Below, one piece after another: positions 1 through 35,102 of a stretch of 35,102 bases of DNA. The notes under the pieces are model-generated. The model was not told where the DNA came from, did no database searches, and worked only from the letters and a program-made list of their open reading frames with translations. Positions within the stretch are counted from its first letter, which is position 1, and each line of letters opens with the position of its first letter. The translations under genes and the position numbers were made by a program. Location: the NCBI GenBank assembly GCA_038078515.1, contig JBBTYX010000007.1:1-35102 (forward strand), read 5' to 3'. The stretch comes from Patescibacteria group bacterium (GTDB lineage Bacteria; Patescibacteriota; Minisyncoccia; 2-01-FULL-47-10; JBBTYX01).

Positions 1-39
1 AAGAGCATACAATCTCTTCAAAGAACATGGGAGCGCGCG

Positions 40-67
40 TTGATTATTATTAAAATTGTGATACAAT
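40..67 (+). promoter_or_regulatory. Putative sigma70-type promoter of proS: TTGATT-N16-TGaTACAAT. The ATG lies 5 nt after the -10 element.
   Basis: TTGATT at 40-45, 16-nt spacer, extended -10 TGaTACAAT ending at 67. The proS ATG is at 73 and no SD lies between. Read by eye in AT-rich DNA, so chance matches are possible. Confidence 0.4.
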
Positions 68-72
68 GAAAT

Positions 73-1293
73 ATGCTTTTCTCAAATTTTCCAATTAAAA
101 CATTGCGCAAAGCTCCAAAAGATGAGCAATCTTTAAATGCAAAACTGTTAATCAGAGCTTCGTTTATTGATAAAATTGCGTCTGGAATTTATTCTTTTTT
201 GCCTTTAGGATTAATAGTATTAAAAAATATTGAACAGATTGTAAGAGAGGAAATGGAAAAAATAAAAGGAAGAGAAATTTTAATGCCAGCGCTTCATCCT
301 AAAGAAAACTGGAAGAAAAGCAACAGATGGGACAATTTCGATGCGCTTTACAAGATTAAAACAAAAAGCAATGTTGAATACGTGCTTGGGCCAACGCATG
401 AAGAAATAATTGTTCCTTTAGTTAAAAATTTAATTTCTTCTTATCGCGACCTGCCTCTTTATTTATATCAAATTCAAACTAAATTTAGAGACGAACTGCG
501 CGCAAAGTCCGGGCTTTTGCGAGGAAAAGAATTTTTAATGAAGGATTTATATAGTTTTCATAAAGACGCTCGTGATTTAGAAAAATATTATGATAAAGTA
601 AAAATCGCTTATAAAAATATTTTTGAACGATTAAATTTAAATGCGCTGTTAACAGAAGCATCTGGAGGAACTTTTTCTAAACTTTCTCATGAATTTCAAG
701 TAATAACAAAATCAGGAGAGGATATTATATTTTATTGCGATTGCGGTTTCGCGCGCAATAAAGAAATTATTAAAAATATAAAAAAATGTCCTGATTGCGA
801 TAAGAAACTAAATCAGTCAAATGCAGTAGAAGCTGGAAATATTTTTAAATTAAATACTAAATATTCTGATCCGTTTAAATTAACCTTTATTAATGAAAAA
901 GGAGATATAAAGCCAGTATATATGGGTTGTTTTGGCATTGGCATAACGCGTATTATGGGTATAATTGTAGAAATTTATAATGATGAAAAAGGAATTATAT
1001 GGCCAGAAAGCGTAGCGCCGTTTAAAGCGCATATTATAGAATTAGGAAATTCAAAAAAAGAAGCGGAAAAAGTATATAATGAATTAAAAAAACAAGGCAT
1101 TAAAGTGTTATATGACGATAGAAAAATTTCTGCAGGCGAAAAATTAGCTGACGCTGATTTAATAGGCATTCCATATAGAATAGTAATTAGCGAAAAAACT
1201 ATAAAACAAAATAAATTAGAGTTGAAAATACGAAGTAAAGACAATGTAGAAATGGTAACAATAGAAAAATTGATACATTTAATGAACAAATAA
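73..1293 (+). CDS. proS: Proline--tRNA ligase, short form without the INS editing domain
   Basis: Class II aaRS signatures are present: motif 2-like FRDELRAKSGLLRGKEFLMKD and motif 3-like GCFGIGITRIMG. The AGNIFKLNTKYS block is typical of ProRS, and a C-terminal anticodon-binding-like domain follows. At 406 aa it is short; a CxC-x14-CxxC segment sits where bacterial ProRS carries INS. Confidence 0.9.
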   Translation: MLFSNFPIKTLRKAPKDEQSLNAKLLIRASFIDKIASGIYSFLPLGLIVLKNIEQIVREEMEKIKGREILMPALHPKENWKKSNRWDNFDALYKIKTKSNVEYVLGPTHEEIIVPLVKNLISSYRDLPLYLYQIQTKFRDELRAKSGLLRGKEFLMKDLYSFHKDARDLEKYYDKVKIAYKNIFERLNLNALLTEASGGTFSKLSHEFQVITKSGEDIIFYCDCGFARNKEIIKNIKKCPDCDKKLNQSNAVEAGNIFKLNTKYSDPFKLTFINEKGDIKPVYMGCFGIGITRIMGIIVEIYNDEKGIIWPESVAPFKAHIIELGNSKKEAEKVYNELKKQGIKVLYDDRKISAGEKLADADLIGIPYRIVISEKTIKQNKLELKIRSKDNVEMVTIEKLIHLMNK

Positions 1294-1347
1294 CAAGGAA
1301 CAACGAACAATTTTTATTGTTCAATGTTCTTTGTTCATTGTTTTTTT
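1281..1347 (+). terminator. Long imperfect hairpin built from tandem heptamers (GAACAAn x4 facing nTTGTTC x4) followed by a T7 run; candidate proS terminator or regulatory hairpin
   Basis: AATGAACAAA (1281-1290) is the reverse complement of TTTGTTCATT (1330-1339). Inner arms GAACAACGAACAAT / ATTGTTCAATGTTC pair with 2 mismatches around a TTTT loop. A T-run lies at 1341-1347. The mreB ATG follows only 5 nt later, so a pure terminator role is uncertain. Confidence 0.4.
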
Positions 1348-1351
1348 GATT

Positions 1352-2341
1352 ATGTTCGGTATAGACCTTGGCACAACTAATACATTAATTTATAAAAAAG
1401 GGGAGGGTATTGTTATAAACGAACCTTCTGTTTTGGCTTTTAATAAAAAAACAGGAGAAGTAATCGCAATAGGAAACGAGGCGCGCTATATGCAAGGTAA
1501 AACACCAAGTCATATACAAGTAACTCGCCCAATAAAAAATGGAGTGATTTATGATTTTGAAGTAGCTGAAATAATGTTATCTCATTTTTTTAGCACTATT
1601 AAAAAAAGCTTTTTATCATTTGTTTTTAAACCATATATTTTAGCTGGAATGCCCTCTAATTTAACTGAAGTAGAAAAAGGTTCTATTGAAGATGTTTTAA
1701 AAGATGTTGGCTTTGGCAAAGTAATTTTAATTGAGAACGCATTAGCTGCCGCAATTGGAGCAGGTTTCCCTGTTCAGGAATCAACAGGTTTTTTAATTTT
1801 GAATATTGGCGGAGGCGTTACTGAAATAGCGCTTGTTTCTATGGGCGGTTTAGTTTTAAAAAACACTTTAACTATAGCGGGAGATAAAATTGACCACGAT
1901 ATTATGGATTATGTGCGAGATAAATATAAACTTTTAATAAGCGAACGTGTAGCGGAAAATTTAAAAATAGAAATAGGCTCGGCTATAAAATTAAAAGAAA
2001 AGATGAATTTTACTATTAGCGGTCGCGATGTGGTAAAAGGGATTCCTAAAGAAATAGTTGTAACAGATTCTGATGTAAGAGAAGCTATTTCTGATTCATT
2101 AAACGCCATAAGAGACGCTGTAAGCGATATGCTTTATAAAATACCTCCTGAGCTATCAGGCGATCTTTTATATCATAATATAATTATTACTGGCGGAGGA
2201 AGTTTATTAAAAGGATTTCCTGAATTTTTACAAGAAAAAATTGAAATTAAAGTAAGATTAGCTGATGATCCATTAACATCAGTTTCTCGCGGACATGGAA
2301 TGATTTTAGAAAATTATAACGAAATGAAAAAAATACTTTGA
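1352..2341 (+). CDS. mreB: Rod shape-determining actin homologue MreB
   Basis: Actin-fold motifs are present: FGIDLGTTNT (phosphate 1), LNIGGGVTEIA (phosphate 2) and IIITGGGSLLKG (adenosine). The ATG at 1352 is preferred over the TTG at 1331 in the ORF track because MreB normally starts just before the DLGT motif. The gene ends at TGA. Confidence 0.9.
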   Translation: MFGIDLGTTNTLIYKKGEGIVINEPSVLAFNKKTGEVIAIGNEARYMQGKTPSHIQVTRPIKNGVIYDFEVAEIMLSHFFSTIKKSFLSFVFKPYILAGMPSNLTEVEKGSIEDVLKDVGFGKVILIENALAAAIGAGFPVQESTGFLILNIGGGVTEIALVSMGGLVLKNTLTIAGDKIDHDIMDYVRDKYKLLISERVAENLKIEIGSAIKLKEKMNFTISGRDVVKGIPKEIVVTDSDVREAISDSLNAIRDAVSDMLYKIPPELSGDLLYHNIIITGGGSLLKGFPEFLQEKIEIKVRLADDPLTSVSRGHGMILENYNEMKKIL

Positions 2342-2395
2342 GAGTTGTGGTATTAACTTTTAACTTTATAAACTTGATAACTTTATAACTAAAAC

Positions 2396-4009
2396 ATGCC
2401 TGATGGATCAAATCTTTTTGAAATAAAAGGGAAAAAAAACATAAAACATAGATTAGGTATAATATTTGATAATAGGCGGCTCAGGCTTGCCTTGATTTTT
2501 ATGTTTATAATAGGAGTTATAATTTTTTATCGTTTAATTTTAATTACTATTATAAATGGTAAGGAATACAAAGATATTTATATGAATAACCACTCTAAAA
2601 TTGAATGGATTTTACCTAAACGAGGAATCATATATGATTATAATGGTAAAATATTAGCAAAAAATAATATAGAAAACAAAAGGGAATATCCTTTAAAAGA
2701 AACAAGTAGTCATATAATAGGCTATATTAGCGAGCAAGATAAAATTGGAATATATGGAATAGAAGCAACTTACGAGGATTTTTTAAAAGGCGAGCGCGGA
2801 TTTACAAATTTTAACATAAATAATAAAGGAGAAATACAAAGTATTAAGGAGATAAAAGATGGAAAAGCAGGAAATAATTTGTATTTACATATAGATTATG
2901 ATGCTCAAGAAAAACTTTATAATGAAGTATTAAAACAGGTTATTGATAAAAATTCTCCGGGAGGAGCAGCTGTTTTAATAAATCCGATAAACGGCGCAAT
3001 AAAAGCTCTTGTAAGTGTTCCAAGTTTTGATAATAATTTTCAATCTAAAGACGAACTTGTATTAATTTTAAAAAGAGATGACGCGCCTCTTTTTAACAGG
3101 GCTATTTCAGGCGAATATCCTTCTGGCTCTACTATAAAACCATTTATTGCGGCAGCAGCATTATCAGAGAATATCATAGATCCTAATTTTAAAATGGAAA
3201 CAAATGGAAGTATTACAGTTCAAAGCATTTATAATAAAAATATAAAGTGGATTTTCAAAGATTGGAAAAATCACGGTTTTGTTAATATGGTAGAAGCCAT
3301 CGCGTATTCGAGTAATGTTTACTTTTACACTATTGGCGGAGGATATAAAGATATAGCGGGATTAGGCATAAATAAAATTGACAAATATTTGCAAAAGTTT
3401 GGAATGGGCAGTAAAACCAAGATTGATATTATAGGAGAAAGTAAAGGGCTTATTCCAAGTCCTAAATGGAAAAGCATAAATATTAACGAAGATTGGTATA
3501 TAGGCGATACATATAATACTTCTATTGGGCAGGGATTTTTACGCATTACTCCTATTCAATTAGCTTCTGCTACTTCTGTAATTGCTAATAGTGGCACATT
3601 ATATCAACCACAAATAGCAAGTAAGGTTGTATCAGATAATGGAGATATTATTTGGAAAAATGAGCCTAAAATATTACAAAAAAATATTATAAAAAAGGAA
3701 TATTTAGATATAGTAAAAGATGGTATGAGAAAATCTGTTACAATTGGAACAAATTGGCGTTTAAATGATTTACCTAAACCAGTTGCCGCTAAAACTGGTT
3801 CAGCAGAAGCAGGTAATAATAGCGAAACTCATAGCTGGGTAACAGTAATGAGTTTTTACGATGATTTACCAAAAGATGAAAAAGAAAAACCTTTTGTTTT
3901 ATCAGTATTAGTTGAAAATGGCGGTAATGGGGAAACAAGCGCTGTTCCTATTGCAAAAAATTTTTTATCGTGGTATCTTGATGATAAAAATAAAAGCCAA
4001 GAACAATAG
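2396..4009 (+). CDS. mrdA: Penicillin-binding protein 2-type transpeptidase (class B PBP)
   Basis: An N-terminal TM helix is followed, in the correct order, by the active-site triad motifs SxxK (GSTIKP), SxN (YSSN) and KTG (AKTGSAE). The position directly after mreB fits the elongasome. Confidence 0.85.
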   Translation: MPDGSNLFEIKGKKNIKHRLGIIFDNRRLRLALIFMFIIGVIIFYRLILITIINGKEYKDIYMNNHSKIEWILPKRGIIYDYNGKILAKNNIENKREYPLKETSSHIIGYISEQDKIGIYGIEATYEDFLKGERGFTNFNINNKGEIQSIKEIKDGKAGNNLYLHIDYDAQEKLYNEVLKQVIDKNSPGGAAVLINPINGAIKALVSVPSFDNNFQSKDELVLILKRDDAPLFNRAISGEYPSGSTIKPFIAAAALSENIIDPNFKMETNGSITVQSIYNKNIKWIFKDWKNHGFVNMVEAIAYSSNVYFYTIGGGYKDIAGLGINKIDKYLQKFGMGSKTKIDIIGESKGLIPSPKWKSININEDWYIGDTYNTSIGQGFLRITPIQLASATSVIANSGTLYQPQIASKVVSDNGDIIWKNEPKILQKNIIKKEYLDIVKDGMRKSVTIGTNWRLNDLPKPVAAKTGSAEAGNNSETHSWVTVMSFYDDLPKDEKEKPFVLSVLVENGGNGETSAVPIAKNFLSWYLDDKNKSQEQ

Positions 4010-4051
4010 CTTTGCAGGCGTATTTTTTTAAAAATTTTTTAAAAAAACATT

Positions 4052-4510
4052 ATGAAACTTACGCGCGATTCATACGCAAAATTAACTCAAGAATTAGAAA
4101 AAAAGAAAACTATAATCCGAAAAGAAATTTCGGATAAAATTCGCGATGCCAAAGAATTTGGCGATCTTTCTGAAAATACAGCTTATGAAAATGCCCGCGA
4201 ACAAGAAGCTTTTAATGAAGGAAGAATAAAAGAATTAGAAAATATATTGCGCGAAGCTAAAATAATCACTATAAAAATTGATAAAAGCAAAATAAGCATA
4301 GGAGACACAGTGGAATTAAAAATTGATTCTAAAAACGAATCTAAAATAGAAGTAATTATTGTGGACTCGCAACAAGCAAATCCAGAAGAAAAAAAAATAT
4401 CTATTGAATCGCCTTTGGGCAAAGCTCTTTTAAATTGTAAGGAAAACGATATAGTAAATGTGGAAACTCCTAATGGAAATATAATATATAAGGTTCTTAA
4501 AATAAAATAA
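4052..4510 (+). CDS. greA: Transcription elongation factor GreA
   Basis: The N-terminal coiled coil carries the acidic tip FGDLSENTAYENAREQ. A C-terminal globular domain and a size of about 150 aa also fit. Confidence 0.9.
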   Translation: MKLTRDSYAKLTQELEKKKTIIRKEISDKIRDAKEFGDLSENTAYENAREQEAFNEGRIKELENILREAKIITIKIDKSKISIGDTVELKIDSKNESKIEVIIVDSQQANPEEKKISIESPLGKALLNCKENDIVNVETPNGNIIYKVLKIK

Positions 4511-4555
4511 CATAACAAAAAAATTAAAGACAAGATTTTAAATTCTATTTAAACT

Positions 4556-5995
4556 ATGAATAAAGATATTCTTATAGCTAAATTAGAAAAATTAGCTAAT
4601 ATTAAGAAAGCTGGTATAGACCCATATCCAGAAAAAACAAACAGATCTTTTACTAATAATGACGCTTTAAAAAAATTTAGTTCAATAAAAAAATCCATTT
4701 ATTTAGTTGGCAGAATAAGGTCAATGCGTGAAATGGGGAATGTTTCATTTGCTCACATACAAGATGAAACAGGTAAAATACAAATTTTTTTAAGTAAAGA
4801 AAATATTGGAAACGAAAAATACAAATTTTTTATTAAAAATATTGACATCGGAGATTTTATTGAGGTTAAGGGGAATTTATTTAAAACAAAATCAGGAGAA
4901 AAAACTCTAAAAGTAGAGAAGTGGAAAATTTTAAGCAAAGCTTTAAAACCGCTTCCTAGCGAGTGGTATGGTTTTAAAGACGAAGATAATAGACATAGAT
5001 ATAGATATTTAGATATATTGTTTAATCCTGATGTAAAAGAAATAATACAAAAAAAAGCGGTATTTTGGAGCGCTGTTAGAGAATTTCATTTAAAAAATGG
5101 TTTTATGGAAGTAGAAACTCCTGTATTGGAAAATACAACAGGAGGCGCTGATGCCAGGCCTTTTGTAACGCATCATAATGCTCTTGACCTTGACCTTTAT
5201 TTACGCATTTCCGCAGGAGAACTATGGCAAAAACGATTGATGGTAGCAGGATTTGAAAAAACTTTTGAAATAGGACGAATATTTAGAAATGAAGGAATAT
5301 CAACAGAACATTTGCAAGATTATACTCAATGTGAAGCATATTGGGCATATAGCAATATGGAAGAAATGTATAAGTTTTTGCAAAATTGTTATAAATTTGT
5401 GGCTAAAAAAACATTTGGAACTTTAAAATTTAATATTCGTGGATTTAAAGTGGATTTAGGAAAAAAATGGCCATTGATTGATTACGCTTTAGAAATAAAA
5501 AATCAAACAAAAATAGATATTTGGAACGCGACTGATAAAGAAATAGTAAAAAAATTAAATGAACTGAAAATAAATTTTGACTCAAATAATATAGAAAGAA
5601 TGATTGATAATTTATGGAAATATTGCAGAAAGAAAATAGCTGGACCAGCGATACTTATTAACCATCCAAAGAAAATTTCTCCATTAGCTAAATCAGACAA
5701 CAAGAATAAAGATATTGTAAAGCGATTTCAATTTATAATAGCTGGTTCTGAAATAGGTCAAGGTTATAGCGAGTTAAATGACCCGATTGATCAAAAAGAG
5801 CGATTTCAAGCTCAACAAAAACTTCGCGATCAAGGAGATGAAGAAGCGCAAATGGAAGACGCTGAATTTATTGAAGCCTTAGAATACGGCATGCCTCCAA
5901 CATCAGGGCATGGTTTTAGCGAAAGATTATTTAGCTTTTTAGCAGATAAATCTATAAAAGAATGCCAGACCTTTCCATTAACACGACCCAAATAA
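4556..5995 (+). CDS. lysS: Lysine--tRNA ligase, class II
   Basis: An N-terminal OB-fold (VGRIRSMREMGNVSFAHIQD) is followed by class II motifs IFRNEGIS..H and EYGMPPTSGHGFSERL. Confidence 0.9.
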   Translation: MNKDILIAKLEKLANIKKAGIDPYPEKTNRSFTNNDALKKFSSIKKSIYLVGRIRSMREMGNVSFAHIQDETGKIQIFLSKENIGNEKYKFFIKNIDIGDFIEVKGNLFKTKSGEKTLKVEKWKILSKALKPLPSEWYGFKDEDNRHRYRYLDILFNPDVKEIIQKKAVFWSAVREFHLKNGFMEVETPVLENTTGGADARPFVTHHNALDLDLYLRISAGELWQKRLMVAGFEKTFEIGRIFRNEGISTEHLQDYTQCEAYWAYSNMEEMYKFLQNCYKFVAKKTFGTLKFNIRGFKVDLGKKWPLIDYALEIKNQTKIDIWNATDKEIVKKLNELKINFDSNNIERMIDNLWKYCRKKIAGPAILINHPKKISPLAKSDNKNKDIVKRFQFIIAGSEIGQGYSELNDPIDQKERFQAQQKLRDQGDEEAQMEDAEFIEALEYGMPPTSGHGFSERLFSFLADKSIKECQTFPLTRPK

Positions 5996-6052
5996 TATAT
6001 ATTTATAAAGTCAAGTATTTTCTTTTATTTTTTTATGGTAGAATTATATTCT

Positions 6053-6424
6053 ATGGAAAATATTACTTACGAACAATTAAATAAAAGGGCGCAAGAAGCG
6101 TTTGAAAATAAAAAAAGCCTTGAAATAGGAAAGCAAGATAAAGAACAATTAACTTTCAAGGAAGAAAAAATTAAACAAAAATTAAAACAAATTACCGCAA
6201 CCCCTTATTTAGATGAAAAAGAAGTAGAAGAAAATAAAAATAGCATATCAAATTTAGACGAGCGTGCCCAGTTAACATTTTTAACTAAGCTCTGTTTTAC
6301 TAAAGGGCCTAATTTTGCTATAAAGGTAGCGCAAGGTTTATCAGATAGCGTATTAGACAGCTTGCATGCTGTTTTAGTTGAAGACGAAACATATAACAAG
6401 CTAAAAGAAGAAAATATTATATAA
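6053..6424 (+). CDS. Hypothetical small acidic/coiled-coil protein; the start could also be 6035
   Basis: An open frame of 123-129 aa on the same strand, immediately upstream of the T4CP-like ATPase. I recognise no family. Confidence 0.4.
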   Translation: MENITYEQLNKRAQEAFENKKSLEIGKQDKEQLTFKEEKIKQKLKQITATPYLDEKEVEENKNSISNLDERAQLTFLTKLCFTKGPNFAIKVAQGLSDSVLDSLHAVLVEDETYNKLKEENII

Positions 6425-6518
6425 ATAACTCAAAAGTTAAAACTACAAATAAAAATTAAAAGTTTTTAGATTTGAACCGTAGTTTTGATTTTTGCTTTTT
6501 GAGTTTTGAATTTTTATT

Positions 6519-8915
6519 ATGTTTAATTTTTTAACCAATCCAATTTTTTTAACCTACGCTATTATATTTTTTATAGTTATTGCAATAATTGTGGCTTTTT
6601 TTGTATTGCGCGGATTTAAAAAAAATAATTTAAGTTTAATATTGGGAATGTCTCTTTTTCTTATTAAAATACCGCGTTATGAAAAAAAAGATAAAAATGA
6701 AAGCATAGAATTAAAACATTTATTAGGAATTTCAGCTCAAATGTACGCTTCTTTTAGTATTTTGCCAAAGAAATCTAAAATTATTTTTGAAGTAGCTTCA
6801 AGTTACAATGAAGAAGAAATTGCTTTTTATGGAGCTTGCGCTAAAAATTTTATTAATGAATTTAAAAAAGTTATTCACGGAGCTTATCAAAATGCTAAAA
6901 TTGAGCAAATAGAAAATGATTATAATATTTTTTCCAGTAAAGGGAAAAGCGCAGGAGCTTATATTGTTTTAGAAAAAAGAAATTTTATGCCTATTAGAAC
7001 TTATCATGATTTTGAAAATGATCCTCTAAGTCAAGTTATTTCAGCGATAGGTAAGTTAAATATAGGTAATGGCGCAGCTCTACAAATTGCTTTGCGTCCA
7101 GTGAAAAAAAATTGGTATAAGGGAGCAAAATCAACTTTATCTAATCTTAAAAAAGGTAAAAAACATGGCATTATAAAATTATGGGGGAAAACAGTAAGCG
7201 ATGTTACTGGCGTTGGTTCAAAGGATAATAAAGTTGTTAAAGAAGAACCTATTGACCAAGAACAAATTGAAGCTATTTCTAAAAAAATAAGCAGACCTGT
7301 TTTTAATGTTAATATAAGAATAATAGCTAATGCTTCAAATGAAATAGAAGCTGATCAAATTTTAGACCAAATGCTTCAGCAATTTTCGCAATATAGTCTT
7401 CCTAATCAAAATGGTTTACGAATTAGAAAAGTAACTGGTTATAAATTAAAGAAGTTAATATATAATTTCATATTTCGTGTTTTTGAAAAAAGAAGCAGTA
7501 TAGCTTTAAATACTGATGAAATAGCAAGTATTTTTCATTTTCCTTATCCTGGACTTGAAGTTCCAAATGTTAAATCAGTTTCTTCTCGCGATATTGCTCC
7601 GCCAAACACTCTTCCTAATAAAGGAGAATTAGAAGTGGGACAAGTTGTATATAGGGATGAAAATCAAAAAGTGTTTTTAAAAAACGCGGACGATAGAATG
7701 CGTCATTTTTATATTATTGGTCAAACAGGAACTGGAAAATCGCGTTTTCAGCAAGAGTTAATAAAACAAGATATTTTAGCTGGCAGGGGCGTTGGAGTTA
7801 TTGACCCTCATGGCGATTTAATAGATGCAACTCTTGCTAATATTCCTAAAGAAAGATACAAAGATGTTATATTATTTGAACCATTTAACACTGAAAATCC
7901 AATGGGTCTTAATATGTTAGAATATGAAACAGAAGACCAAAAAGATTTTGCCATACAGGAAATGATTCTTATTTTTTATAAATTAGTTACTGATCCCGCT
8001 ATGATTGGCCCTATGTTTGAGCATTATATGCGTAATGCTATGATTGCTTTAATGGTAGATAAGAATAATGTAGGCACAATGGTGGAAATACCTCGCCTTT
8101 TAACAGATGACGAATTCGCTGAAACTTATATCAGCAAATTAACTGATCCAGTGGCTCTTAATTTTTGGAGAAATGAATGGAAAAGAACAAGTGAACAGCA
8201 AAAAGGAGATATGTTTGGCTATTTAATTTCTAAAGTAGGACGATTTGTTGAAAATCCTATGATGCGAAATATCATTGGACAATCGCATTCCAGTTTTAAT
8301 TTAAACAATATAATGAATGAAGGAAAGATATTCTTGGCTAATTTATCTAAGGGAAAGGTGGGAGATATGAATAGTAATCTTTTAGGGTTGATTTTAGTGT
8401 CTAAAATACAAATGGCTGCTATGACGCGGGCTAATATAAAAGAAGAAAATAGACGCGATTTTTATTTATATGTTGATGAATTTCAAAATTTTACCACAGA
8501 TAGCATTGCAACAATACTATCAGAAGCCAGAAAATACCGTTTAAGTTTAACAATGACTCATCAGTATATCGCGCAACTTGATGAAAAAATACGAGACGCT
8601 GCTTTTGGTAATGTTGGAACAATAGGAGCATTTCGCGTTAGTCAAGAAGACGCTGAAATATTGGAAAAACAATTTGAACCTGATTTTTCCCGTTTTGACA
8701 TTATTAATCTTCCTAATCGTAATTTAATAATCAAACTTTTAATTGATGGAGAAATAACATCCGCTTTTAAGATGAAAACAATAGATTCTGTAAATGGCGA
8801 TTACAGCAAAGTGGATTTAATACGTCAAATGTCAATTTTAAAATATGGTCGCGATAAAAATGATGTTGAACAAGAAATAATAAAAAGAGCAAATCTTGCA
8901 ACTTTTGATTCATAA
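6519..8915 (+). CDS. Membrane-anchored P-loop ATPase of the TraD/TraG/VirD4 coupling-protein type (FtsK-HerA superfamily)
   Basis: An N-terminal TM helix is followed by Walker A GQTGTGKS (about 7718-7741) and Walker B FYLYVDEFQNF. The block SEARKYRLSLTMTHQYIAQL is typical of the TraG-D C-terminal region. Confidence 0.7.
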   Translation: MFNFLTNPIFLTYAIIFFIVIAIIVAFFVLRGFKKNNLSLILGMSLFLIKIPRYEKKDKNESIELKHLLGISAQMYASFSILPKKSKIIFEVASSYNEEEIAFYGACAKNFINEFKKVIHGAYQNAKIEQIENDYNIFSSKGKSAGAYIVLEKRNFMPIRTYHDFENDPLSQVISAIGKLNIGNGAALQIALRPVKKNWYKGAKSTLSNLKKGKKHGIIKLWGKTVSDVTGVGSKDNKVVKEEPIDQEQIEAISKKISRPVFNVNIRIIANASNEIEADQILDQMLQQFSQYSLPNQNGLRIRKVTGYKLKKLIYNFIFRVFEKRSSIALNTDEIASIFHFPYPGLEVPNVKSVSSRDIAPPNTLPNKGELEVGQVVYRDENQKVFLKNADDRMRHFYIIGQTGTGKSRFQQELIKQDILAGRGVGVIDPHGDLIDATLANIPKERYKDVILFEPFNTENPMGLNMLEYETEDQKDFAIQEMILIFYKLVTDPAMIGPMFEHYMRNAMIALMVDKNNVGTMVEIPRLLTDDEFAETYISKLTDPVALNFWRNEWKRTSEQQKGDMFGYLISKVGRFVENPMMRNIIGQSHSSFNLNNIMNEGKIFLANLSKGKVGDMNSNLLGLILVSKIQMAAMTRANIKEENRRDFYLYVDEFQNFTTDSIATILSEARKYRLSLTMTHQYIAQLDEKIRDAAFGNVGTIGAFRVSQEDAEILEKQFEPDFSRFDIINLPNRNLIIKLLIDGEITSAFKMKTIDSVNGDYSKVDLIRQMSILKYGRDKNDVEQEIIKRANLATFDS

Positions 8916-8930
8916 ATTTTAATTTGAAAT

Positions 8931-9788
8931 GTGTATAATATATATTCCAATTCTTACAAGCCTAATCAAGACAATTATATAAGGCGCGCTAAAAGAAAAA
9001 GGGGTATGTCATTTTTAACCTATTTTATAATAGGTATTTTTGTTGTTATTTTTTTTATTATTTTTATAAATAAAGCCTTGTTTTTCCAAATACAAAGCAT
9101 AGAAGTAACCACCAATAAACTATCAGAGGTACAACATCTGATCATCAGAGGTACGAACTCTAATAGTGAAATTTATAATAGTGTAGCTGAGAAATATACT
9201 AATATACTTTTTTCTTCTTCAAAAGAAATCAAAAATCACTTACAAGCAAATTTTTTAGAAATTTCAAATATAACAGTTAATCGTAATCTATTTAAAAGAA
9301 AAATCTATATTTTTTATAGTACTCGCGAACCAAAATATATTTGGTGTAATTCTAATATCGAAGGGACGACCCCTGATAGTGAAAAGTGTTTTTTAGTTGA
9401 TAAAAGCGGTATTCTATTTAAAGATAATGATCAAAATGAAAATTTTATGTCAATTAAAAATGAATATTATCAGGATTTAAAATTAAAAAACGCAATACCA
9501 AGTAATGTGTTATATATTGTAAATAATTTTTCTTCTATATTAGAGCAAAGAAGCATTGATTTAAAAGAAATAATAATTAAAAATAATAGTTTAATAGTTT
9601 TTGTTTTAGATATTTTAGATGCTGAAAATAATTTAAAAAACACAATAGATGTGAGATTTTCTTTAGAAAAAGACTTAGGCGAGCAATTAGAAAAATCATC
9701 AAGTTTAATTAATTATTTAAGCAATATTGATTTAGAAAAAATAAAATATATTGACCTAAGAGTGAAAGAAAAGATATATTATAGATAG
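8931..9788 (+). CDS. Bitopic membrane protein, possibly FtsQ/DivIB-like (POTRA-type start after the TM)
   Basis: A basic N-terminus (RRAKRKRG) precedes a single TM, then FFQIQSIEVTTNK resembles the start of the FtsQ POTRA domain. The GTG start is uncertain. This is a weak call based on architecture only. Confidence 0.35.
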   Translation: MYNIYSNSYKPNQDNYIRRAKRKRGMSFLTYFIIGIFVVIFFIIFINKALFFQIQSIEVTTNKLSEVQHLIIRGTNSNSEIYNSVAEKYTNILFSSSKEIKNHLQANFLEISNITVNRNLFKRKIYIFYSTREPKYIWCNSNIEGTTPDSEKCFLVDKSGILFKDNDQNENFMSIKNEYYQDLKLKNAIPSNVLYIVNNFSSILEQRSIDLKEIIIKNNSLIVFVLDILDAENNLKNTIDVRFSLEKDLGEQLEKSSSLINYLSNIDLEKIKYIDLRVKEKIYYR

Positions 9789-9839
9789 TTCAAAAGTTAA
9801 AAGTTAAAGGTTAAAAGTATAGATAAAAACTAAAAAATT

Positions 9840-10877
9840 ATGAATACATTGTATAGAAAATATAGACCCCAGAAATTTGAAGAAATTGTAGGACAAGATC
9901 ATATTATTACGGTTTTGCAAAATGCTTTAAAACAAGGCAGAGTAGCGCATGGTTATTTGTTTACAGGACCTCGCGGAACTGGTAAAACAACAACAGCGCG
10001 AATTTTAGCGCGCGAGCTTAATTGCGAAGGTTTAGATTTAATTGAAGTAGACGCGGCATCTAATAGAGGAATTGATGAAATAAGGGATTTAAGAGAAAAT
10101 ATCCGTATTAGCACTGGTGAAAATGCTTGGCGCGTGTTTATATTAGACGAAGCTCATATGTTAACCACAATTGCTTCAAATGCTTTACTTAAGAGTTTAG
10201 AAGAGCCTCCTCCTCGTACTGTATTCATTTTAATCACAACAGAACAGGATAAAATAATACCAACTATTAAATCGCGTCTTCAAATACTTCCTTTTAAAAG
10301 CATAGCTTTAAACGATATTATTACCCGTTTAGAACAAATTGTTAAAAAAGAAAAAGTTAAAGTAGATAGCAAAGTTATTAAAGCAATCGCTATAAACGCA
10401 TCAGGAGGTATGCGTGACGCAGAGAGTAATTTAACTAAAATTTTAAGCACTGGAAAAGATAATATTGTACTTGAGGATATTAGGCATATTTTAGGCATTA
10501 TAGACGAGCATTTAGTGATAAAATATATAGAACTATTATTTGTTGGTGATAAAAGCAAAATTTTTAACTTTATAAAAAATTTAGAAGATAAAGGAATACA
10601 GGAAAAAATATTTTTAAAATCGTTTTTAGAATACTGGCGTAAACTTATTTTAATAAACGTTAATCCGCAAATAGCAAGCGAACTTTCTTTGCAATTGACA
10701 AAAGAGGATTTAGCAATTATTATAAAGCAAGCTAAAAAAGCTTCATCGCAAATTTTAATTAAAACAGCGCAAATATTTTTACAAAACTTTAATGATTCAG
10801 AGAAATATCCAGAACAAATGATGGCGCTTGAAATAGCAACACTCCAATGCTTAGATTTATTCAAAAAAACCACATAG
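9840..10877 (+). CDS. dnaX: DNA polymerase III subunit gamma/tau, short form (domains I-III only)
   Basis: YRPQKFEEIVGQDHI is followed by Walker A GPRGTGKTT, Walker B ILDEAHML and sensor motifs SNALLKSLEEPP. At 345 aa it lacks the tau C-terminal domains. Confidence 0.9.
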   Translation: MNTLYRKYRPQKFEEIVGQDHIITVLQNALKQGRVAHGYLFTGPRGTGKTTTARILARELNCEGLDLIEVDAASNRGIDEIRDLRENIRISTGENAWRVFILDEAHMLTTIASNALLKSLEEPPPRTVFILITTEQDKIIPTIKSRLQILPFKSIALNDIITRLEQIVKKEKVKVDSKVIKAIAINASGGMRDAESNLTKILSTGKDNIVLEDIRHILGIIDEHLVIKYIELLFVGDKSKIFNFIKNLEDKGIQEKIFLKSFLEYWRKLILINVNPQIASELSLQLTKEDLAIIIKQAKKASSQILIKTAQIFLQNFNDSEKYPEQMMALEIATLQCLDLFKKTT

Positions 10878-11638
10878 TAAACATAGTAATACTTGCTATT
10901 ACAGTAGCGCTTGTTTACGTTTTATTTTATAAAGATATGTACAAATCTATTGATTTAGATTTAAAAAATGATACTTCAAAAACAGAATTTTTTATAAGTA
11001 ATGATAATAAAATAACAATAGAGCGACCAATAGCAGGAGATATTTTAAAAGGTATTTTAGCGTTAAAAGGAAACAGTAAAGAACCTTTAACATTAAATTT
11101 AAAAGATGCTAACAACACTATTTTATTAACACTTAATTTAGATGCTGGAGATTTTGAAAAAGAATATGTGTACGCTTCTCCGCAATCAGAAACAGGAAAA
11201 TTAGAAATCGCTGATTTTTCAATTCCAATAAAATTTAATATTTTAAGCGGACAAGAAGTAAAAGTATTTTTTTCAAATATTAGCAAAGATCCAGAATTAA
11301 AAAATTGCGGAAATACTTATCCAGTAATAAGACATACTTCTGATAAAAATCCATCTTTAAGCGCGATAATTAGCTTGCTTGTAGGTCCTAATAAAGAAGA
11401 AAAAATGCAAGGATATTTTACTAATTTGCCTTTGCGCATCATTAAAATAAATAATTTTGAAATTAAAGAAGGCATTGCTTATGTTGATTTTTCCGAAGAA
11501 TTAGGAATTGGCGTAGCTGGTTCTTGTAGAGTAGACGCTATAAAATCTCAAATAGAAGAAACGCTAAAACAATTTGAAAATATAAAAAGCGTTATAATAT
11601 CAATAGAAAGCAAAGCAGATGGAATATTACAGCCGTAA
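10847..11638 (+). CDS. Membrane-anchored GerMN-domain protein with an Ig-like N-domain
   Basis: An N-terminal TM is followed by a C-terminal half with the GerMN-like pattern (LLVGPNKEEKMQGYFTNLP ... AYVDFSEEL ... GSCRV ... QIEETL). It overlaps the dnaX 3' end by 31 nt. Confidence 0.5.
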   Translation: MLRFIQKNHIVNIVILAITVALVYVLFYKDMYKSIDLDLKNDTSKTEFFISNDNKITIERPIAGDILKGILALKGNSKEPLTLNLKDANNTILLTLNLDAGDFEKEYVYASPQSETGKLEIADFSIPIKFNILSGQEVKVFFSNISKDPELKNCGNTYPVIRHTSDKNPSLSAIISLLVGPNKEEKMQGYFTNLPLRIIKINNFEIKEGIAYVDFSEELGIGVAGSCRVDAIKSQIEETLKQFENIKSVIISIESKADGILQP

Positions 11639-11649
11639 ATTTTAAATAT

Positions 11650-11721
11650 TGCCGGGTCGTCTAATGGTAGTGACATTGGGTTTTGGTCCCAAGGATCGGG
11701 GTTCGAGTCCCTGCCCGGCAG
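11650..11721 (+). tRNA. tRNA-Gln (anticodon UUG)
   Basis: I folded the cloverleaf by hand. The acceptor stem is TGCCGGG/CCCGGCA with U1-A72 and discriminator G73, both hallmarks of bacterial tRNA-Gln. The anticodon stem is TTGGG/CCCAA with loop TTTTGGT, giving anticodon TTG. The T arm is CGGGG-TTCGAGT-CCCTG. CCA is not encoded. Confidence 0.85.
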
Positions 11722-11790
11722 CAGTTTTTAATAAAACGAACTTTAAAGCGACGGCTGTTTGCGTTTCATTTATTCAGGTTTCGCTTTTTT

Positions 11791-11819
11791 AACAATCGGT
11801 AACTCGGTTACCGATTGTT
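11791..11819. repeat. Palindromic element copy 1 (13-bp arms AACAATCGGTAAC, centre TCG; 21-mer core at 11795-11815), followed by a T7 run
   Basis: An exact inverted repeat read directly from the sequence. Its position after tRNA-Gln and the following T-run make it terminator-like. Confidence 0.9.
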
Positions 11820-11839
11820 TTTTTAATCAGTAACTCGTA

Positions 11840-11864
11840 ATCGGTAACTCGGTTACCGATTGTT
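11840..11864. repeat. Palindromic element copy 2 (core 11840-11860), preceded by a half copy ATCAGTAACTCG at 11826-11837 and followed by T5
   Basis: The 21-mer is identical to copy 1, and the right flank TGTT is shared with copies 1 and 4. Confidence 0.9.
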
Positions 11865-11926
11865 TTTCTGCGTTTGAGTAATTATTGCTTAAATTGTTTA
11901 AATATGTCAAGATATGTAATATGTAT

Positions 11927-12496
11927 ATGGAAATTAAATCAGCTAAATTTATTAAAGGTATTATTGGCGCGGATGATATTTTATATGATGGCATTTTACA
12001 GATAGCGTTTTTTGGTCGTTCAAATGTAGGTAAATCAAGCGTAATAAACTCTTTAGTTAATCGCAAAAATTTAGTAAAATCAAGTAATCGCCCTGGCAAA
12101 ACTCAGCGATTAGATTTTTTTCTAATTAACAATAATACATACTTTGTTGATATACCCGGTTATGGTTTCGCAAAAATTCCAAAAAATAGAAGAGAGAAAC
12201 TTCGTAAACTTATTTTATGGTATTTGCTTTATTCAGAAGTTGAAAACAGAAAAATAGTTTTAATAATAGACGCTAAAGTGGGACCAACTTCATTTGATAT
12301 TGAAATGATAGAGCTTTTGCAAAAAAATAATGAAAATATTATAATAATAGCTAATAAAATAGATAAGTTAAAAAAAAATGATATAAAAAAACAAATACAA
12401 TCTATTATTCAAGAGATCAAAAACGACAATGTAATTCCATATTCTGCTAAAACAAAACAGGGCAGGGAAGAATTATTATTAAAAATATTTGAATAA
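11927..12496 (+). CDS. engB: Ribosome-biogenesis GTPase EngB/YsxC/YihA
   Basis: G1 motif GRSNVGKSS is followed by NRPGKTQ (G2 region), DIPGYG (G3) and NKIDK (G4). The ATG at 11927 (or 11921) is preferred to the TTG at 11885 in the ORF track. Confidence 0.85.
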   Translation: MEIKSAKFIKGIIGADDILYDGILQIAFFGRSNVGKSSVINSLVNRKNLVKSSNRPGKTQRLDFFLINNNTYFVDIPGYGFAKIPKNRREKLRKLILWYLLYSEVENRKIVLIIDAKVGPTSFDIEMIELLQKNNENIIIIANKIDKLKKNDIKKQIQSIIQEIKNDNVIPYSAKTKQGREELLLKIFE

Positions 12497-12505
12497 TTTT
12501 AAATT

Positions 12506-13699
12506 ATGAGCCCTATTAAATTTAAAATTGAAAAAAAATTAAAAGGAGCATTGGGTAGAGCAGGGAAATTAAGCACGCCTAATGGAGATATTTTAACTCC
12601 AGCTTTTGTAACTGTGGGTACTAAAGCAACTGTAAAATCGCTTTCGCCTGAACAAGTGGCAAATTTAGGAGCGCAAGTTATTTTAGCAAATACTTATCAT
12701 TTATATTTACAGCCGGGAGATAAAATAATAAAAAAAGCTGGCGGTCTCTGTAAATTTATTAATTGGAAAGGTCCAACAATGACAGATTCTGGTGGGTTTC
12801 AAGTGTTTTCATTAGGCGAGGCAATGGGCTCAAGCGTAAGTAAAATCGCAAGTGGCAAACAATCGGTAACCGAGTTACCGATAAATAAGAGAAAAGAAAA
12901 ATTGGCTAAGATTGATGAAAACGGAGTTAAATTTACATCGCCAATTGACGGAAGTTCGCATTATTTTACGCCCGAGAAATCAATTGAAATTCAACATAAT
13001 ATTGGAGCTGATATGATATTTGCTTTTGACGAATGCACTTCGTCGCAAGCAAGTTATGAATACCAAATAAAAGCAATGGAGCGCACACACAGATGGGCTA
13101 AGCGATGTATTGATTATCATAAAAAATCTAAAAATAGGGAAAAACAAGCTTTATTTGGTATTGTTCAAGGCGGGAAATTTAGCAATTTGCGTAAAAAAAG
13201 CGCGCAAATAATTGCCAGTATGCCATTTGACGGCTTTGGTATTGGCGGTTCATTTATTAAAGAAGATATAGACGCGTCAGTTTACTTAGTTAATAAAATT
13301 TTACCAGAGGACAAACCCCGTCATCTTTTAGGAATAGGAGAGCCCATTGATTTATTTGGCGGAGTAGAAAAAGGAGTGGATTTATTTGACTGCGTCGCGC
13401 CAACAAGAATTGCAAGAAATGGAACTCTATATACAAAAAAAGGCAAAATAAATATTTTTAACGCAAAATATAAACAAGATTTTAAACCAATAGAAAAAGA
13501 CTGCGCTTGTTATACTTGTAAAAATTATACAAAAGCTTATATCGCGCATCTTTTTCGCGCTAAAGAAATATTTGCTGCAACACTCGCGTCAATTCACAAT
13601 CTTTACTTCATAGTTAACCTTGTTTCTCAAATTCGCGAATCAATTTTAAATAATAATTTTTACGAATTCAAAAAAGATTTTTTAAAACATTACTTATAG
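12506..13699 (+). CDS. tgt: Queuine/guanine tRNA-ribosyltransferase (Tgt)
   Basis: Present are TPAFVTVGT, TDSGGFQVFSLG, FAFDECTS, LLGIGEP and the zinc site CACYTCKNYTKAYIAHL (CxCxxC...H). It carries palindromic element copy 3 in frame. Confidence 0.9.
   Translation: MSPIKFKIEKKLKGALGRAGKLSTPNGDILTPAFVTVGTKATVKSLSPEQVANLGAQVILANTYHLYLQPGDKIIKKAGGLCKFINWKGPTMTDSGGFQVFSLGEAMGSSVSKIASGKQSVTELPINKRKEKLAKIDENGVKFTSPIDGSSHYFTPEKSIEIQHNIGADMIFAFDECTSSQASYEYQIKAMERTHRWAKRCIDYHKKSKNREKQALFGIVQGGKFSNLRKKSAQIIASMPFDGFGIGGSFIKEDIDASVYLVNKILPEDKPRHLLGIGEPIDLFGGVEKGVDLFDCVAPTRIARNGTLYTKKGKINIFNAKYKQDFKPIEKDCACYTCKNYTKAYIAHLFRAKEIFAATLASIHNLYFIVNLVSQIRESILNNNFYEFKKDFLKHYL
12862..12882. repeat. Palindromic element copy 3 (centre CGA on + strand), inside tgt, translated as QSVTELPI
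   Basis: It is the exact 21-mer in reverse complement relative to copies 1, 2 and 4-6. The left flank AAACA is shared with copy 4 in sense orientation. Confidence 0.9.
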
Positions 13700-13709
13700 A
13701 AAAAATTAT

Positions 13710-13738
13710 TTGACAAAAATAATTTTTCGTATTAAAAT
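13710..13738 (+). promoter_or_regulatory. Consensus sigma70 promoter TTGACA-N17-TAAAAT. The yqeY ATG begins 7 nt after the -10, predicting a leaderless mRNA.
   Basis: TTGACA at 13710-13715, 17-nt spacer, TAAAAT at 13733-13738, ATG at 13745, no SD. Confidence 0.55.
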
Positions 13739-13744
13739 AGATAT

Positions 13745-14197
13745 ATGACGATTAAAGATCAAATTTTTGAAGATTTAAAACAAGCAATGAAAATGCGGGA
13801 AGTTGATAAGGTAACTGTTTTACGCACTATAAATTCAGCTATAAAAAATAAAGAAATAGAATTAAATAAACGAGAAAATGGTCTTAATGACGAAGAAACA
13901 ATATCTGTAATTGCCAAAGAAGCTAAAAAACGAAAAGAAGCGATTTTTGAATATCAAAAATGCAATAGAGAAGAATTATCGCAAAAAGAAGAAAAGGAAT
14001 TGAAGATATTGCAAAAATATATTCCAAAGGAAATGACTGAACAAGAAATAATAAATGAAGTGGATAAAACAATAAAAGAATTAAATCCTAATGGAATAAA
14101 GGATTTTGGTAGAGTAATGCAGGCTGTGATGGCTAAATTAAAAAACAGAGCAGACGGCGCGTTAGTTAATAAAATTATTAAAGAAAAGTTAAATTAA
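13745..14197 (+). CDS. yqeY: GatB/YqeY-domain protein
   Basis: The length and pattern are typical of YqeY: an N-terminal L..AMK....D...V.R......K, and a C-terminal GIKDFGRVMQAVMAKLKNRADGALVNKIIKEKL. Confidence 0.8.
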   Translation: MTIKDQIFEDLKQAMKMREVDKVTVLRTINSAIKNKEIELNKRENGLNDEETISVIAKEAKKRKEAIFEYQKCNREELSQKEEKELKILQKYIPKEMTEQEIINEVDKTIKELNPNGIKDFGRVMQAVMAKLKNRADGALVNKIIKEKLN

Positions 14198-14227
14198 ATA
14201 TTTAATTTCTCTTTAATAGTTCTTTAT

Positions 14228-14398
14228 AGCGCGACGCAAGAAATATAAGGTACCCTCCACGCCTTATAAACCCCACTGATGTACTTGCGTCGCGCGCTAA
14301 AAATACAACAAATGGCAGAGAACCTAGTACCAATCTTCCAAATGATGATCTCTCCTTTCAACATCATTAGAAGGTGGTTCTCTGTCAAGTCTTTTTTT
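14228..14398 (+). ncRNA. Candidate structured small RNA of unknown family: two long GC-rich hairpins and a downstream T7 run
   Basis: Hairpin 1 has a 12-bp GC-rich stem GCGCGACGCAAG/CTTGCGTCGCGC (14229-14240 / 14284-14295). It encloses an inner stem TATAAGG/CCTTATA with loop TACCCTCCACG. Hairpin 2 has an outer stem GGCAGAGAACC/GGTTCTCTGTC (14314-14324 / 14376-14386), an inner 6-bp stem and a 7-bp stem, and a 14-nt loop ATCTCTCCTTTCAA. A T7 run lies at 14392-14398. The region is locally GC-rich in an AT-rich genome and has no ORF of 60 aa or more. The strand is inferred from the T-run only. Confidence 0.4.
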
Positions 14399-14470
14399 AT
14401 CCTTTTATAATATAGAAGGGTAATTTCATTTTAGGCAAAGAGAAAAACAAGGTTCTATGTAATAATTTTA

Positions 14471-14500
14471 TTGACAAATGAGCTAATTTTAGTTCATAAT
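14471..14500 (+). promoter_or_regulatory. Consensus sigma70 promoter TTGACA-N18-CATAAT. The tsaC ATG begins 7 nt after the -10, predicting a leaderless mRNA.
   Basis: TTGACA at 14471-14476, CATAAT at 14495-14500, ATG at 14507. The geometry is the same as the yqeY promoter. Confidence 0.55.
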
Positions 14501-14506
14501 TAAGAA

Positions 14507-15109
14507 ATGGAACAAATCATTAAAAAAATAATTGAAATACTAAGCAAAGACGGAGTTGTTGTTTTGCCGACTGATACTGTTTATGGCATTTGCTGTTCAT
14601 TTGAAAGCATAAAAGCATATCAAAAAATATTAGCTATAAAAGGAAGAGAAGCTGAAAAACTTTTGCCTGTATTTGTTCATTGTATGCAAAAGGCAAAAGA
14701 GATTGCGTATATAAATAAAAAACAAGAGCAAATATTAAATGTGTTTTGGCCTGGGAGTATTACTTGTATTTTAAAATCAAAAATAAAAAATAAATTTAAC
14801 TTTCTTAACACAATTGCTATTCGTATTCCAGATAATAATTTATTGTTAAAAATTTTATTGGAATTTAAAAAACCTCTTTTTCAAACATCTGCTAATTTAT
14901 CCGGATTAAATCCAGCTAAAAATGTAGATGAGATACAAAAACAGTTTAAAGATAATTTTGTAAAGCCGGATCTTATTATTGATGGAGGAAATTTATCAAA
15001 AGACTTAAATTCAACAATAGTTGATTTAACTAAAAAACCTTATCGTATATTGCGTCAAGGGAAAAACTATATATTAGTCCAAAAAACCTTGGAACGAATA
15101 TCCTCGTAA
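14507..15109 (+). CDS. tsaC: L-threonylcarbamoyladenylate synthase, YrdC/TsaC type (t6A biosynthesis)
   Basis: YrdC-domain pattern: VVVLPTDTVYGICC ... IKGREAEKLLPVFV ... WPGSIT ... IRIP ... QTSANLSG. About 200 aa with no Sua5 C-domain. Confidence 0.8.
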   Translation: MEQIIKKIIEILSKDGVVVLPTDTVYGICCSFESIKAYQKILAIKGREAEKLLPVFVHCMQKAKEIAYINKKQEQILNVFWPGSITCILKSKIKNKFNFLNTIAIRIPDNNLLLKILLEFKKPLFQTSANLSGLNPAKNVDEIQKQFKDNFVKPDLIIDGGNLSKDLNSTIVDLTKKPYRILRQGKNYILVQKTLERISS

Positions 15110-15895
15110 AAAATCGCTCCAACTCATATCTTTTCGTCCTTCGGGCCTAATTTTTTTAATTTTAATTTCATTATTTTGAACTTCTGCTTCTAATATTTGT
15201 ATTCTTATTATTTTTGATTTTTGATTTTTTGTTTTAATTTTTGCATAAGAAAAAGCTATAGGCCATTCTATATAAGCTCTTATTTTTCTCTCTATTATTT
15301 CTGGAGATTCTTTCCAATTTATTTTAGCGTTTTCTTTTTTAATTAAATTTGTATAGGTTGCTTTATTTTCGTCTTGTTTAACAATCGGTAACTCGGTTAC
15401 CGATTGTTTTAATTTTTCTAAAATATCAATTAGCAAGTTAGCTCCTAAATTAAATAAAATTTCACCCAATTTTTTTGTTGTGTATTTTTTATCAATAATA
15501 AATTCTCTTTGAATTAAAATAGGTCCAGCGTCTATTTTTTCTGTCATTTTAATAATTGTAACGCCGGCAATTTTATCACCATTTATGATTGTTTCTTGCA
15601 ATGGCGATGGCCCCCTGTATTTTGGCAAAAGAGAAGGATGAATATTTAAAATACCATATTTAAACTTCTTAATAATATTTTTAGGAATTATTTTTCCATA
15701 TGAAGCAACAATGCCAAGAGAGTACTTATCATTAAGTAAATGTTTACTATTTTTGCCAATAATTAAATCAGGCTTGAAATTGTAGCTAGTAAAGTTAGCG
15801 TCCAATTCCGTTTCATTAAGTCTATTTAAAATTATTTTTGAATATTCGCTATCGCCAAAAAATACTAATTTTTTTATTATTTGCTTATTGTTCAT
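15074..15895 (-). CDS. fmt: Methionyl-tRNA formyltransferase (short form)
   Basis: VASYGKIIP ... ILNIHPSLLPKYRGPSPLQ ... GVTIIKMTEKIDAGPIL is followed by a C-terminal domain containing YIEWPIAF. It sits downstream of def in the conserved priA-def-fmt order and carries palindromic element copy 4 in frame. Confidence 0.85.
   Translation of the reverse strand: MNNKQIIKKLVFFGDSEYSKIILNRLNETELDANFTSYNFKPDLIIGKNSKHLLNDKYSLGIVASYGKIIPKNIIKKFKYGILNIHPSLLPKYRGPSPLQETIINGDKIAGVTIIKMTEKIDAGPILIQREFIIDKKYTTKKLGEILFNLGANLLIDILEKLKQSVTELPIVKQDENKATYTNLIKKENAKINWKESPEIIERKIRAYIEWPIAFSYAKIKTKNQKSKIIRIQILEAEVQNNEIKIKKIRPEGRKDMSWSDFLRGYSFQGFLD
15380..15408. repeat. Palindromic element copy 4 (13-bp arms; core 15384-15404), inside fmt, translated as KQSVTELPIV on the minus strand
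   Basis: The 29-mer is identical to copy 1. Confidence 0.9.
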
Positions 15896-16418
15896 TGTTT
15901 TTTGTTTTTATTTCTTTCCATTTATCAGAAATTAAAATACCTTGCAAATGGTCATATTCGTGTTGTAATACCTTTGCTAAAAATCCTTTTGCATGCAACT
16001 TAAATTCTTTTCCTTCTAAATTTTTAGCTTTGATATTTACGCGACAAGCGCGTCTCACAAAGCCATATTTTTTAGGTATAGACAAACATCCTTCTCCTTC
16101 GTCATTATATGGTTTAGATATTTTACTTATAATCGGATTTATAAAAACATATCCATTTTTAATATCAATATTATCAATTTTATCAAATTTATATTTAGAT
16201 ACGCCTTTATGCGATTCATCTTTAAACGCGATACTATCAACAACAAATAGCTGTATATTTTTTCCTACTTGCGGCGCGGCTAATCCAACGCCCTTCCATT
16301 CGCGCATTTTAATAAACATATCTAAAACAAGCTCCTTTACATCATGAGTTATATGTTCTATTTTCTTGTTTTCATTTCTTAATATTGGATTTTTTTTACC
16401 TATTGTTAATGTGAGCAT
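15885..16418 (-). CDS. def: Peptide deformylase
   Basis: All three signature motifs are present: GVGLAAPQVG, EGCLSIP and QHEYDHLQG. Confidence 0.92.
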   Translation of the reverse strand: MLTLTIGKKNPILRNENKKIEHITHDVKELVLDMFIKMREWKGVGLAAPQVGKNIQLFVVDSIAFKDESHKGVSKYKFDKIDNIDIKNGYVFINPIISKISKPYNDEGEGCLSIPKKYGFVRRACRVNIKAKNLEGKEFKLHAKGFLAKVLQHEYDHLQGILISDKWKEIKTKNNEQ

Positions 16419-16422
16419 AATT

Positions 16423-18180
16423 CTATTCTAAAATATCAACTTCCCAATCAAAAGGAATAAATTCAAGTAAATATTTTTTTACATCTCTGCTTCCAATTTT
16501 AATAATAATTTCATAACGAAACTTTCCCTTTAATTTATATATTAAAGCTGGCATAAAATCAAATATTTTTGTATTTAATCCTTTTTTATTTTTAATATAT
16601 TCCAATTTTTTATTTAAAACCTTTGCTTCGTTTATGGCGCTTACTTCGTTTTTATGGGAAAAAGTTAATTTAATCATTTCTGTAAACGGCGGATAATTTA
16701 AAGCTTTTCTTTCTTTTAATTCATTCTCATAAAATAATTTATAATCATTTTTTAAAATAGCGTTGTAAATAATATTTTCCTTATCATATGTTTGTATAGC
16801 AAAATCATTTTTAGCAAAATTTTTTAACCGCCATAAATTAAAAAAAGTATAAAGAAACGCGTTATAATCAGGAAAATTAAGCTCTAAATCTGGCGCAAGA
16901 GCTATTACGCAATCAAATTCTAAATTTTTAAATTTAAAAATTATTGAAGTTGTTATTGTAAAATCTGCATTATTTATATCTAAAATTTGTTCTTCTAAAT
17001 CTTTTTTTACATCTGAGTCCAGTCTAACCACTTTGACAAAGGGCATTATTTCTTTTATTTTTTGTTCAACTTGTTGCGTGCCAAAACCAAAAAGCCCTAA
17101 ATTATGATAACCGCATTTATCGCATATTTTAGGAGTCTCTGTTTTATACAAACAATAATGACAAAGAAGATAAGGTAATTCAAATTTTTTATGATAAGTA
17201 AGAGTAACGCTACAATTTTTACATTGAGGCATAAAACCGCAATCTTTACAAACAACTAAACGAGAATACCCTCTGCGATTTATATAAAGTAAAACTTTTT
17301 TATTTTCTTTAAACGATTTATTTAAAATATCAATAGTCTCTCTTATAAAAATATCTCCGTATGGCAAATTTATTAAATCTATTATTTTAGTTTTATTATT
17401 TTTATTATTTTCACTCCGCACTCTGTTTGCGGAGTGAAAACTTATATTTTTTTTCCAAGAAAAAAGAGATGGGATAGAGCAGTGATTTTCAATTTTAGCG
17501 CCAGTTAACTCTGCTAATTTTTTTGCAACTGAAACAGCGCTATAATGCGGTTTTTGATCCCAAGATAAATGCGATTGATCAAGTTCTTCATATATTATAA
17601 TTTTTTTTAAATTAATATATGGAGCAAAAAGAGCAGACTTAGTGCCTTTTACTTCGCTAATATTGCCATTTCTAATTTCATTAAACAAATCAAATTCTTT
17701 TTTTAATCCCAATTTAGATGTAATATCAATTTCATAATCGGTAACTCGGTTACCGATATATTTCATAGGATATAAATATAGCGTCTGTTCAACCTTTTCA
17801 CTATCGGTAACTCGGTTACCGATAGTGAATTTGTCTGGATTTTTCAGTAAATATTTTGGTATAAACTTTTTTAAAACAAGTCCAAAAGATGTCCAATAAT
17901 ACTGGCTTATCCATTTAGCTAATTCAATTTGATATGAAAATAACACAGGTTCGTCAATAATTGAATATTCAATAGGCTTTAGCGCAAAAGTAGAGCTTCT
18001 AATAATGCTTTTTTTATGTTTAATTGTATCGCATTCTAAAACAATTGCAGGATATTTTTTATTGCGCATTTTTATCTCAACCAATGATCCGATATTTAAT
18101 TTTCGCGCGCTAAAAAAACTCATTTCTTGCGGATTAGGACGAGGAATATTAGTTAACGGAGTAGCCTTTATTAAAAACAT
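16423..18180 (-). CDS. priA: Primosomal protein N' (PriA) homologue with degenerate helicase motifs
   Basis: Retained features: an N-terminal DNA-binding-like region, LAKWISQYYW, GTKSALFAPY, VLLYINRRGYSRLVVCKDCG, an 8-Cys zinc-binding region (CKDCGFMPQCKNC...CHYC...CDKCG), a GFGTQQVEQ block and the C-terminal domain. Synteny is priA-def-fmt. No GxGKT is present anywhere, and DEEH is replaced by YEEL. The start is placed at MFLIKATP (18180) rather than the track start 18213. Confidence 0.8.
   Translation of the reverse strand: MFLIKATPLTNIPRPNPQEMSFFSARKLNIGSLVEIKMRNKKYPAIVLECDTIKHKKSIIRSSTFALKPIEYSIIDEPVLFSYQIELAKWISQYYWTSFGLVLKKFIPKYLLKNPDKFTIGNRVTDSEKVEQTLYLYPMKYIGNRVTDYEIDITSKLGLKKEFDLFNEIRNGNISEVKGTKSALFAPYINLKKIIIYEELDQSHLSWDQKPHYSAVSVAKKLAELTGAKIENHCSIPSLFSWKKNISFHSANRVRSENNKNNKTKIIDLINLPYGDIFIRETIDILNKSFKENKKVLLYINRRGYSRLVVCKDCGFMPQCKNCSVTLTYHKKFELPYLLCHYCLYKTETPKICDKCGYHNLGLFGFGTQQVEQKIKEIMPFVKVVRLDSDVKKDLEEQILDINNADFTITTSIIFKFKNLEFDCVIALAPDLELNFPDYNAFLYTFFNLWRLKNFAKNDFAIQTYDKENIIYNAILKNDYKLFYENELKERKALNYPPFTEMIKLTFSHKNEVSAINEAKVLNKKLEYIKNKKGLNTKIFDFMPALIYKLKGKFRYEIIIKIGSRDVKKYLLEFIPFDWEVDILE
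17408..17440. repeat. A second, different perfect palindrome inside priA (13-bp arms TTTTCACTCCGCA / TGCGGAGTGAAAA, 7-nt loop)
   Basis: Read directly from the sequence. It is translated as FHSANRVRSEN on the minus strand. I did not see it elsewhere in the window. Confidence 0.8.
17737..17757. repeat. Palindromic element copy 5, inside priA, translated as IGNRVTD
   Basis: Exact 21-mer. Confidence 0.9.
17803..17823. repeat. Palindromic element copy 6, inside priA, translated as IGNRVTD. The local palindrome extends to CACTATCGG...CCGATAGTG (17800-17826).
   Basis: Exact 21-mer, located 45 bp from copy 5. Confidence 0.9.
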
Positions 18181-18320
18181 ATAACATAACATATAACACA
18201 TAACACATAGCAATTCAATGCATTGTGATAATTTTTTTGCTCAAAATACAAAAAAAGTGTAAAATGGATTAAATGTATAATCTATAATTAAGATGTTTAA
18301 AAATTTTGTCATTAAAAATT

Positions 18321-19037
18321 ATGCAAGTATTTGGTATTAAAATTCGTCCTATATTAGAGAAAAAAGTTTTAAAACTTAATTTTAAGAAACAACTTTTTTT
18401 AATTACGCTTAATCCGGAAATAATGCTCAAGGGTTATTATAGCGCTAATTTTAAACAAATTTTAAATTCTTCTGCTTTTCATACTATTGACGGCATAGGC
18501 CTTCAGATAATAGCGCGTTTTTTATATAAAAAAAAAATAAAGCGCGCAACAGGGTCAGATTTATTTACAAAACTCTTAAATAAAATTAATATAGAGAATA
18601 ACCACAAAATATTTTTATACGGAGCAAGTGAAAATAGTTTAAATAAAGCGCTAAATCGTATCCGCTACAATTATCCCAATATAATTATTAACGGTATTCA
18701 TGGCGATATACCTAAAAAAGAAGCTGTTAAAATGATAAACCAAAAAAAACCAGAGATTCTTCTTGTAGCTCTTGGCGCGCCAAAACAGGAAGTATTTTTA
18801 TATAATTATTTATTTAAAATGCCTTCTGTGAAACTTGCTATTGGAATTGGAGGAGGAATTGATTCATTTGCGCATCCATACCTCAGGGGCCCCTTATTTA
18901 TGCGTAAAATTGGTTTAGAATGGTTTTGGAGACTTTTAGTAGAGCCGTGGCGATTGCCAAGAATATTTCGCGCCACAATTATTTTTCCAATTAAAGCAAT
19001 AAAAGAAAAAATGCTGTTTAAACAAGCAATAAAATGA
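18321..19037 (+). CDS. tagA: WecG/TagA/CpsF-family glycosyltransferase (N-acetylmannosaminyltransferase-like)
   Basis: Family pattern: LITLNPE ... DGIGL ... LYGASE ... ILLVALGAPKQEVFL ... IGIGGGIDSFA ... GLEWFWRLLVEPWRLPRI. The ATG at 18321 is preferred to the TTG at 18306. The TGA stop overlaps the murC ATG (ATGA). Confidence 0.8.
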   Translation: MQVFGIKIRPILEKKVLKLNFKKQLFLITLNPEIMLKGYYSANFKQILNSSAFHTIDGIGLQIIARFLYKKKIKRATGSDLFTKLLNKINIENNHKIFLYGASENSLNKALNRIRYNYPNIIINGIHGDIPKKEAVKMINQKKPEILLVALGAPKQEVFLYNYLFKMPSVKLAIGIGGGIDSFAHPYLRGPLFMRKIGLEWFWRLLVEPWRLPRIFRATIIFPIKAIKEKMLFKQAIK

Positions 19038-20302
19038 TAAACTTAAATACTAAAAAACATATTTATATTGTTGGCATAAAAGGCGCTGGAGTATCGGGAT
19101 TAGCTCAAATTTTAAAAGGATTAGGGCATAATGTATTTGGTTCTGATATTTCTGATAAATTTTTTACTGACAAAATTCTAAAAAAAGAAAATATTAAAAT
19201 TAAAACGCCTTTTGCAATTAAAAATATTTCTCAAAATATTGATTTAGCTATTTCTTCAAGCACTTACATAGGTAGCAATAATATTGAAATAAAAGAGCTT
19301 GAAAAACGACATATTCCAATTTTTGGATATGCAAATGCTTTGGGAAATATTTTTAATCAATATTACGGAATAGCAATAGCAGGAACTCATGGCAAAAGCA
19401 CTGTAAGCGCAATGATTGCTTATGTTTTAGAACAAGCGAAATTAGACCCTTTTGCTTTAATAGGAGCCGAATTACTGAATTGGAAATCAAATGCCCGTAT
19501 TCCTCAAAATATTACTCCTAACTCTATATTTGTTATAGAAGCTGACGAATATAAAGAACAATTTTTAAATTATAAGCCCAATATAATAGTTTTAACTGAT
19601 ATTGATTTTGATCATCCAGATTATTATAAAAATAAAAATGATTATAAAAAAGCATTTAAAAAATTCAATGATAATTTAAAAAAAGACGGTTCAATTATTA
19701 AAAATAATAAATTAGAAATTAGAGGGTATAATTTACAAATAATTGGCAAACATAATCAAAGAAACGCTAATTTAGCTTATTTAACTTGTAAAAAATTAAA
19801 TATCAAAGATAGCGTAATTAAAAAAGCGCTTTTTTTATTTAAAGGAACTCGCAGGCGTTTAGAAAAAATAGGAGAGTATAACGGTTCTATTATAATTGAC
19901 GATTACGCTCATCATCCAATAGAAATAAAAGCGTCTTTATTAGCTTTAAAAAAAGAATATCCAAATAAAGAATTGGTTGTGTTATTTCATCCACATACAT
20001 TTTCTCGCACTAAAAAATTTTTAAAAGAATTCGCTAAAAGTTTAACAGCGGCTGATAGAATTTATTTATTAGATATTTACTCATCAGCTCGTGAAGAAAA
20101 TTCAAATATCACATCAGATAATATAATACAAAACATTAAAAAAAACGCGGTAAATTTAAAAACAATAAAAAACGCTATAAAATTTTTAAAAAAAAATTTA
20201 TCGTCAAAACAAGTATTAGTAACAATGGGAGCGGGCGATGTTTGCAATGTGGCTTACGCTCTAATAAATCATAAAAAAATTAGAACCTCTAACAAATTCT
20301 AA
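19034..20302 (+). CDS. murC: UDP-N-acetylmuramate--L-alanine ligase
   Basis: IYIVGIKGAGVSGLAQIL (Rossmann-like N-domain), the Mur ligase P-loop IAGTHGKSTVSAM, DDYAHHPIEI, and a C-terminal domain. Confidence 0.9.
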   Translation: MINLNTKKHIYIVGIKGAGVSGLAQILKGLGHNVFGSDISDKFFTDKILKKENIKIKTPFAIKNISQNIDLAISSSTYIGSNNIEIKELEKRHIPIFGYANALGNIFNQYYGIAIAGTHGKSTVSAMIAYVLEQAKLDPFALIGAELLNWKSNARIPQNITPNSIFVIEADEYKEQFLNYKPNIIVLTDIDFDHPDYYKNKNDYKKAFKKFNDNLKKDGSIIKNNKLEIRGYNLQIIGKHNQRNANLAYLTCKKLNIKDSVIKKALFLFKGTRRRLEKIGEYNGSIIIDDYAHHPIEIKASLLALKKEYPNKELVVLFHPHTFSRTKKFLKEFAKSLTAADRIYLLDIYSSAREENSNITSDNIIQNIKKNAVNLKTIKNAIKFLKKNLSSKQVLVTMGAGDVCNVAYALINHKKIRTSNKF

Positions 20303-20410
20303 ATATGCGTTCACTGCGTTCAATACATTGCTTCGCAATAACACTTTGTTCAGTAAGAATTTGTTGAGAACCTTGTTTTTTAAATTATTAAATTTAAAAA
20401 ATTAAATAAT

Positions 20411-20626
20411 ATGCAAATTGTTGTAAAAACAAATTCAAAACAACATAAATTAGTTAAAATTGATGAAAATAATTTTATAGCTTACATTAAAACATTGCCA
20501 AAACAAGGAAAAGCAAATAAAGAATTAGTTGAATTGTTGTCAGAAAAATTTAAAATTCCTAAAAACAGAATATGGATAAAATATGGTTTGAAATCAAAAA
20601 ACAAAATTATTAAAATTATTGATTAA
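20411..20626 (+). CDS. DUF167 (YggU-like) small protein
   Basis: At 71 aa it has the DUF167-like core LPKQGKANKELVELLSEKFKIPKNRIWIKYGLKSKNKII. Confidence 0.6.
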   Translation: MQIVVKTNSKQHKLVKIDENNFIAYIKTLPKQGKANKELVELLSEKFKIPKNRIWIKYGLKSKNKIIKIID

Positions 20627-20640
20627 AAAAATATTAAAAT

Positions 20641-21762
20641 ATGAATATTGGTATTGATTGTCATTATATACATAGCAAACCGCGAGTAGCTCAATATGTT
20701 ATAAGCTTACTTTTATCGTGGAAAAATAATGGCTATTTTCGCACGCGGGAAAATAGAATTTTTTGTTATTTTAACAAAAAAGACGATTTAATAGATAGTT
20801 TTCCTAAAGAAGTAGAAATTATTATAAGTAAAAGCAAAAATAATACTTTATTTGAACAAATAGCGCTTCCAATGGAAATATCAAAAGACAAATTAGATGT
20901 ATTTTTTTCTCCTTATCTTTTACTTCCATTTTTTTCATTTAAAAAATCAATTATTACCATATATGACATTTCTTTTGTGGAATATCCAAAAGAATCAAGT
21001 TGGAGAAATTTCTTTGATTATAGATATCGTAAATATTTATCAAAAAGAGCTGCTAAATCAGCAAGCGCCATTATTACGCCAACAGAGTTTACTAAAAAAG
21101 AACTAATGAGGTTATGGGGCATTTCAGAAAAAAAAATTTATGTTTTACCTTTGGGTAGTAATATTAATTTCCATAAAACACAGCTTTTAAATTTTCCGCG
21201 CCAAGAGTTTATTTTATTTAAAGGTTCTATTTTAACAAGAAGGTATCTGCCGCAAATAATAAAAATTTTTTATGAAATAGCAAAAAATCATCCTACGCTT
21301 CGTTTTATAATAGTTGGTAAAGATTTAACTAATCCTTCGCAAAATATAGATAATCTAATAGAAAAAGTAAATTATAATTTAATAAGAAAAGCTATCACTC
21401 GCTTTGACAAAGCTTCGGAACAAGATATGCTGACTTTTTATTCCCAAGCAAAAGCATTTATTTATCTATCGGAATATGAAGGATTTTGTCTACCTATAAT
21501 AGAGGCAATGAATTCAGGTTTGCCAATACTCGCTAATAAAAACAAATGTCTGGAAGAAATAGCTGGCAATGCGGCGCTATATATTGATAATCCTAATAAT
21601 GAAGCTGAACTTTATATTAAATTAAATCGTATTTTAACTGATACTAATTTGCGACAAGAATTAAAAGAACGAGGAATACGCCAAGCGCAAAAATTTTCAT
21701 GGCAACAAAGCGCTAAAAAAACTTGGGAAATAATGCAAATGATAGGCCATGATGAACAATAA
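20641..21762 (+). CDS. Glycosyltransferase family 4 (GT-B, group 1)
   Basis: The C-terminal half carries the EX7E-type motif (SEYEGFCLPIIEAMNSGLPILA). Size and domain order are typical of GT4. Confidence 0.8.
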   Translation: MNIGIDCHYIHSKPRVAQYVISLLLSWKNNGYFRTRENRIFCYFNKKDDLIDSFPKEVEIIISKSKNNTLFEQIALPMEISKDKLDVFFSPYLLLPFFSFKKSIITIYDISFVEYPKESSWRNFFDYRYRKYLSKRAAKSASAIITPTEFTKKELMRLWGISEKKIYVLPLGSNINFHKTQLLNFPRQEFILFKGSILTRRYLPQIIKIFYEIAKNHPTLRFIIVGKDLTNPSQNIDNLIEKVNYNLIRKAITRFDKASEQDMLTFYSQAKAFIYLSEYEGFCLPIIEAMNSGLPILANKNKCLEEIAGNAALYIDNPNNEAELYIKLNRILTDTNLRQELKERGIRQAQKFSWQQSAKKTWEIMQMIGHDEQ

Positions 21763-21781
21763 CATTTAATTCTAATAAATT

Positions 21782-22654
21782 GTGCCAAAAATCACAATAA
21801 TAATAATAAATTATAATACTGAAAAAGAAACAATAAAGTGTTTAAAATCGCTTCAAAAATTAAATTACAAAAATTTTGAAGTAATTTTAATTGATAATGC
21901 TTCTAATAATTTTAATAAAATAGAGATTTGGATAAAAAAATACAAAAACCAAAATAAAAATATAAAAATATACAAGCTAAAATATAATAATGGTTTTACC
22001 GGAGGCGTAAATTTTGGAATTAAAAAAACTTTAAAAAATAAAACAGATTATGTATGGCTTTTAAATAATGATACTATTGTTGACAAAAATTGTTTAACAG
22101 AACTTGTAAAAACAGCTGAACAGGAAAATTCTGCAATTACTGGCAATAAAATATTTTCTCTGTCTAAAAAACAAACAAAATTAAAAACCAATAAATCTAA
22201 TTTAGAGTTTAACAGCGGTAGCTTTGATTGGATTAGAGGATCTTATCCAAAAGGCGCGATAAAAAAACCTAAATGGATTACTGGAACTTCAATGCTTATA
22301 AAAAAAGAAGTATTTGAAATTATTGGCTTATTTGATGAAAGATTTTTTCTTTATTATGAAGATGTGGATTTTTGTTTTTGCGCGAGAAAAAAGGGACTTA
22401 AATTATCTATATCAGAAAAAGCTTTATTATGGCATAAAAAATCGTCCTCAACAAAAATACTTGGCAAAGATCTAATTTTATATTATCATTATCGTAACTT
22501 AATGCTTTTAACAAAAAAACACGCTCCAAAAACAATAAAATATATAATATATCTTTGGGGTTATTTTTTAATTTTTCGTTATTTTTTTTCTAAGCATATA
22601 AAATACGCTATTTATGATTTTTATCATAATAGATTCGGAAAATTTAATCACTAA
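21782..22654 (+). CDS. Glycosyltransferase family 2 (GT-A)
   Basis: ITIIIINYNTEKETIKCLKSL...VILIDNASN, followed by NNGFTGGVNFG, then LNNDT and the later YYEDVDFC motif. GTG start. Confidence 0.8.
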   Translation: MPKITIIIINYNTEKETIKCLKSLQKLNYKNFEVILIDNASNNFNKIEIWIKKYKNQNKNIKIYKLKYNNGFTGGVNFGIKKTLKNKTDYVWLLNNDTIVDKNCLTELVKTAEQENSAITGNKIFSLSKKQTKLKTNKSNLEFNSGSFDWIRGSYPKGAIKKPKWITGTSMLIKKEVFEIIGLFDERFFLYYEDVDFCFCARKKGLKLSISEKALLWHKKSSSTKILGKDLILYYHYRNLMLLTKKHAPKTIKYIIYLWGYFLIFRYFFSKHIKYAIYDFYHNRFGKFNH

Positions 22655-22679
22655 GTATTAAAAATCTCACTAAGATATT

Positions 22680-24356
22680 ATGTTTCAACAACAAACAATA
22701 AAATGCCAGAATTGTAAAAGCGAATTCACGATTGAACCAGAAGATTTTGAATTTTATTCTAAAATACAAGTTCCTTCTCCTACATTTTGTCTTGAGTGCA
22801 GATTTAAAAGAAGAGCTGTCTGGCGAAATGAAACCACTCTTTACACTGGCAGAAAATGCGATAAATGTGGCAAATCTGTTATTTCTATGTATAATCCTAA
22901 TTCTCCATACACTGTCTATTGCTATGAGTGTTACAATTCTGATTCTTGGGATCCAAAAGATTATGCAATGGATTATAACAAAGACAAGCCATTTTTTGAA
23001 CAGTTAAATGATTTAATAAAAAAGGTTCCGAAAATAACAACGCATATTACTTCTGGCGCAGGGCAGAATGTGAATAGTAAATATACAAATATGGCAGGGA
23101 GTAATAAGAATAGCTATATGCTTTTCAACGGTGGATCAAATGAAAATGTAATGTACTCTCGCGGACCGTTTAAGTGCATGGATTCAATTGATTTATATTT
23201 AGCAACTGAAGTTGAGCTTGGTTATGAATTAGTAAATACTCACAAATCAAACAAAATAATCTGGAGTAAAAATTCACGCGCTTGCTTGGATAGCTCATTT
23301 CTTTTGAATTGCAGTGGATGTACTAGTTGTTTTGGCTGTGTTAATTTACACAACAAAAGTTACCATTTTCTTAATGAACTGCTAAGTAAGGAAGAATATC
23401 AAAAAAAAGTAAATAAACTCATAGGAAGTTATTTAAAAATAGAAAAATTCAGGAAAGAATTTGAAAATTTTGTTCTTAAATTTCCACACCGAGAAAACAA
23501 TAATTTGAAAACAGTGAATAGTGTCGGCGATTACCTGACAGAATGTAAGAATTTATTTAATTGTTTTGAAGTGACAAAGAGTGAAGATTGCAAGAATATG
23601 TTTGCCACTAAAATGAGTAAAGACAGTTACGATTGTATTGGCTACGGCTATAATGCTGAATTACTTTTAGAATGTATTACAGTAGGTTATTCAAGTCGTA
23701 TTATTGGGTCAAGCAGTATTGAAAATGGTTATAATTTGGAATATTGCCTCTTTTTAATGAAAAATAATAAAAATTGTTTTGGTTGTGACGCGTTACGAAA
23801 TTCTGAGTATTGTATTTTAAACAAGCAGTATAGTAAGGAAGAATACGAAAAATTGCGTGAGAAAATTATTAATGAATTAAAAGAAAAAAATATATACGGC
23901 CTTTTTATACCATCGGAATTTTCACCCTTTGCTTACAATGAAACGATTGCTCAAGACAATATGCCACTTTCTAAAGATGAAGCCATTTCACAAGGTTTTC
24001 GTTGGGAAGACAATATACAAAAAACAACTGGTAAAGAGACCATGAAATCAGAACAAATTCCAGATCATATAAAAGATGTTAAAAACAATATTGTTAAAGA
24101 AATATTAGTTTGTATAGATTGTAATAGAAATTATAAAATTATACAGGAAGAACTTGATTTTTATCGCAAAATGGTTTTGCCACTTCCGCGCAAATGTTTT
24201 AATTGCCGGCATACTGATCGTATTCATCGCCGCGGGTTAATGAAATTCTGGAGCCGAAAATGCGCTAAGTGCGATAAAATCATCATGACATCTTTTGCAC
24301 CGGAACGTCCTGAGATTGTTTACTGCGAGAAATGCTATCAAGTTGAGGTTGCTTAA
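22680..24356 (+). CDS. Cys-rich protein of unknown function: duplicated zinc-ribbon modules at both termini flanking an internally duplicated Cys/Asn/Ser-rich repeat region
   Basis: The N-terminal module is CQNC...FEFYSKIQVPSPTFCLECRFKRR...CDKCGK...VYCYECY. The C-terminal module is CIDCN...LDFYRKMVLPLPRKCFNCRHTDRIHRR...CAKCDK...VYCEKCY. The two central halves end in NKSYHFLNELLSKEEY and SEYCILNKQYSKEEY. The long intact ORF is clearly coding. Confidence 0.6.
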   Translation: MFQQQTIKCQNCKSEFTIEPEDFEFYSKIQVPSPTFCLECRFKRRAVWRNETTLYTGRKCDKCGKSVISMYNPNSPYTVYCYECYNSDSWDPKDYAMDYNKDKPFFEQLNDLIKKVPKITTHITSGAGQNVNSKYTNMAGSNKNSYMLFNGGSNENVMYSRGPFKCMDSIDLYLATEVELGYELVNTHKSNKIIWSKNSRACLDSSFLLNCSGCTSCFGCVNLHNKSYHFLNELLSKEEYQKKVNKLIGSYLKIEKFRKEFENFVLKFPHRENNNLKTVNSVGDYLTECKNLFNCFEVTKSEDCKNMFATKMSKDSYDCIGYGYNAELLLECITVGYSSRIIGSSSIENGYNLEYCLFLMKNNKNCFGCDALRNSEYCILNKQYSKEEYEKLREKIINELKEKNIYGLFIPSEFSPFAYNETIAQDNMPLSKDEAISQGFRWEDNIQKTTGKETMKSEQIPDHIKDVKNNIVKEILVCIDCNRNYKIIQEELDFYRKMVLPLPRKCFNCRHTDRIHRRGLMKFWSRKCAKCDKIIMTSFAPERPEIVYCEKCYQVEVA

Positions 24357-24369
24357 TTAAAAACATTTT

Positions 24370-24410
24370 TTACATTCGGTAATAATCGGTAACCGAGTTA
24401 CCGAATGTAA
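24370..24410. repeat. Palindromic element copy 7 (20/21 core at 24385-24405, centre CGA) nested in a second 13-bp inverted repeat TTACATTCGGTAA/TTACCGAATGTAA. A degenerate copy follows at 24412-24429.
   Basis: Read directly from the sequence. It starts 14 nt after the stop codon of the Cys-rich gene. Confidence 0.85.
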
Positions 24411-24495
24411 AAGTAACAGAGTTATCAATTAAAAAACACGCCTGATAGGCGGAATAAAATAAAAAATAATACTAAAAATATTAAATTAATAAATT

Positions 24496-24939
24496 ATGAA
24501 ATTATCTAAATTTATCTATAAAATATATGCTCCTAAAATAGCGCTTGCTCATTGCGATATTCCTTGCGGTATTTATACAATTGAGCCAGCTATAACAGCT
24601 GCGAAAACAGTAATAAAAATGACGCAAAAATTAAAGGACTTAAATCCTCCTAAAAACAATGAAAACAAGCAAGAAGTATTGGAATTTTTAACATCTGTAA
24701 GTCGTTTTACAGCAACAAAAGAAGAACACGCGCAAAAATGCAAGCAGGAATTATTAATTTTATGGACTGATTTTTTTAAAGAACATCACTTAAATATGTT
24801 TCCTGATTTGCATAATATTTTTTGGAAAGCGACAAAACTTTGTTCTAAAGTAAAACAAGAAGTTTCATTAGAAAACGCGAGAGAATTAGAGAAAATTGTA
24901 AATGAAATAGCAGAAATATTCCACAAAGCAAATAATTAA
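24496..24939 (+). CDS. sodN: Nickel superoxide dismutase precursor
   Basis: The Ni-hook HCDIPCGIY (consensus HCxxPCGxY) is preceded by an 18-aa pro-peptide MKLSKFIYKIYAPKIALA. Total length is about 147 aa, as in NiSOD precursors. Confidence 0.85.
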   Translation: MKLSKFIYKIYAPKIALAHCDIPCGIYTIEPAITAAKTVIKMTQKLKDLNPPKNNENKQEVLEFLTSVSRFTATKEEHAQKCKQELLILWTDFFKEHHLNMFPDLHNIFWKATKLCSKVKQEVSLENARELEKIVNEIAEIFHKANN

Positions 24940-24985
24940 TTATAACTTTTTAGCTTTAAAAACTTTTTAACTTTCAAATAATATA

Positions 24986-26158
24986 ATGTTTAATAAAAAA
25001 AACTTATTTATAATATTGCCTATAATTTTAGTTGCATTTTTTTACAGCGGTTTTTATGTTGGCAGTAATTTAGATTATTTAGTGTCTAATCCAACTAATC
25101 CTGAATTTAAAAAATTAAAACAAGTACATAAAGAATTAACGCAAAATTATTTACGAAATAACGAGATTACTTTTGAAAAAGCGGAATACGGAGCTATTAA
25201 AGGATTAGTTGAATCTATAGATGATCCATATACTTATTTTATGGAACCAAGCGAAACAAAAGATTTTTTAGACTCTATAAATGGAAGTTTTGAAGGAATA
25301 GGAGCTGAAGTGGGTTTAAATGAAAACAAGCAAATAATTGTTATAACTCCTTTAGAAGGAACTCCTGCTAAAAAATCCGGGCTTTTACCGCAAGATATTA
25401 TAACAACGATTAACGAAATATCTACTACTGGAATGAGTTTAGAAAAGGCGGTAAGTTTAATAAAAGGCAAAAAAGGAACAGTGGTTACTTTAGCAGTTAT
25501 AAGAGGTGAAAAAAAAGAACTAATTAAAATTCCAATAACGCGAGGTTTGATAACCATTCCTGTTTTAGAATTAAATATTATAAAAAATAGCATCGCTCAT
25601 ATTAGACTATTTAATTTTAATGAAAACGCAAGCGAAGAATTTAATAAAGCAGTGCAACAAATACTATCTCTTGGCATTGATAAAATAATTTTAGATTTGC
25701 GTTATAACCCGGGAGGAATTTTGCAAGAAGCAGTTGAAATAGGTAGTTGGTTTATAGAAGAAGGCAAAATAATTGCATCTGAAGAACATGCTGACAAAAC
25801 ACTAACTTCGTATACCAGTCTTGGATCGGGTCAATTAGCAAATAGCGATTTAGTTGTTCTAATTAACAAAGGTTCGGCTTCAGCCTCAGAAATTTTAGCT
25901 GGAGCTTTATTTGACCATAAGAAAGCTCCTTTGGTAGGAGAAACAACTTTTGGCAAAGGAACGGTGCAAATATTAAAAAGTTTTGATGATGGCTCTACGC
26001 TTCGCGTAACAGTGTCTAAATGGTTATTGCCAAAAGGAATATCTATTGATGAAGAAGGAATTAAGCCTACTGTTTTAATAAAAATGGATACATCTAAAGA
26101 AAATGACGACAAAGACATACAGCTTCAAAAAGCAATTGAAATACTTGAAAAAAGATAG
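24986..26158 (+). CDS. S41 carboxy-terminal processing peptidase (Ctp/Prc family) with PDZ domain
   Basis: An N-terminal TM/signal anchor is followed by FEGIGAEVG, a PDZ domain (GTPAKKSGLLPQDIITTINE), the catalytic serine block INKGSASASEILAGAL, and GETTFGKGTVQ. Confidence 0.85.
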   Translation: MFNKKNLFIILPIILVAFFYSGFYVGSNLDYLVSNPTNPEFKKLKQVHKELTQNYLRNNEITFEKAEYGAIKGLVESIDDPYTYFMEPSETKDFLDSINGSFEGIGAEVGLNENKQIIVITPLEGTPAKKSGLLPQDIITTINEISTTGMSLEKAVSLIKGKKGTVVTLAVIRGEKKELIKIPITRGLITIPVLELNIIKNSIAHIRLFNFNENASEEFNKAVQQILSLGIDKIILDLRYNPGGILQEAVEIGSWFIEEGKIIASEEHADKTLTSYTSLGSGQLANSDLVVLINKGSASASEILAGALFDHKKAPLVGETTFGKGTVQILKSFDDGSTLRVTVSKWLLPKGISIDEEGIKPTVLIKMDTSKENDDKDIQLQKAIEILEKR

Positions 26159-26166
26159 AAAATCGC

Positions 26167-26195
26167 TTGACTCGCAACAACAACTATGATATAAA
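26167..26195 (+). promoter_or_regulatory. Putative promoter TTGACT-N17-TATAAA upstream of rplI; predicted 5' UTR of only about 4-5 nt
   Basis: TTGACT at 26167-26172, TATAAA at 26190-26195, ATG at 26207, no SD. Confidence 0.4.
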
Positions 26196-26206
26196 AGAAT
26201 ATCTAT

Positions 26207-26737
26207 ATGAAAATTATTCTACAAAAAGATGTTCCCAATGTAGGACAGATAGGCAAAGTAATAGAAGTTAAATTCGGTTTTGGCAAAAATTGGCTAATTC
26301 CACAGGGTTTAGCTATTTTAGCTACGACTTCTTTATTAAAACAAATTGAAGATAAACAAAACAAATTTAAAAAAGAACATGAAGAAACATTAAAGCAATG
26401 GAATCTTAATATAGAAAAGCTTAAAAAATCAGCTCTTGTAATTAAAGCTAAAGTTACTGAAAAAGATAACTTATATTCTCATATTACCGCTAAAAATATT
26501 AAAGATGAATTAAAAAAACAATGCAAAATAGAAATAAGCGAAAAACAAATAAAAATACCAAATGAAATTAAGCACATTGGCGAACACAAAGCAATAATAG
26601 AACTAACCCCGGAATTAACTCAAGAGTTAAATGTAAAAATAGAAGCTATAAAAAATAAAACAAAAGATAAAAAAATATCAGTTAAAAAACCAACTATTCG
26701 TAAAAAAACCGTAAAAAAAACAATTAAAAAAGAATAA
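26207..26737 (+). CDS. rplI: 50S ribosomal protein L9 with a Lys-rich C-terminal extension
   Basis: MKIILQKDVPNVGQIGKVIEVKFGFGKNWLIPQGLA is the L9 N-domain signature. About 28 extra basic residues sit at the C-terminus. Confidence 0.9.
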   Translation: MKIILQKDVPNVGQIGKVIEVKFGFGKNWLIPQGLAILATTSLLKQIEDKQNKFKKEHEETLKQWNLNIEKLKKSALVIKAKVTEKDNLYSHITAKNIKDELKKQCKIEISEKQIKIPNEIKHIGEHKAIIELTPELTQELNVKIEAIKNKTKDKKISVKKPTIRKKTVKKTIKKE

Positions 26738-26780
26738 ATCATAAGAGATAAATTCTCTTAAAAATATACCGCACAAAATA

Positions 26781-27236
26781 TCACACCAAAATTAAAATCA
26801 ACGTCAGAGGTATTTCAAAATTATCTCTAACGCCACACCAGAGAATACAGTAAAATGCCTTTTCTGGAGTGAAGTATTTATTATTAAAAGCCTTGCTTAA
26901 AGCAAGGCTTTTTAAAAAAAGTTCAAAATAAAAACAATTAGAATAAACTTCATGCGTAGATAATTTGTTTTCATTATTAAAAGATTCTAACTCAATATAA
27001 TAAATATTATTTTCTTCAAATAATTTTGTTACTTTTACTACTAAATAAGGATAATCATCACTAAAATCAATAGTAATAAAATCTTCTCCAATCTCATTTT
27101 CTAAACGTCTAAAATAACATTCTCCTAACACCATATGTGCATCTGCTTTTATCTTAGTTAATTTATATTTAACTAACATACTTTTTATAAATTCGTAATT
27201 TACAATTCTTACTCCCTTATAAATTATTTTTTTCAT
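26781..27236 (-). CDS. Hypothetical protein (151 aa), no recognisable family
   Basis: An intact ORF preceded by a strong SD (AAAGGAGA, 6 nt before the ATG), which is rare in this window. The region is very AT-rich. Confidence 0.5.
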   Translation of the reverse strand: MKKIIYKGVRIVNYEFIKSMLVKYKLTKIKADAHMVLGECYFRRLENEIGEDFITIDFSDDYPYLVVKVTKLFEENNIYYIELESFNNENKLSTHEVYSNCFYFELFLKSLALSKAFNNKYFTPEKAFYCILWCGVRDNFEIPLTLILILV

Positions 27237-27287
27237 AAAAAATCTCCTTTAAAAACTTGTTTAGATTTTAAAATAACTAAAAGAACA

Positions 27288-27320
27288 AAAAACTATTCTT
27301 TACAAAAAAGAATAGTTTTT
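27288..27320 (-). terminator. Rho-independent terminator downstream of rpmA
   Basis: A perfect 14-bp stem AAAAACTATTCTTT/AAAGAATAGTTTTT with a 5-nt loop. On the minus strand it is followed by a T-rich run. Confidence 0.6.
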
Positions 27321-27459
27321 AAAAGCACAGTATTTAAATTTATATTTTATGTTATTTTAAAATTATAAAAATCAAAAACAACTCCTTTTTGTAAAGAAAT
27401 CAGATTATTTTGCCATTGCCAAATTTTTTGATTTAATTTAATCATAAATTAAAAATTAT

Positions 27460-27732
27460 CTAAACAACATTTACCATTTTTGCTGTACGATATCCTCCGC
27501 TGAATAATTTTTTTCGGAAAGTTTTAAATTTAATAATACCTTCTTTCATTGCAAAAATAGTATCGTCTTTACCTAATTTAGTATTTTTACCAGGAACAAT
27601 TTTTGTTCCTCTTTGACGAACAATAATATTACCCGGGCTAACTTTTTGCCCGTCAAATAATTTAACGCCTAAATATTTAGGATTTGATGATCGTCCAAGT
27701 TTTGATGATGCTTTTCCCGCTCTATGTGCCAT
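27460..27732 (-). CDS. rpmA: 50S ribosomal protein L27
   Basis: MAHRAGKASSKLGRSSNPKYLGVKLFDGQKV..GNIIVRQRGTK is the L27 signature. Confidence 0.92.
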   Translation of the reverse strand: MAHRAGKASSKLGRSSNPKYLGVKLFDGQKVSPGNIIVRQRGTKIVPGKNTKLGKDDTIFAMKEGIIKFKTFRKKLFSGGYRTAKMVNVV

Positions 27733-27759
27733 ATGTTTATATTATTAAATGTATAAAAA

Positions 27760-28926
27760 TTATAATGCTTTTAATCGCAAACTTTTTGTTTCTCTTTTCA
27801 GTGTTTTTAATGCTTGAATTTCCGCTCTTATATCAAGCGGTAATTCGCCTAATACTTTATTTAACTTAGTTTGAGATAAGTTTAACACATCATTCCAGCG
27901 TTGTAAAGAAGTTAAAATGTTTTTTAATTTTTCTTCGTCATATTCATAGATTTCAATTAAACTGCGCGTAATACCTTTAGTTTTTTCTTTATTGTATATG
28001 CCCTCTATCTTTTCTTTGTCTAAATAATTATTAACGCGTTCTTGTAAATCTTTAATCTTATCTTCAATCTCTTTTTTATCTGCTTTTAATGCTTCAAATT
28101 CCTCTATTGCTTCGTCAACTTCTTGACTTTGTATCTTATGCTTTTCTTTTTGATTTATATTTTTAAAATAAGGGCAAATATCATTATATGGCTCGTATTT
28201 GCATAAATTAGAAGGCTTGGCAGGGAATTTATCCTCAATAATTGCTTTTTGAATTTCAGCTATATATCCTAATAATTTATCCCTTGTTTTATTTAACTCT
28301 TCTTTGGTTTTTTCAGTGGAAACTTTTTCGCCATGCCGTAAAAAATACAAACCTGCTTTTATCTTGCCTTGATATTTTTCTACTAACTCAGGCCATAGGG
28401 AATTAAGCCCGAGGTGATAAATTGAGAGCTGTAAATCCTGTTTTATCTCTTTCTTTGTTCGCATAGAATTACTGGTCTTATAATCAATCACTTCCAAAGA
28501 TCCGTCTGGCAACTTATCTATGCGGTCTATAATACCAGATAAAATATGATTTTCGCCATTTTTGCCTTGAAGCGGTATTTCAAAGCGCTTTTCTAAGGCA
28601 AGTATTTTTATCTTGCTAAAATCATTACTTTCATAATAATCTTTTATCATACGTAATCCTTCTTCATAGTGTTTTTCCGCGTCTATTTTAGTTTTAAAAT
28701 AACTTTCTAAATTATTTTTTTCCCAAGATCTTTCAAAAAAATGCATAGCCTGTGTTGGCGTAGGGAGGAGCAGAGAATCTTTATGTATAAACTCTAAAAC
28801 CTTATGCATTAAGCCTCCAAAACGAGCTGCCTTACCAGAAGGCAATCTATGCTTATCAATATATTGATACTTAAATATATACGGACAACGCAAAAACCAG
28901 TCTATTTGTGAATAAGAAAGTCTCAT
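27760..28926 (-). CDS. PD-(D/E)XK nuclease-family protein (RecB/Cas4-like fold) with a C-terminal coiled-coil extension
   Basis: The N-terminus is SYSQIDWFLRCPYIFKY...GGLMHKVLE. The catalytic core is GIIDRIDKL...LEVIDYKTS (D...(D/E)xK), followed by QLSIYHLGL and Cys residues CKYEPYNDICPYF. About 130 aa of K/E-rich coiled coil follow. Confidence 0.7.
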   Translation of the reverse strand: MRLSYSQIDWFLRCPYIFKYQYIDKHRLPSGKAARFGGLMHKVLEFIHKDSLLLPTPTQAMHFFERSWEKNNLESYFKTKIDAEKHYEEGLRMIKDYYESNDFSKIKILALEKRFEIPLQGKNGENHILSGIIDRIDKLPDGSLEVIDYKTSNSMRTKKEIKQDLQLSIYHLGLNSLWPELVEKYQGKIKAGLYFLRHGEKVSTEKTKEELNKTRDKLLGYIAEIQKAIIEDKFPAKPSNLCKYEPYNDICPYFKNINQKEKHKIQSQEVDEAIEEFEALKADKKEIEDKIKDLQERVNNYLDKEKIEGIYNKEKTKGITRSLIEIYEYDEEKLKNILTSLQRWNDVLNLSQTKLNKVLGELPLDIRAEIQALKTLKRETKSLRLKAL

Positions 28927-28975
28927 TATTTAATTATACACTAAGAAACGCTACTTGATAATAAAGGAGAAAAAA

Positions 28976-29086
28976 ATGGCTACAAAAAAATACCTGTTAA
29001 GAAATCAGTTAATTCTCAATGGGTATTATTTTTTGCAAAAAATAATATATTATGTTATTATTACAATAATTAATATTTATTATTAA
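28976..29086 (+). CDS. Candidate small ORF (36 aa, MATKKYLLRNQLILNGYYFLQKIIYYVIITIINIYY)
   Basis: AAAGGAGA lies 6 nt upstream of the ATG, and the C-terminal half is hydrophobic. The ORF is short and the DNA AT-rich, so it could be a chance ORF. Confidence 0.25.
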   Translation: MATKKYLLRNQLILNGYYFLQKIIYYVIITIINIYY

Positions 29087-29100
29087 AAACATAAACTAAT

Positions 29101-29790
29101 ATGATAACGCTAAATAAACTTTTTAAAAATTCTTGGCAAATATATACCAAACAATTTAAAACGCTTTTTTTAATAACCGCGCTTACTTTTTTACCAATAA
29201 TTATATTTCAAGATTTAATGGAATATTATTACGAAAATAACCTTAAAACAGGGGAATTTTCGGGAATAGGCTTAACATTAATAGCTTTAATAGTGCTTAC
29301 CTTATTTATAAGCTTTGCTGGAAAAGGAGCAATAATTAAAAGCATAGATAGTAATAAAGGAATTAGAAAATCACTTGAATTTGGATGGAATAACTTAATA
29401 TCAATTATTTGGGTTGATATTTTAACCTCTATATTTATTATTATAGGATTTATTCTATTTATTATTCCAGGCATTATGTTTTCTGTATGGTATGCTTTTG
29501 CTCTTATGGTATTATTATTAGACAATAAAAAAGGTTGGCAAGCGCTAAAACAAAGCAAGGAACTAACGCGAGGTAAGTGGCAAGGTATTTTTATAAGATT
29601 AATACTTATATATATTATTTTAATTGCTATAAATGTAGCGCTATCTACAATAAGCAACTTAGTGAGCGATAATAAAATTGTAATAAACGCGATATTCTAT
29701 GTGACAATGCTATTATTTACGCCATTTATATTTAGTTACACTTATGTAATTTACAAAAACTTGAAAGGAGGCACGCATAATGGAAAATAA
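29101..29790 (+). CDS. Polytopic membrane protein of unknown function
   Basis: Five or six hydrophobic segments are visible in the translation. I cannot name a family motif. Confidence 0.55.
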   Translation: MITLNKLFKNSWQIYTKQFKTLFLITALTFLPIIIFQDLMEYYYENNLKTGEFSGIGLTLIALIVLTLFISFAGKGAIIKSIDSNKGIRKSLEFGWNNLISIIWVDILTSIFIIIGFILFIIPGIMFSVWYAFALMVLLLDNKKGWQALKQSKELTRGKWQGIFIRLILIYIILIAINVALSTISNLVSDNKIVINAIFYVTMLLFTPFIFSYTYVIYKNLKGGTHNGK

Positions 29791-30595
29791 TTATAAAATA
29801 TTCTCTAAAAATAATCATTTTTTTAGCATTTTATCAATATCTTTAACTTTACTTATATTAAGTTTGTTTGTTTCTCAAATTTTTACTATTAAAAATAAAA
29901 TAAGGGACGGAATTTTAATAAATGGAAGCCCTGCGACAATTTCTGTAATAGGGGAGAGCGAATTATTTGCTACTCCTAATATAGCTAAAATTTCGCTTTC
30001 TGTATTAACAGAAGAAAAAACAGTAGAAAAAGCAACAAAGAAAAATAATGAAAAAATGAATAGTATTATAAAATTTATTAAATCGCAAAATATACAAGAC
30101 AAAGATATAAAAACAGTAAATTATTATGTTAATCCTCGCTATGAATACAGGGATAACAATGAAACAAGTATATTTCCTCCGAAATCATCAACTCGTATTT
30201 TAATTGGATATGAAATAACGCAAACATTAGAAGTTAAAATAAGAAATTTAGATAATTCAGGCGCTATAATAGAAGGAGCAATATCGCTCGGAACTAATCA
30301 AGTAGGCGATTTACAATTTATTTTTGACGACGAAACAATATTAAAAGACAAAGCAAAAAATGAAGCTATAAAAAACGCTCAAGAAAAAGCTAAAATATTA
30401 GCAAATCAATTAGGCGTAAAACTAACGCGCATAATTGATTATAATGACCAAAGTAGTCCAATATACACTAAAAGGTTGGAGCTTGAATCAGTGGCTTATG
30501 GAATAGGCGAAAAAGATAATATAGCGGCTCCAAGTATTGAACCAGGGGAAAATAAAATAACTTCGCGCGTAATTATTACTTATGAAATACGTTAA
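29780..30595 (+). CDS. SIMPL/DUF541-domain protein (periplasmic or secreted, membrane-anchored)
   Basis: An N-terminal TM is followed by ISVIGESELFATPNIAKISLSV, ...GYEITQTLEVKIRNLD..., and AKNEAIKNAQEKAKILANQLGVKL, which is typical of SIMPL. It overlaps the upstream gene by 11 nt. Confidence 0.75.
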   Translation: MENNYKIFSKNNHFFSILSISLTLLILSLFVSQIFTIKNKIRDGILINGSPATISVIGESELFATPNIAKISLSVLTEEKTVEKATKKNNEKMNSIIKFIKSQNIQDKDIKTVNYYVNPRYEYRDNNETSIFPPKSSTRILIGYEITQTLEVKIRNLDNSGAIIEGAISLGTNQVGDLQFIFDDETILKDKAKNEAIKNAQEKAKILANQLGVKLTRIIDYNDQSSPIYTKRLELESVAYGIGEKDNIAAPSIEPGENKITSRVIITYEIR

Positions 30596-30613
30596 AAGAG
30601 TATAGAATAACAA

Positions 30614-30641
30614 AAAAACAGAGTGTAAAAACTCTGTTTTT
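30614..30641. terminator. Bidirectional rho-independent terminator between the convergent SIMPL and M23 genes
   Basis: An 11-bp stem AAAAACAGAGT/ACTCTGTTTTT with loop GTAAAA. A-runs and T-runs flank it on both sides. Confidence 0.55.
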
Positions 30642-30771
30642 GATTATATTTAAAATAAGAAAAGAGAAGTAAGATTATTATATAATATTATACGGAAATT
30701 TTTATTTCATAATAATTTCGCATAATATACATTGTGCGAAGTAATTATTTAAATTCTAGTGATTTTAATTT

Positions 30772-32076
30772 CTATAAGTAATGCAATGGGTTTAAAGTGC
30801 CTTCATAATTATAACCTGGATAACCTTTTGGAACTAAGAAAAATTCTTTATAAATAGAGAAATGTAAGTGCGGGCCAGTAACATTGCCAGATGATCCAAC
30901 TCTTCCTATTTTATCTTTTGCTTCTACTCTATCGCCTATTTTGATTGAAGACAAAACAGATGTTAAGTGCGTGTATAGCGTAACTAACTCATTAGGATGT
31001 TTTATGGCTATCCAATTACCCCAGCCGCCCTGACAACTAAAATCGCCTAAATTGTAACCAATATTATTATTGCATTCATTATTATTTTTCCCAATCACTT
31101 CTCCTTCAGCTGCCGCGTAAACATTATCACCAACTCCAGCGCCTATATCAATACCATTATGAAAAGCGTATCCTCCTTTTCCTGATCTAGCAAAAGATGT
31201 TTCTCCAAATCCCTGAGTAGTAAAAAGGTTATCAGTAGGCCAAATAAATATTTTAACTCCCTGCGGAGGAATTTTTCCAGCTTCCACATATAACTTAAAT
31301 GTTTTTAATCTTTTAACCTCGTCTTCAATTCTTAAAATATCGTTTATTAAAGCTGTTCTTTGTTTTTGCGTATTATTTAACATTGATTGAAATTCTTTTT
31401 TCTCAGATTCACTTTTAGATAAAAGATTTTTTTTATAGCTTTTTTGATTATTAAGAACATTTTCTTGTATTTCTTGCTTATTTTTTAATTCAGCTAATTC
31501 TATAAGCTCACTATTTTTATTTTCTTTTTTTCTCTCTAAATCTTTATATAATATTCCCAACTGGTCAATAGAATCATTTAATTTGTTTTGAAAGCTTTGC
31601 AAATACTGTTGCGATGCCCAAAAACCCTCAAAATTACCAGTAAGCATTGTTTCTAAAAAAGTAATCTTATCTGTTTTATACATGCTTTTTAAAACCTCTC
31701 CTGTATTGTCTTTTTTTTCTTTAATATTATCAATAGCGCTTAAAATAGCTATTTCTATACGTTCTATTTCAATATCAGTTAAATAAATATTATTATTAGT
31801 CTGCGCTATATCGCTCTCAGCGCTTTTTATTTGCGATGATAAATAATTAACTTCAGATTGAAAAGAATCTACTTCCTGCGCTTTTTCATTAACTAAAATT
31901 CTATATTGATTAGATTTTTCCTGAAGTTCTTTATCTTTTTGTTTAAGTTCATCTAACTGATTCTCTAAATACGAAACATTTGCAGCATTAACTGGGATAG
32001 CAACAAACAAAACAGCAACAATAATTAAAAATACTTTTAACATAAATAATATATTAAACTTTATCAATTGCTTCAT
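30772..32076 (-). CDS. M23-family peptidoglycan metalloendopeptidase with an N-terminal coiled coil (EnvC-like architecture)
   Basis: A signal peptide or anchor is followed by a long coiled coil. The M23 motifs are HNGIDIGAGVGDNVYAAAEGEV (HxxxD) and GSSGNVTGPHLHFSIY (HxH). An alternative start at 32043 (MLKVFLII...) would remove the 23-nt overlap with gltX. Confidence 0.85.
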   Translation of the reverse strand: MKQLIKFNILFMLKVFLIIVAVLFVAIPVNAANVSYLENQLDELKQKDKELQEKSNQYRILVNEKAQEVDSFQSEVNYLSSQIKSAESDIAQTNNNIYLTDIEIERIEIAILSAIDNIKEKKDNTGEVLKSMYKTDKITFLETMLTGNFEGFWASQQYLQSFQNKLNDSIDQLGILYKDLERKKENKNSELIELAELKNKQEIQENVLNNQKSYKKNLLSKSESEKKEFQSMLNNTQKQRTALINDILRIEDEVKRLKTFKLYVEAGKIPPQGVKIFIWPTDNLFTTQGFGETSFARSGKGGYAFHNGIDIGAGVGDNVYAAAEGEVIGKNNNECNNNIGYNLGDFSCQGGWGNWIAIKHPNELVTLYTHLTSVLSSIKIGDRVEAKDKIGRVGSSGNVTGPHLHFSIYKEFFLVPKGYPGYNYEGTLNPLHYL

Positions 32077-33418
32077 TTATTCTTTTAAGAGTCATTTCTT
32101 TACCAAGCGCCCAAGATATTTCAAACGGACTAGCTGAAAACTTTTTACCAGATAAAGAAACTCTTAATGGCCATAGTAATTCTCCCCTATTATTTATTTT
32201 ACCAGTTTTATCCATTAATATATTTTTAATATTTTCTAAATTCCAATCTTTTTCTGAAATACCATTTAAAATATTATATGAATTTTCTAAGCTTTTTTTT
32301 AAATCATTTTTACTCATTTTTCCCCAAATTAACAATTCTTTTTCATATTCTAATTTATCTTTAAAATAATAATCAGATAATTCCCAAAAATCGCTTAATT
32401 TATTCATCCTTCCGCGTTCAATTTCAACAATGTTTTGAAAATTTATGTTTTTTCCAATTTGTTTATTGATAGTTATTTGTGATTTTAATAACTCGCATAA
32501 ATCTTTTATCCGCATTTTACTTATATATTGCCTATTTATATCATTTAATTTCTGTAAATTAAATATAGCTCCCCCTTTTTTAACTCGTTCTAAAGAAAAT
32601 TCTTTTATTAAATCTTCCAAACTAAAAATTTCTTTCTCGTCTTTTGGATGCCAGCCTAATAAAGCTAAAAAATTTATTAAAGCTTCTCTTAAATAACCTT
32701 GTTCTTTATAATCCCCTATTGCAACAGCGTTTTTTCTTTTAGAAAGTTTAGATTTATCAGTATCTAAAATCAAAGGAATATGTGCAAACTCAGGTTTTTC
32801 AAAACTAAGCGCATCATATAATAAAATTTGTTTCGGGGTATTTGAAATGCCGTCCTCTCCCCTTATAATATGCGTTATTTTCATTTCATAATCATCAACA
32901 ACAACAGCAAAATTATATAAAGGCGAATCTAAATTTTTAGCTATGCTAAAATCTCCAATATCATTGGTATTAAACTTCACATTATTGCGAATTATATCTT
33001 TAAATATAATTTCTTTATTTTTCGGCATATTAAATCTAATTATACAGTTATTCTTTGTTTGTTGTTTATTATTCATTGTTTTTTTGTGTTTTTGACAAAA
33101 AAACGGTTTTCCTTTTTCTGGCGCGCAATCACACCAAAAAGCCTTACCTTCATCTAATATTTGTTTTAAATACTTTTTATAAATTTCACGTCTTTTACTT
33201 TGCTTATAAAATTCATCCCATTTTAAACCAAGCCATTCCAAATTTTCTATAATATCGCGTTCAAATTCTGGCTTAGAACGTTCTTTGTCAGTATCTTCAA
33301 TGCGCAAAACAAAACTGCCGCTATTTTTTTTAGCGAATAAATAATTAAATAGTGCTGTGCGAGCTGATCCAATATGTAAGGCGCCTGTTGGCGCAGGCGC
33401 TATGCGCGTCTTAACCAT
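32054..33418 (-). CDS. gltX: Glutamate--tRNA ligase
   Basis: RIAPAPTGALHIGSARTALFNY (HIGH) is followed by LRIEDTD, a CxC...C..H zinc-motif region and KLSKRK (KMSKS). Confidence 0.9.
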   Translation of the reverse strand: MVKTRIAPAPTGALHIGSARTALFNYLFAKKNSGSFVLRIEDTDKERSKPEFERDIIENLEWLGLKWDEFYKQSKRREIYKKYLKQILDEGKAFWCDCAPEKGKPFFCQKHKKTMNNKQQTKNNCIIRFNMPKNKEIIFKDIIRNNVKFNTNDIGDFSIAKNLDSPLYNFAVVVDDYEMKITHIIRGEDGISNTPKQILLYDALSFEKPEFAHIPLILDTDKSKLSKRKNAVAIGDYKEQGYLREALINFLALLGWHPKDEKEIFSLEDLIKEFSLERVKKGGAIFNLQKLNDINRQYISKMRIKDLCELLKSQITINKQIGKNINFQNIVEIERGRMNKLSDFWELSDYYFKDKLEYEKELLIWGKMSKNDLKKSLENSYNILNGISEKDWNLENIKNILMDKTGKINNRGELLWPLRVSLSGKKFSASPFEISWALGKEMTLKRINEAIDKV

Positions 33419-34511
33419 AATTATTTAAATCTAATAAAATTTTAGCTAAATTATAAGCGGCTTCTGGTTTAGCAAAAGCCTTAGCAGCTTCGCTCATTTC
33501 CCTATATAATTCTTTATTATCAAAAATATTATTTATCTGATCAAGTAAAATACTTGGTTTTAAATTTTCTTGTTCTATAACTGTGCATGCTTTTGAACGA
33601 GCGTAATAAAAAGCGTTTTTACGCTGATGATCTGAAGCGCTTTCTGGCAAAGGAATTAAAATACTTGGCAAGCCATTTGCCGCAATTTCAAAAATACCAG
33701 CTCCAGCGCGCGCCACAATTAAATCAGATTGCGCGTAAATATATGTTACTTCCTTTTCATTGAAAAAAGATCTTGCTTTATAATTCTTTTCTTTAGAAAC
33801 ATCAATATTATATAAATCTTTTAGATCTTTAACTAATTTTTGATAATTATTTTCGCCAACACTATGATAGACTATGTATTTTTTCAACATATCGCGCAGG
33901 CTCTCAATTACAACTTTATTTAAAGCTTCCGCGCCTTGTGATCCGCCTTTAAAAAATATTACTTTTTCTTTTTTATCTTCCTTATTGCCATTAAGCAAAC
34001 TTAGCCTAATAGGATTGCCGATTACGCTAACCTTATTCTTATTAAAATAAGTTCCTGCTTCTGGAAAAGAAACAGTAACAAAATTAGCAAATTTCCCTAA
34101 AATACGGTTAGTTAAACCTGGGATACTATCAGAATCATGGATTATTAAGCGAGCGCCGTAAAGCCGCCCTACTAATCCCACTGACAAACTTCCAGGACCT
34201 CCTTTAGATAAAATTACATCTGGCATTATAAACCAAAGCGCAATAAAAGATTCTATTAAATCAAATAAAAATTTAAATAGCTCAAACGGGCTTTTAATAG
34301 AAAAATATCGCGTAAGCTTTCCGCCCAATACAGGAATACTTTTAACCTCTTCAGCTTTAAAATCTTCTTTGCCAAAAGAAGTTTTTCCCATAAAATATAG
34401 TTTTACTTTAATGTTTTGCTCGTTTGCTATTTTCTTAAGCTCGCGAACAGTTGCTATAATAGGGTAAATGTGTCCCCCGCTTCCCCCTGCTGTAAATAAA
34501 ATTTTAATCAT
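33411..34511 (-). CDS. murG: Lipid II-forming UDP-GlcNAc transferase MurG
   Basis: ILFTAGGSGGHIYPIIA (G-loop 1), then GGSQGA, and a C-terminal ARAGAGIFEIAANGLPSILIP..... DHQ..NA. Confidence 0.9.
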   Translation of the reverse strand: MIKILFTAGGSGGHIYPIIATVRELKKIANEQNIKVKLYFMGKTSFGKEDFKAEEVKSIPVLGGKLTRYFSIKSPFELFKFLFDLIESFIALWFIMPDVILSKGGPGSLSVGLVGRLYGARLIIHDSDSIPGLTNRILGKFANFVTVSFPEAGTYFNKNKVSVIGNPIRLSLLNGNKEDKKEKVIFFKGGSQGAEALNKVVIESLRDMLKKYIVYHSVGENNYQKLVKDLKDLYNIDVSKEKNYKARSFFNEKEVTYIYAQSDLIVARAGAGIFEIAANGLPSILIPLPESASDHQRKNAFYYARSKACTVIEQENLKPSILLDQINNIFDNKELYREMSEAAKAFAKPEAAYNLAKILLDLNNYG

Positions 34512-34565
34512 TTTTTATGTGTTAGATTTTAGCTTCATTAGCTTTTAGCTTTGTTAGCTTAATTA

Positions 34566-34592
34566 GAAAAAAATCGGATTTACGAAATCTGA
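34566..34592 (-). terminator. Rho-independent terminator downstream of the partial Cys-rich paralogue
   Basis: The hairpin TCAGATTT-CGT-AAATCCGA (minus strand, one G-U pair) is followed by T8 on the minus strand (A-run at 34566-34573 on plus). Confidence 0.5.
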
Positions 34593-34626
34593 AATTAAAA
34601 ACCTAATAAAGCTAATAAAGCTAAAT

Positions 34627-35102
34627 TTATCCCATATGCGAAATTATCTTAGGCATTAACTCGTCATATTCCTCTTTTGAATATTGTTTATTTAAAATAC
34701 AATAAGACTTATTAAAAAGATTTACACAAGCTATACTATTAGAAATATTTCTACAATTAAGTAAAAATATAGAATTTATGCAATTTTCCGCATACCGAGA
34801 AAAAAATACTTTATTACATAAGTTTGTGTCAATAACCTCATAACACAACTCACAATCAGCAATAAAAGCGCTATCTAAAGAGTCTCTTGATTTATCTGAG
34901 CGATATGTATAAGCAAGATTTTCACATTTAAGAATACTAACATTTAAATAACAATCTCTGCTATCCTTGGTAAAGTTATTATAATAACTATTTACATTAT
35001 TTATACTTATTATATTTGGTAAAGGTATTTTTCTCCATAATTCGTTAATTTGTTCAAAAAAAGTTTTATTCCAGTCTACATCTTGGCTATATTTCATAGG
35101 GT
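34627..35102 (-). CDS. Paralogue of the central repeat region of the 22680-24356 Cys-rich protein. It is open at the window edge, so the 5' end may lie outside.
   Basis: FFEQINELWRKIP resembles FFEQLNDLIKKVP, and LLNCRNISNSIACVNLFNKSYCILNKQYSKEEYDEL resembles the corresponding blocks of the larger protein. The DNA differs at synonymous positions, so the conservation is at protein level. No stop lies between 35097 and the window end. It ends about 170 aa earlier than the larger paralogue and lacks the C-terminal zinc ribbon. Confidence 0.55.
   Translation of the reverse strand, partial: PMKYSQDVDWNKTFFEQINELWRKIPLPNIISINNVNSYYNNFTKDSRDCYLNVSILKCENLAYTYRSDKSRDSLDSAFIADCELCYEVIDTNLCNKVFFSRYAENCINSIFLLNCRNISNSIACVNLFNKSYCILNKQYSKEEYDELMPKIISHMG

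Follow-up and report, generated by a model that had tools for sequence, protein, structure and literature searches.

REP elements and REPINs, which are GTAG- or CGTC-tagged and RAYT-associated, are imperfect multi-copy palindromes of 20-40 bp, often in close pairs or clusters, with terminator-like copies downstream of genes; several families may share one genome. REPs inside genes are also on record, frequently in genes for replication, repair and tRNA modification (PMC3733652), and REPIN populations persist for long periods, being uniform in some lineages, while RAYT is present, and decayed in others that are without RAYT (bioRxiv 10.1101/2021.07.10.451892). AT-rich mitochondrial genomes such as that of yeast contain GC clusters, short palindromes of higher G+C dispersed in very AT-rich DNA; these clusters encode no enzyme, their arms merge and shuffle, and their spread is suspected to be recombination-driven (PMC4478555). 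Rickettsia palindromic elements (RPE-1, together with the short RPE-4 and RPE-6) belong to a reduced genome, where they are found in non-coding stretches and, in frame, within unrelated housekeeping genes, and the peptides they encode lie in tolerant protein parts. The uptake sequences of Neisseria (DUS) and Pasteurellaceae (USS) are species-specific, over-represented, tolerated in ORFs without a change in length, and able to form hairpin terminators. Each DUS lineage uses a dialect of its own, and genome-maintenance genes show DUS enrichment. Quasipalindrome template-switch mutagenesis, finally, is an established mechanism that converts imperfect into perfect inverted repeats with length unchanged.

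The locus studied here is a window of 35,102 nucleotides (the whole stretch of DNA that was analysed) from a MAG of Patescibacteria from Hainich groundwater; 52.6 kb of its contig was examined. The palindrome ATCGGTAACTCGGTTACCGAT, hereafter family 1, occurs exactly on the + strand of the window at 11795, 11840, 15384, 17737 and 17803 and in reverse orientation at 12862, with a 20/21 match at 24385. These are the copies and orientations reported in the first-pass annotation, and the 29-mer with 13-bp arms that it listed in identical form at both 11791-11819 and 15380-15408 was likewise recovered. The six exact copies and one 20/21 copy in the window, and the 10 full copies in 52.6 kb of contig, compare with 0 expected; 100 dinucleotide shuffles yielded no match with up to three mismatches allowed, which places the family far above chance. 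A longer asymmetric unit, (AACA)ATCGGTAACTCGGTTACCGAT-TGTT, is conserved in 7 of the 10 copies; as this unit includes the loop and the TGTT flank, it argues that the copies descended from each other rather than from independent palindrome formation. G+C content is 48% in the family-1 unit and 28.5% in the genome, and no isolated half-site was present in the 52.6 kb. All 10 copies fall within a 26-kb span, a clustering without significance when each local pair is counted as one locus (6 loci, p ~0.1 by simple arithmetic). Partial arms, duplicated arms and close pairs or arrays occur, as they do in REP clusters. RNA folding predicted strong hairpins for the palindrome copies (-11 to -35 kcal/mol, z -3.8 to -8), and none matched an Rfam family. 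The absence of a transposase or RAYT gene, noted earlier for the window, extends to the 52.6 kb of contig, in which no RAYT, IS200-type or other transposase or trans-acting enzyme was found.

Two of the intergenic copies sit directly 3' of a tRNA-Gln(UUG) gene (11650..11722, + strand; ARAGORN and the Rfam tRNA model). A full 29-bp copy, AACAATCGGTAAC-TCG-GTTACCGATTGTT (11791..11819, +), is followed by a T-run and resembles a terminator with 13 pairs; a truncated left half, ATCaGTAACTCGtA (11826..11839, +), abuts the next full copy (11837..11863, +), in which the exact 21-mer at 11840-11860 is followed by TGTTTTTCT, also terminator-like. The region 11780-11870 folds with z = -7.95, and engB starts ~60 bp downstream of the second copy. 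Five + strand copies matched a terminator pattern, whereas in a relative, L040, an unrelated canonical terminator lies downstream of tRNA-Gln instead of palindrome copies. The two copies, both in terminator orientation, have probably been co-opted as terminators of tRNA-Gln. The third intergenic copy is composite (24370..24412, -): an outer palindrome with 13-bp arms, TTACATTCGGTAA...TTACCGAATGTAA, which contains a duplicated left arm, encloses the 20/21 copy at 24385-24405, and the whole folds at -24.2 kcal/mol (z = -6.6). It is followed at 24412..24426 (+) by a degenerate copy, AGTAAC-AGA-GTTATC (AGTAACAGAGTTATC); this piece and the truncated half at 11826-11839, both flagged previously as degenerate, are real.

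The remaining copies, 7 of the 10, are intragenic and sit in frame in genes that are essential. In tgt, the copy at 12857..12882 (-; sense strand AAACAATCGGTAACCGAGTTACCGAT, translated KQSVTELPI) lies in a hypervariable loop of Tgt, where the protein reads GKQSVTELPINK. The 29-bp copy in fmt (15380..15408, +, the gene being on the - strand) encodes KQSVTELPIV in the inter-domain linker of Fmt, where the protein reads LKQSVTELPIVK. Two copies lie in priA, also a - strand gene: one at 17737..17757 (+), read as YIGNRVTDY in the wider context KYIGNRVTDYE, and one at 17797..17829 (+), read as FTIGNRVTDSE, in which the arms extend to 15 bp (TTCACT...AGTGAA). Outside the window, the same contig holds three further copies, with 1-3 mismatches each, and one partial copy; together they make up the linker between MurI and MurD in a 693-aa fusion protein, in which NKQSVTELPN is encoded twice. 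The two reading frames described earlier for the genic copies of the window, the presence of CGA on the sense strand in all four and the TAA in the third frame of the 21-mer were each confirmed. The same orientation bias holds for 6 of 7 genic copies overall, a figure that is not significant alone (p ~0.125, two-sided). Codons used within the genic copies are rare for the genome (TCG 7.6%, ACC 8.7%, ATC 4.3%, CGA 12.5%). Together with the two frames, the non-coding copies and the different peptides of orthologues, this upholds the proposal that selection or spread acts on the nucleotide sequence, not on the peptide. The accompanying idea of insertion in frame was not supported. Tgt, PriA and Fmt show no gain in length over orthologues (for the loop in Tgt, the clade has 16-17 aa and outgroups of 72% identity have 14-21 aa), and in relatives these positions are already taken up by divergent palindromes. 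The genic copies therefore appear to be long-standing residents of their sites, since overwritten or homogenised, rather than new insertions.

In these relatives, whose Tgt is 84-88% identical, the palindromes at the corresponding positions of tgt, priA and fmt differ from those of the window. Orthologous-site palindromes, always with a 3-nt centre, were found among L044, L045, L060, L066 and L040: other palindromes at the tgt site in L044, L060 and L040; quasi-palindromes at the priA site 17737..17757 in L045, L040 and L066; TTTACTATTGGAAGG-TCA-ACTTCCAATAGTAAA, with compensatory changes, at the priA site 17797..17829 in L040; and a decayed homologue at the fmt site in L040. In the relatives, arms paired with their own partners at 6.5 of 9 positions, compared with 4.07 of 9 when arms were swapped between sites; the observed figure was reached in only 1 of 20000 permutations, and a Watson-Crick pair was kept in 18 of 26 two-sided arm changes. 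Imperfect arm pairs (5 G.T, 4 A.C, 18 other) showed no enrichment of G.T, which argues for DNA symmetry over RNA pairing. Arm sequence varies freely across lineages while hairpin geometry, a 3-nt centre with complementary arms, is kept, pointing to a process based on structure rather than one that reads sequence. The palindromes at these positions probably predate diversification of the clade; they have persisted there and have undergone compensatory arm evolution.

Between-site identity is 21/21 in the window genome only, and 9-13 of 21 in relatives, whose consensus is ATCGGaAAT-TCA-ACTTcCGAA. The inner arms (TAAC/GTTA) and CGA loop of the window copies appear, from this comparison, to be derived and yet are fixed at every site, a polarity based on three relative lineages, two of them sisters; such fixation would indicate copy-to-copy homogenisation. 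The centre of the fmt relic in L040, AGA/GAG, is nearer to the window type. Strains that are 99.9% identical differ by a clustered 4-nt change inside the murI-murD array.

A second palindrome family of this genome (CACTCCGCA...), unrelated to family 1 but likewise identical in sequence between copies, behaves like family 1 in having both intergenic and in-frame genic copies. Its genic copy, TTTTCACTCCGCA-CTCTGTT-TGCGGAGTGAAAA (17408..17440, +), lies within priA and reads SFHSANRVRSEN; two further intergenic copies are at 162-192 and 217-245 of L033, and L045 has an imperfect version at the same priA spot.

Compared with REPs and REPINs, family 1 bears no unpaired GTAG or CGTC tag, its palindromes are perfect, and most copies are intragenic with no RAYT in the 52.6 kb of contig. 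The first-pass annotation had set the family apart because REPs are extragenic; given the intragenic REPs on record (PMC3733652), this is no real distinction. A further difference is the uniformity of copies at old sites with no gain in length, which suggests overwriting rather than replicative insertion. The unit is, as had been noted, much shorter than Rickettsia elements (21-29 bp versus 100-150 bp for RPE-1); it adds no residues where RPE-1 adds tens, belongs to another phylum and shares no sequence with them. GC clusters differ in being organellar and mostly intergenic, and in having reported target-site duplications, of which none was seen for family 1. DUS and USS are asymmetric 9-12-mers that are mostly single, whereas family 1 exists only as whole palindromes, at lower density and alongside an unrelated family. 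Template-switch mutagenesis generates clustered complementary changes, like the compensatory arm evolution and the 4-nt strain variant; it acts at single loci, however, and alone cannot render ten distant loci identical.

Three functional readings are weaker than a REP-like one. That family 1 is a DNA-uptake or self-recognition signal is unlikely. Here a competence receptor would prefer DNA with the motif, biased uptake and homologous recombination would fix copies in situ, and copies would arise in weakly constrained protein loops and terminator hairpins, with a dialect for each lineage. Such a signal would suit copies that occupy fixed positions in variable protein segments without altering length, that do not vary within the genome and are not found outside it, and that form terminators between genes; the parallel shift of all sites to a derived variant resembles a dialect switch, and Patescibacteria rely on scavenging of DNA and nucleotides. 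That shift, however, requires at least seven coordinated substitutions per site, the palindromes of relatives differ from site to site and so share no common motif, and there are only ~0.2 copies per kb, fewer than in known systems (roughly 1 per kb). A literature search found no link between uptake sequences and Patescibacteria, and the earlier suggestion of a DUS-like motif is further weakened by the lack of single half-sites in the 52.6 kb, known DUS and USS being mostly single asymmetric cores, and by the like behaviour of the second, unrelated family. The other earlier suggestion, an operator, is improbable also in the broader form of a high-affinity site for a dimeric protein, whether a chromosome organiser like ParB-parS, Noc or SlmA or a global regulator. 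Such a site would fit the perfect dyad symmetry about an invariant centre, the identity of all copies, their location within 26 kb of the 52.6 kb and their tolerance in two frames, and it could lie within genes since DNA sequence alone matters. The reading is weakened by the free variation of the arms, and most copies lie outside promoter regions; no candidate gene for a binding protein adjoins the cluster among the contig genes (52.6 kb), the clustering itself is not significant, the truncated halves and duplicated arms are what repeat dynamics typically produce, and family 2 would need a second protein.

We similarly consider it unlikely that an RNA hairpin is primary, as an intrinsic terminator, an insulator against antisense transcription, or a stabilising or processing element of mRNA. 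The strong folds, the five terminator-like copies, with the two after tRNA-Gln replacing the terminator of L040, and the compensatory arm changes are consistent with an RNA function; but pairs are purely Watson-Crick, imperfect ones lack G.U enrichment, arms are perfect over 9-15 bp with equal quality on either strand, Rfam holds no match, no need is evident in priA (twice), tgt, fmt or the murI-murD linker, and function would not require identity between sites. An artefact of assembly, chimerism or amplification is effectively refuted: the window opens with 55 bases that repeat, in inverted form, sequence close by, so the contig has one end artefact, but the 73.9-kb NCBI contig, two ENA assemblies built from different filter fractions and Logan assemblies built from separate runs all reproduce the palindromes base for base. 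Reading frames also stay open, and relatives from other sites and studies hold homologous palindromes at the same positions. One Logan contig begins and ends exactly in palindromes, as expected of true repeats.

Our preferred reading, to which we assign about an even chance, is that family 1 is an old, untagged, REP-like family of hairpin repeats whose arms correct each other and whose copies convert each other. It has points against it: ectopic conversion of 21-29-bp repeats kilobases apart would involve little homology and is without demonstrated precedent here, a trans-acting enzyme was not found in the 52.6 kb of contig, and perfect conservation of ~26 nt at all sites would also be expected if a binding protein or uptake receptor imposed selection for that sequence. 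On the REP-like reading, these are very short, perfect, hairpin-forming DNA palindromes akin to REP elements or mitochondrial GC-rich palindromic clusters, and the family may be selfish or neutral. The arms of one copy would be mutually corrected, the simplest mechanism being template switching by fold-back on a hairpin whose 3-nt loop is minimal; a change in one arm would then be transferred to the other, so that copies remain palindromic while their sequence drifts. In the window lineage, copies may in addition have overwritten each other, through ectopic short-patch conversion or a hairpin-specific enzyme acting in trans, so that a single derived variant, with inner arms TAAC/GTTA and a CGA loop, is now found in identical form at every site. 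Within genes, the palindromes would be tolerated only where the protein has a variable surface loop or linker, where one of the two stop-free frames is used, and where hairpin and T-tract fall on the antisense strand, since a sense-oriented unit would behave as an intrinsic terminator; it is in this capacity that two copies probably serve tRNA-Gln.

The first-pass annotation had described a 21-mer palindrome, with 9-bp arms about a 3-nt centre, at seven positions of the window, and all seven were recovered: two copies downstream of tRNA-Gln, one each in tgt and fmt, two in priA and one in intergenic DNA at 24385-24405, six of them exact and one a 20/21 match; shuffled sequence gave none. The annotation was also right about the shared 29-mer with its 13-bp arms, the degenerate pieces, the frames in which the copies are read and their common orientation on the sense strand. 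Flanking DNA of the contig was then read along with the window, 52.6 kb in all, and three more copies and one partial copy were found beyond the window in a 693-aa MurI-MurD fusion, whose linker they form and in which they are read twice as NKQSVTELPN. The 21-29-bp unit is thus present in 10 full copies (about 0.2 per kb), of which 7 are intragenic: one in tgt, one in fmt, two in priA and three in murI-murD. In L033, DNA of this contig outside the window, murI (glutamate racemase) and murD occupy a single ORF at 5938-8019 with the palindrome array as linker; the array may have bridged two once-separate genes.

When the copies were placed in the TCG-centre orientation, TGTT(T) followed 7 of the 10, while AACA preceded two and TACA a third; these shared flanks beyond the palindrome indicate that the transmitted unit is asymmetric and at least 26 nt long. 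Throughout the 52.6 kb, each 7-9-mer half-site sits within a palindrome or an adjoining partial copy, and none stands alone. REPIN dimers have their units paired in inverted orientation. Here both close pairs, 11795/11840 and 17737/17803, are direct, and there is one inverted neighbour in the murI-murD array; clustering of the copies was not significant once local pairs were collapsed (approximately p = 0.1, by our own arithmetic). Several codons of the unit are rare in this genome (among them TCG, 7.6%; ACC, 8.7%; ATC, 4.3%), and the unit is read in two frames, so that the identity of the copies is a property of the DNA and not of the peptide. The orthologues carry other peptides at the orthologous sites, and ordinary protein-level conservation was rejected on these three grounds, in agreement with the earlier proposal that identity is kept at the nucleotide level.

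In-frame insertion, which had been implied in a comparison with Rickettsia palindromic elements, was not supported. In an alignment with 17 homologues, the Tgt palindrome fell in a hypervariable loop, 16-17 residues long within this clade and 14-21 in outgroups about 72% identical; the PriA and Fmt copies lie in variable linkers, and neither protein is longer than its orthologues. Because the Tgt, Fmt and PriA segments have added no length, and because palindromes already occupy the same sites in relatives, a recent in-frame insertion was rejected; neither target-site duplication nor insertion polymorphism was seen at the copies compared among the relatives and the window. For PriA (16423-18213), Pfam returned only the 3'-DNA-binding, Cys-rich and C-terminal domains, with no helicase-core match at E <= 0.001; this match is also missing in close relatives, and some distant ones list Helicase_C. 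A 558-aa ORF at 22680-24356, rich in CxxC zinc-ribbon motifs and with a weak treble-clef as its sole Pfam match, has a copy of the 21-mer and degenerate copies at its 3' end; the ORF is missing from the syntenic relative L041, in which a GT2 gene directly precedes sodN.

Syntenic DNA was compared in the relatives L044/L045 (Tgt 88% and PriA 87% identical), L060/L066 (Tgt 85%, PriA 72%) and L040-L043 (Tgt 84%, PriA about 70%), all of them short contigs, and in L058 (Tgt 72%), the outgroup. At the tgt site the window reads ATCGGTAAC-CGA-GTTACCGAT, L044 reads ATCGGTGGC-TCA-GCCACCGA, and L060 carries a perfect palindrome of different sequence, GAATTTTCAAGAAC-TAA-GTTCTTGAAAATTC, of which L040 has a decayed version; the palindrome is absent from L058. 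At the first priA site, L040 reads TTTACTATTGGAAGG-TCA-ACTTCCAATAGTAAA as against TTCACTATCGGTAAC-CGA-GTTACCGATAGTGAA in the window, and L045 and L066 have imperfect palindromes; the pattern was the same at the second priA site and in fmt. The left arm of the first priA site is duplicated in L045 (2650-2700; ACTATTGGAAA then TACTATGGGAGAT), a net gain of three residues over the window that resembles the partial-arm duplications beside the window copies at 11826 and 24374. L040 also has an intergenic repeat family of its own, in which the palindrome TTTTTAATGATTACATTAAAAA occurs seven times at two loci (1840-2028 and 18385-18619), mostly about 82 bp apart; in the window, the spacers at these loci are short or different.

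The two arms of a copy evolved together. Among eight copies from relatives, own-arm pairing held at 6.5 of 9 positions, compared with 4.07 of 9 when arms were swapped between sites, and the observed sum was reached by 1 of 20000 permutations; of the 26 pairs in which both sides differ from the window, 18 are still Watson-Crick. G.T was not enriched among imperfect pairs, and perfect copies contained zero wobble pairs. The orthologous-site copies match the window unit at only 8-14 of 21 positions, although their symmetry is kept and the centre is exactly three nucleotides in every one. Retention of the geometry but not the sequence favours a DNA process acting on hairpins over a protein that reads the sequence or selection for an RNA helix.

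The uniformity of the copies is confined to the window genome. In relatives, identity between sites was 9-13 of 21, close to that between orthologues (9.5-13.5) and non-orthologues (10.1), whereas window copies were 21/21 identical between sites; concerted evolution in every lineage was accordingly rejected, and only the window genome has been homogenised. All of these values exceed the approximately 5.8 expected from composition (our estimate), indicating that all copies belong to one old family. The relatives' consensus, ATCGGaAAT-TCA-ACTTcCGAA, shares its outer arms with the window, but the inner arms (TAAC/GTTA) and CGA centre of the window differ from it and are fixed at every site; with polarity taken from three lineages, the window variant appears to be derived. 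For several nucleotides to change in parallel at four or more loci while length stays the same, sequence must pass between loci or a strong sequence-specific drive must act. Two strains that are 99.9% identical differ at four adjacent bases in the murI-murD array (L033 6740-6750, GAAATAACGG, vs L034 3604-3614, GAATATTCGG), and in L034 these bases repeat the junction sequence next to them; templated conversion would be expected to leave clustered differences of this type.

A second, unrelated palindrome family was found, with 11-13-bp arms and a 7-nt loop: TTCACTCCGCA-CTCTGTT-TGCGGAGTGAA lies in frame in priA at 17408-17440, a position at which L045 has an imperfect version, and two further copies lie outside the window in intergenic DNA (L033 162-192 and 217-245) in opposite orientations. 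These intergenic copies are upstream of an Asp/Asn-type (class II, PF00152) tRNA-synthetase gene. Several families per genome are the rule for REP-like repeats (PMC3733652).

The copies are not an artefact of assembly or chimerism, since independent assemblies from separate runs and filter fractions reproduced them. The window matched part of contig CAYHUG010000001.1 (73.9 kb; MAG GCA_964359795.1, 'Patescibacteria group bacterium') at 99.97-99.99% identity, and was also matched by independently assembled contigs from Hainich groundwater (Hain_H52, ERR3858128/9); its genes (tgt, fmt, def, priA, mur genes, aminoacyl-tRNA synthetases and glycosyltransferases) form a typical Parcubacteria-type set. 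Repeats of both families fragment short-read assemblies: Logan contig L065, equivalent to window 15381-17438, starts exactly in the palindrome of the second family and ends exactly in the fmt copy of the 21-mer, as expected where true repeats break the assembly graph. An ENA contig, L038, stops about 500 bp before the tRNA-Gln palindromes. At the contig end, window positions 1-55 are the reverse complement of sequence lying about 115-170 bp upstream in other assemblies (L037 7974-8028), and collinearity with these begins at window position 44; the inverted stretch looks like a fold-back artefact.

A scan with the query ATCGGTAACNNNGTTACCGAT, allowing any 3-nt centre, gave 10 scattered single matches in 185,579 species-representative genomes (596 Gb), where chance alone would give approximately 9 for 18 fixed bases (our own arithmetic), and 21 in the JGI metagenomes; a TCG/CGA centre occurred in none of these 31. 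The motif was therefore not found as a family in these sets, which are without the source genome and its family-bearing relatives. Viral contigs gave only single matches, one site per contig, and the intergenic pair had no BLAST match among phages or plasmids. An Rfam search returned tRNA only. In a 40-column profile search of proteins for the in-frame peptides, in which single copies score E of about 0.1-1, there was one candidate and no match. Its absence from the public genomes and metagenomes scanned makes the 21-mer a simple marker for tracking this population in Hainich groundwater.

Three other readings each explain part of these data. A DNA uptake signal would account for a motif that is lineage-specific and over-represented relative to other genomes, but such a signal would be an asymmetric single core of 9-12 nt at about 1 per kb, whereas the half-sites here never stand alone and the density is about 0.2 per kb; no com or pilus genes were present in the 52.6 kb read. 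A second palindrome family would be odd for an uptake signal, as it would for a single binding protein. An array of protein-binding sites, operator or parS-like, is further at variance with orthologous sites that keep only symmetry and the 3-nt centre, and no candidate binding protein adjoins the copies.

Selected RNA hairpins, the third reading, are favoured by the tRNA-Gln copies. On the TCG-centre strand the hairpin is followed by a T-tract, the pattern of an intrinsic terminator, and a G+C-rich hairpin plus T-run on the same strand after a transcription unit was found only at 11791-11819 and 11837-11863, after tRNA-Gln; L040 has an unrelated canonical terminator at this position. The pairing data argue against this reading for the family: G.T is not enriched among imperfect pairs, and perfect copies lack wobble pairs. 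The T-tract is antisense in 6 of the 7 genic copies, a count that is not significant alone; we infer that sense-orientation genic copies would terminate the host transcript and be purged.

The best-supported reading is an old REP-like hairpin repeat family whose arms are self-correcting and whose copies have been homogenised in this lineage. Beyond the anatomy, persistence, covariation and homogeneity of the family, which the data show, we infer two molecular steps, fold-back correction of the arms and homogenisation between copies. Each arm of a copy would be corrected against the other through fold-back template switching, a well-established route of mutation; in the window lineage, the copies would also have been made uniform by ectopic conversion or by a putative hairpin-specific enzyme. 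The earlier remark that the window holds no transposase or RAYT gene extends to the 52.6 kb, in which neither the called genes nor Pfam searches of unannotated ORFs revealed a RAYT, HUH or other transposase domain. The notable Pfam matches among unannotated ORFs were a PD-(D/E)XK nuclease and an Avd-like four-helix protein, with no evident link to the repeats. The latter, a 124-aa PF05635 protein (23S rRNA intervening-sequence protein) at L033 2589-2963, is encoded between a D-Ala-D-Ala carboxypeptidase gene and mraY; it prompted consideration of a DGR-type retrohoming origin, which was rejected, as neither a reverse transcriptase nor a template repeat lies close by. We regard as improbable that a non-transposing, structure-guided overwriting keeps perfect palindromes identical at fixed ancient sites, essential genes of this ultra-small Patescibacteria genome among them, possibly by hairpin cleavage and repair templated from another copy, or that the unit is a palindromic self-recognition or uptake tag under molecular drive; either, if true, would maintain repeats in a way that has not been described for REP-like sequences of bacteria.

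As in REP and REPIN families, a short palindromic unit (20-40 bp there, 21-29 bp here) recurs in many copies, 10 of them in 52.6 kb. REPs are defined by an unpaired GTAG or CGTC tetranucleotide tag at the hairpin end (PMC3733652), whereas the flanks here are AACA/TGTT or variable, with neither tag at any copy; here, too, the palindromes are perfect, host proteins gain no length and old sites are overwritten. REPs are mostly extragenic, downstream of ORFs. Here 7 of the 10 copies are intragenic; the first-pass annotation's contrast with REPs as purely extragenic does not hold, since intragenic REPs are a documented minority, especially in genes for replication, repair and tRNA modification, and they include RPE-4/-6, short elements of Rickettsia (PMC3733652); the general kind of repeat is therefore already known. 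The uniform family of the window genome and the decayed copies of its relatives recall REPIN populations with and without RAYT (10.1101/2021.07.10.451892). Rickettsia palindromic elements are longer (about 100-150 bp), as had been noted, and lengthen the host protein, unlike the unit studied here. The family also resembles mitochondrial palindromic GC clusters (PMC4478555), which are G+C-richer than their AT-rich genome (48% in the unit and 28.5% in the window here); target-site duplications on insertion have been reported for such clusters, and none was seen at these copies. Our literature search found no report of short palindromic repeats in Patescibacteria.

Few components of bacterial genomes are as poorly understood as short palindromic repeats, and the present case is an unusually clean natural experiment, in which four lineages can be set side by side at four or more shared sites. 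As judged from these comparisons, it shows that palindromes can persist for long periods inside essential genes while their arms co-evolve, and that one lineage apparently made its copies identical with protein length unchanged. If the homogenising step is real, it would bear on repeat-broken short-read assemblies of candidate-phyla genomes, on how REP-like families stay uniform, and on how minimal genomes accommodate selfish or neutral DNA.

Follow-up and report, generated by a model that had tools for sequence, protein, structure and literature searches.

A 309-bp spacer separates yqeY (stop at 14197) from tsaC (ATG at 14507) in a small bacterial genome (0.50 Mb, 29% GC, roughly 80% complete) that is CPR/Parcubacteria-like, and within it lies a GC-rich segment that folds strongly. 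What kind of element is this, from which strand is it read, and what might it do? An initial annotation, which gave the same spacer length, had suggested an orphan RNA whose apical loops resemble the anti-Shine-Dalgarno (SD) tail of 16S rRNA. Coordinates below are those of the window, by which we mean the whole 35,102-nt stretch of DNA that was analysed.

Fold and setting of the element

The features of the locus, all on the + strand, are as follows.

13710-13738, + strand: near-consensus yqeY promoter, TTGACA-N17-TAAAAT, ending 6 nt before the yqeY ATG
13745-14197, + strand: yqeY, encoding a GatB/YqeY-domain protein of 150 aa (Pfam PF09424, E 7.5e-44)
14206-14225, + strand: 20-mer UUUCUCUUUAAUAGUUCUUU, rich in pyrimidines, after the yqeY stop and ahead of hairpin 1; near-invariant in three loci
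14229-14295, + strand: hairpin 1, made up of P1, P2 and a 3' junction
14229-14240 with 14284-14295, + strand: P1, predicted 12-bp stem
14244-14251 with 14261-14268, + strand: P2, predicted inner stem of 7-8 bp
14252-14260, + strand: P2 loop ACCCUCCAC, its CCUCC with an unpaired probability of 1.0
14269-14283, + strand: 15-nt 3' junction of hairpin 1, AACCCCACUGAUGUA, which holds CCCCACUGA at 14271-14279
14296-14313, + strand: A-rich linker between the hairpins in the predicted fold
14314-14386, + strand: hairpin 2, 73 nt, with stems of 11, 6 and 7 bp
14314-14324 with 14376-14386, + strand: predicted outer stem of hairpin 2, 11 bp
14333-14338 with 14370-14375 and 14341-14347 with 14362-14368, + strand: inner stems of hairpin 2
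14348-14361, + strand: predicted apical loop of hairpin 2, AUCUCUCCUUUCAA
14392-14398, + strand: U7 run, 5 nt past hairpin 2; candidate intrinsic termination point, in the window genome only
14401-14419, + strand: small A/U-rich hairpin CCUUUUAU...AUAGAAGG after the U run; possible second stop
14471-14500, + strand: tsaC promoter, TTGACA-N18-CATAAT, ending 6 nt before the tsaC ATG at 14507
14507-15109, + strand: tsaC, Sua5/YciO/YrdC (Pfam PF01300)

Refolding of the sequence reproduced both GC-rich hairpins (14229-14386) as they had been described initially: the first has a 12-bp stem, an inner stem and the loop ACCCUCCAC, the second has stems of 11, 6 and 7 bp and the loop AUCUCUCCUUUCAA, and the T7 run at 14392-14398 lies 5 nt downstream of the latter. 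Hairpin 2 also has an 8-nt bulge on its 5' side with no bulge opposite. The structured element begins 30 nt 3' of the yqeY stop and on the same strand. Its minimum free energy on the + strand is -63.6 kcal/mol, compared to -35.5 +/- 3.8 in 200 dinucleotide shuffles, which corresponds to a fold z-score of -7.4; the - strand scores -2.7.

Hairpin 2 with its U7 run was not called in a terminator scan, the loop being too long in this 73-nt bulged hairpin. Hairpins at the ends of genes are usually plainer in this genome: a perfect stem, a short loop and then a U run (e.g., 11790-11860). The initial annotation had further singled out the yqeY-tsaC spacer as the most GC-rich and most structured of the window, a distinction that it does not hold alone. 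Local GC is 0.50 in the tRNA-Gln spacer (11639-11920) versus 0.46 in the spacer of the element, and an AT-rich spacer at 34512-34626 has a z-score below that of the yqeY-tsaC spacer.

Homologous copies and compensatory changes

A protein search with YqeY returned a cluster of relatives at 77-79% identity, two of which, the metagenome contigs L097 and L098, were examined as DNA. Both have the gene order tgt-yqeY-spacer-tsaC found in the window, and they are the only fetched loci in which tsaC adjoins yqeY. The yqeY-tsaC spacer of L097 contains one copy of the element (about 1993-2151) and that of L098 contains two tandem copies (1995-2163 and 2193-2353); synteny with yqeY is strict for all copies. 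A covariance model built from L097 alone gave 51 bits to the second L098 unit, 41 to the first and 34 to the window, and with this model the + strand copies outscored every reverse-strand match.

What folds as an internal loop in the window is, in L097 and L098, a third helix (P3), whose loop has CCCCACUGA, CCACUGA or CAACUGA. Comparison of the copies thus presents hairpin 1 as a three-way junction of P1, P2 and P3, in which P3 is reduced to a loop in the window. The P3 sequence (CCCCACUGA, CCACUGA or CAACUGA) is the best-conserved motif of the element.

Base-pairing was assessed in an alignment (A12) of four rows, two of them from the single locus L098, representing three closely related genomes. 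Standard pairs occupy 93.7% of the pair cells in this alignment, which was made by aligning to a covariance model (R2) and is therefore fitted to the structure (MAFFT alignments were not structure-consistent), compared to 36-50% when the 3' partners are slid by 1-3 columns. Changes on both sides of a pair occur at 29 of the 47 pairs, versus 1-7 when slid, and none of 500 shuffles matched the observed pairing values. The outer stem of hairpin 2 is particularly rich in such changes, with 10 of its 12 pairs altered on both sides among the copies. This conservation through compensatory changes in the homologous spacers of two relatives bears out the structured RNA that had been put forward as a candidate.

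The RNA can be assigned to the + strand because G-U cells outnumber A-C cells in the alignment (8 vs 2), because the fold z-scores favour that strand, and because a U run or terminator-like hairpins lie downstream on it; the element is oriented as yqeY is. In L097 and L098, there is no U run behind hairpin 2; a distinct, small terminator-like hairpin lies farther downstream instead. Altogether we consider it very likely that the locus encodes a genuine structured non-coding RNA on the + strand, specific to this clade and about 160-190 nt (~170 nt) in length.

CCUCC is the core of the ribosome's anti-SD sequence, and, of all sequence features in the inner hairpin of hairpin 1, it alone is kept in all four copies. 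The motif occurs at 0.48 per kb per strand genome-wide, so that about 0.08 would be expected per unit, and it was kept in P2 of four out of four copies while the surrounding sequence changed. In all copies, one strand of the P2 helix is SD-like and the other anti-SD-like. Complementarity to SD sequences is automatic for any sequence that contains CCUCC, a point to be counted against pairing with SD sequences as a function. The exposure of the motif varies. In the window, the CCCUCC and CUCUCC loops have an unpaired probability of about 1.0, and L097 has two CCUCC loops in which CCUCC is fully unpaired. In L098, both CCUCC motifs are buried in the GAGGAGG:CCUCCUC stem of P2 with a predicted unpaired probability of 0-0.2, and the hairpin-2 loop is replaced by an A/U hairpin with no C/U-rich sequence. 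The anti-SD motif that had been noted in loop 1 is thus conserved in all four copies, but it is exposed only in the window and L097. With CCUCC paired and the hairpin-2 loop devoid of C/U-rich sequence in L098, an exposed anti-SD loop is not a family-wide feature.

In this genome the 16S gene breaks off at a contig end, so that its 3' end is missing from the assembly. The 16S rRNAs of two order-level relatives end in GGAUCACCUCCUUUCUA, so the sequence with which loop 2 had been compared was appropriate. A stretch of this tail is single-stranded in the hairpin-2 loop of the window, which shares 8 nt (CUCCUUUC) with it, and in that of L097, which has 11 consecutive nt (CCUCCUUUCUA). The resemblance claimed for loop 2 therefore stands for these two copies, and because it is absent from L098 it does not describe the family. 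The element is not a fragment of rRNA, as it lacks helix 45 and does not lie in the context of an rRNA operon.

Transcription and distribution

The mRNAs of yqeY and tsaC look leaderless, and probably are, because their promoters end 6 nt before the respective ATGs; near-consensus promoters are placed in the same way in L097 and L098. As the initial annotation had stated, the tsaC promoter (14471-14500) is downstream of the element. A near-consensus promoter separates the element from tsaC in all three loci, and the element is therefore not a tsaC leader.

On its upstream side, the only strong promoter is that of yqeY. In none of the three loci does the interval from the yqeY stop to hairpin 1 contain a promoter match that reaches 9/12, which makes the designation "orphan" doubtful. 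Given this lack of a consensus promoter, the element is most simply read as belonging to yqeY: it is probably the 3'UTR of that gene's leaderless mRNA, or else an RNA that derives from it. A weak promoter of its own is possible, since tRNA-Gln and tmRNA are also without near-consensus promoters; among the known RNA genes the scan detected none for these two and a match of only 9/12 for RNase P RNA. The conserved 20-mer UUUCUCUUUAAUAGUUCUUU is probably part of the transcript, as a single-stranded 5' arm or a processing site. A 9-bp pairing of this 5' flank with 14439-14447 was considered and discarded, as it is not kept in L097. When the element was paired in silico with the 5' ends of the mRNAs of yqeY and tsaC, neither did better than random 60-mers.

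The element is single-copy, with no second copy in the genome. A DNA search of 60 relatives gave only a chance 31-nt match, and the regions downstream of yqeY in about 20 more distant relatives contain no comparable structure. Covariance models built from the window alone (R1) and from the four copies (R3) had no convincing match among 5 order-level and 149 class-level genomes, in a search that scored 20 pre-filtered candidates per genome and could for that reason miss weak homologues. One match of 22.8 bits (L151) was rejected, as it has neither the motifs nor the stems. On present evidence, the range of the element does not extend beyond one genus-level clade, which three assemblies represent.

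A scan with Rfam 15, which the initial annotation had proposed, found no known family for the element. At gathering thresholds the only match in the window was tRNA-Gln at 11650, and at E<=10 the region 14100-14520 gave only noise (11-23 bits, against thresholds of 50-90). In L097 and L098, E<=1 returned only two sub-threshold matches, both on the wrong strand. Judged by sequence and structure, the element is a new RNA family with no match in Rfam 15.

What the element may do

SD-led genes are very rare in this genome, much as the initial annotation had described for the window. A GGAG-type 4-mer SD is present upstream of 22 of 412 ORFs, and no more than 7 ORFs of 50 aa or longer can be called SD-led with confidence. 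The SD-led set comprises rpsA, HU, a SIMPL/DUF541 protein, a NUDIX-dehydroquinate-synthase-like protein and hypothetical proteins. When the two loops were compared with all start regions, a prediction that had likewise been suggested, SD-led starts were among the best predicted partners of both loops; for seven of the seven SD-led start regions, at least one loop was at or beyond the 5th percentile of predicted binding. The SIMPL start (window 29780) ranked best of 414 for the hairpin-2 loop, with a predicted -15.9 kcal/mol, a value similar to that of the 16S tail. At the SD-led starts, with the exception of hyp151 and, marginally, SIMPL, predicted binding is stronger for the 16S tail of relatives than for either loop. 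No extended, target-specific pairing above chance was found. Exact loop complements of at least 8 nt are common in this A-rich genome and lie mostly inside genes, and a genome-wide search for complements of the CCCCACUGAUGU motif gave none that was conspicuous.

These observations lead us to favour, tentatively, a regulatory RNA that pairs with SD sequences. The element would be transcribed from the yqeY promoter as the 3' part of the leaderless yqeY mRNA, the transcript would end at hairpin 2 and the U7 run, and processing may release the element from this mRNA as a separate RNA. The released RNA would consist of the three-way-junction domain (P1, P2 and P3) followed by the long bulged hairpin. 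Its pyrimidine-rich CCUCC loops could then pair with the GGAG-type ribosome-binding sites of the few SD-led mRNAs, with the SIMPL/DUF541 gene, HU and rpsA as candidate targets. Such pairing would compete with the 30S subunit and lower the translation of SD-led mRNAs, a mode that may be likened to that of the C-rich-loop sRNAs of low-GC Gram-positive bacteria. CCACUGA, the best-conserved motif of the element, has no role in this model, an observation that weighs against it. A more general version, in which the element acts in trans as a mimic of the anti-SD sequence, competes with the 30S subunit for SD-led mRNAs such as rpsA and HU and thereby sets the balance of SD-dependent versus leaderless translation, appears unlikely to us.

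If pairing with SD sequences is the function, the element would work like two known kinds of RNA. The Rsa RNAs of S. aureus with UCCC motifs are C-rich-loop sRNAs of Firmicutes (PMC2790875). With RsaE/RoxS (RF01820) and RNAIII the element would share the form of a multi-hairpin RNA of 100-200 nt, apical loops that are C/U-rich in the window and L097 and there complement GGAG-type ribosome-binding sites, an AT-rich host and no apparent dependence on a long seed. However, it matches no covariance model of this kind, RF01820 included, even at E<=10. Its motif is CCUCC, the anti-SD core, rather than CCCC or UCCC, and this motif is paired in one relative (L098). The element also differs in its three-way junction and conserved CCACUGA loop, in the probable lack of its own promoter and in its host, a CPR bacterium in which most genes have no SD.

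The second kind is represented by the 3'UTR-derived sRNAs of enterobacteria, such as CpxQ, SroC and DapZ. The element resembles these in being on the coding strand directly after a stop codon, in having no consensus promoter of its own and in ending at what would be the mRNA terminator. In contrast to them, its parent mRNA appears to be leaderless, its processing is only proposed here, and the context of an Hfq-type U-rich tail is absent in L097 and L098; it is unrelated to them in sequence and host.

The same position after yqeY also allows an explanation with no trans target, in which the element is purely a cis-acting part of the yqeY 3'UTR that terminates transcription, shields the yqeY mRNA from 3'-to-5' exonucleases and insulates the tsaC promoter from read-through. 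This explanation, which we regard as possible but doubtful, would account for an element that shares its strand with yqeY, starts 30 nt past the stop codon of that gene and is not separated from it by a consensus promoter in any of three loci, that is followed by U7 in the window and that is strictly syntenic with yqeY in all copies. It does not readily account for the architecture. Ordinary gene ends here make do with simple perfect stems, short loops and a U run, whereas this element has kept a three-way junction, a bulged hairpin, CCUCC and CCACUGA through many compensatory changes. Its tandem duplication in L098 is also unexpected for such a role, as is the separate small hairpin that appears to terminate transcription in L097 and L098, where hairpin 2 has no U run.

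The presence of CCACUGA in the P3 loop or junction, which pairing with SD sequences leaves unexplained, speaks for a protein-binding RNA, i.e., a scaffold, a decoy or an autoregulatory operator. Possible partners are YqeY itself, with its GatB-type domain (a tRNA-binding fold in GatB), and a factor specific for the SD:anti-SD helix, which the GAGGAGG:CCUCCUC helix of L098 imitates, or for the 3' tail of 16S rRNA. The SD-like:anti-SD-like P2 of every copy and the 11-nt copy of the 16S tail in L097 also speak for such a role. Furthermore, a leaderless mRNA leaves no 5'UTR for an operator, and a site in the 3'UTR is conceivable. Such a role nevertheless seems quite unlikely to us: the partner is hypothetical, the yqeY genes of distant relatives are not followed by a comparable structure, and the copy of the 16S tail is missing in L098.

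Neither 6S nor SRP RNA was detected in the genome, and a length of about 170 nt is 6S-like, so a diverged copy of one of these universal housekeeping RNAs, missed by Rfam, was also considered. We judge this very improbable. A housekeeping RNA should be present class-wide, yet the model built from the four copies finds nothing in 149 relatives, and the structural hallmarks of SRP and 6S RNA are absent. SRP RNA (RF00169, RF01854) was undetected in the genome and in 60 class-level relatives, no Ffh M domain was found in any of 21 genomes, SRP54-type GTPases had no real match in 21 genomes, and a six-frame motif scan of the genome found no G1...DTAGR motif; the lineage appears to lack Ffh, FtsY and SRP RNA. 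With its protein partners missing and with no GNRA tetraloop, symmetric/asymmetric loop motif or other helix-8 features, the element was rejected as an SRP RNA. As for 6S RNA (RF00013), which was undetected in the genome, the element forms two independent hairpins with no end-joining stem and no two-sided central bubble. RNase P RNA and tmRNA were both located elsewhere in the genome, and a tRNA-like reading of the minus strand was dropped, as ARAGORN and Rfam find no tRNA there.

An element acting at the level of DNA, such as a recombination or attachment site, a protein-binding palindrome or a repeat, is similarly improbable. Palindromic hairpins do occur elsewhere in the genome (11795-11860), but this one is single-copy, carries large asymmetric bulges and a three-way junction, holds a conserved position inside a transcription unit and shows strand asymmetry both in its pairs (8 G-U vs 2 A-C) and in its z-scores (-7.4 vs -2.7). 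Least credible is a small protein or type I toxin-like module, which the initial annotation had offered as an alternative: both of its ORFs exist in the window (a 43/32-aa ORF on the plus strand and a 54/47-aa ORF on the minus strand), but neither is conserved in L097 or L098, where the ORFs differ in start, length and sequence and neither frame is kept, the indels between copies are not multiples of three (e.g., a 16-nt difference inside hairpin 1), and substitutions track base-pairing rather than codon structure.

To our knowledge, the regulatory RNAs of candidate-phyla-radiation bacteria are essentially uncharted. The element described here is a well-supported structured RNA in a 0.5-Mb genome in which many genes are leaderless and almost none has a ribosome-binding site. 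If pairing with SD sequences proves true, the element would provide a simple control of a small set of SD-dependent genes that includes those for ribosomal protein S1 and HU; if it serves only as a stabiliser in the yqeY 3'UTR, its interest would be local. In both cases the element is a candidate for curation as a new RNA family, in the manner of Rfam, when further sequences have been collected.

Tandem duplication of the two-hairpin element

In L098, a metagenome contig from a relative with the same yqeY-spacer-tsaC order, the entire two-hairpin element was duplicated in tandem (positions 1995-2353). Hairpin 2 and its flanks were 100% identical between the two units across approximately 95 nt, whereas the interiors of hairpin 1 (P2 and P3) had diverged through compensatory changes. 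This contrast suggests either gene conversion or selection that differs between the two domains.

Structured sequence was also observed in other spacers of the window. Downstream (3') of tRNA-Gln, at 11790-11860, a perfect hairpin occurs twice, reading AACAAUCGGUAAC-UCG-GUUACCGAUUGUU and followed by a U run; these hairpins are members of a 21-bp palindrome family. The AT-rich intergenic region at 34512-34626 had a fold z-score of approximately -8 on both strands, which identifies it as a long inverted repeat.

Searches for the SRP pathway

No component of the SRP pathway was found in the source genome, G000, and 20-60 class-level relatives. SRP RNA was detected with neither model (RF00169, 0 of 61 genomes; RF01854, 0 of 5), and the Ffh M domain was not detected either (PF02978, 0 of 21). 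The SRP54-type GTPase domain that covers both Ffh and FtsY (PF00448) gave no real match in 21 genomes, 18 of which are at least 90% complete, and a six-frame motif scan of G000 for an SRP GTPase was negative. Controls for these searches were positive in 12-14 of 14 genomes. Either this CPR class has truly lost the pathway, or the searches are blind to it.

Probable leaderless and SD-led initiation

Near-consensus promoters were identified upstream of yqeY and tsaC as follows.

Promoters upstream of yqeY and tsaC (L097, a second metagenome contig with this gene order)
yqeY: window 13710-13745; 1466-1501 in both L097 and L098; near-consensus, ends 6 nt before the ATG
tsaC: window 14471-14507; L097 2194-2232; near-consensus, ends 6 nt before the ATG
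tsaC side, L098: 2400-2455; ends ~25 nt before the ATG

Because the tsaC-side promoter of L098 ends that far upstream, yqeY is the one gene of the pair that looks clearly leaderless in the window, L097 and L098 alike.

In G000, the assembled 16S rRNA gene (contig C50, 21313-22350) stops at position ~900, where the contig ends, and its anti-SD tail therefore lies outside the assembled sequence. In G001, the sole same-family genome, two insertions bearing LAGLIDADG-type homing-endonuclease ORFs split the 16S rRNA gene near its 3' end (locus L145 on contig C49, at ~2453-3350 and ~3440-4007 of L145).

Among the G000 ORFs that span 50 aa or more, just seven carried a clear AAGGAG or GGAGG motif 4-10 nt before the ATG.

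SD-led ORFs in G000
C73: 2699
C70: 3020-3289, minus strand
C3: 14137
C46: 8449-9684, minus strand
C5: 3170
Window: 29780
Window: 27236, minus strand

Among them were ribosomal protein S1 (rpsA), HU, a SIMPL/DUF541 protein and a NUDIX-dehydroquinate-synthase-like protein. SD sites thus serve only a very small set of genes, some of them highly expressed.

Follow-up and report, generated by a model that had tools for sequence, protein, structure and literature searches.

A Patescibacteria priA orthologue without ATPase motifs probably encodes a pseudohelicase kept as a fork-binding scaffold

According to the literature, bacteria in general conserve the helicase motifs of PriA, and Deinococcus-Thermus stands out as an exception (PMC4504706). 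In D. radiodurans, PriA has neither ATPase nor helicase activity, its binding to DNA was shown, and evidence points to an interaction with DnaB (Lopper, Boone and Morrow 2015; PMC4504706). In vivo, the E. coli allele priA300 (K230R) differs little from the wild type, and primosome assembly is kept (PMC5778457). [quoted passage not shown] We found no literature on PriA in CPR, Patescibacteria or Parcubacteria; one promising match concerned the UBP6 phylum. Here we describe a CPR PriA that departs further from the canonical form than the published Deinococcus pseudohelicase (PMC4504706) and arose independently of it.

The gene lies on the minus strand of the window, i.e. the whole stretch of 35,102 nucleotides that was analysed. 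The host is a tiny-genome bacterium of the CPR/Parcubacteria type, whose assembly is only 80% complete. The ORF (ATG at 18180, stop at 16423-16425) encodes 585 residues without internal stops. Homologues share its beginning (MF...), which discounts a TTG further upstream (18213) as the start. The equivalog TIGR00595 matches the product at 251.4 bits (cut-off 230.35), over profile positions 57-479 only, and the PriA entries of the PDB match it at E 1.8e-34. The order priA-def-fmt, which the earlier note had described as conserved, is borne out by the Pfam matches of def and fmt (Table 1). Most related loci have it too, whether their CPR PriA is motif-less or canonical, and this common gene neighbourhood supports the orthology of the motif-less protein. 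Hence, the gene is a positional orthologue of priA.

Table 1. Features of the priA locus, in the order of the priA reading frame (coordinates are those of the window)
Feature	Coordinates	Strand	State and basis
priA CDS, ATPase-motif-less PriA	16423..18180	-	585 aa and stop; ORF translation
3' DNA-binding domain (3'BD), residues 1-112	17845..18180	-	kept; PF17764; dN/dS 0.10-0.23
Short linker, residues 113-131, at the deleted Q-motif helix, strand beta-1, P-loop and helix alpha-1	17788..17844	-	alignment gap; TIGR00595 match starts at 57
21-bp palindrome, in-frame copy 1, encodes IGNRVTD (residues 120-126)	17803..17823		pLDDT 68, block 121-130
Motif Ia remnant QTLYLYPMKY, residues 132-141	17758..17787	-	strand kept; T and Q of PEIxLTPQ lost
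21-bp palindrome, in-frame copy 2, encodes IGNRVTD (residues 142-148)	17737..17757		pLDDT 62, block 141-150
Motif Ib GTKSALFAPY	17617..17646	-	kept; G179, F185 and P187 conserved in motif-less and canonical PriAs
Motif II remnant IIIYEELDQSH	17569..17601	-	DEEH to YEEL (197-200); alignments
Fork-junction loop equivalent LSWDQKPHYSA	17536..17568	-	S206 90% and P211 99% conserved, n=108 motif-less PriAs
Motif III remnant CSIPSL	17464..17481	-	SAT to SIP (235-237); alignments
Second palindromic family TTCACTCCGCA-N7-TGCGGAGTGAA, in-frame, residues ~248-258, inter-lobe loop	17408..17440		pLDDT 68, block 251-260
Motif IV LLYINRRGYS	17263..17292	-	kept; R302 100% and G304 96% conserved
Cys-rich zinc-binding region (CRR), residues 311-360	17101..17250	-	8/8 Cys; PF18319; four CxxC pairs in lobe 2
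Motif V remnant FTITTSIIFKFKN	16924..16962	-	GTQMLAKGH to TTSIIFKFK, only T411 kept; alignments
Motif VI position FFNLWRLKNFAKN	16807..16845	-	arginine finger absent, 5 residues shorter; alignments
C-terminal domain (CTD), residues 481-585	16426..16740	-	kept; PF18074; dN/dS 0.19-0.22
def (peptide deformylase)	15885..16418	-	PF01327, E 9.6e-44; 4 nt downstream of priA
fmt (methionyl-tRNA formyltransferase)	15074..15895	-	PF00551 and PF02911; 11-nt overlap with def

The Pfam search recovered three PriA domains: PriA_3primeBD (PF17764, residues 27-108, 41.1 bits for a cut-off of 22.7, E 1.6e-10), Zn_ribbon_PriA (PF18319, residues 320-346, 25.7 bits and thus slightly below the cut-off of 26) and PriA_C (PF18074, residues 498-571, 44.9 bits for a cut-off of 26.9, E 2.2e-11). 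No DEAD or Helicase_C domain was found in the protein by this search. Eight cysteines (311, 314, 320, 323, 340, 343, 353 and 356) are invariant in 121 aligned sequences, and further PriA features are kept outside the motifs of Table 1 (GFGTQQVEQ, RLDSD, QTY and YPPF). The AF2 model is confident (pLDDT 94, pTM 0.93), and its top Foldseek matches are all PriA (8fak_H, E 3.6e-42, TMq 0.83). VIA-align superposes it on the fork-bound E. coli PriA 8fak_H with a Z of 28.9 and an rmsd of 3.0 Å over 559 of the 585 residues, and on the apo form 4nl4 with a Z of 23.7 and 4.5 Å over 501 residues; the next structure that is not a PriA has a Z of 16. As modelled, the whole PriA architecture is kept, with the 3'BD, two RecA-like lobes, a zinc-bound CRR and the CTD.

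The catalytic motifs, whose positions were read from alignments to the PriA of K. pneumoniae and E. coli, have a very different fate. The pattern G-x4-G-K-[ST] (Walker A) occurs nowhere in the 585 residues. The E. coli Walker A (224-231) falls in an alignment gap in which E. coli residues 203-245 are unmatched, and the spacer between P108 and P138 has 29 residues, against 74-88 in canonical CPR PriAs. More precisely, some 45 residues corresponding to a strand, the P-loop and a helix are deleted relative to the latter. At motif VI, QVAGRAGR has become RLKNFA with a deletion of five residues that leaves R584 and R587 without equivalents, and each of E. coli Q580, G583, R584, G586 and R587 is matched in at most 13% of the motif-less rows or gapped. 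As aligned, the Walker B aspartate and histidine, motif III, the motif V glycine and the arginines of motif VI are all replaced. The lost residues are those that touch the nucleotide in SF2 helicases, while motifs Ib, IV, IVa and the threonine of motif V remain. From this sequence, binding or hydrolysis of ATP at the canonical site appears impossible, the segment made of the Q motif, P-loop and alpha-1 having been excised.

These results agree with the earlier note, which had reported the loss of motif I, the changes of DEEH to YEEL and SAT to SIP, a degenerate motif V and a missing QVAGRAGR. The three middle claims are confirmed in both alignments, the arginine finger segment proves to be shortened and non-basic, and the absence of motif I is upheld by the pattern search and can be refined to a deletion instead of a mutation. 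The features that it listed as retained, namely the N-terminal 3'-end/DNA-binding region, the C-terminal domain, the LLYINRRGY strand and the eight cysteines of the CRR, also stand. A cryptic P-loop or arginine finger, one of the two outcomes that the note had named as refuting it, is rejected: the pattern search found no P-loop, and the profile, pairwise and multiple alignments and the predicted fold all show the deletion and the shortened non-basic segment. Nor did we retain a general decay of helicase motifs in this genome, by drift or AT bias, since its RecG has all of them (GDVGTGKT, DEQH and QLRGRIGR). Also missing is the winged-helix domain known from E. coli PriA, but canonical CPR PriAs lack it too, and its absence is therefore unrelated to the loss of the motifs and was rejected as a part of the degeneration.

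One observation is less comfortable for a role as a scaffold. Motif Ia usually contacts DNA, and it is degraded too, which counts against that reading. Its proline P138 is 94% conserved among motif-less PriAs, and the model has a strand at residues 132-136.

The loss extends far beyond this genome, a trait that the earlier note, which also missed the published precedent, had not recognised as class-wide. Walker A and motif VI are both missing in 40 of the 41 PriA ORFs from genomes of the host's class. In the other classes of the phylum, both patterns are present in 27 of 30 PriAs, and the other three miss one each. Motif-less proteins account for 134 of the 174 rows of the tree, including a clade of 115 rows in which all are motif-less (support 99, median end branch 0.67), and all motifs are missing in about 115 of the best 150 representatives at 50% identity. 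The sequences thus point to a loss that is class-wide, ancient and widespread. The P108-P138 spacer varies among 108 motif-less rows, with 20-39 residues in 30 of them and 50-69 in 72. The most reduced tier, to which the gene described here belongs, has the P-loop element cut from the RecA fold. In motif-less CPR PriAs that keep the P-loop segment, arginine occupies the K230 column more often than any other residue (35%), which is the K-to-R change reported in Deinococcus-Thermus. PriA was not detected in roughly 40% of the class genomes sampled; some lineages can hence do without it, and it may play a minor part.

Selection acts on the gene. Four sister metagenomic copies of priA, at 69-72% identity, are all intact ORFs. 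The dN/dS values relative to these sisters, estimated by YN00 (P0002, the nearest relative with 88% identity, lies outside this set), are 0.23-0.31 overall and 0.08-0.60 per domain, below 1 in each, and are rough because dS spans 0.5-1.0. The distribution of constraint along the protein has changed. In canonical PriAs the lobes are conserved at 1.22-1.31 times the protein mean, the 3'BD at 0.69 and the CTD at 0.76 times, and the corresponding values in the motif-less clade are 0.93-0.94 for the lobes, 1.04 for the 3'BD and 1.10 for the CTD, with the CRR highest at 1.27. In this clade, constraint has left the helicase lobes and now bears most on the 3'BD, CRR and CTD. The clade also carries a signature distinct from canonical PriA (S206, K57, F65 and the SWDQ loop).

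We give a probability of about three in four to the reading that this positional orthologue of priA encodes a natural pseudohelicase, likely a static fork-binding platform. A scaffold is more probable than a motor because nearly all PriA-bearing relatives examined in the class share the loss. From the parallels with E. coli priA300 and D. radiodurans PriA, we infer that the protein binds DNA, contacts SSB or DnaB and has a role in restart. The earlier note had proposed a structure-specific DNA-binding or primosome-scaffolding factor without translocase activity, a suggestion to which the shift in constraint and the same two precedents lend support. The genome encodes DnaB, a single SSB with an acidic tail (...EEDMPF), RecA, a single UvrD-like helicase and the RecG mentioned above. 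We did not find DciA, DnaC/DnaI, DnaD, PriB, DnaT or PriC, proteins that are small and divergent, in this 80% complete genome; the sole IstB-type match is a DnaA-like ORF on C60. In this scheme, PriA would still recognise abandoned forks and the D-loops made by RecA. [quoted passage not shown] The static platform, aided by the acidic tail of SSB, could then return DnaB to DNA without any unwinding of its own, and the remodelling of forks would be left to the intact RecG and UvrD-like helicase.

The alternative that survives best, which we nonetheless consider unlikely, is that the fold has been kept for a job other than reloading the replisome. The neofunctionalised protein might protect or mark stalled forks and D-loops, antagonise or guide RecG, or help to load DnaB at the origin in genomes where a loader is undetectable. 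The missing PriB, DnaT, DnaC, DnaD and DciA would fit such a change, as would the clade signature and the loss of PriA in many members of the class, unusual for a core restart factor. However, the parts that are conserved are precisely those by which PriA recognises forks (3'BD, junction loop, CRR and CTD), the gene is still in its ancestral locus, and helicase-dead PriA supports restart in E. coli (PMC5778457). Moreover, some members of the class have a detectable DciA, so that a divergent copy may have been missed here.

It is much less probable that the scaffold reading is wrong because the protein still depends on ATP, using a nucleotide at a non-canonical site or a partner ATPase in trans to remain a translocase or helicase. 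Both RecA-like lobes are folded in the model, and E. coli PriA has been suggested to possess a second nucleotide site, weaker than the first (PMC5778457). Yet K230R alone abolishes all activity of the E. coli enzyme (PMC5778457), whereas here the strand, loop and helix of the P-loop are deleted, the Walker B aspartate, motif III, the motif V glycine and both motif VI arginines are gone, and the conservation of the lobes has relaxed to the average. Least probable of all, and strongly disfavoured, is a decaying gene without function, open by chance or through polar effects on def-fmt: the loss of every catalytic motif, the three palindromic repeat copies within priA and the absence of PriA from many relatives could suggest it, but we reject a pseudogene, the other refuting outcome named in the note, given the intact ORFs here and in the four sister contigs, the dN/dS well below 1 in each domain, the full-length ORFs with invariant cysteines and other residues in more than 100 divergent lineages of a deep clade, the pLDDT of 94, and repeats that preserve the frame in low-confidence surface loops.

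How does this pseudohelicase relate to the described ones? The PriA of Deinococcus-Thermus and the one described here have both lost residues for ATP hydrolysis and kept the DNA-binding domains and Cys-rich region, and both have been proposed to be non-motor restart factors. In Deinococcus-Thermus, however, Walker A and B are recognisable, if mismatched, whereas the protein described here has lost the P-loop strand-loop-helix together with motifs III, V and VI. The motif-less radiation of CPR is also much larger. Biochemical assays were made on the Deinococcus protein, and the CPR one is described from its sequence and a model. Since a canonical PriA occupies this locus in other classes of the phylum, the loss in CPR is independent of that in Deinococcus. 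The Walker A mutants of E. coli, such as priA300, are ATPase-, helicase- and translocase-dead, as the CPR protein is predicted to be, and priA300 is a laboratory model for its presumed role. These mutants are engineered point changes in a complete helicase, which has a winged-helix domain and works with PriB, DnaT and DnaC, none of which were found in this CPR genome. The domain order, fold, eight-cysteine region and motifs Ib, IV and IVa are shared with canonical PriA (E. coli and K. pneumoniae; 8FAK, 6DCR, 4NL4 and 6DGD), from which the protein differs by its length (585 residues for 732) and by the lack of the winged helix, Q motif, P-loop, alpha-1, DExH, SAT, motif V glycine and arginine finger.

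These comparisons make the exception to motif conservation a large radiation, in which the loss is more radical, with the P-loop excised and five motifs gone, and selection persists. They support the view, derived from priA300, that the essential task of PriA is to recognise forks and scaffold the primosome, and motif-less PriAs offer natural proteins to test it. They also prompt one to ask how minimal genomes without detectable PriA partners or loaders reload DnaB. A tentative answer, which we would put slightly short of even odds, is that replication throughout a class-level radiation of ultra-small CPR bacteria, with its hundreds of divergent lineages, is restarted by a motor-less PriA that loads DnaB directly, without PriB, DnaT, DnaC or DnaD. 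In that case, scaffolding without helicase activity would be the core function that PriA had ancestrally, and it would be sufficient; the class would then provide a natural gradation, from canonical PriAs through motif-dead and P-loop-excised proteins to loss of the gene, in which the role of the helicase could be dissected.

Another motor-less lineage possibly exists. In database annotation, the PriAs of Actinobacteria (NCBIfam PRK14873, "primosome assembly protein PriA") are flagged as lacking detectable helicase motifs; our search found no usable literature on them. The CPR protein falls outside this lineage, because PRK14873 models match it weakly (at most 61 bits). The automated label of the CPR gene, "replication restart helicase PriA", probably overstates what the protein can do.

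Finally, the priA gene contains palindromic repeats (Table 1), which preserve its frame and sit in surface loops of low confidence. The 21-bp palindrome is specific to this genome, where it has 30 copies; it is absent from the sister priA loci, which have unrelated sequence of equal length at both positions. A displacement of the P-loop by these elements is rejected, since the palindrome-free sister genes are equally devoid of a P-loop. The second palindromic family has 7 copies in the genome.

The priA gene encodes an intact, constrained and PriA-folded protein that lacks every canonical nucleotide-site residue. Its 585-aa translation is stop-free, as had been claimed. An in-frame TTG upstream (18213, giving 596 aa) was rejected as start codon because all homologues, near and far, begin at the ATG-encoded MF(L/I)..., which places the start at 18180. 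Pfam recovers the 3' DNA-binding domain (3'BD) and the C-terminal domain (CTD) that the earlier note listed as retained, together with the Cys-rich zinc region (CRR), and finds neither a DEAD nor a Helicase_C domain in the 585 aa. The match to the NCBIfam priA profile (TIGR00595) reaches 251 bits, for a cut-off of 230, and covers only profile positions 57-479. The expected priA-def-fmt order is also found.

Features of the priA locus and copies of the palindromic repeats (G000 is the host genome, C its contigs)
Feature	Position	Strand	Details
priA ORF	16423-18180	-	585 aa, stop-free translation
3'BD of PriA	residues 27-108		Pfam
CRR zinc ribbon of PriA	residues 320-346		Pfam
CTD of PriA	residues 498-571		Pfam
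def	4 nt past priA stop, downstream		Pfam-confirmed
fmt	downstream, overlaps def by 11 nt		Pfam-confirmed
WecG/TagA-type glycosyltransferase gene	upstream of priA		divergent
21-bp perfect palindrome ATCGGTAAC-TCG-GTTACCGAT	17803-17823 and 17737-17757		in frame in priA, IGNRVTD each
Other window copies of the 21-bp palindrome	11795, 11840, 12862, 15384, 24385
GC-rich palindrome TTCACTCCGCA-N7-TGCGGAGTGAA	17408-17440		13-bp stem; in frame in priA, residues ~248-258
Other TTCACTCCGCA-N7-TGCGGAGTGAA copies	G000 C3:19357, C5:5958, C55:217, 828, 4707, 5787

The motifs were compared after adding E. coli PriA (MG1655 record) to a 121-sequence alignment. Motif I (Walker A, E. coli 224-GVTGSGKT-231) falls in a gap together with the upstream Q-motif region and the following helix, and the pattern G-x4-G-K-[ST] occurs nowhere in the 585 aa. 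Motif II is YEEL instead of DEEH, motif III SIP instead of SAT, motif V TTSIIFKFK instead of GTQMLAKGH, and motif VI RLKNFA, with a 5-residue deletion, instead of QVAGRAGR, so that all the motif losses described in the earlier note hold at the aligned positions. In phmmer against PDB sequences, the alignment pairs residues 66-111 with positions 74-119, and 163-565 with 301-713, of the apo K. pneumoniae PriA chain 4NL4, whose numbering includes extra residues in the deposited chain. The spacer from P108, where the 3'BD ends, to P138 in motif Ia (both conserved prolines) measures 29 aa, versus 74-88 aa in the PriAs of Patescibacteria (CPR bacteria) that keep the motifs (canonical CPR PriAs) and 151 aa, including the winged-helix domain, in E. 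coli. By alignment, the motif losses are real and that of motif I is a deletion.

Other elements are kept: motif Ib (GTKSALF), motif IV (LLYINRRGY) and all eight cysteines, the latter two in agreement with the earlier note, T411 of motif V, GFGTQQVEQ, RLDSD, QTY, YPPF, and LSWDQKPHY, the equivalent of the aromatic-rich loop. Columns at least 85% conserved in canonical PriAs and gone in the motif-less group are, in E. coli numbering, Q203, G224-E232, I255/L257/T258/Q260, A357/T358, G545 and Q580/G583/R584/G586/R587, which correspond in the alignment to nucleotide-site residues and motif Ia.

This loss is widespread. Among the nearest 20 proteins (28-88% identity, 18 aligning across 96-100% of the query in a word-indexed search; one annotated as Candidatus Portnoybacteria, one as Parcubacteria), none matches Pfam DEAD and 18 also lack Helicase_C. 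When 1.84 billion representatives at 50% identity were searched exhaustively, Walker A, DExH, SATP and motif VI proved jointly absent from ~115 of the best 150 matches. In a FastTree phylogeny of 174 sequences, 115 motif-less rows form one clade (support 99), our protein belonging to a 13-row subclade with support 100. At least 4 changes of the trait are needed on the tree, versus 36 with shuffled labels, and terminal branches have a median length of 0.67 substitutions per site. Since all rows were picked by likeness to the query, the motif-less proportion is uninformative on bacteria at large, and we used genome-based sampling to free the counts from this bias. A strong PriA match is present in around 120 of 201 class genomes, and most of these matches start at TIGR00595 position 12-20 and score 150-390 bits; of 41 PriA ORFs from class genomes, including the 20 best-scoring, Walker A and motif VI occur in a single one (genome G167). 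In a 121-genome sample of the phylum, PriAs of other classes match the profile from its position 1 with 450-640 bits. Both patterns are matched in 27 of the best 30, the other three missing one each (Walker A or motif VI), and DExH, SATP and GTQ are likewise matched in most. Judged from these sequences, motif loss is class-wide and old. The priA-def-fmt order adjoins both forms, which makes the motif-less protein the positional orthologue and places the motif loss inside Patescibacteria, independently of Deinococcus-Thermus.

Motif-less PriAs come in two tiers: of 108, 72 still have a degenerate spacer of 50-69 aa, and in 30, including ours, the P-loop element is excised and the spacer is 20-39 aa. 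Where the P-loop segment persists in motif-less CPR PriAs, Arg is the commonest residue at the K230 column (35%, in a degenerate stretch where the alignment is uncertain), a K-to-R substitution shared with Deinococcus-Thermus PriA and E. coli priA300.

General drift of the genome could be invoked to explain the loss, and is ruled out by an internal control: RecG of the same genome has GDVGTGKT, DEQH and QLRGRIGR all intact, so that the loss is gene-specific. A decaying pseudogene is rejected on three lines of evidence. Four full-length relatives from a JGI metagenome contig scan (69-72% identity) are all intact and followed by def and fmt. Pairwise dN/dS (NG86) is 0.23-0.31 over the whole gene and below 1 in all domains (3'BD 0.10-0.23, CRR 0.08-0.25, CTD 0.19-0.22, lobe-1 remnant 0.19-0.29, lobe 2 0.24-0.60), values that are approximate given dS of 0.5-1.0. 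In the comparison of degenerate lobes with retained domains that the earlier note proposed, the RecA-like lobes evolve somewhat faster and are still constrained. Finally, the AlphaFold2 model is confident (pLDDT 94, pTM 0.93, 121-row alignment) and its top nine Foldseek PDB matches are all PriA. VIA-align superposes 559 of the model's 585 residues on chain H of 8FAK, E. coli PriA bound to a fork (Z 28.9, rmsd 3.0 Å). The fit to apo 4NL4 is poorer (Z 23.7, 4.5 Å, 501 residues), and Mfd, UvrB and other SF2 proteins, which follow as the nearest other family, reach Z 16 at most. The closer fit to the fork-bound conformer is no more than a hint; which conformer AlphaFold picks is not evidence of a constitutive state. 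The profile and AlphaFold checks proposed earlier concur: no helicase domain, a gap at the P-loop and a PriA fold.

Constraint, expressed as mean pairwise identity per domain over that of the whole protein, has shifted between canonical PriAs and the motif-less clade: from 1.22 to 0.94 in lobe 1 and from 1.31 to 0.93 in lobe 2b, versus 0.69 to 1.04 in the 3'BD, 0.76 to 1.10 in the CTD and 1.03 to 1.27 in the CRR. Seen by cryo-EM on forked DNA, E. coli PriA holds the leading-strand 3' end with its 3'BD and binds the leading arm with help from the CTD; a loop of lobe 1 wedges into the junction, and CRR, lobe 2 and CTD together make a pore that rings the lagging-strand ssDNA (PMC10175261). By alignment, the elements kept or now most conserved in motif-less PriAs are these fork-contacting ones.

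Without ATPase, helicase or translocase activity, the K230R variant of E. coli PriA still works in restart assays and has an almost wild-type phenotype in vivo (PMC5778457). In D. radiodurans, PriA is a pseudohelicase with retained binding to ssDNA and forks, and there is evidence of an interaction with DnaB (PMC4504706). Because of these two precedents, we infer that the CPR protein would bind forks and D-loops structure-specifically and, probably together with SSB, would provide a static platform on which DnaB is reloaded, while unwinding would fall to RecG or a UvrD-like helicase. The earlier suggestion that a motorless PriA is kept as a DNA-binding or scaffold factor fits both precedents and the shift of constraint. 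The PriA pseudohelicase is a published kind: motifs I and II are mismatched yet present in Deinococcus-Thermus PriA (PMC4504706), whereas here the P-loop element is excised and motifs III, V and VI have gone as well, following a loss of independent origin in a far larger radiation. We found no description of a motif-less PriA in the literature on PriA in CPR bacteria.

The host genome (502 kb, 78 contigs, ~80% complete) encodes DnaB, one SSB whose acidic tail reads ...EEDMPF, a DnaA-like ORF, RecA and one UvrD-type helicase. Alternative restart or loader proteins, which the earlier note thought worth seeking, did not turn up: PriB (as a second SSB-fold protein), DnaT, PriC, DnaC/DnaI, DnaD and DciA were not found in this ~80%-complete assembly. 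Among 61 class genomes, DciA can be detected in 11-19, and a divergent copy may therefore have been missed here.

The gene carries three in-frame copies from two genome-specific palindromic repeat families. ATCGGTAAC-NNN-GTTACCGAT has 30 copies in the 0.5-Mb genome (at most 1 mismatch; none expected by chance), and its two priA copies bracket the motif Ia strand. TTCACTCCGCA-N7-TGCGGAGTGAA has 7 copies, the one in priA lying in an inter-lobe loop of low model confidence and giving a terminator-like score on the antisense strand. The model's pLDDT dips in just three places (68, 62 and 68), which are those of the three copies. Sister genes (~70% identity) hold unrelated sequence of equal length in place of the 21-mer, so the element took the place of existing sequence instead of being inserted. 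These genes also lack the P-loop, which rules out the repeats as its cause of loss and makes them passengers in tolerant loops.

Using E <= 1e-30 in the phylum sample, 54 of 121 genomes have no PriA, and ~80 of 201 class genomes have only weak matches to other helicases. Completeness reaches 95-100% in many of them, and CPR bacteria seem to have lost PriA on several occasions. In several relatives the match is broken into at least two adjacent ones (G127:C6:54925-56257, G194:C1:223246-224608, G027:C18:6115-7529, G030:C15:61559-63706 and G066:C57:30446-31906), which may be split or broken genes. The pieces in G127 and G194 lie in separate open frames of ~280 and ~380 aa, and the 3'BD-matching piece of G027 has two in-frame TAA codons. 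A canonical match in another class of the phylum (G260:C21:1-1230) contains one in-frame TGA, a possible sign that this lineage uses an alternative genetic code.
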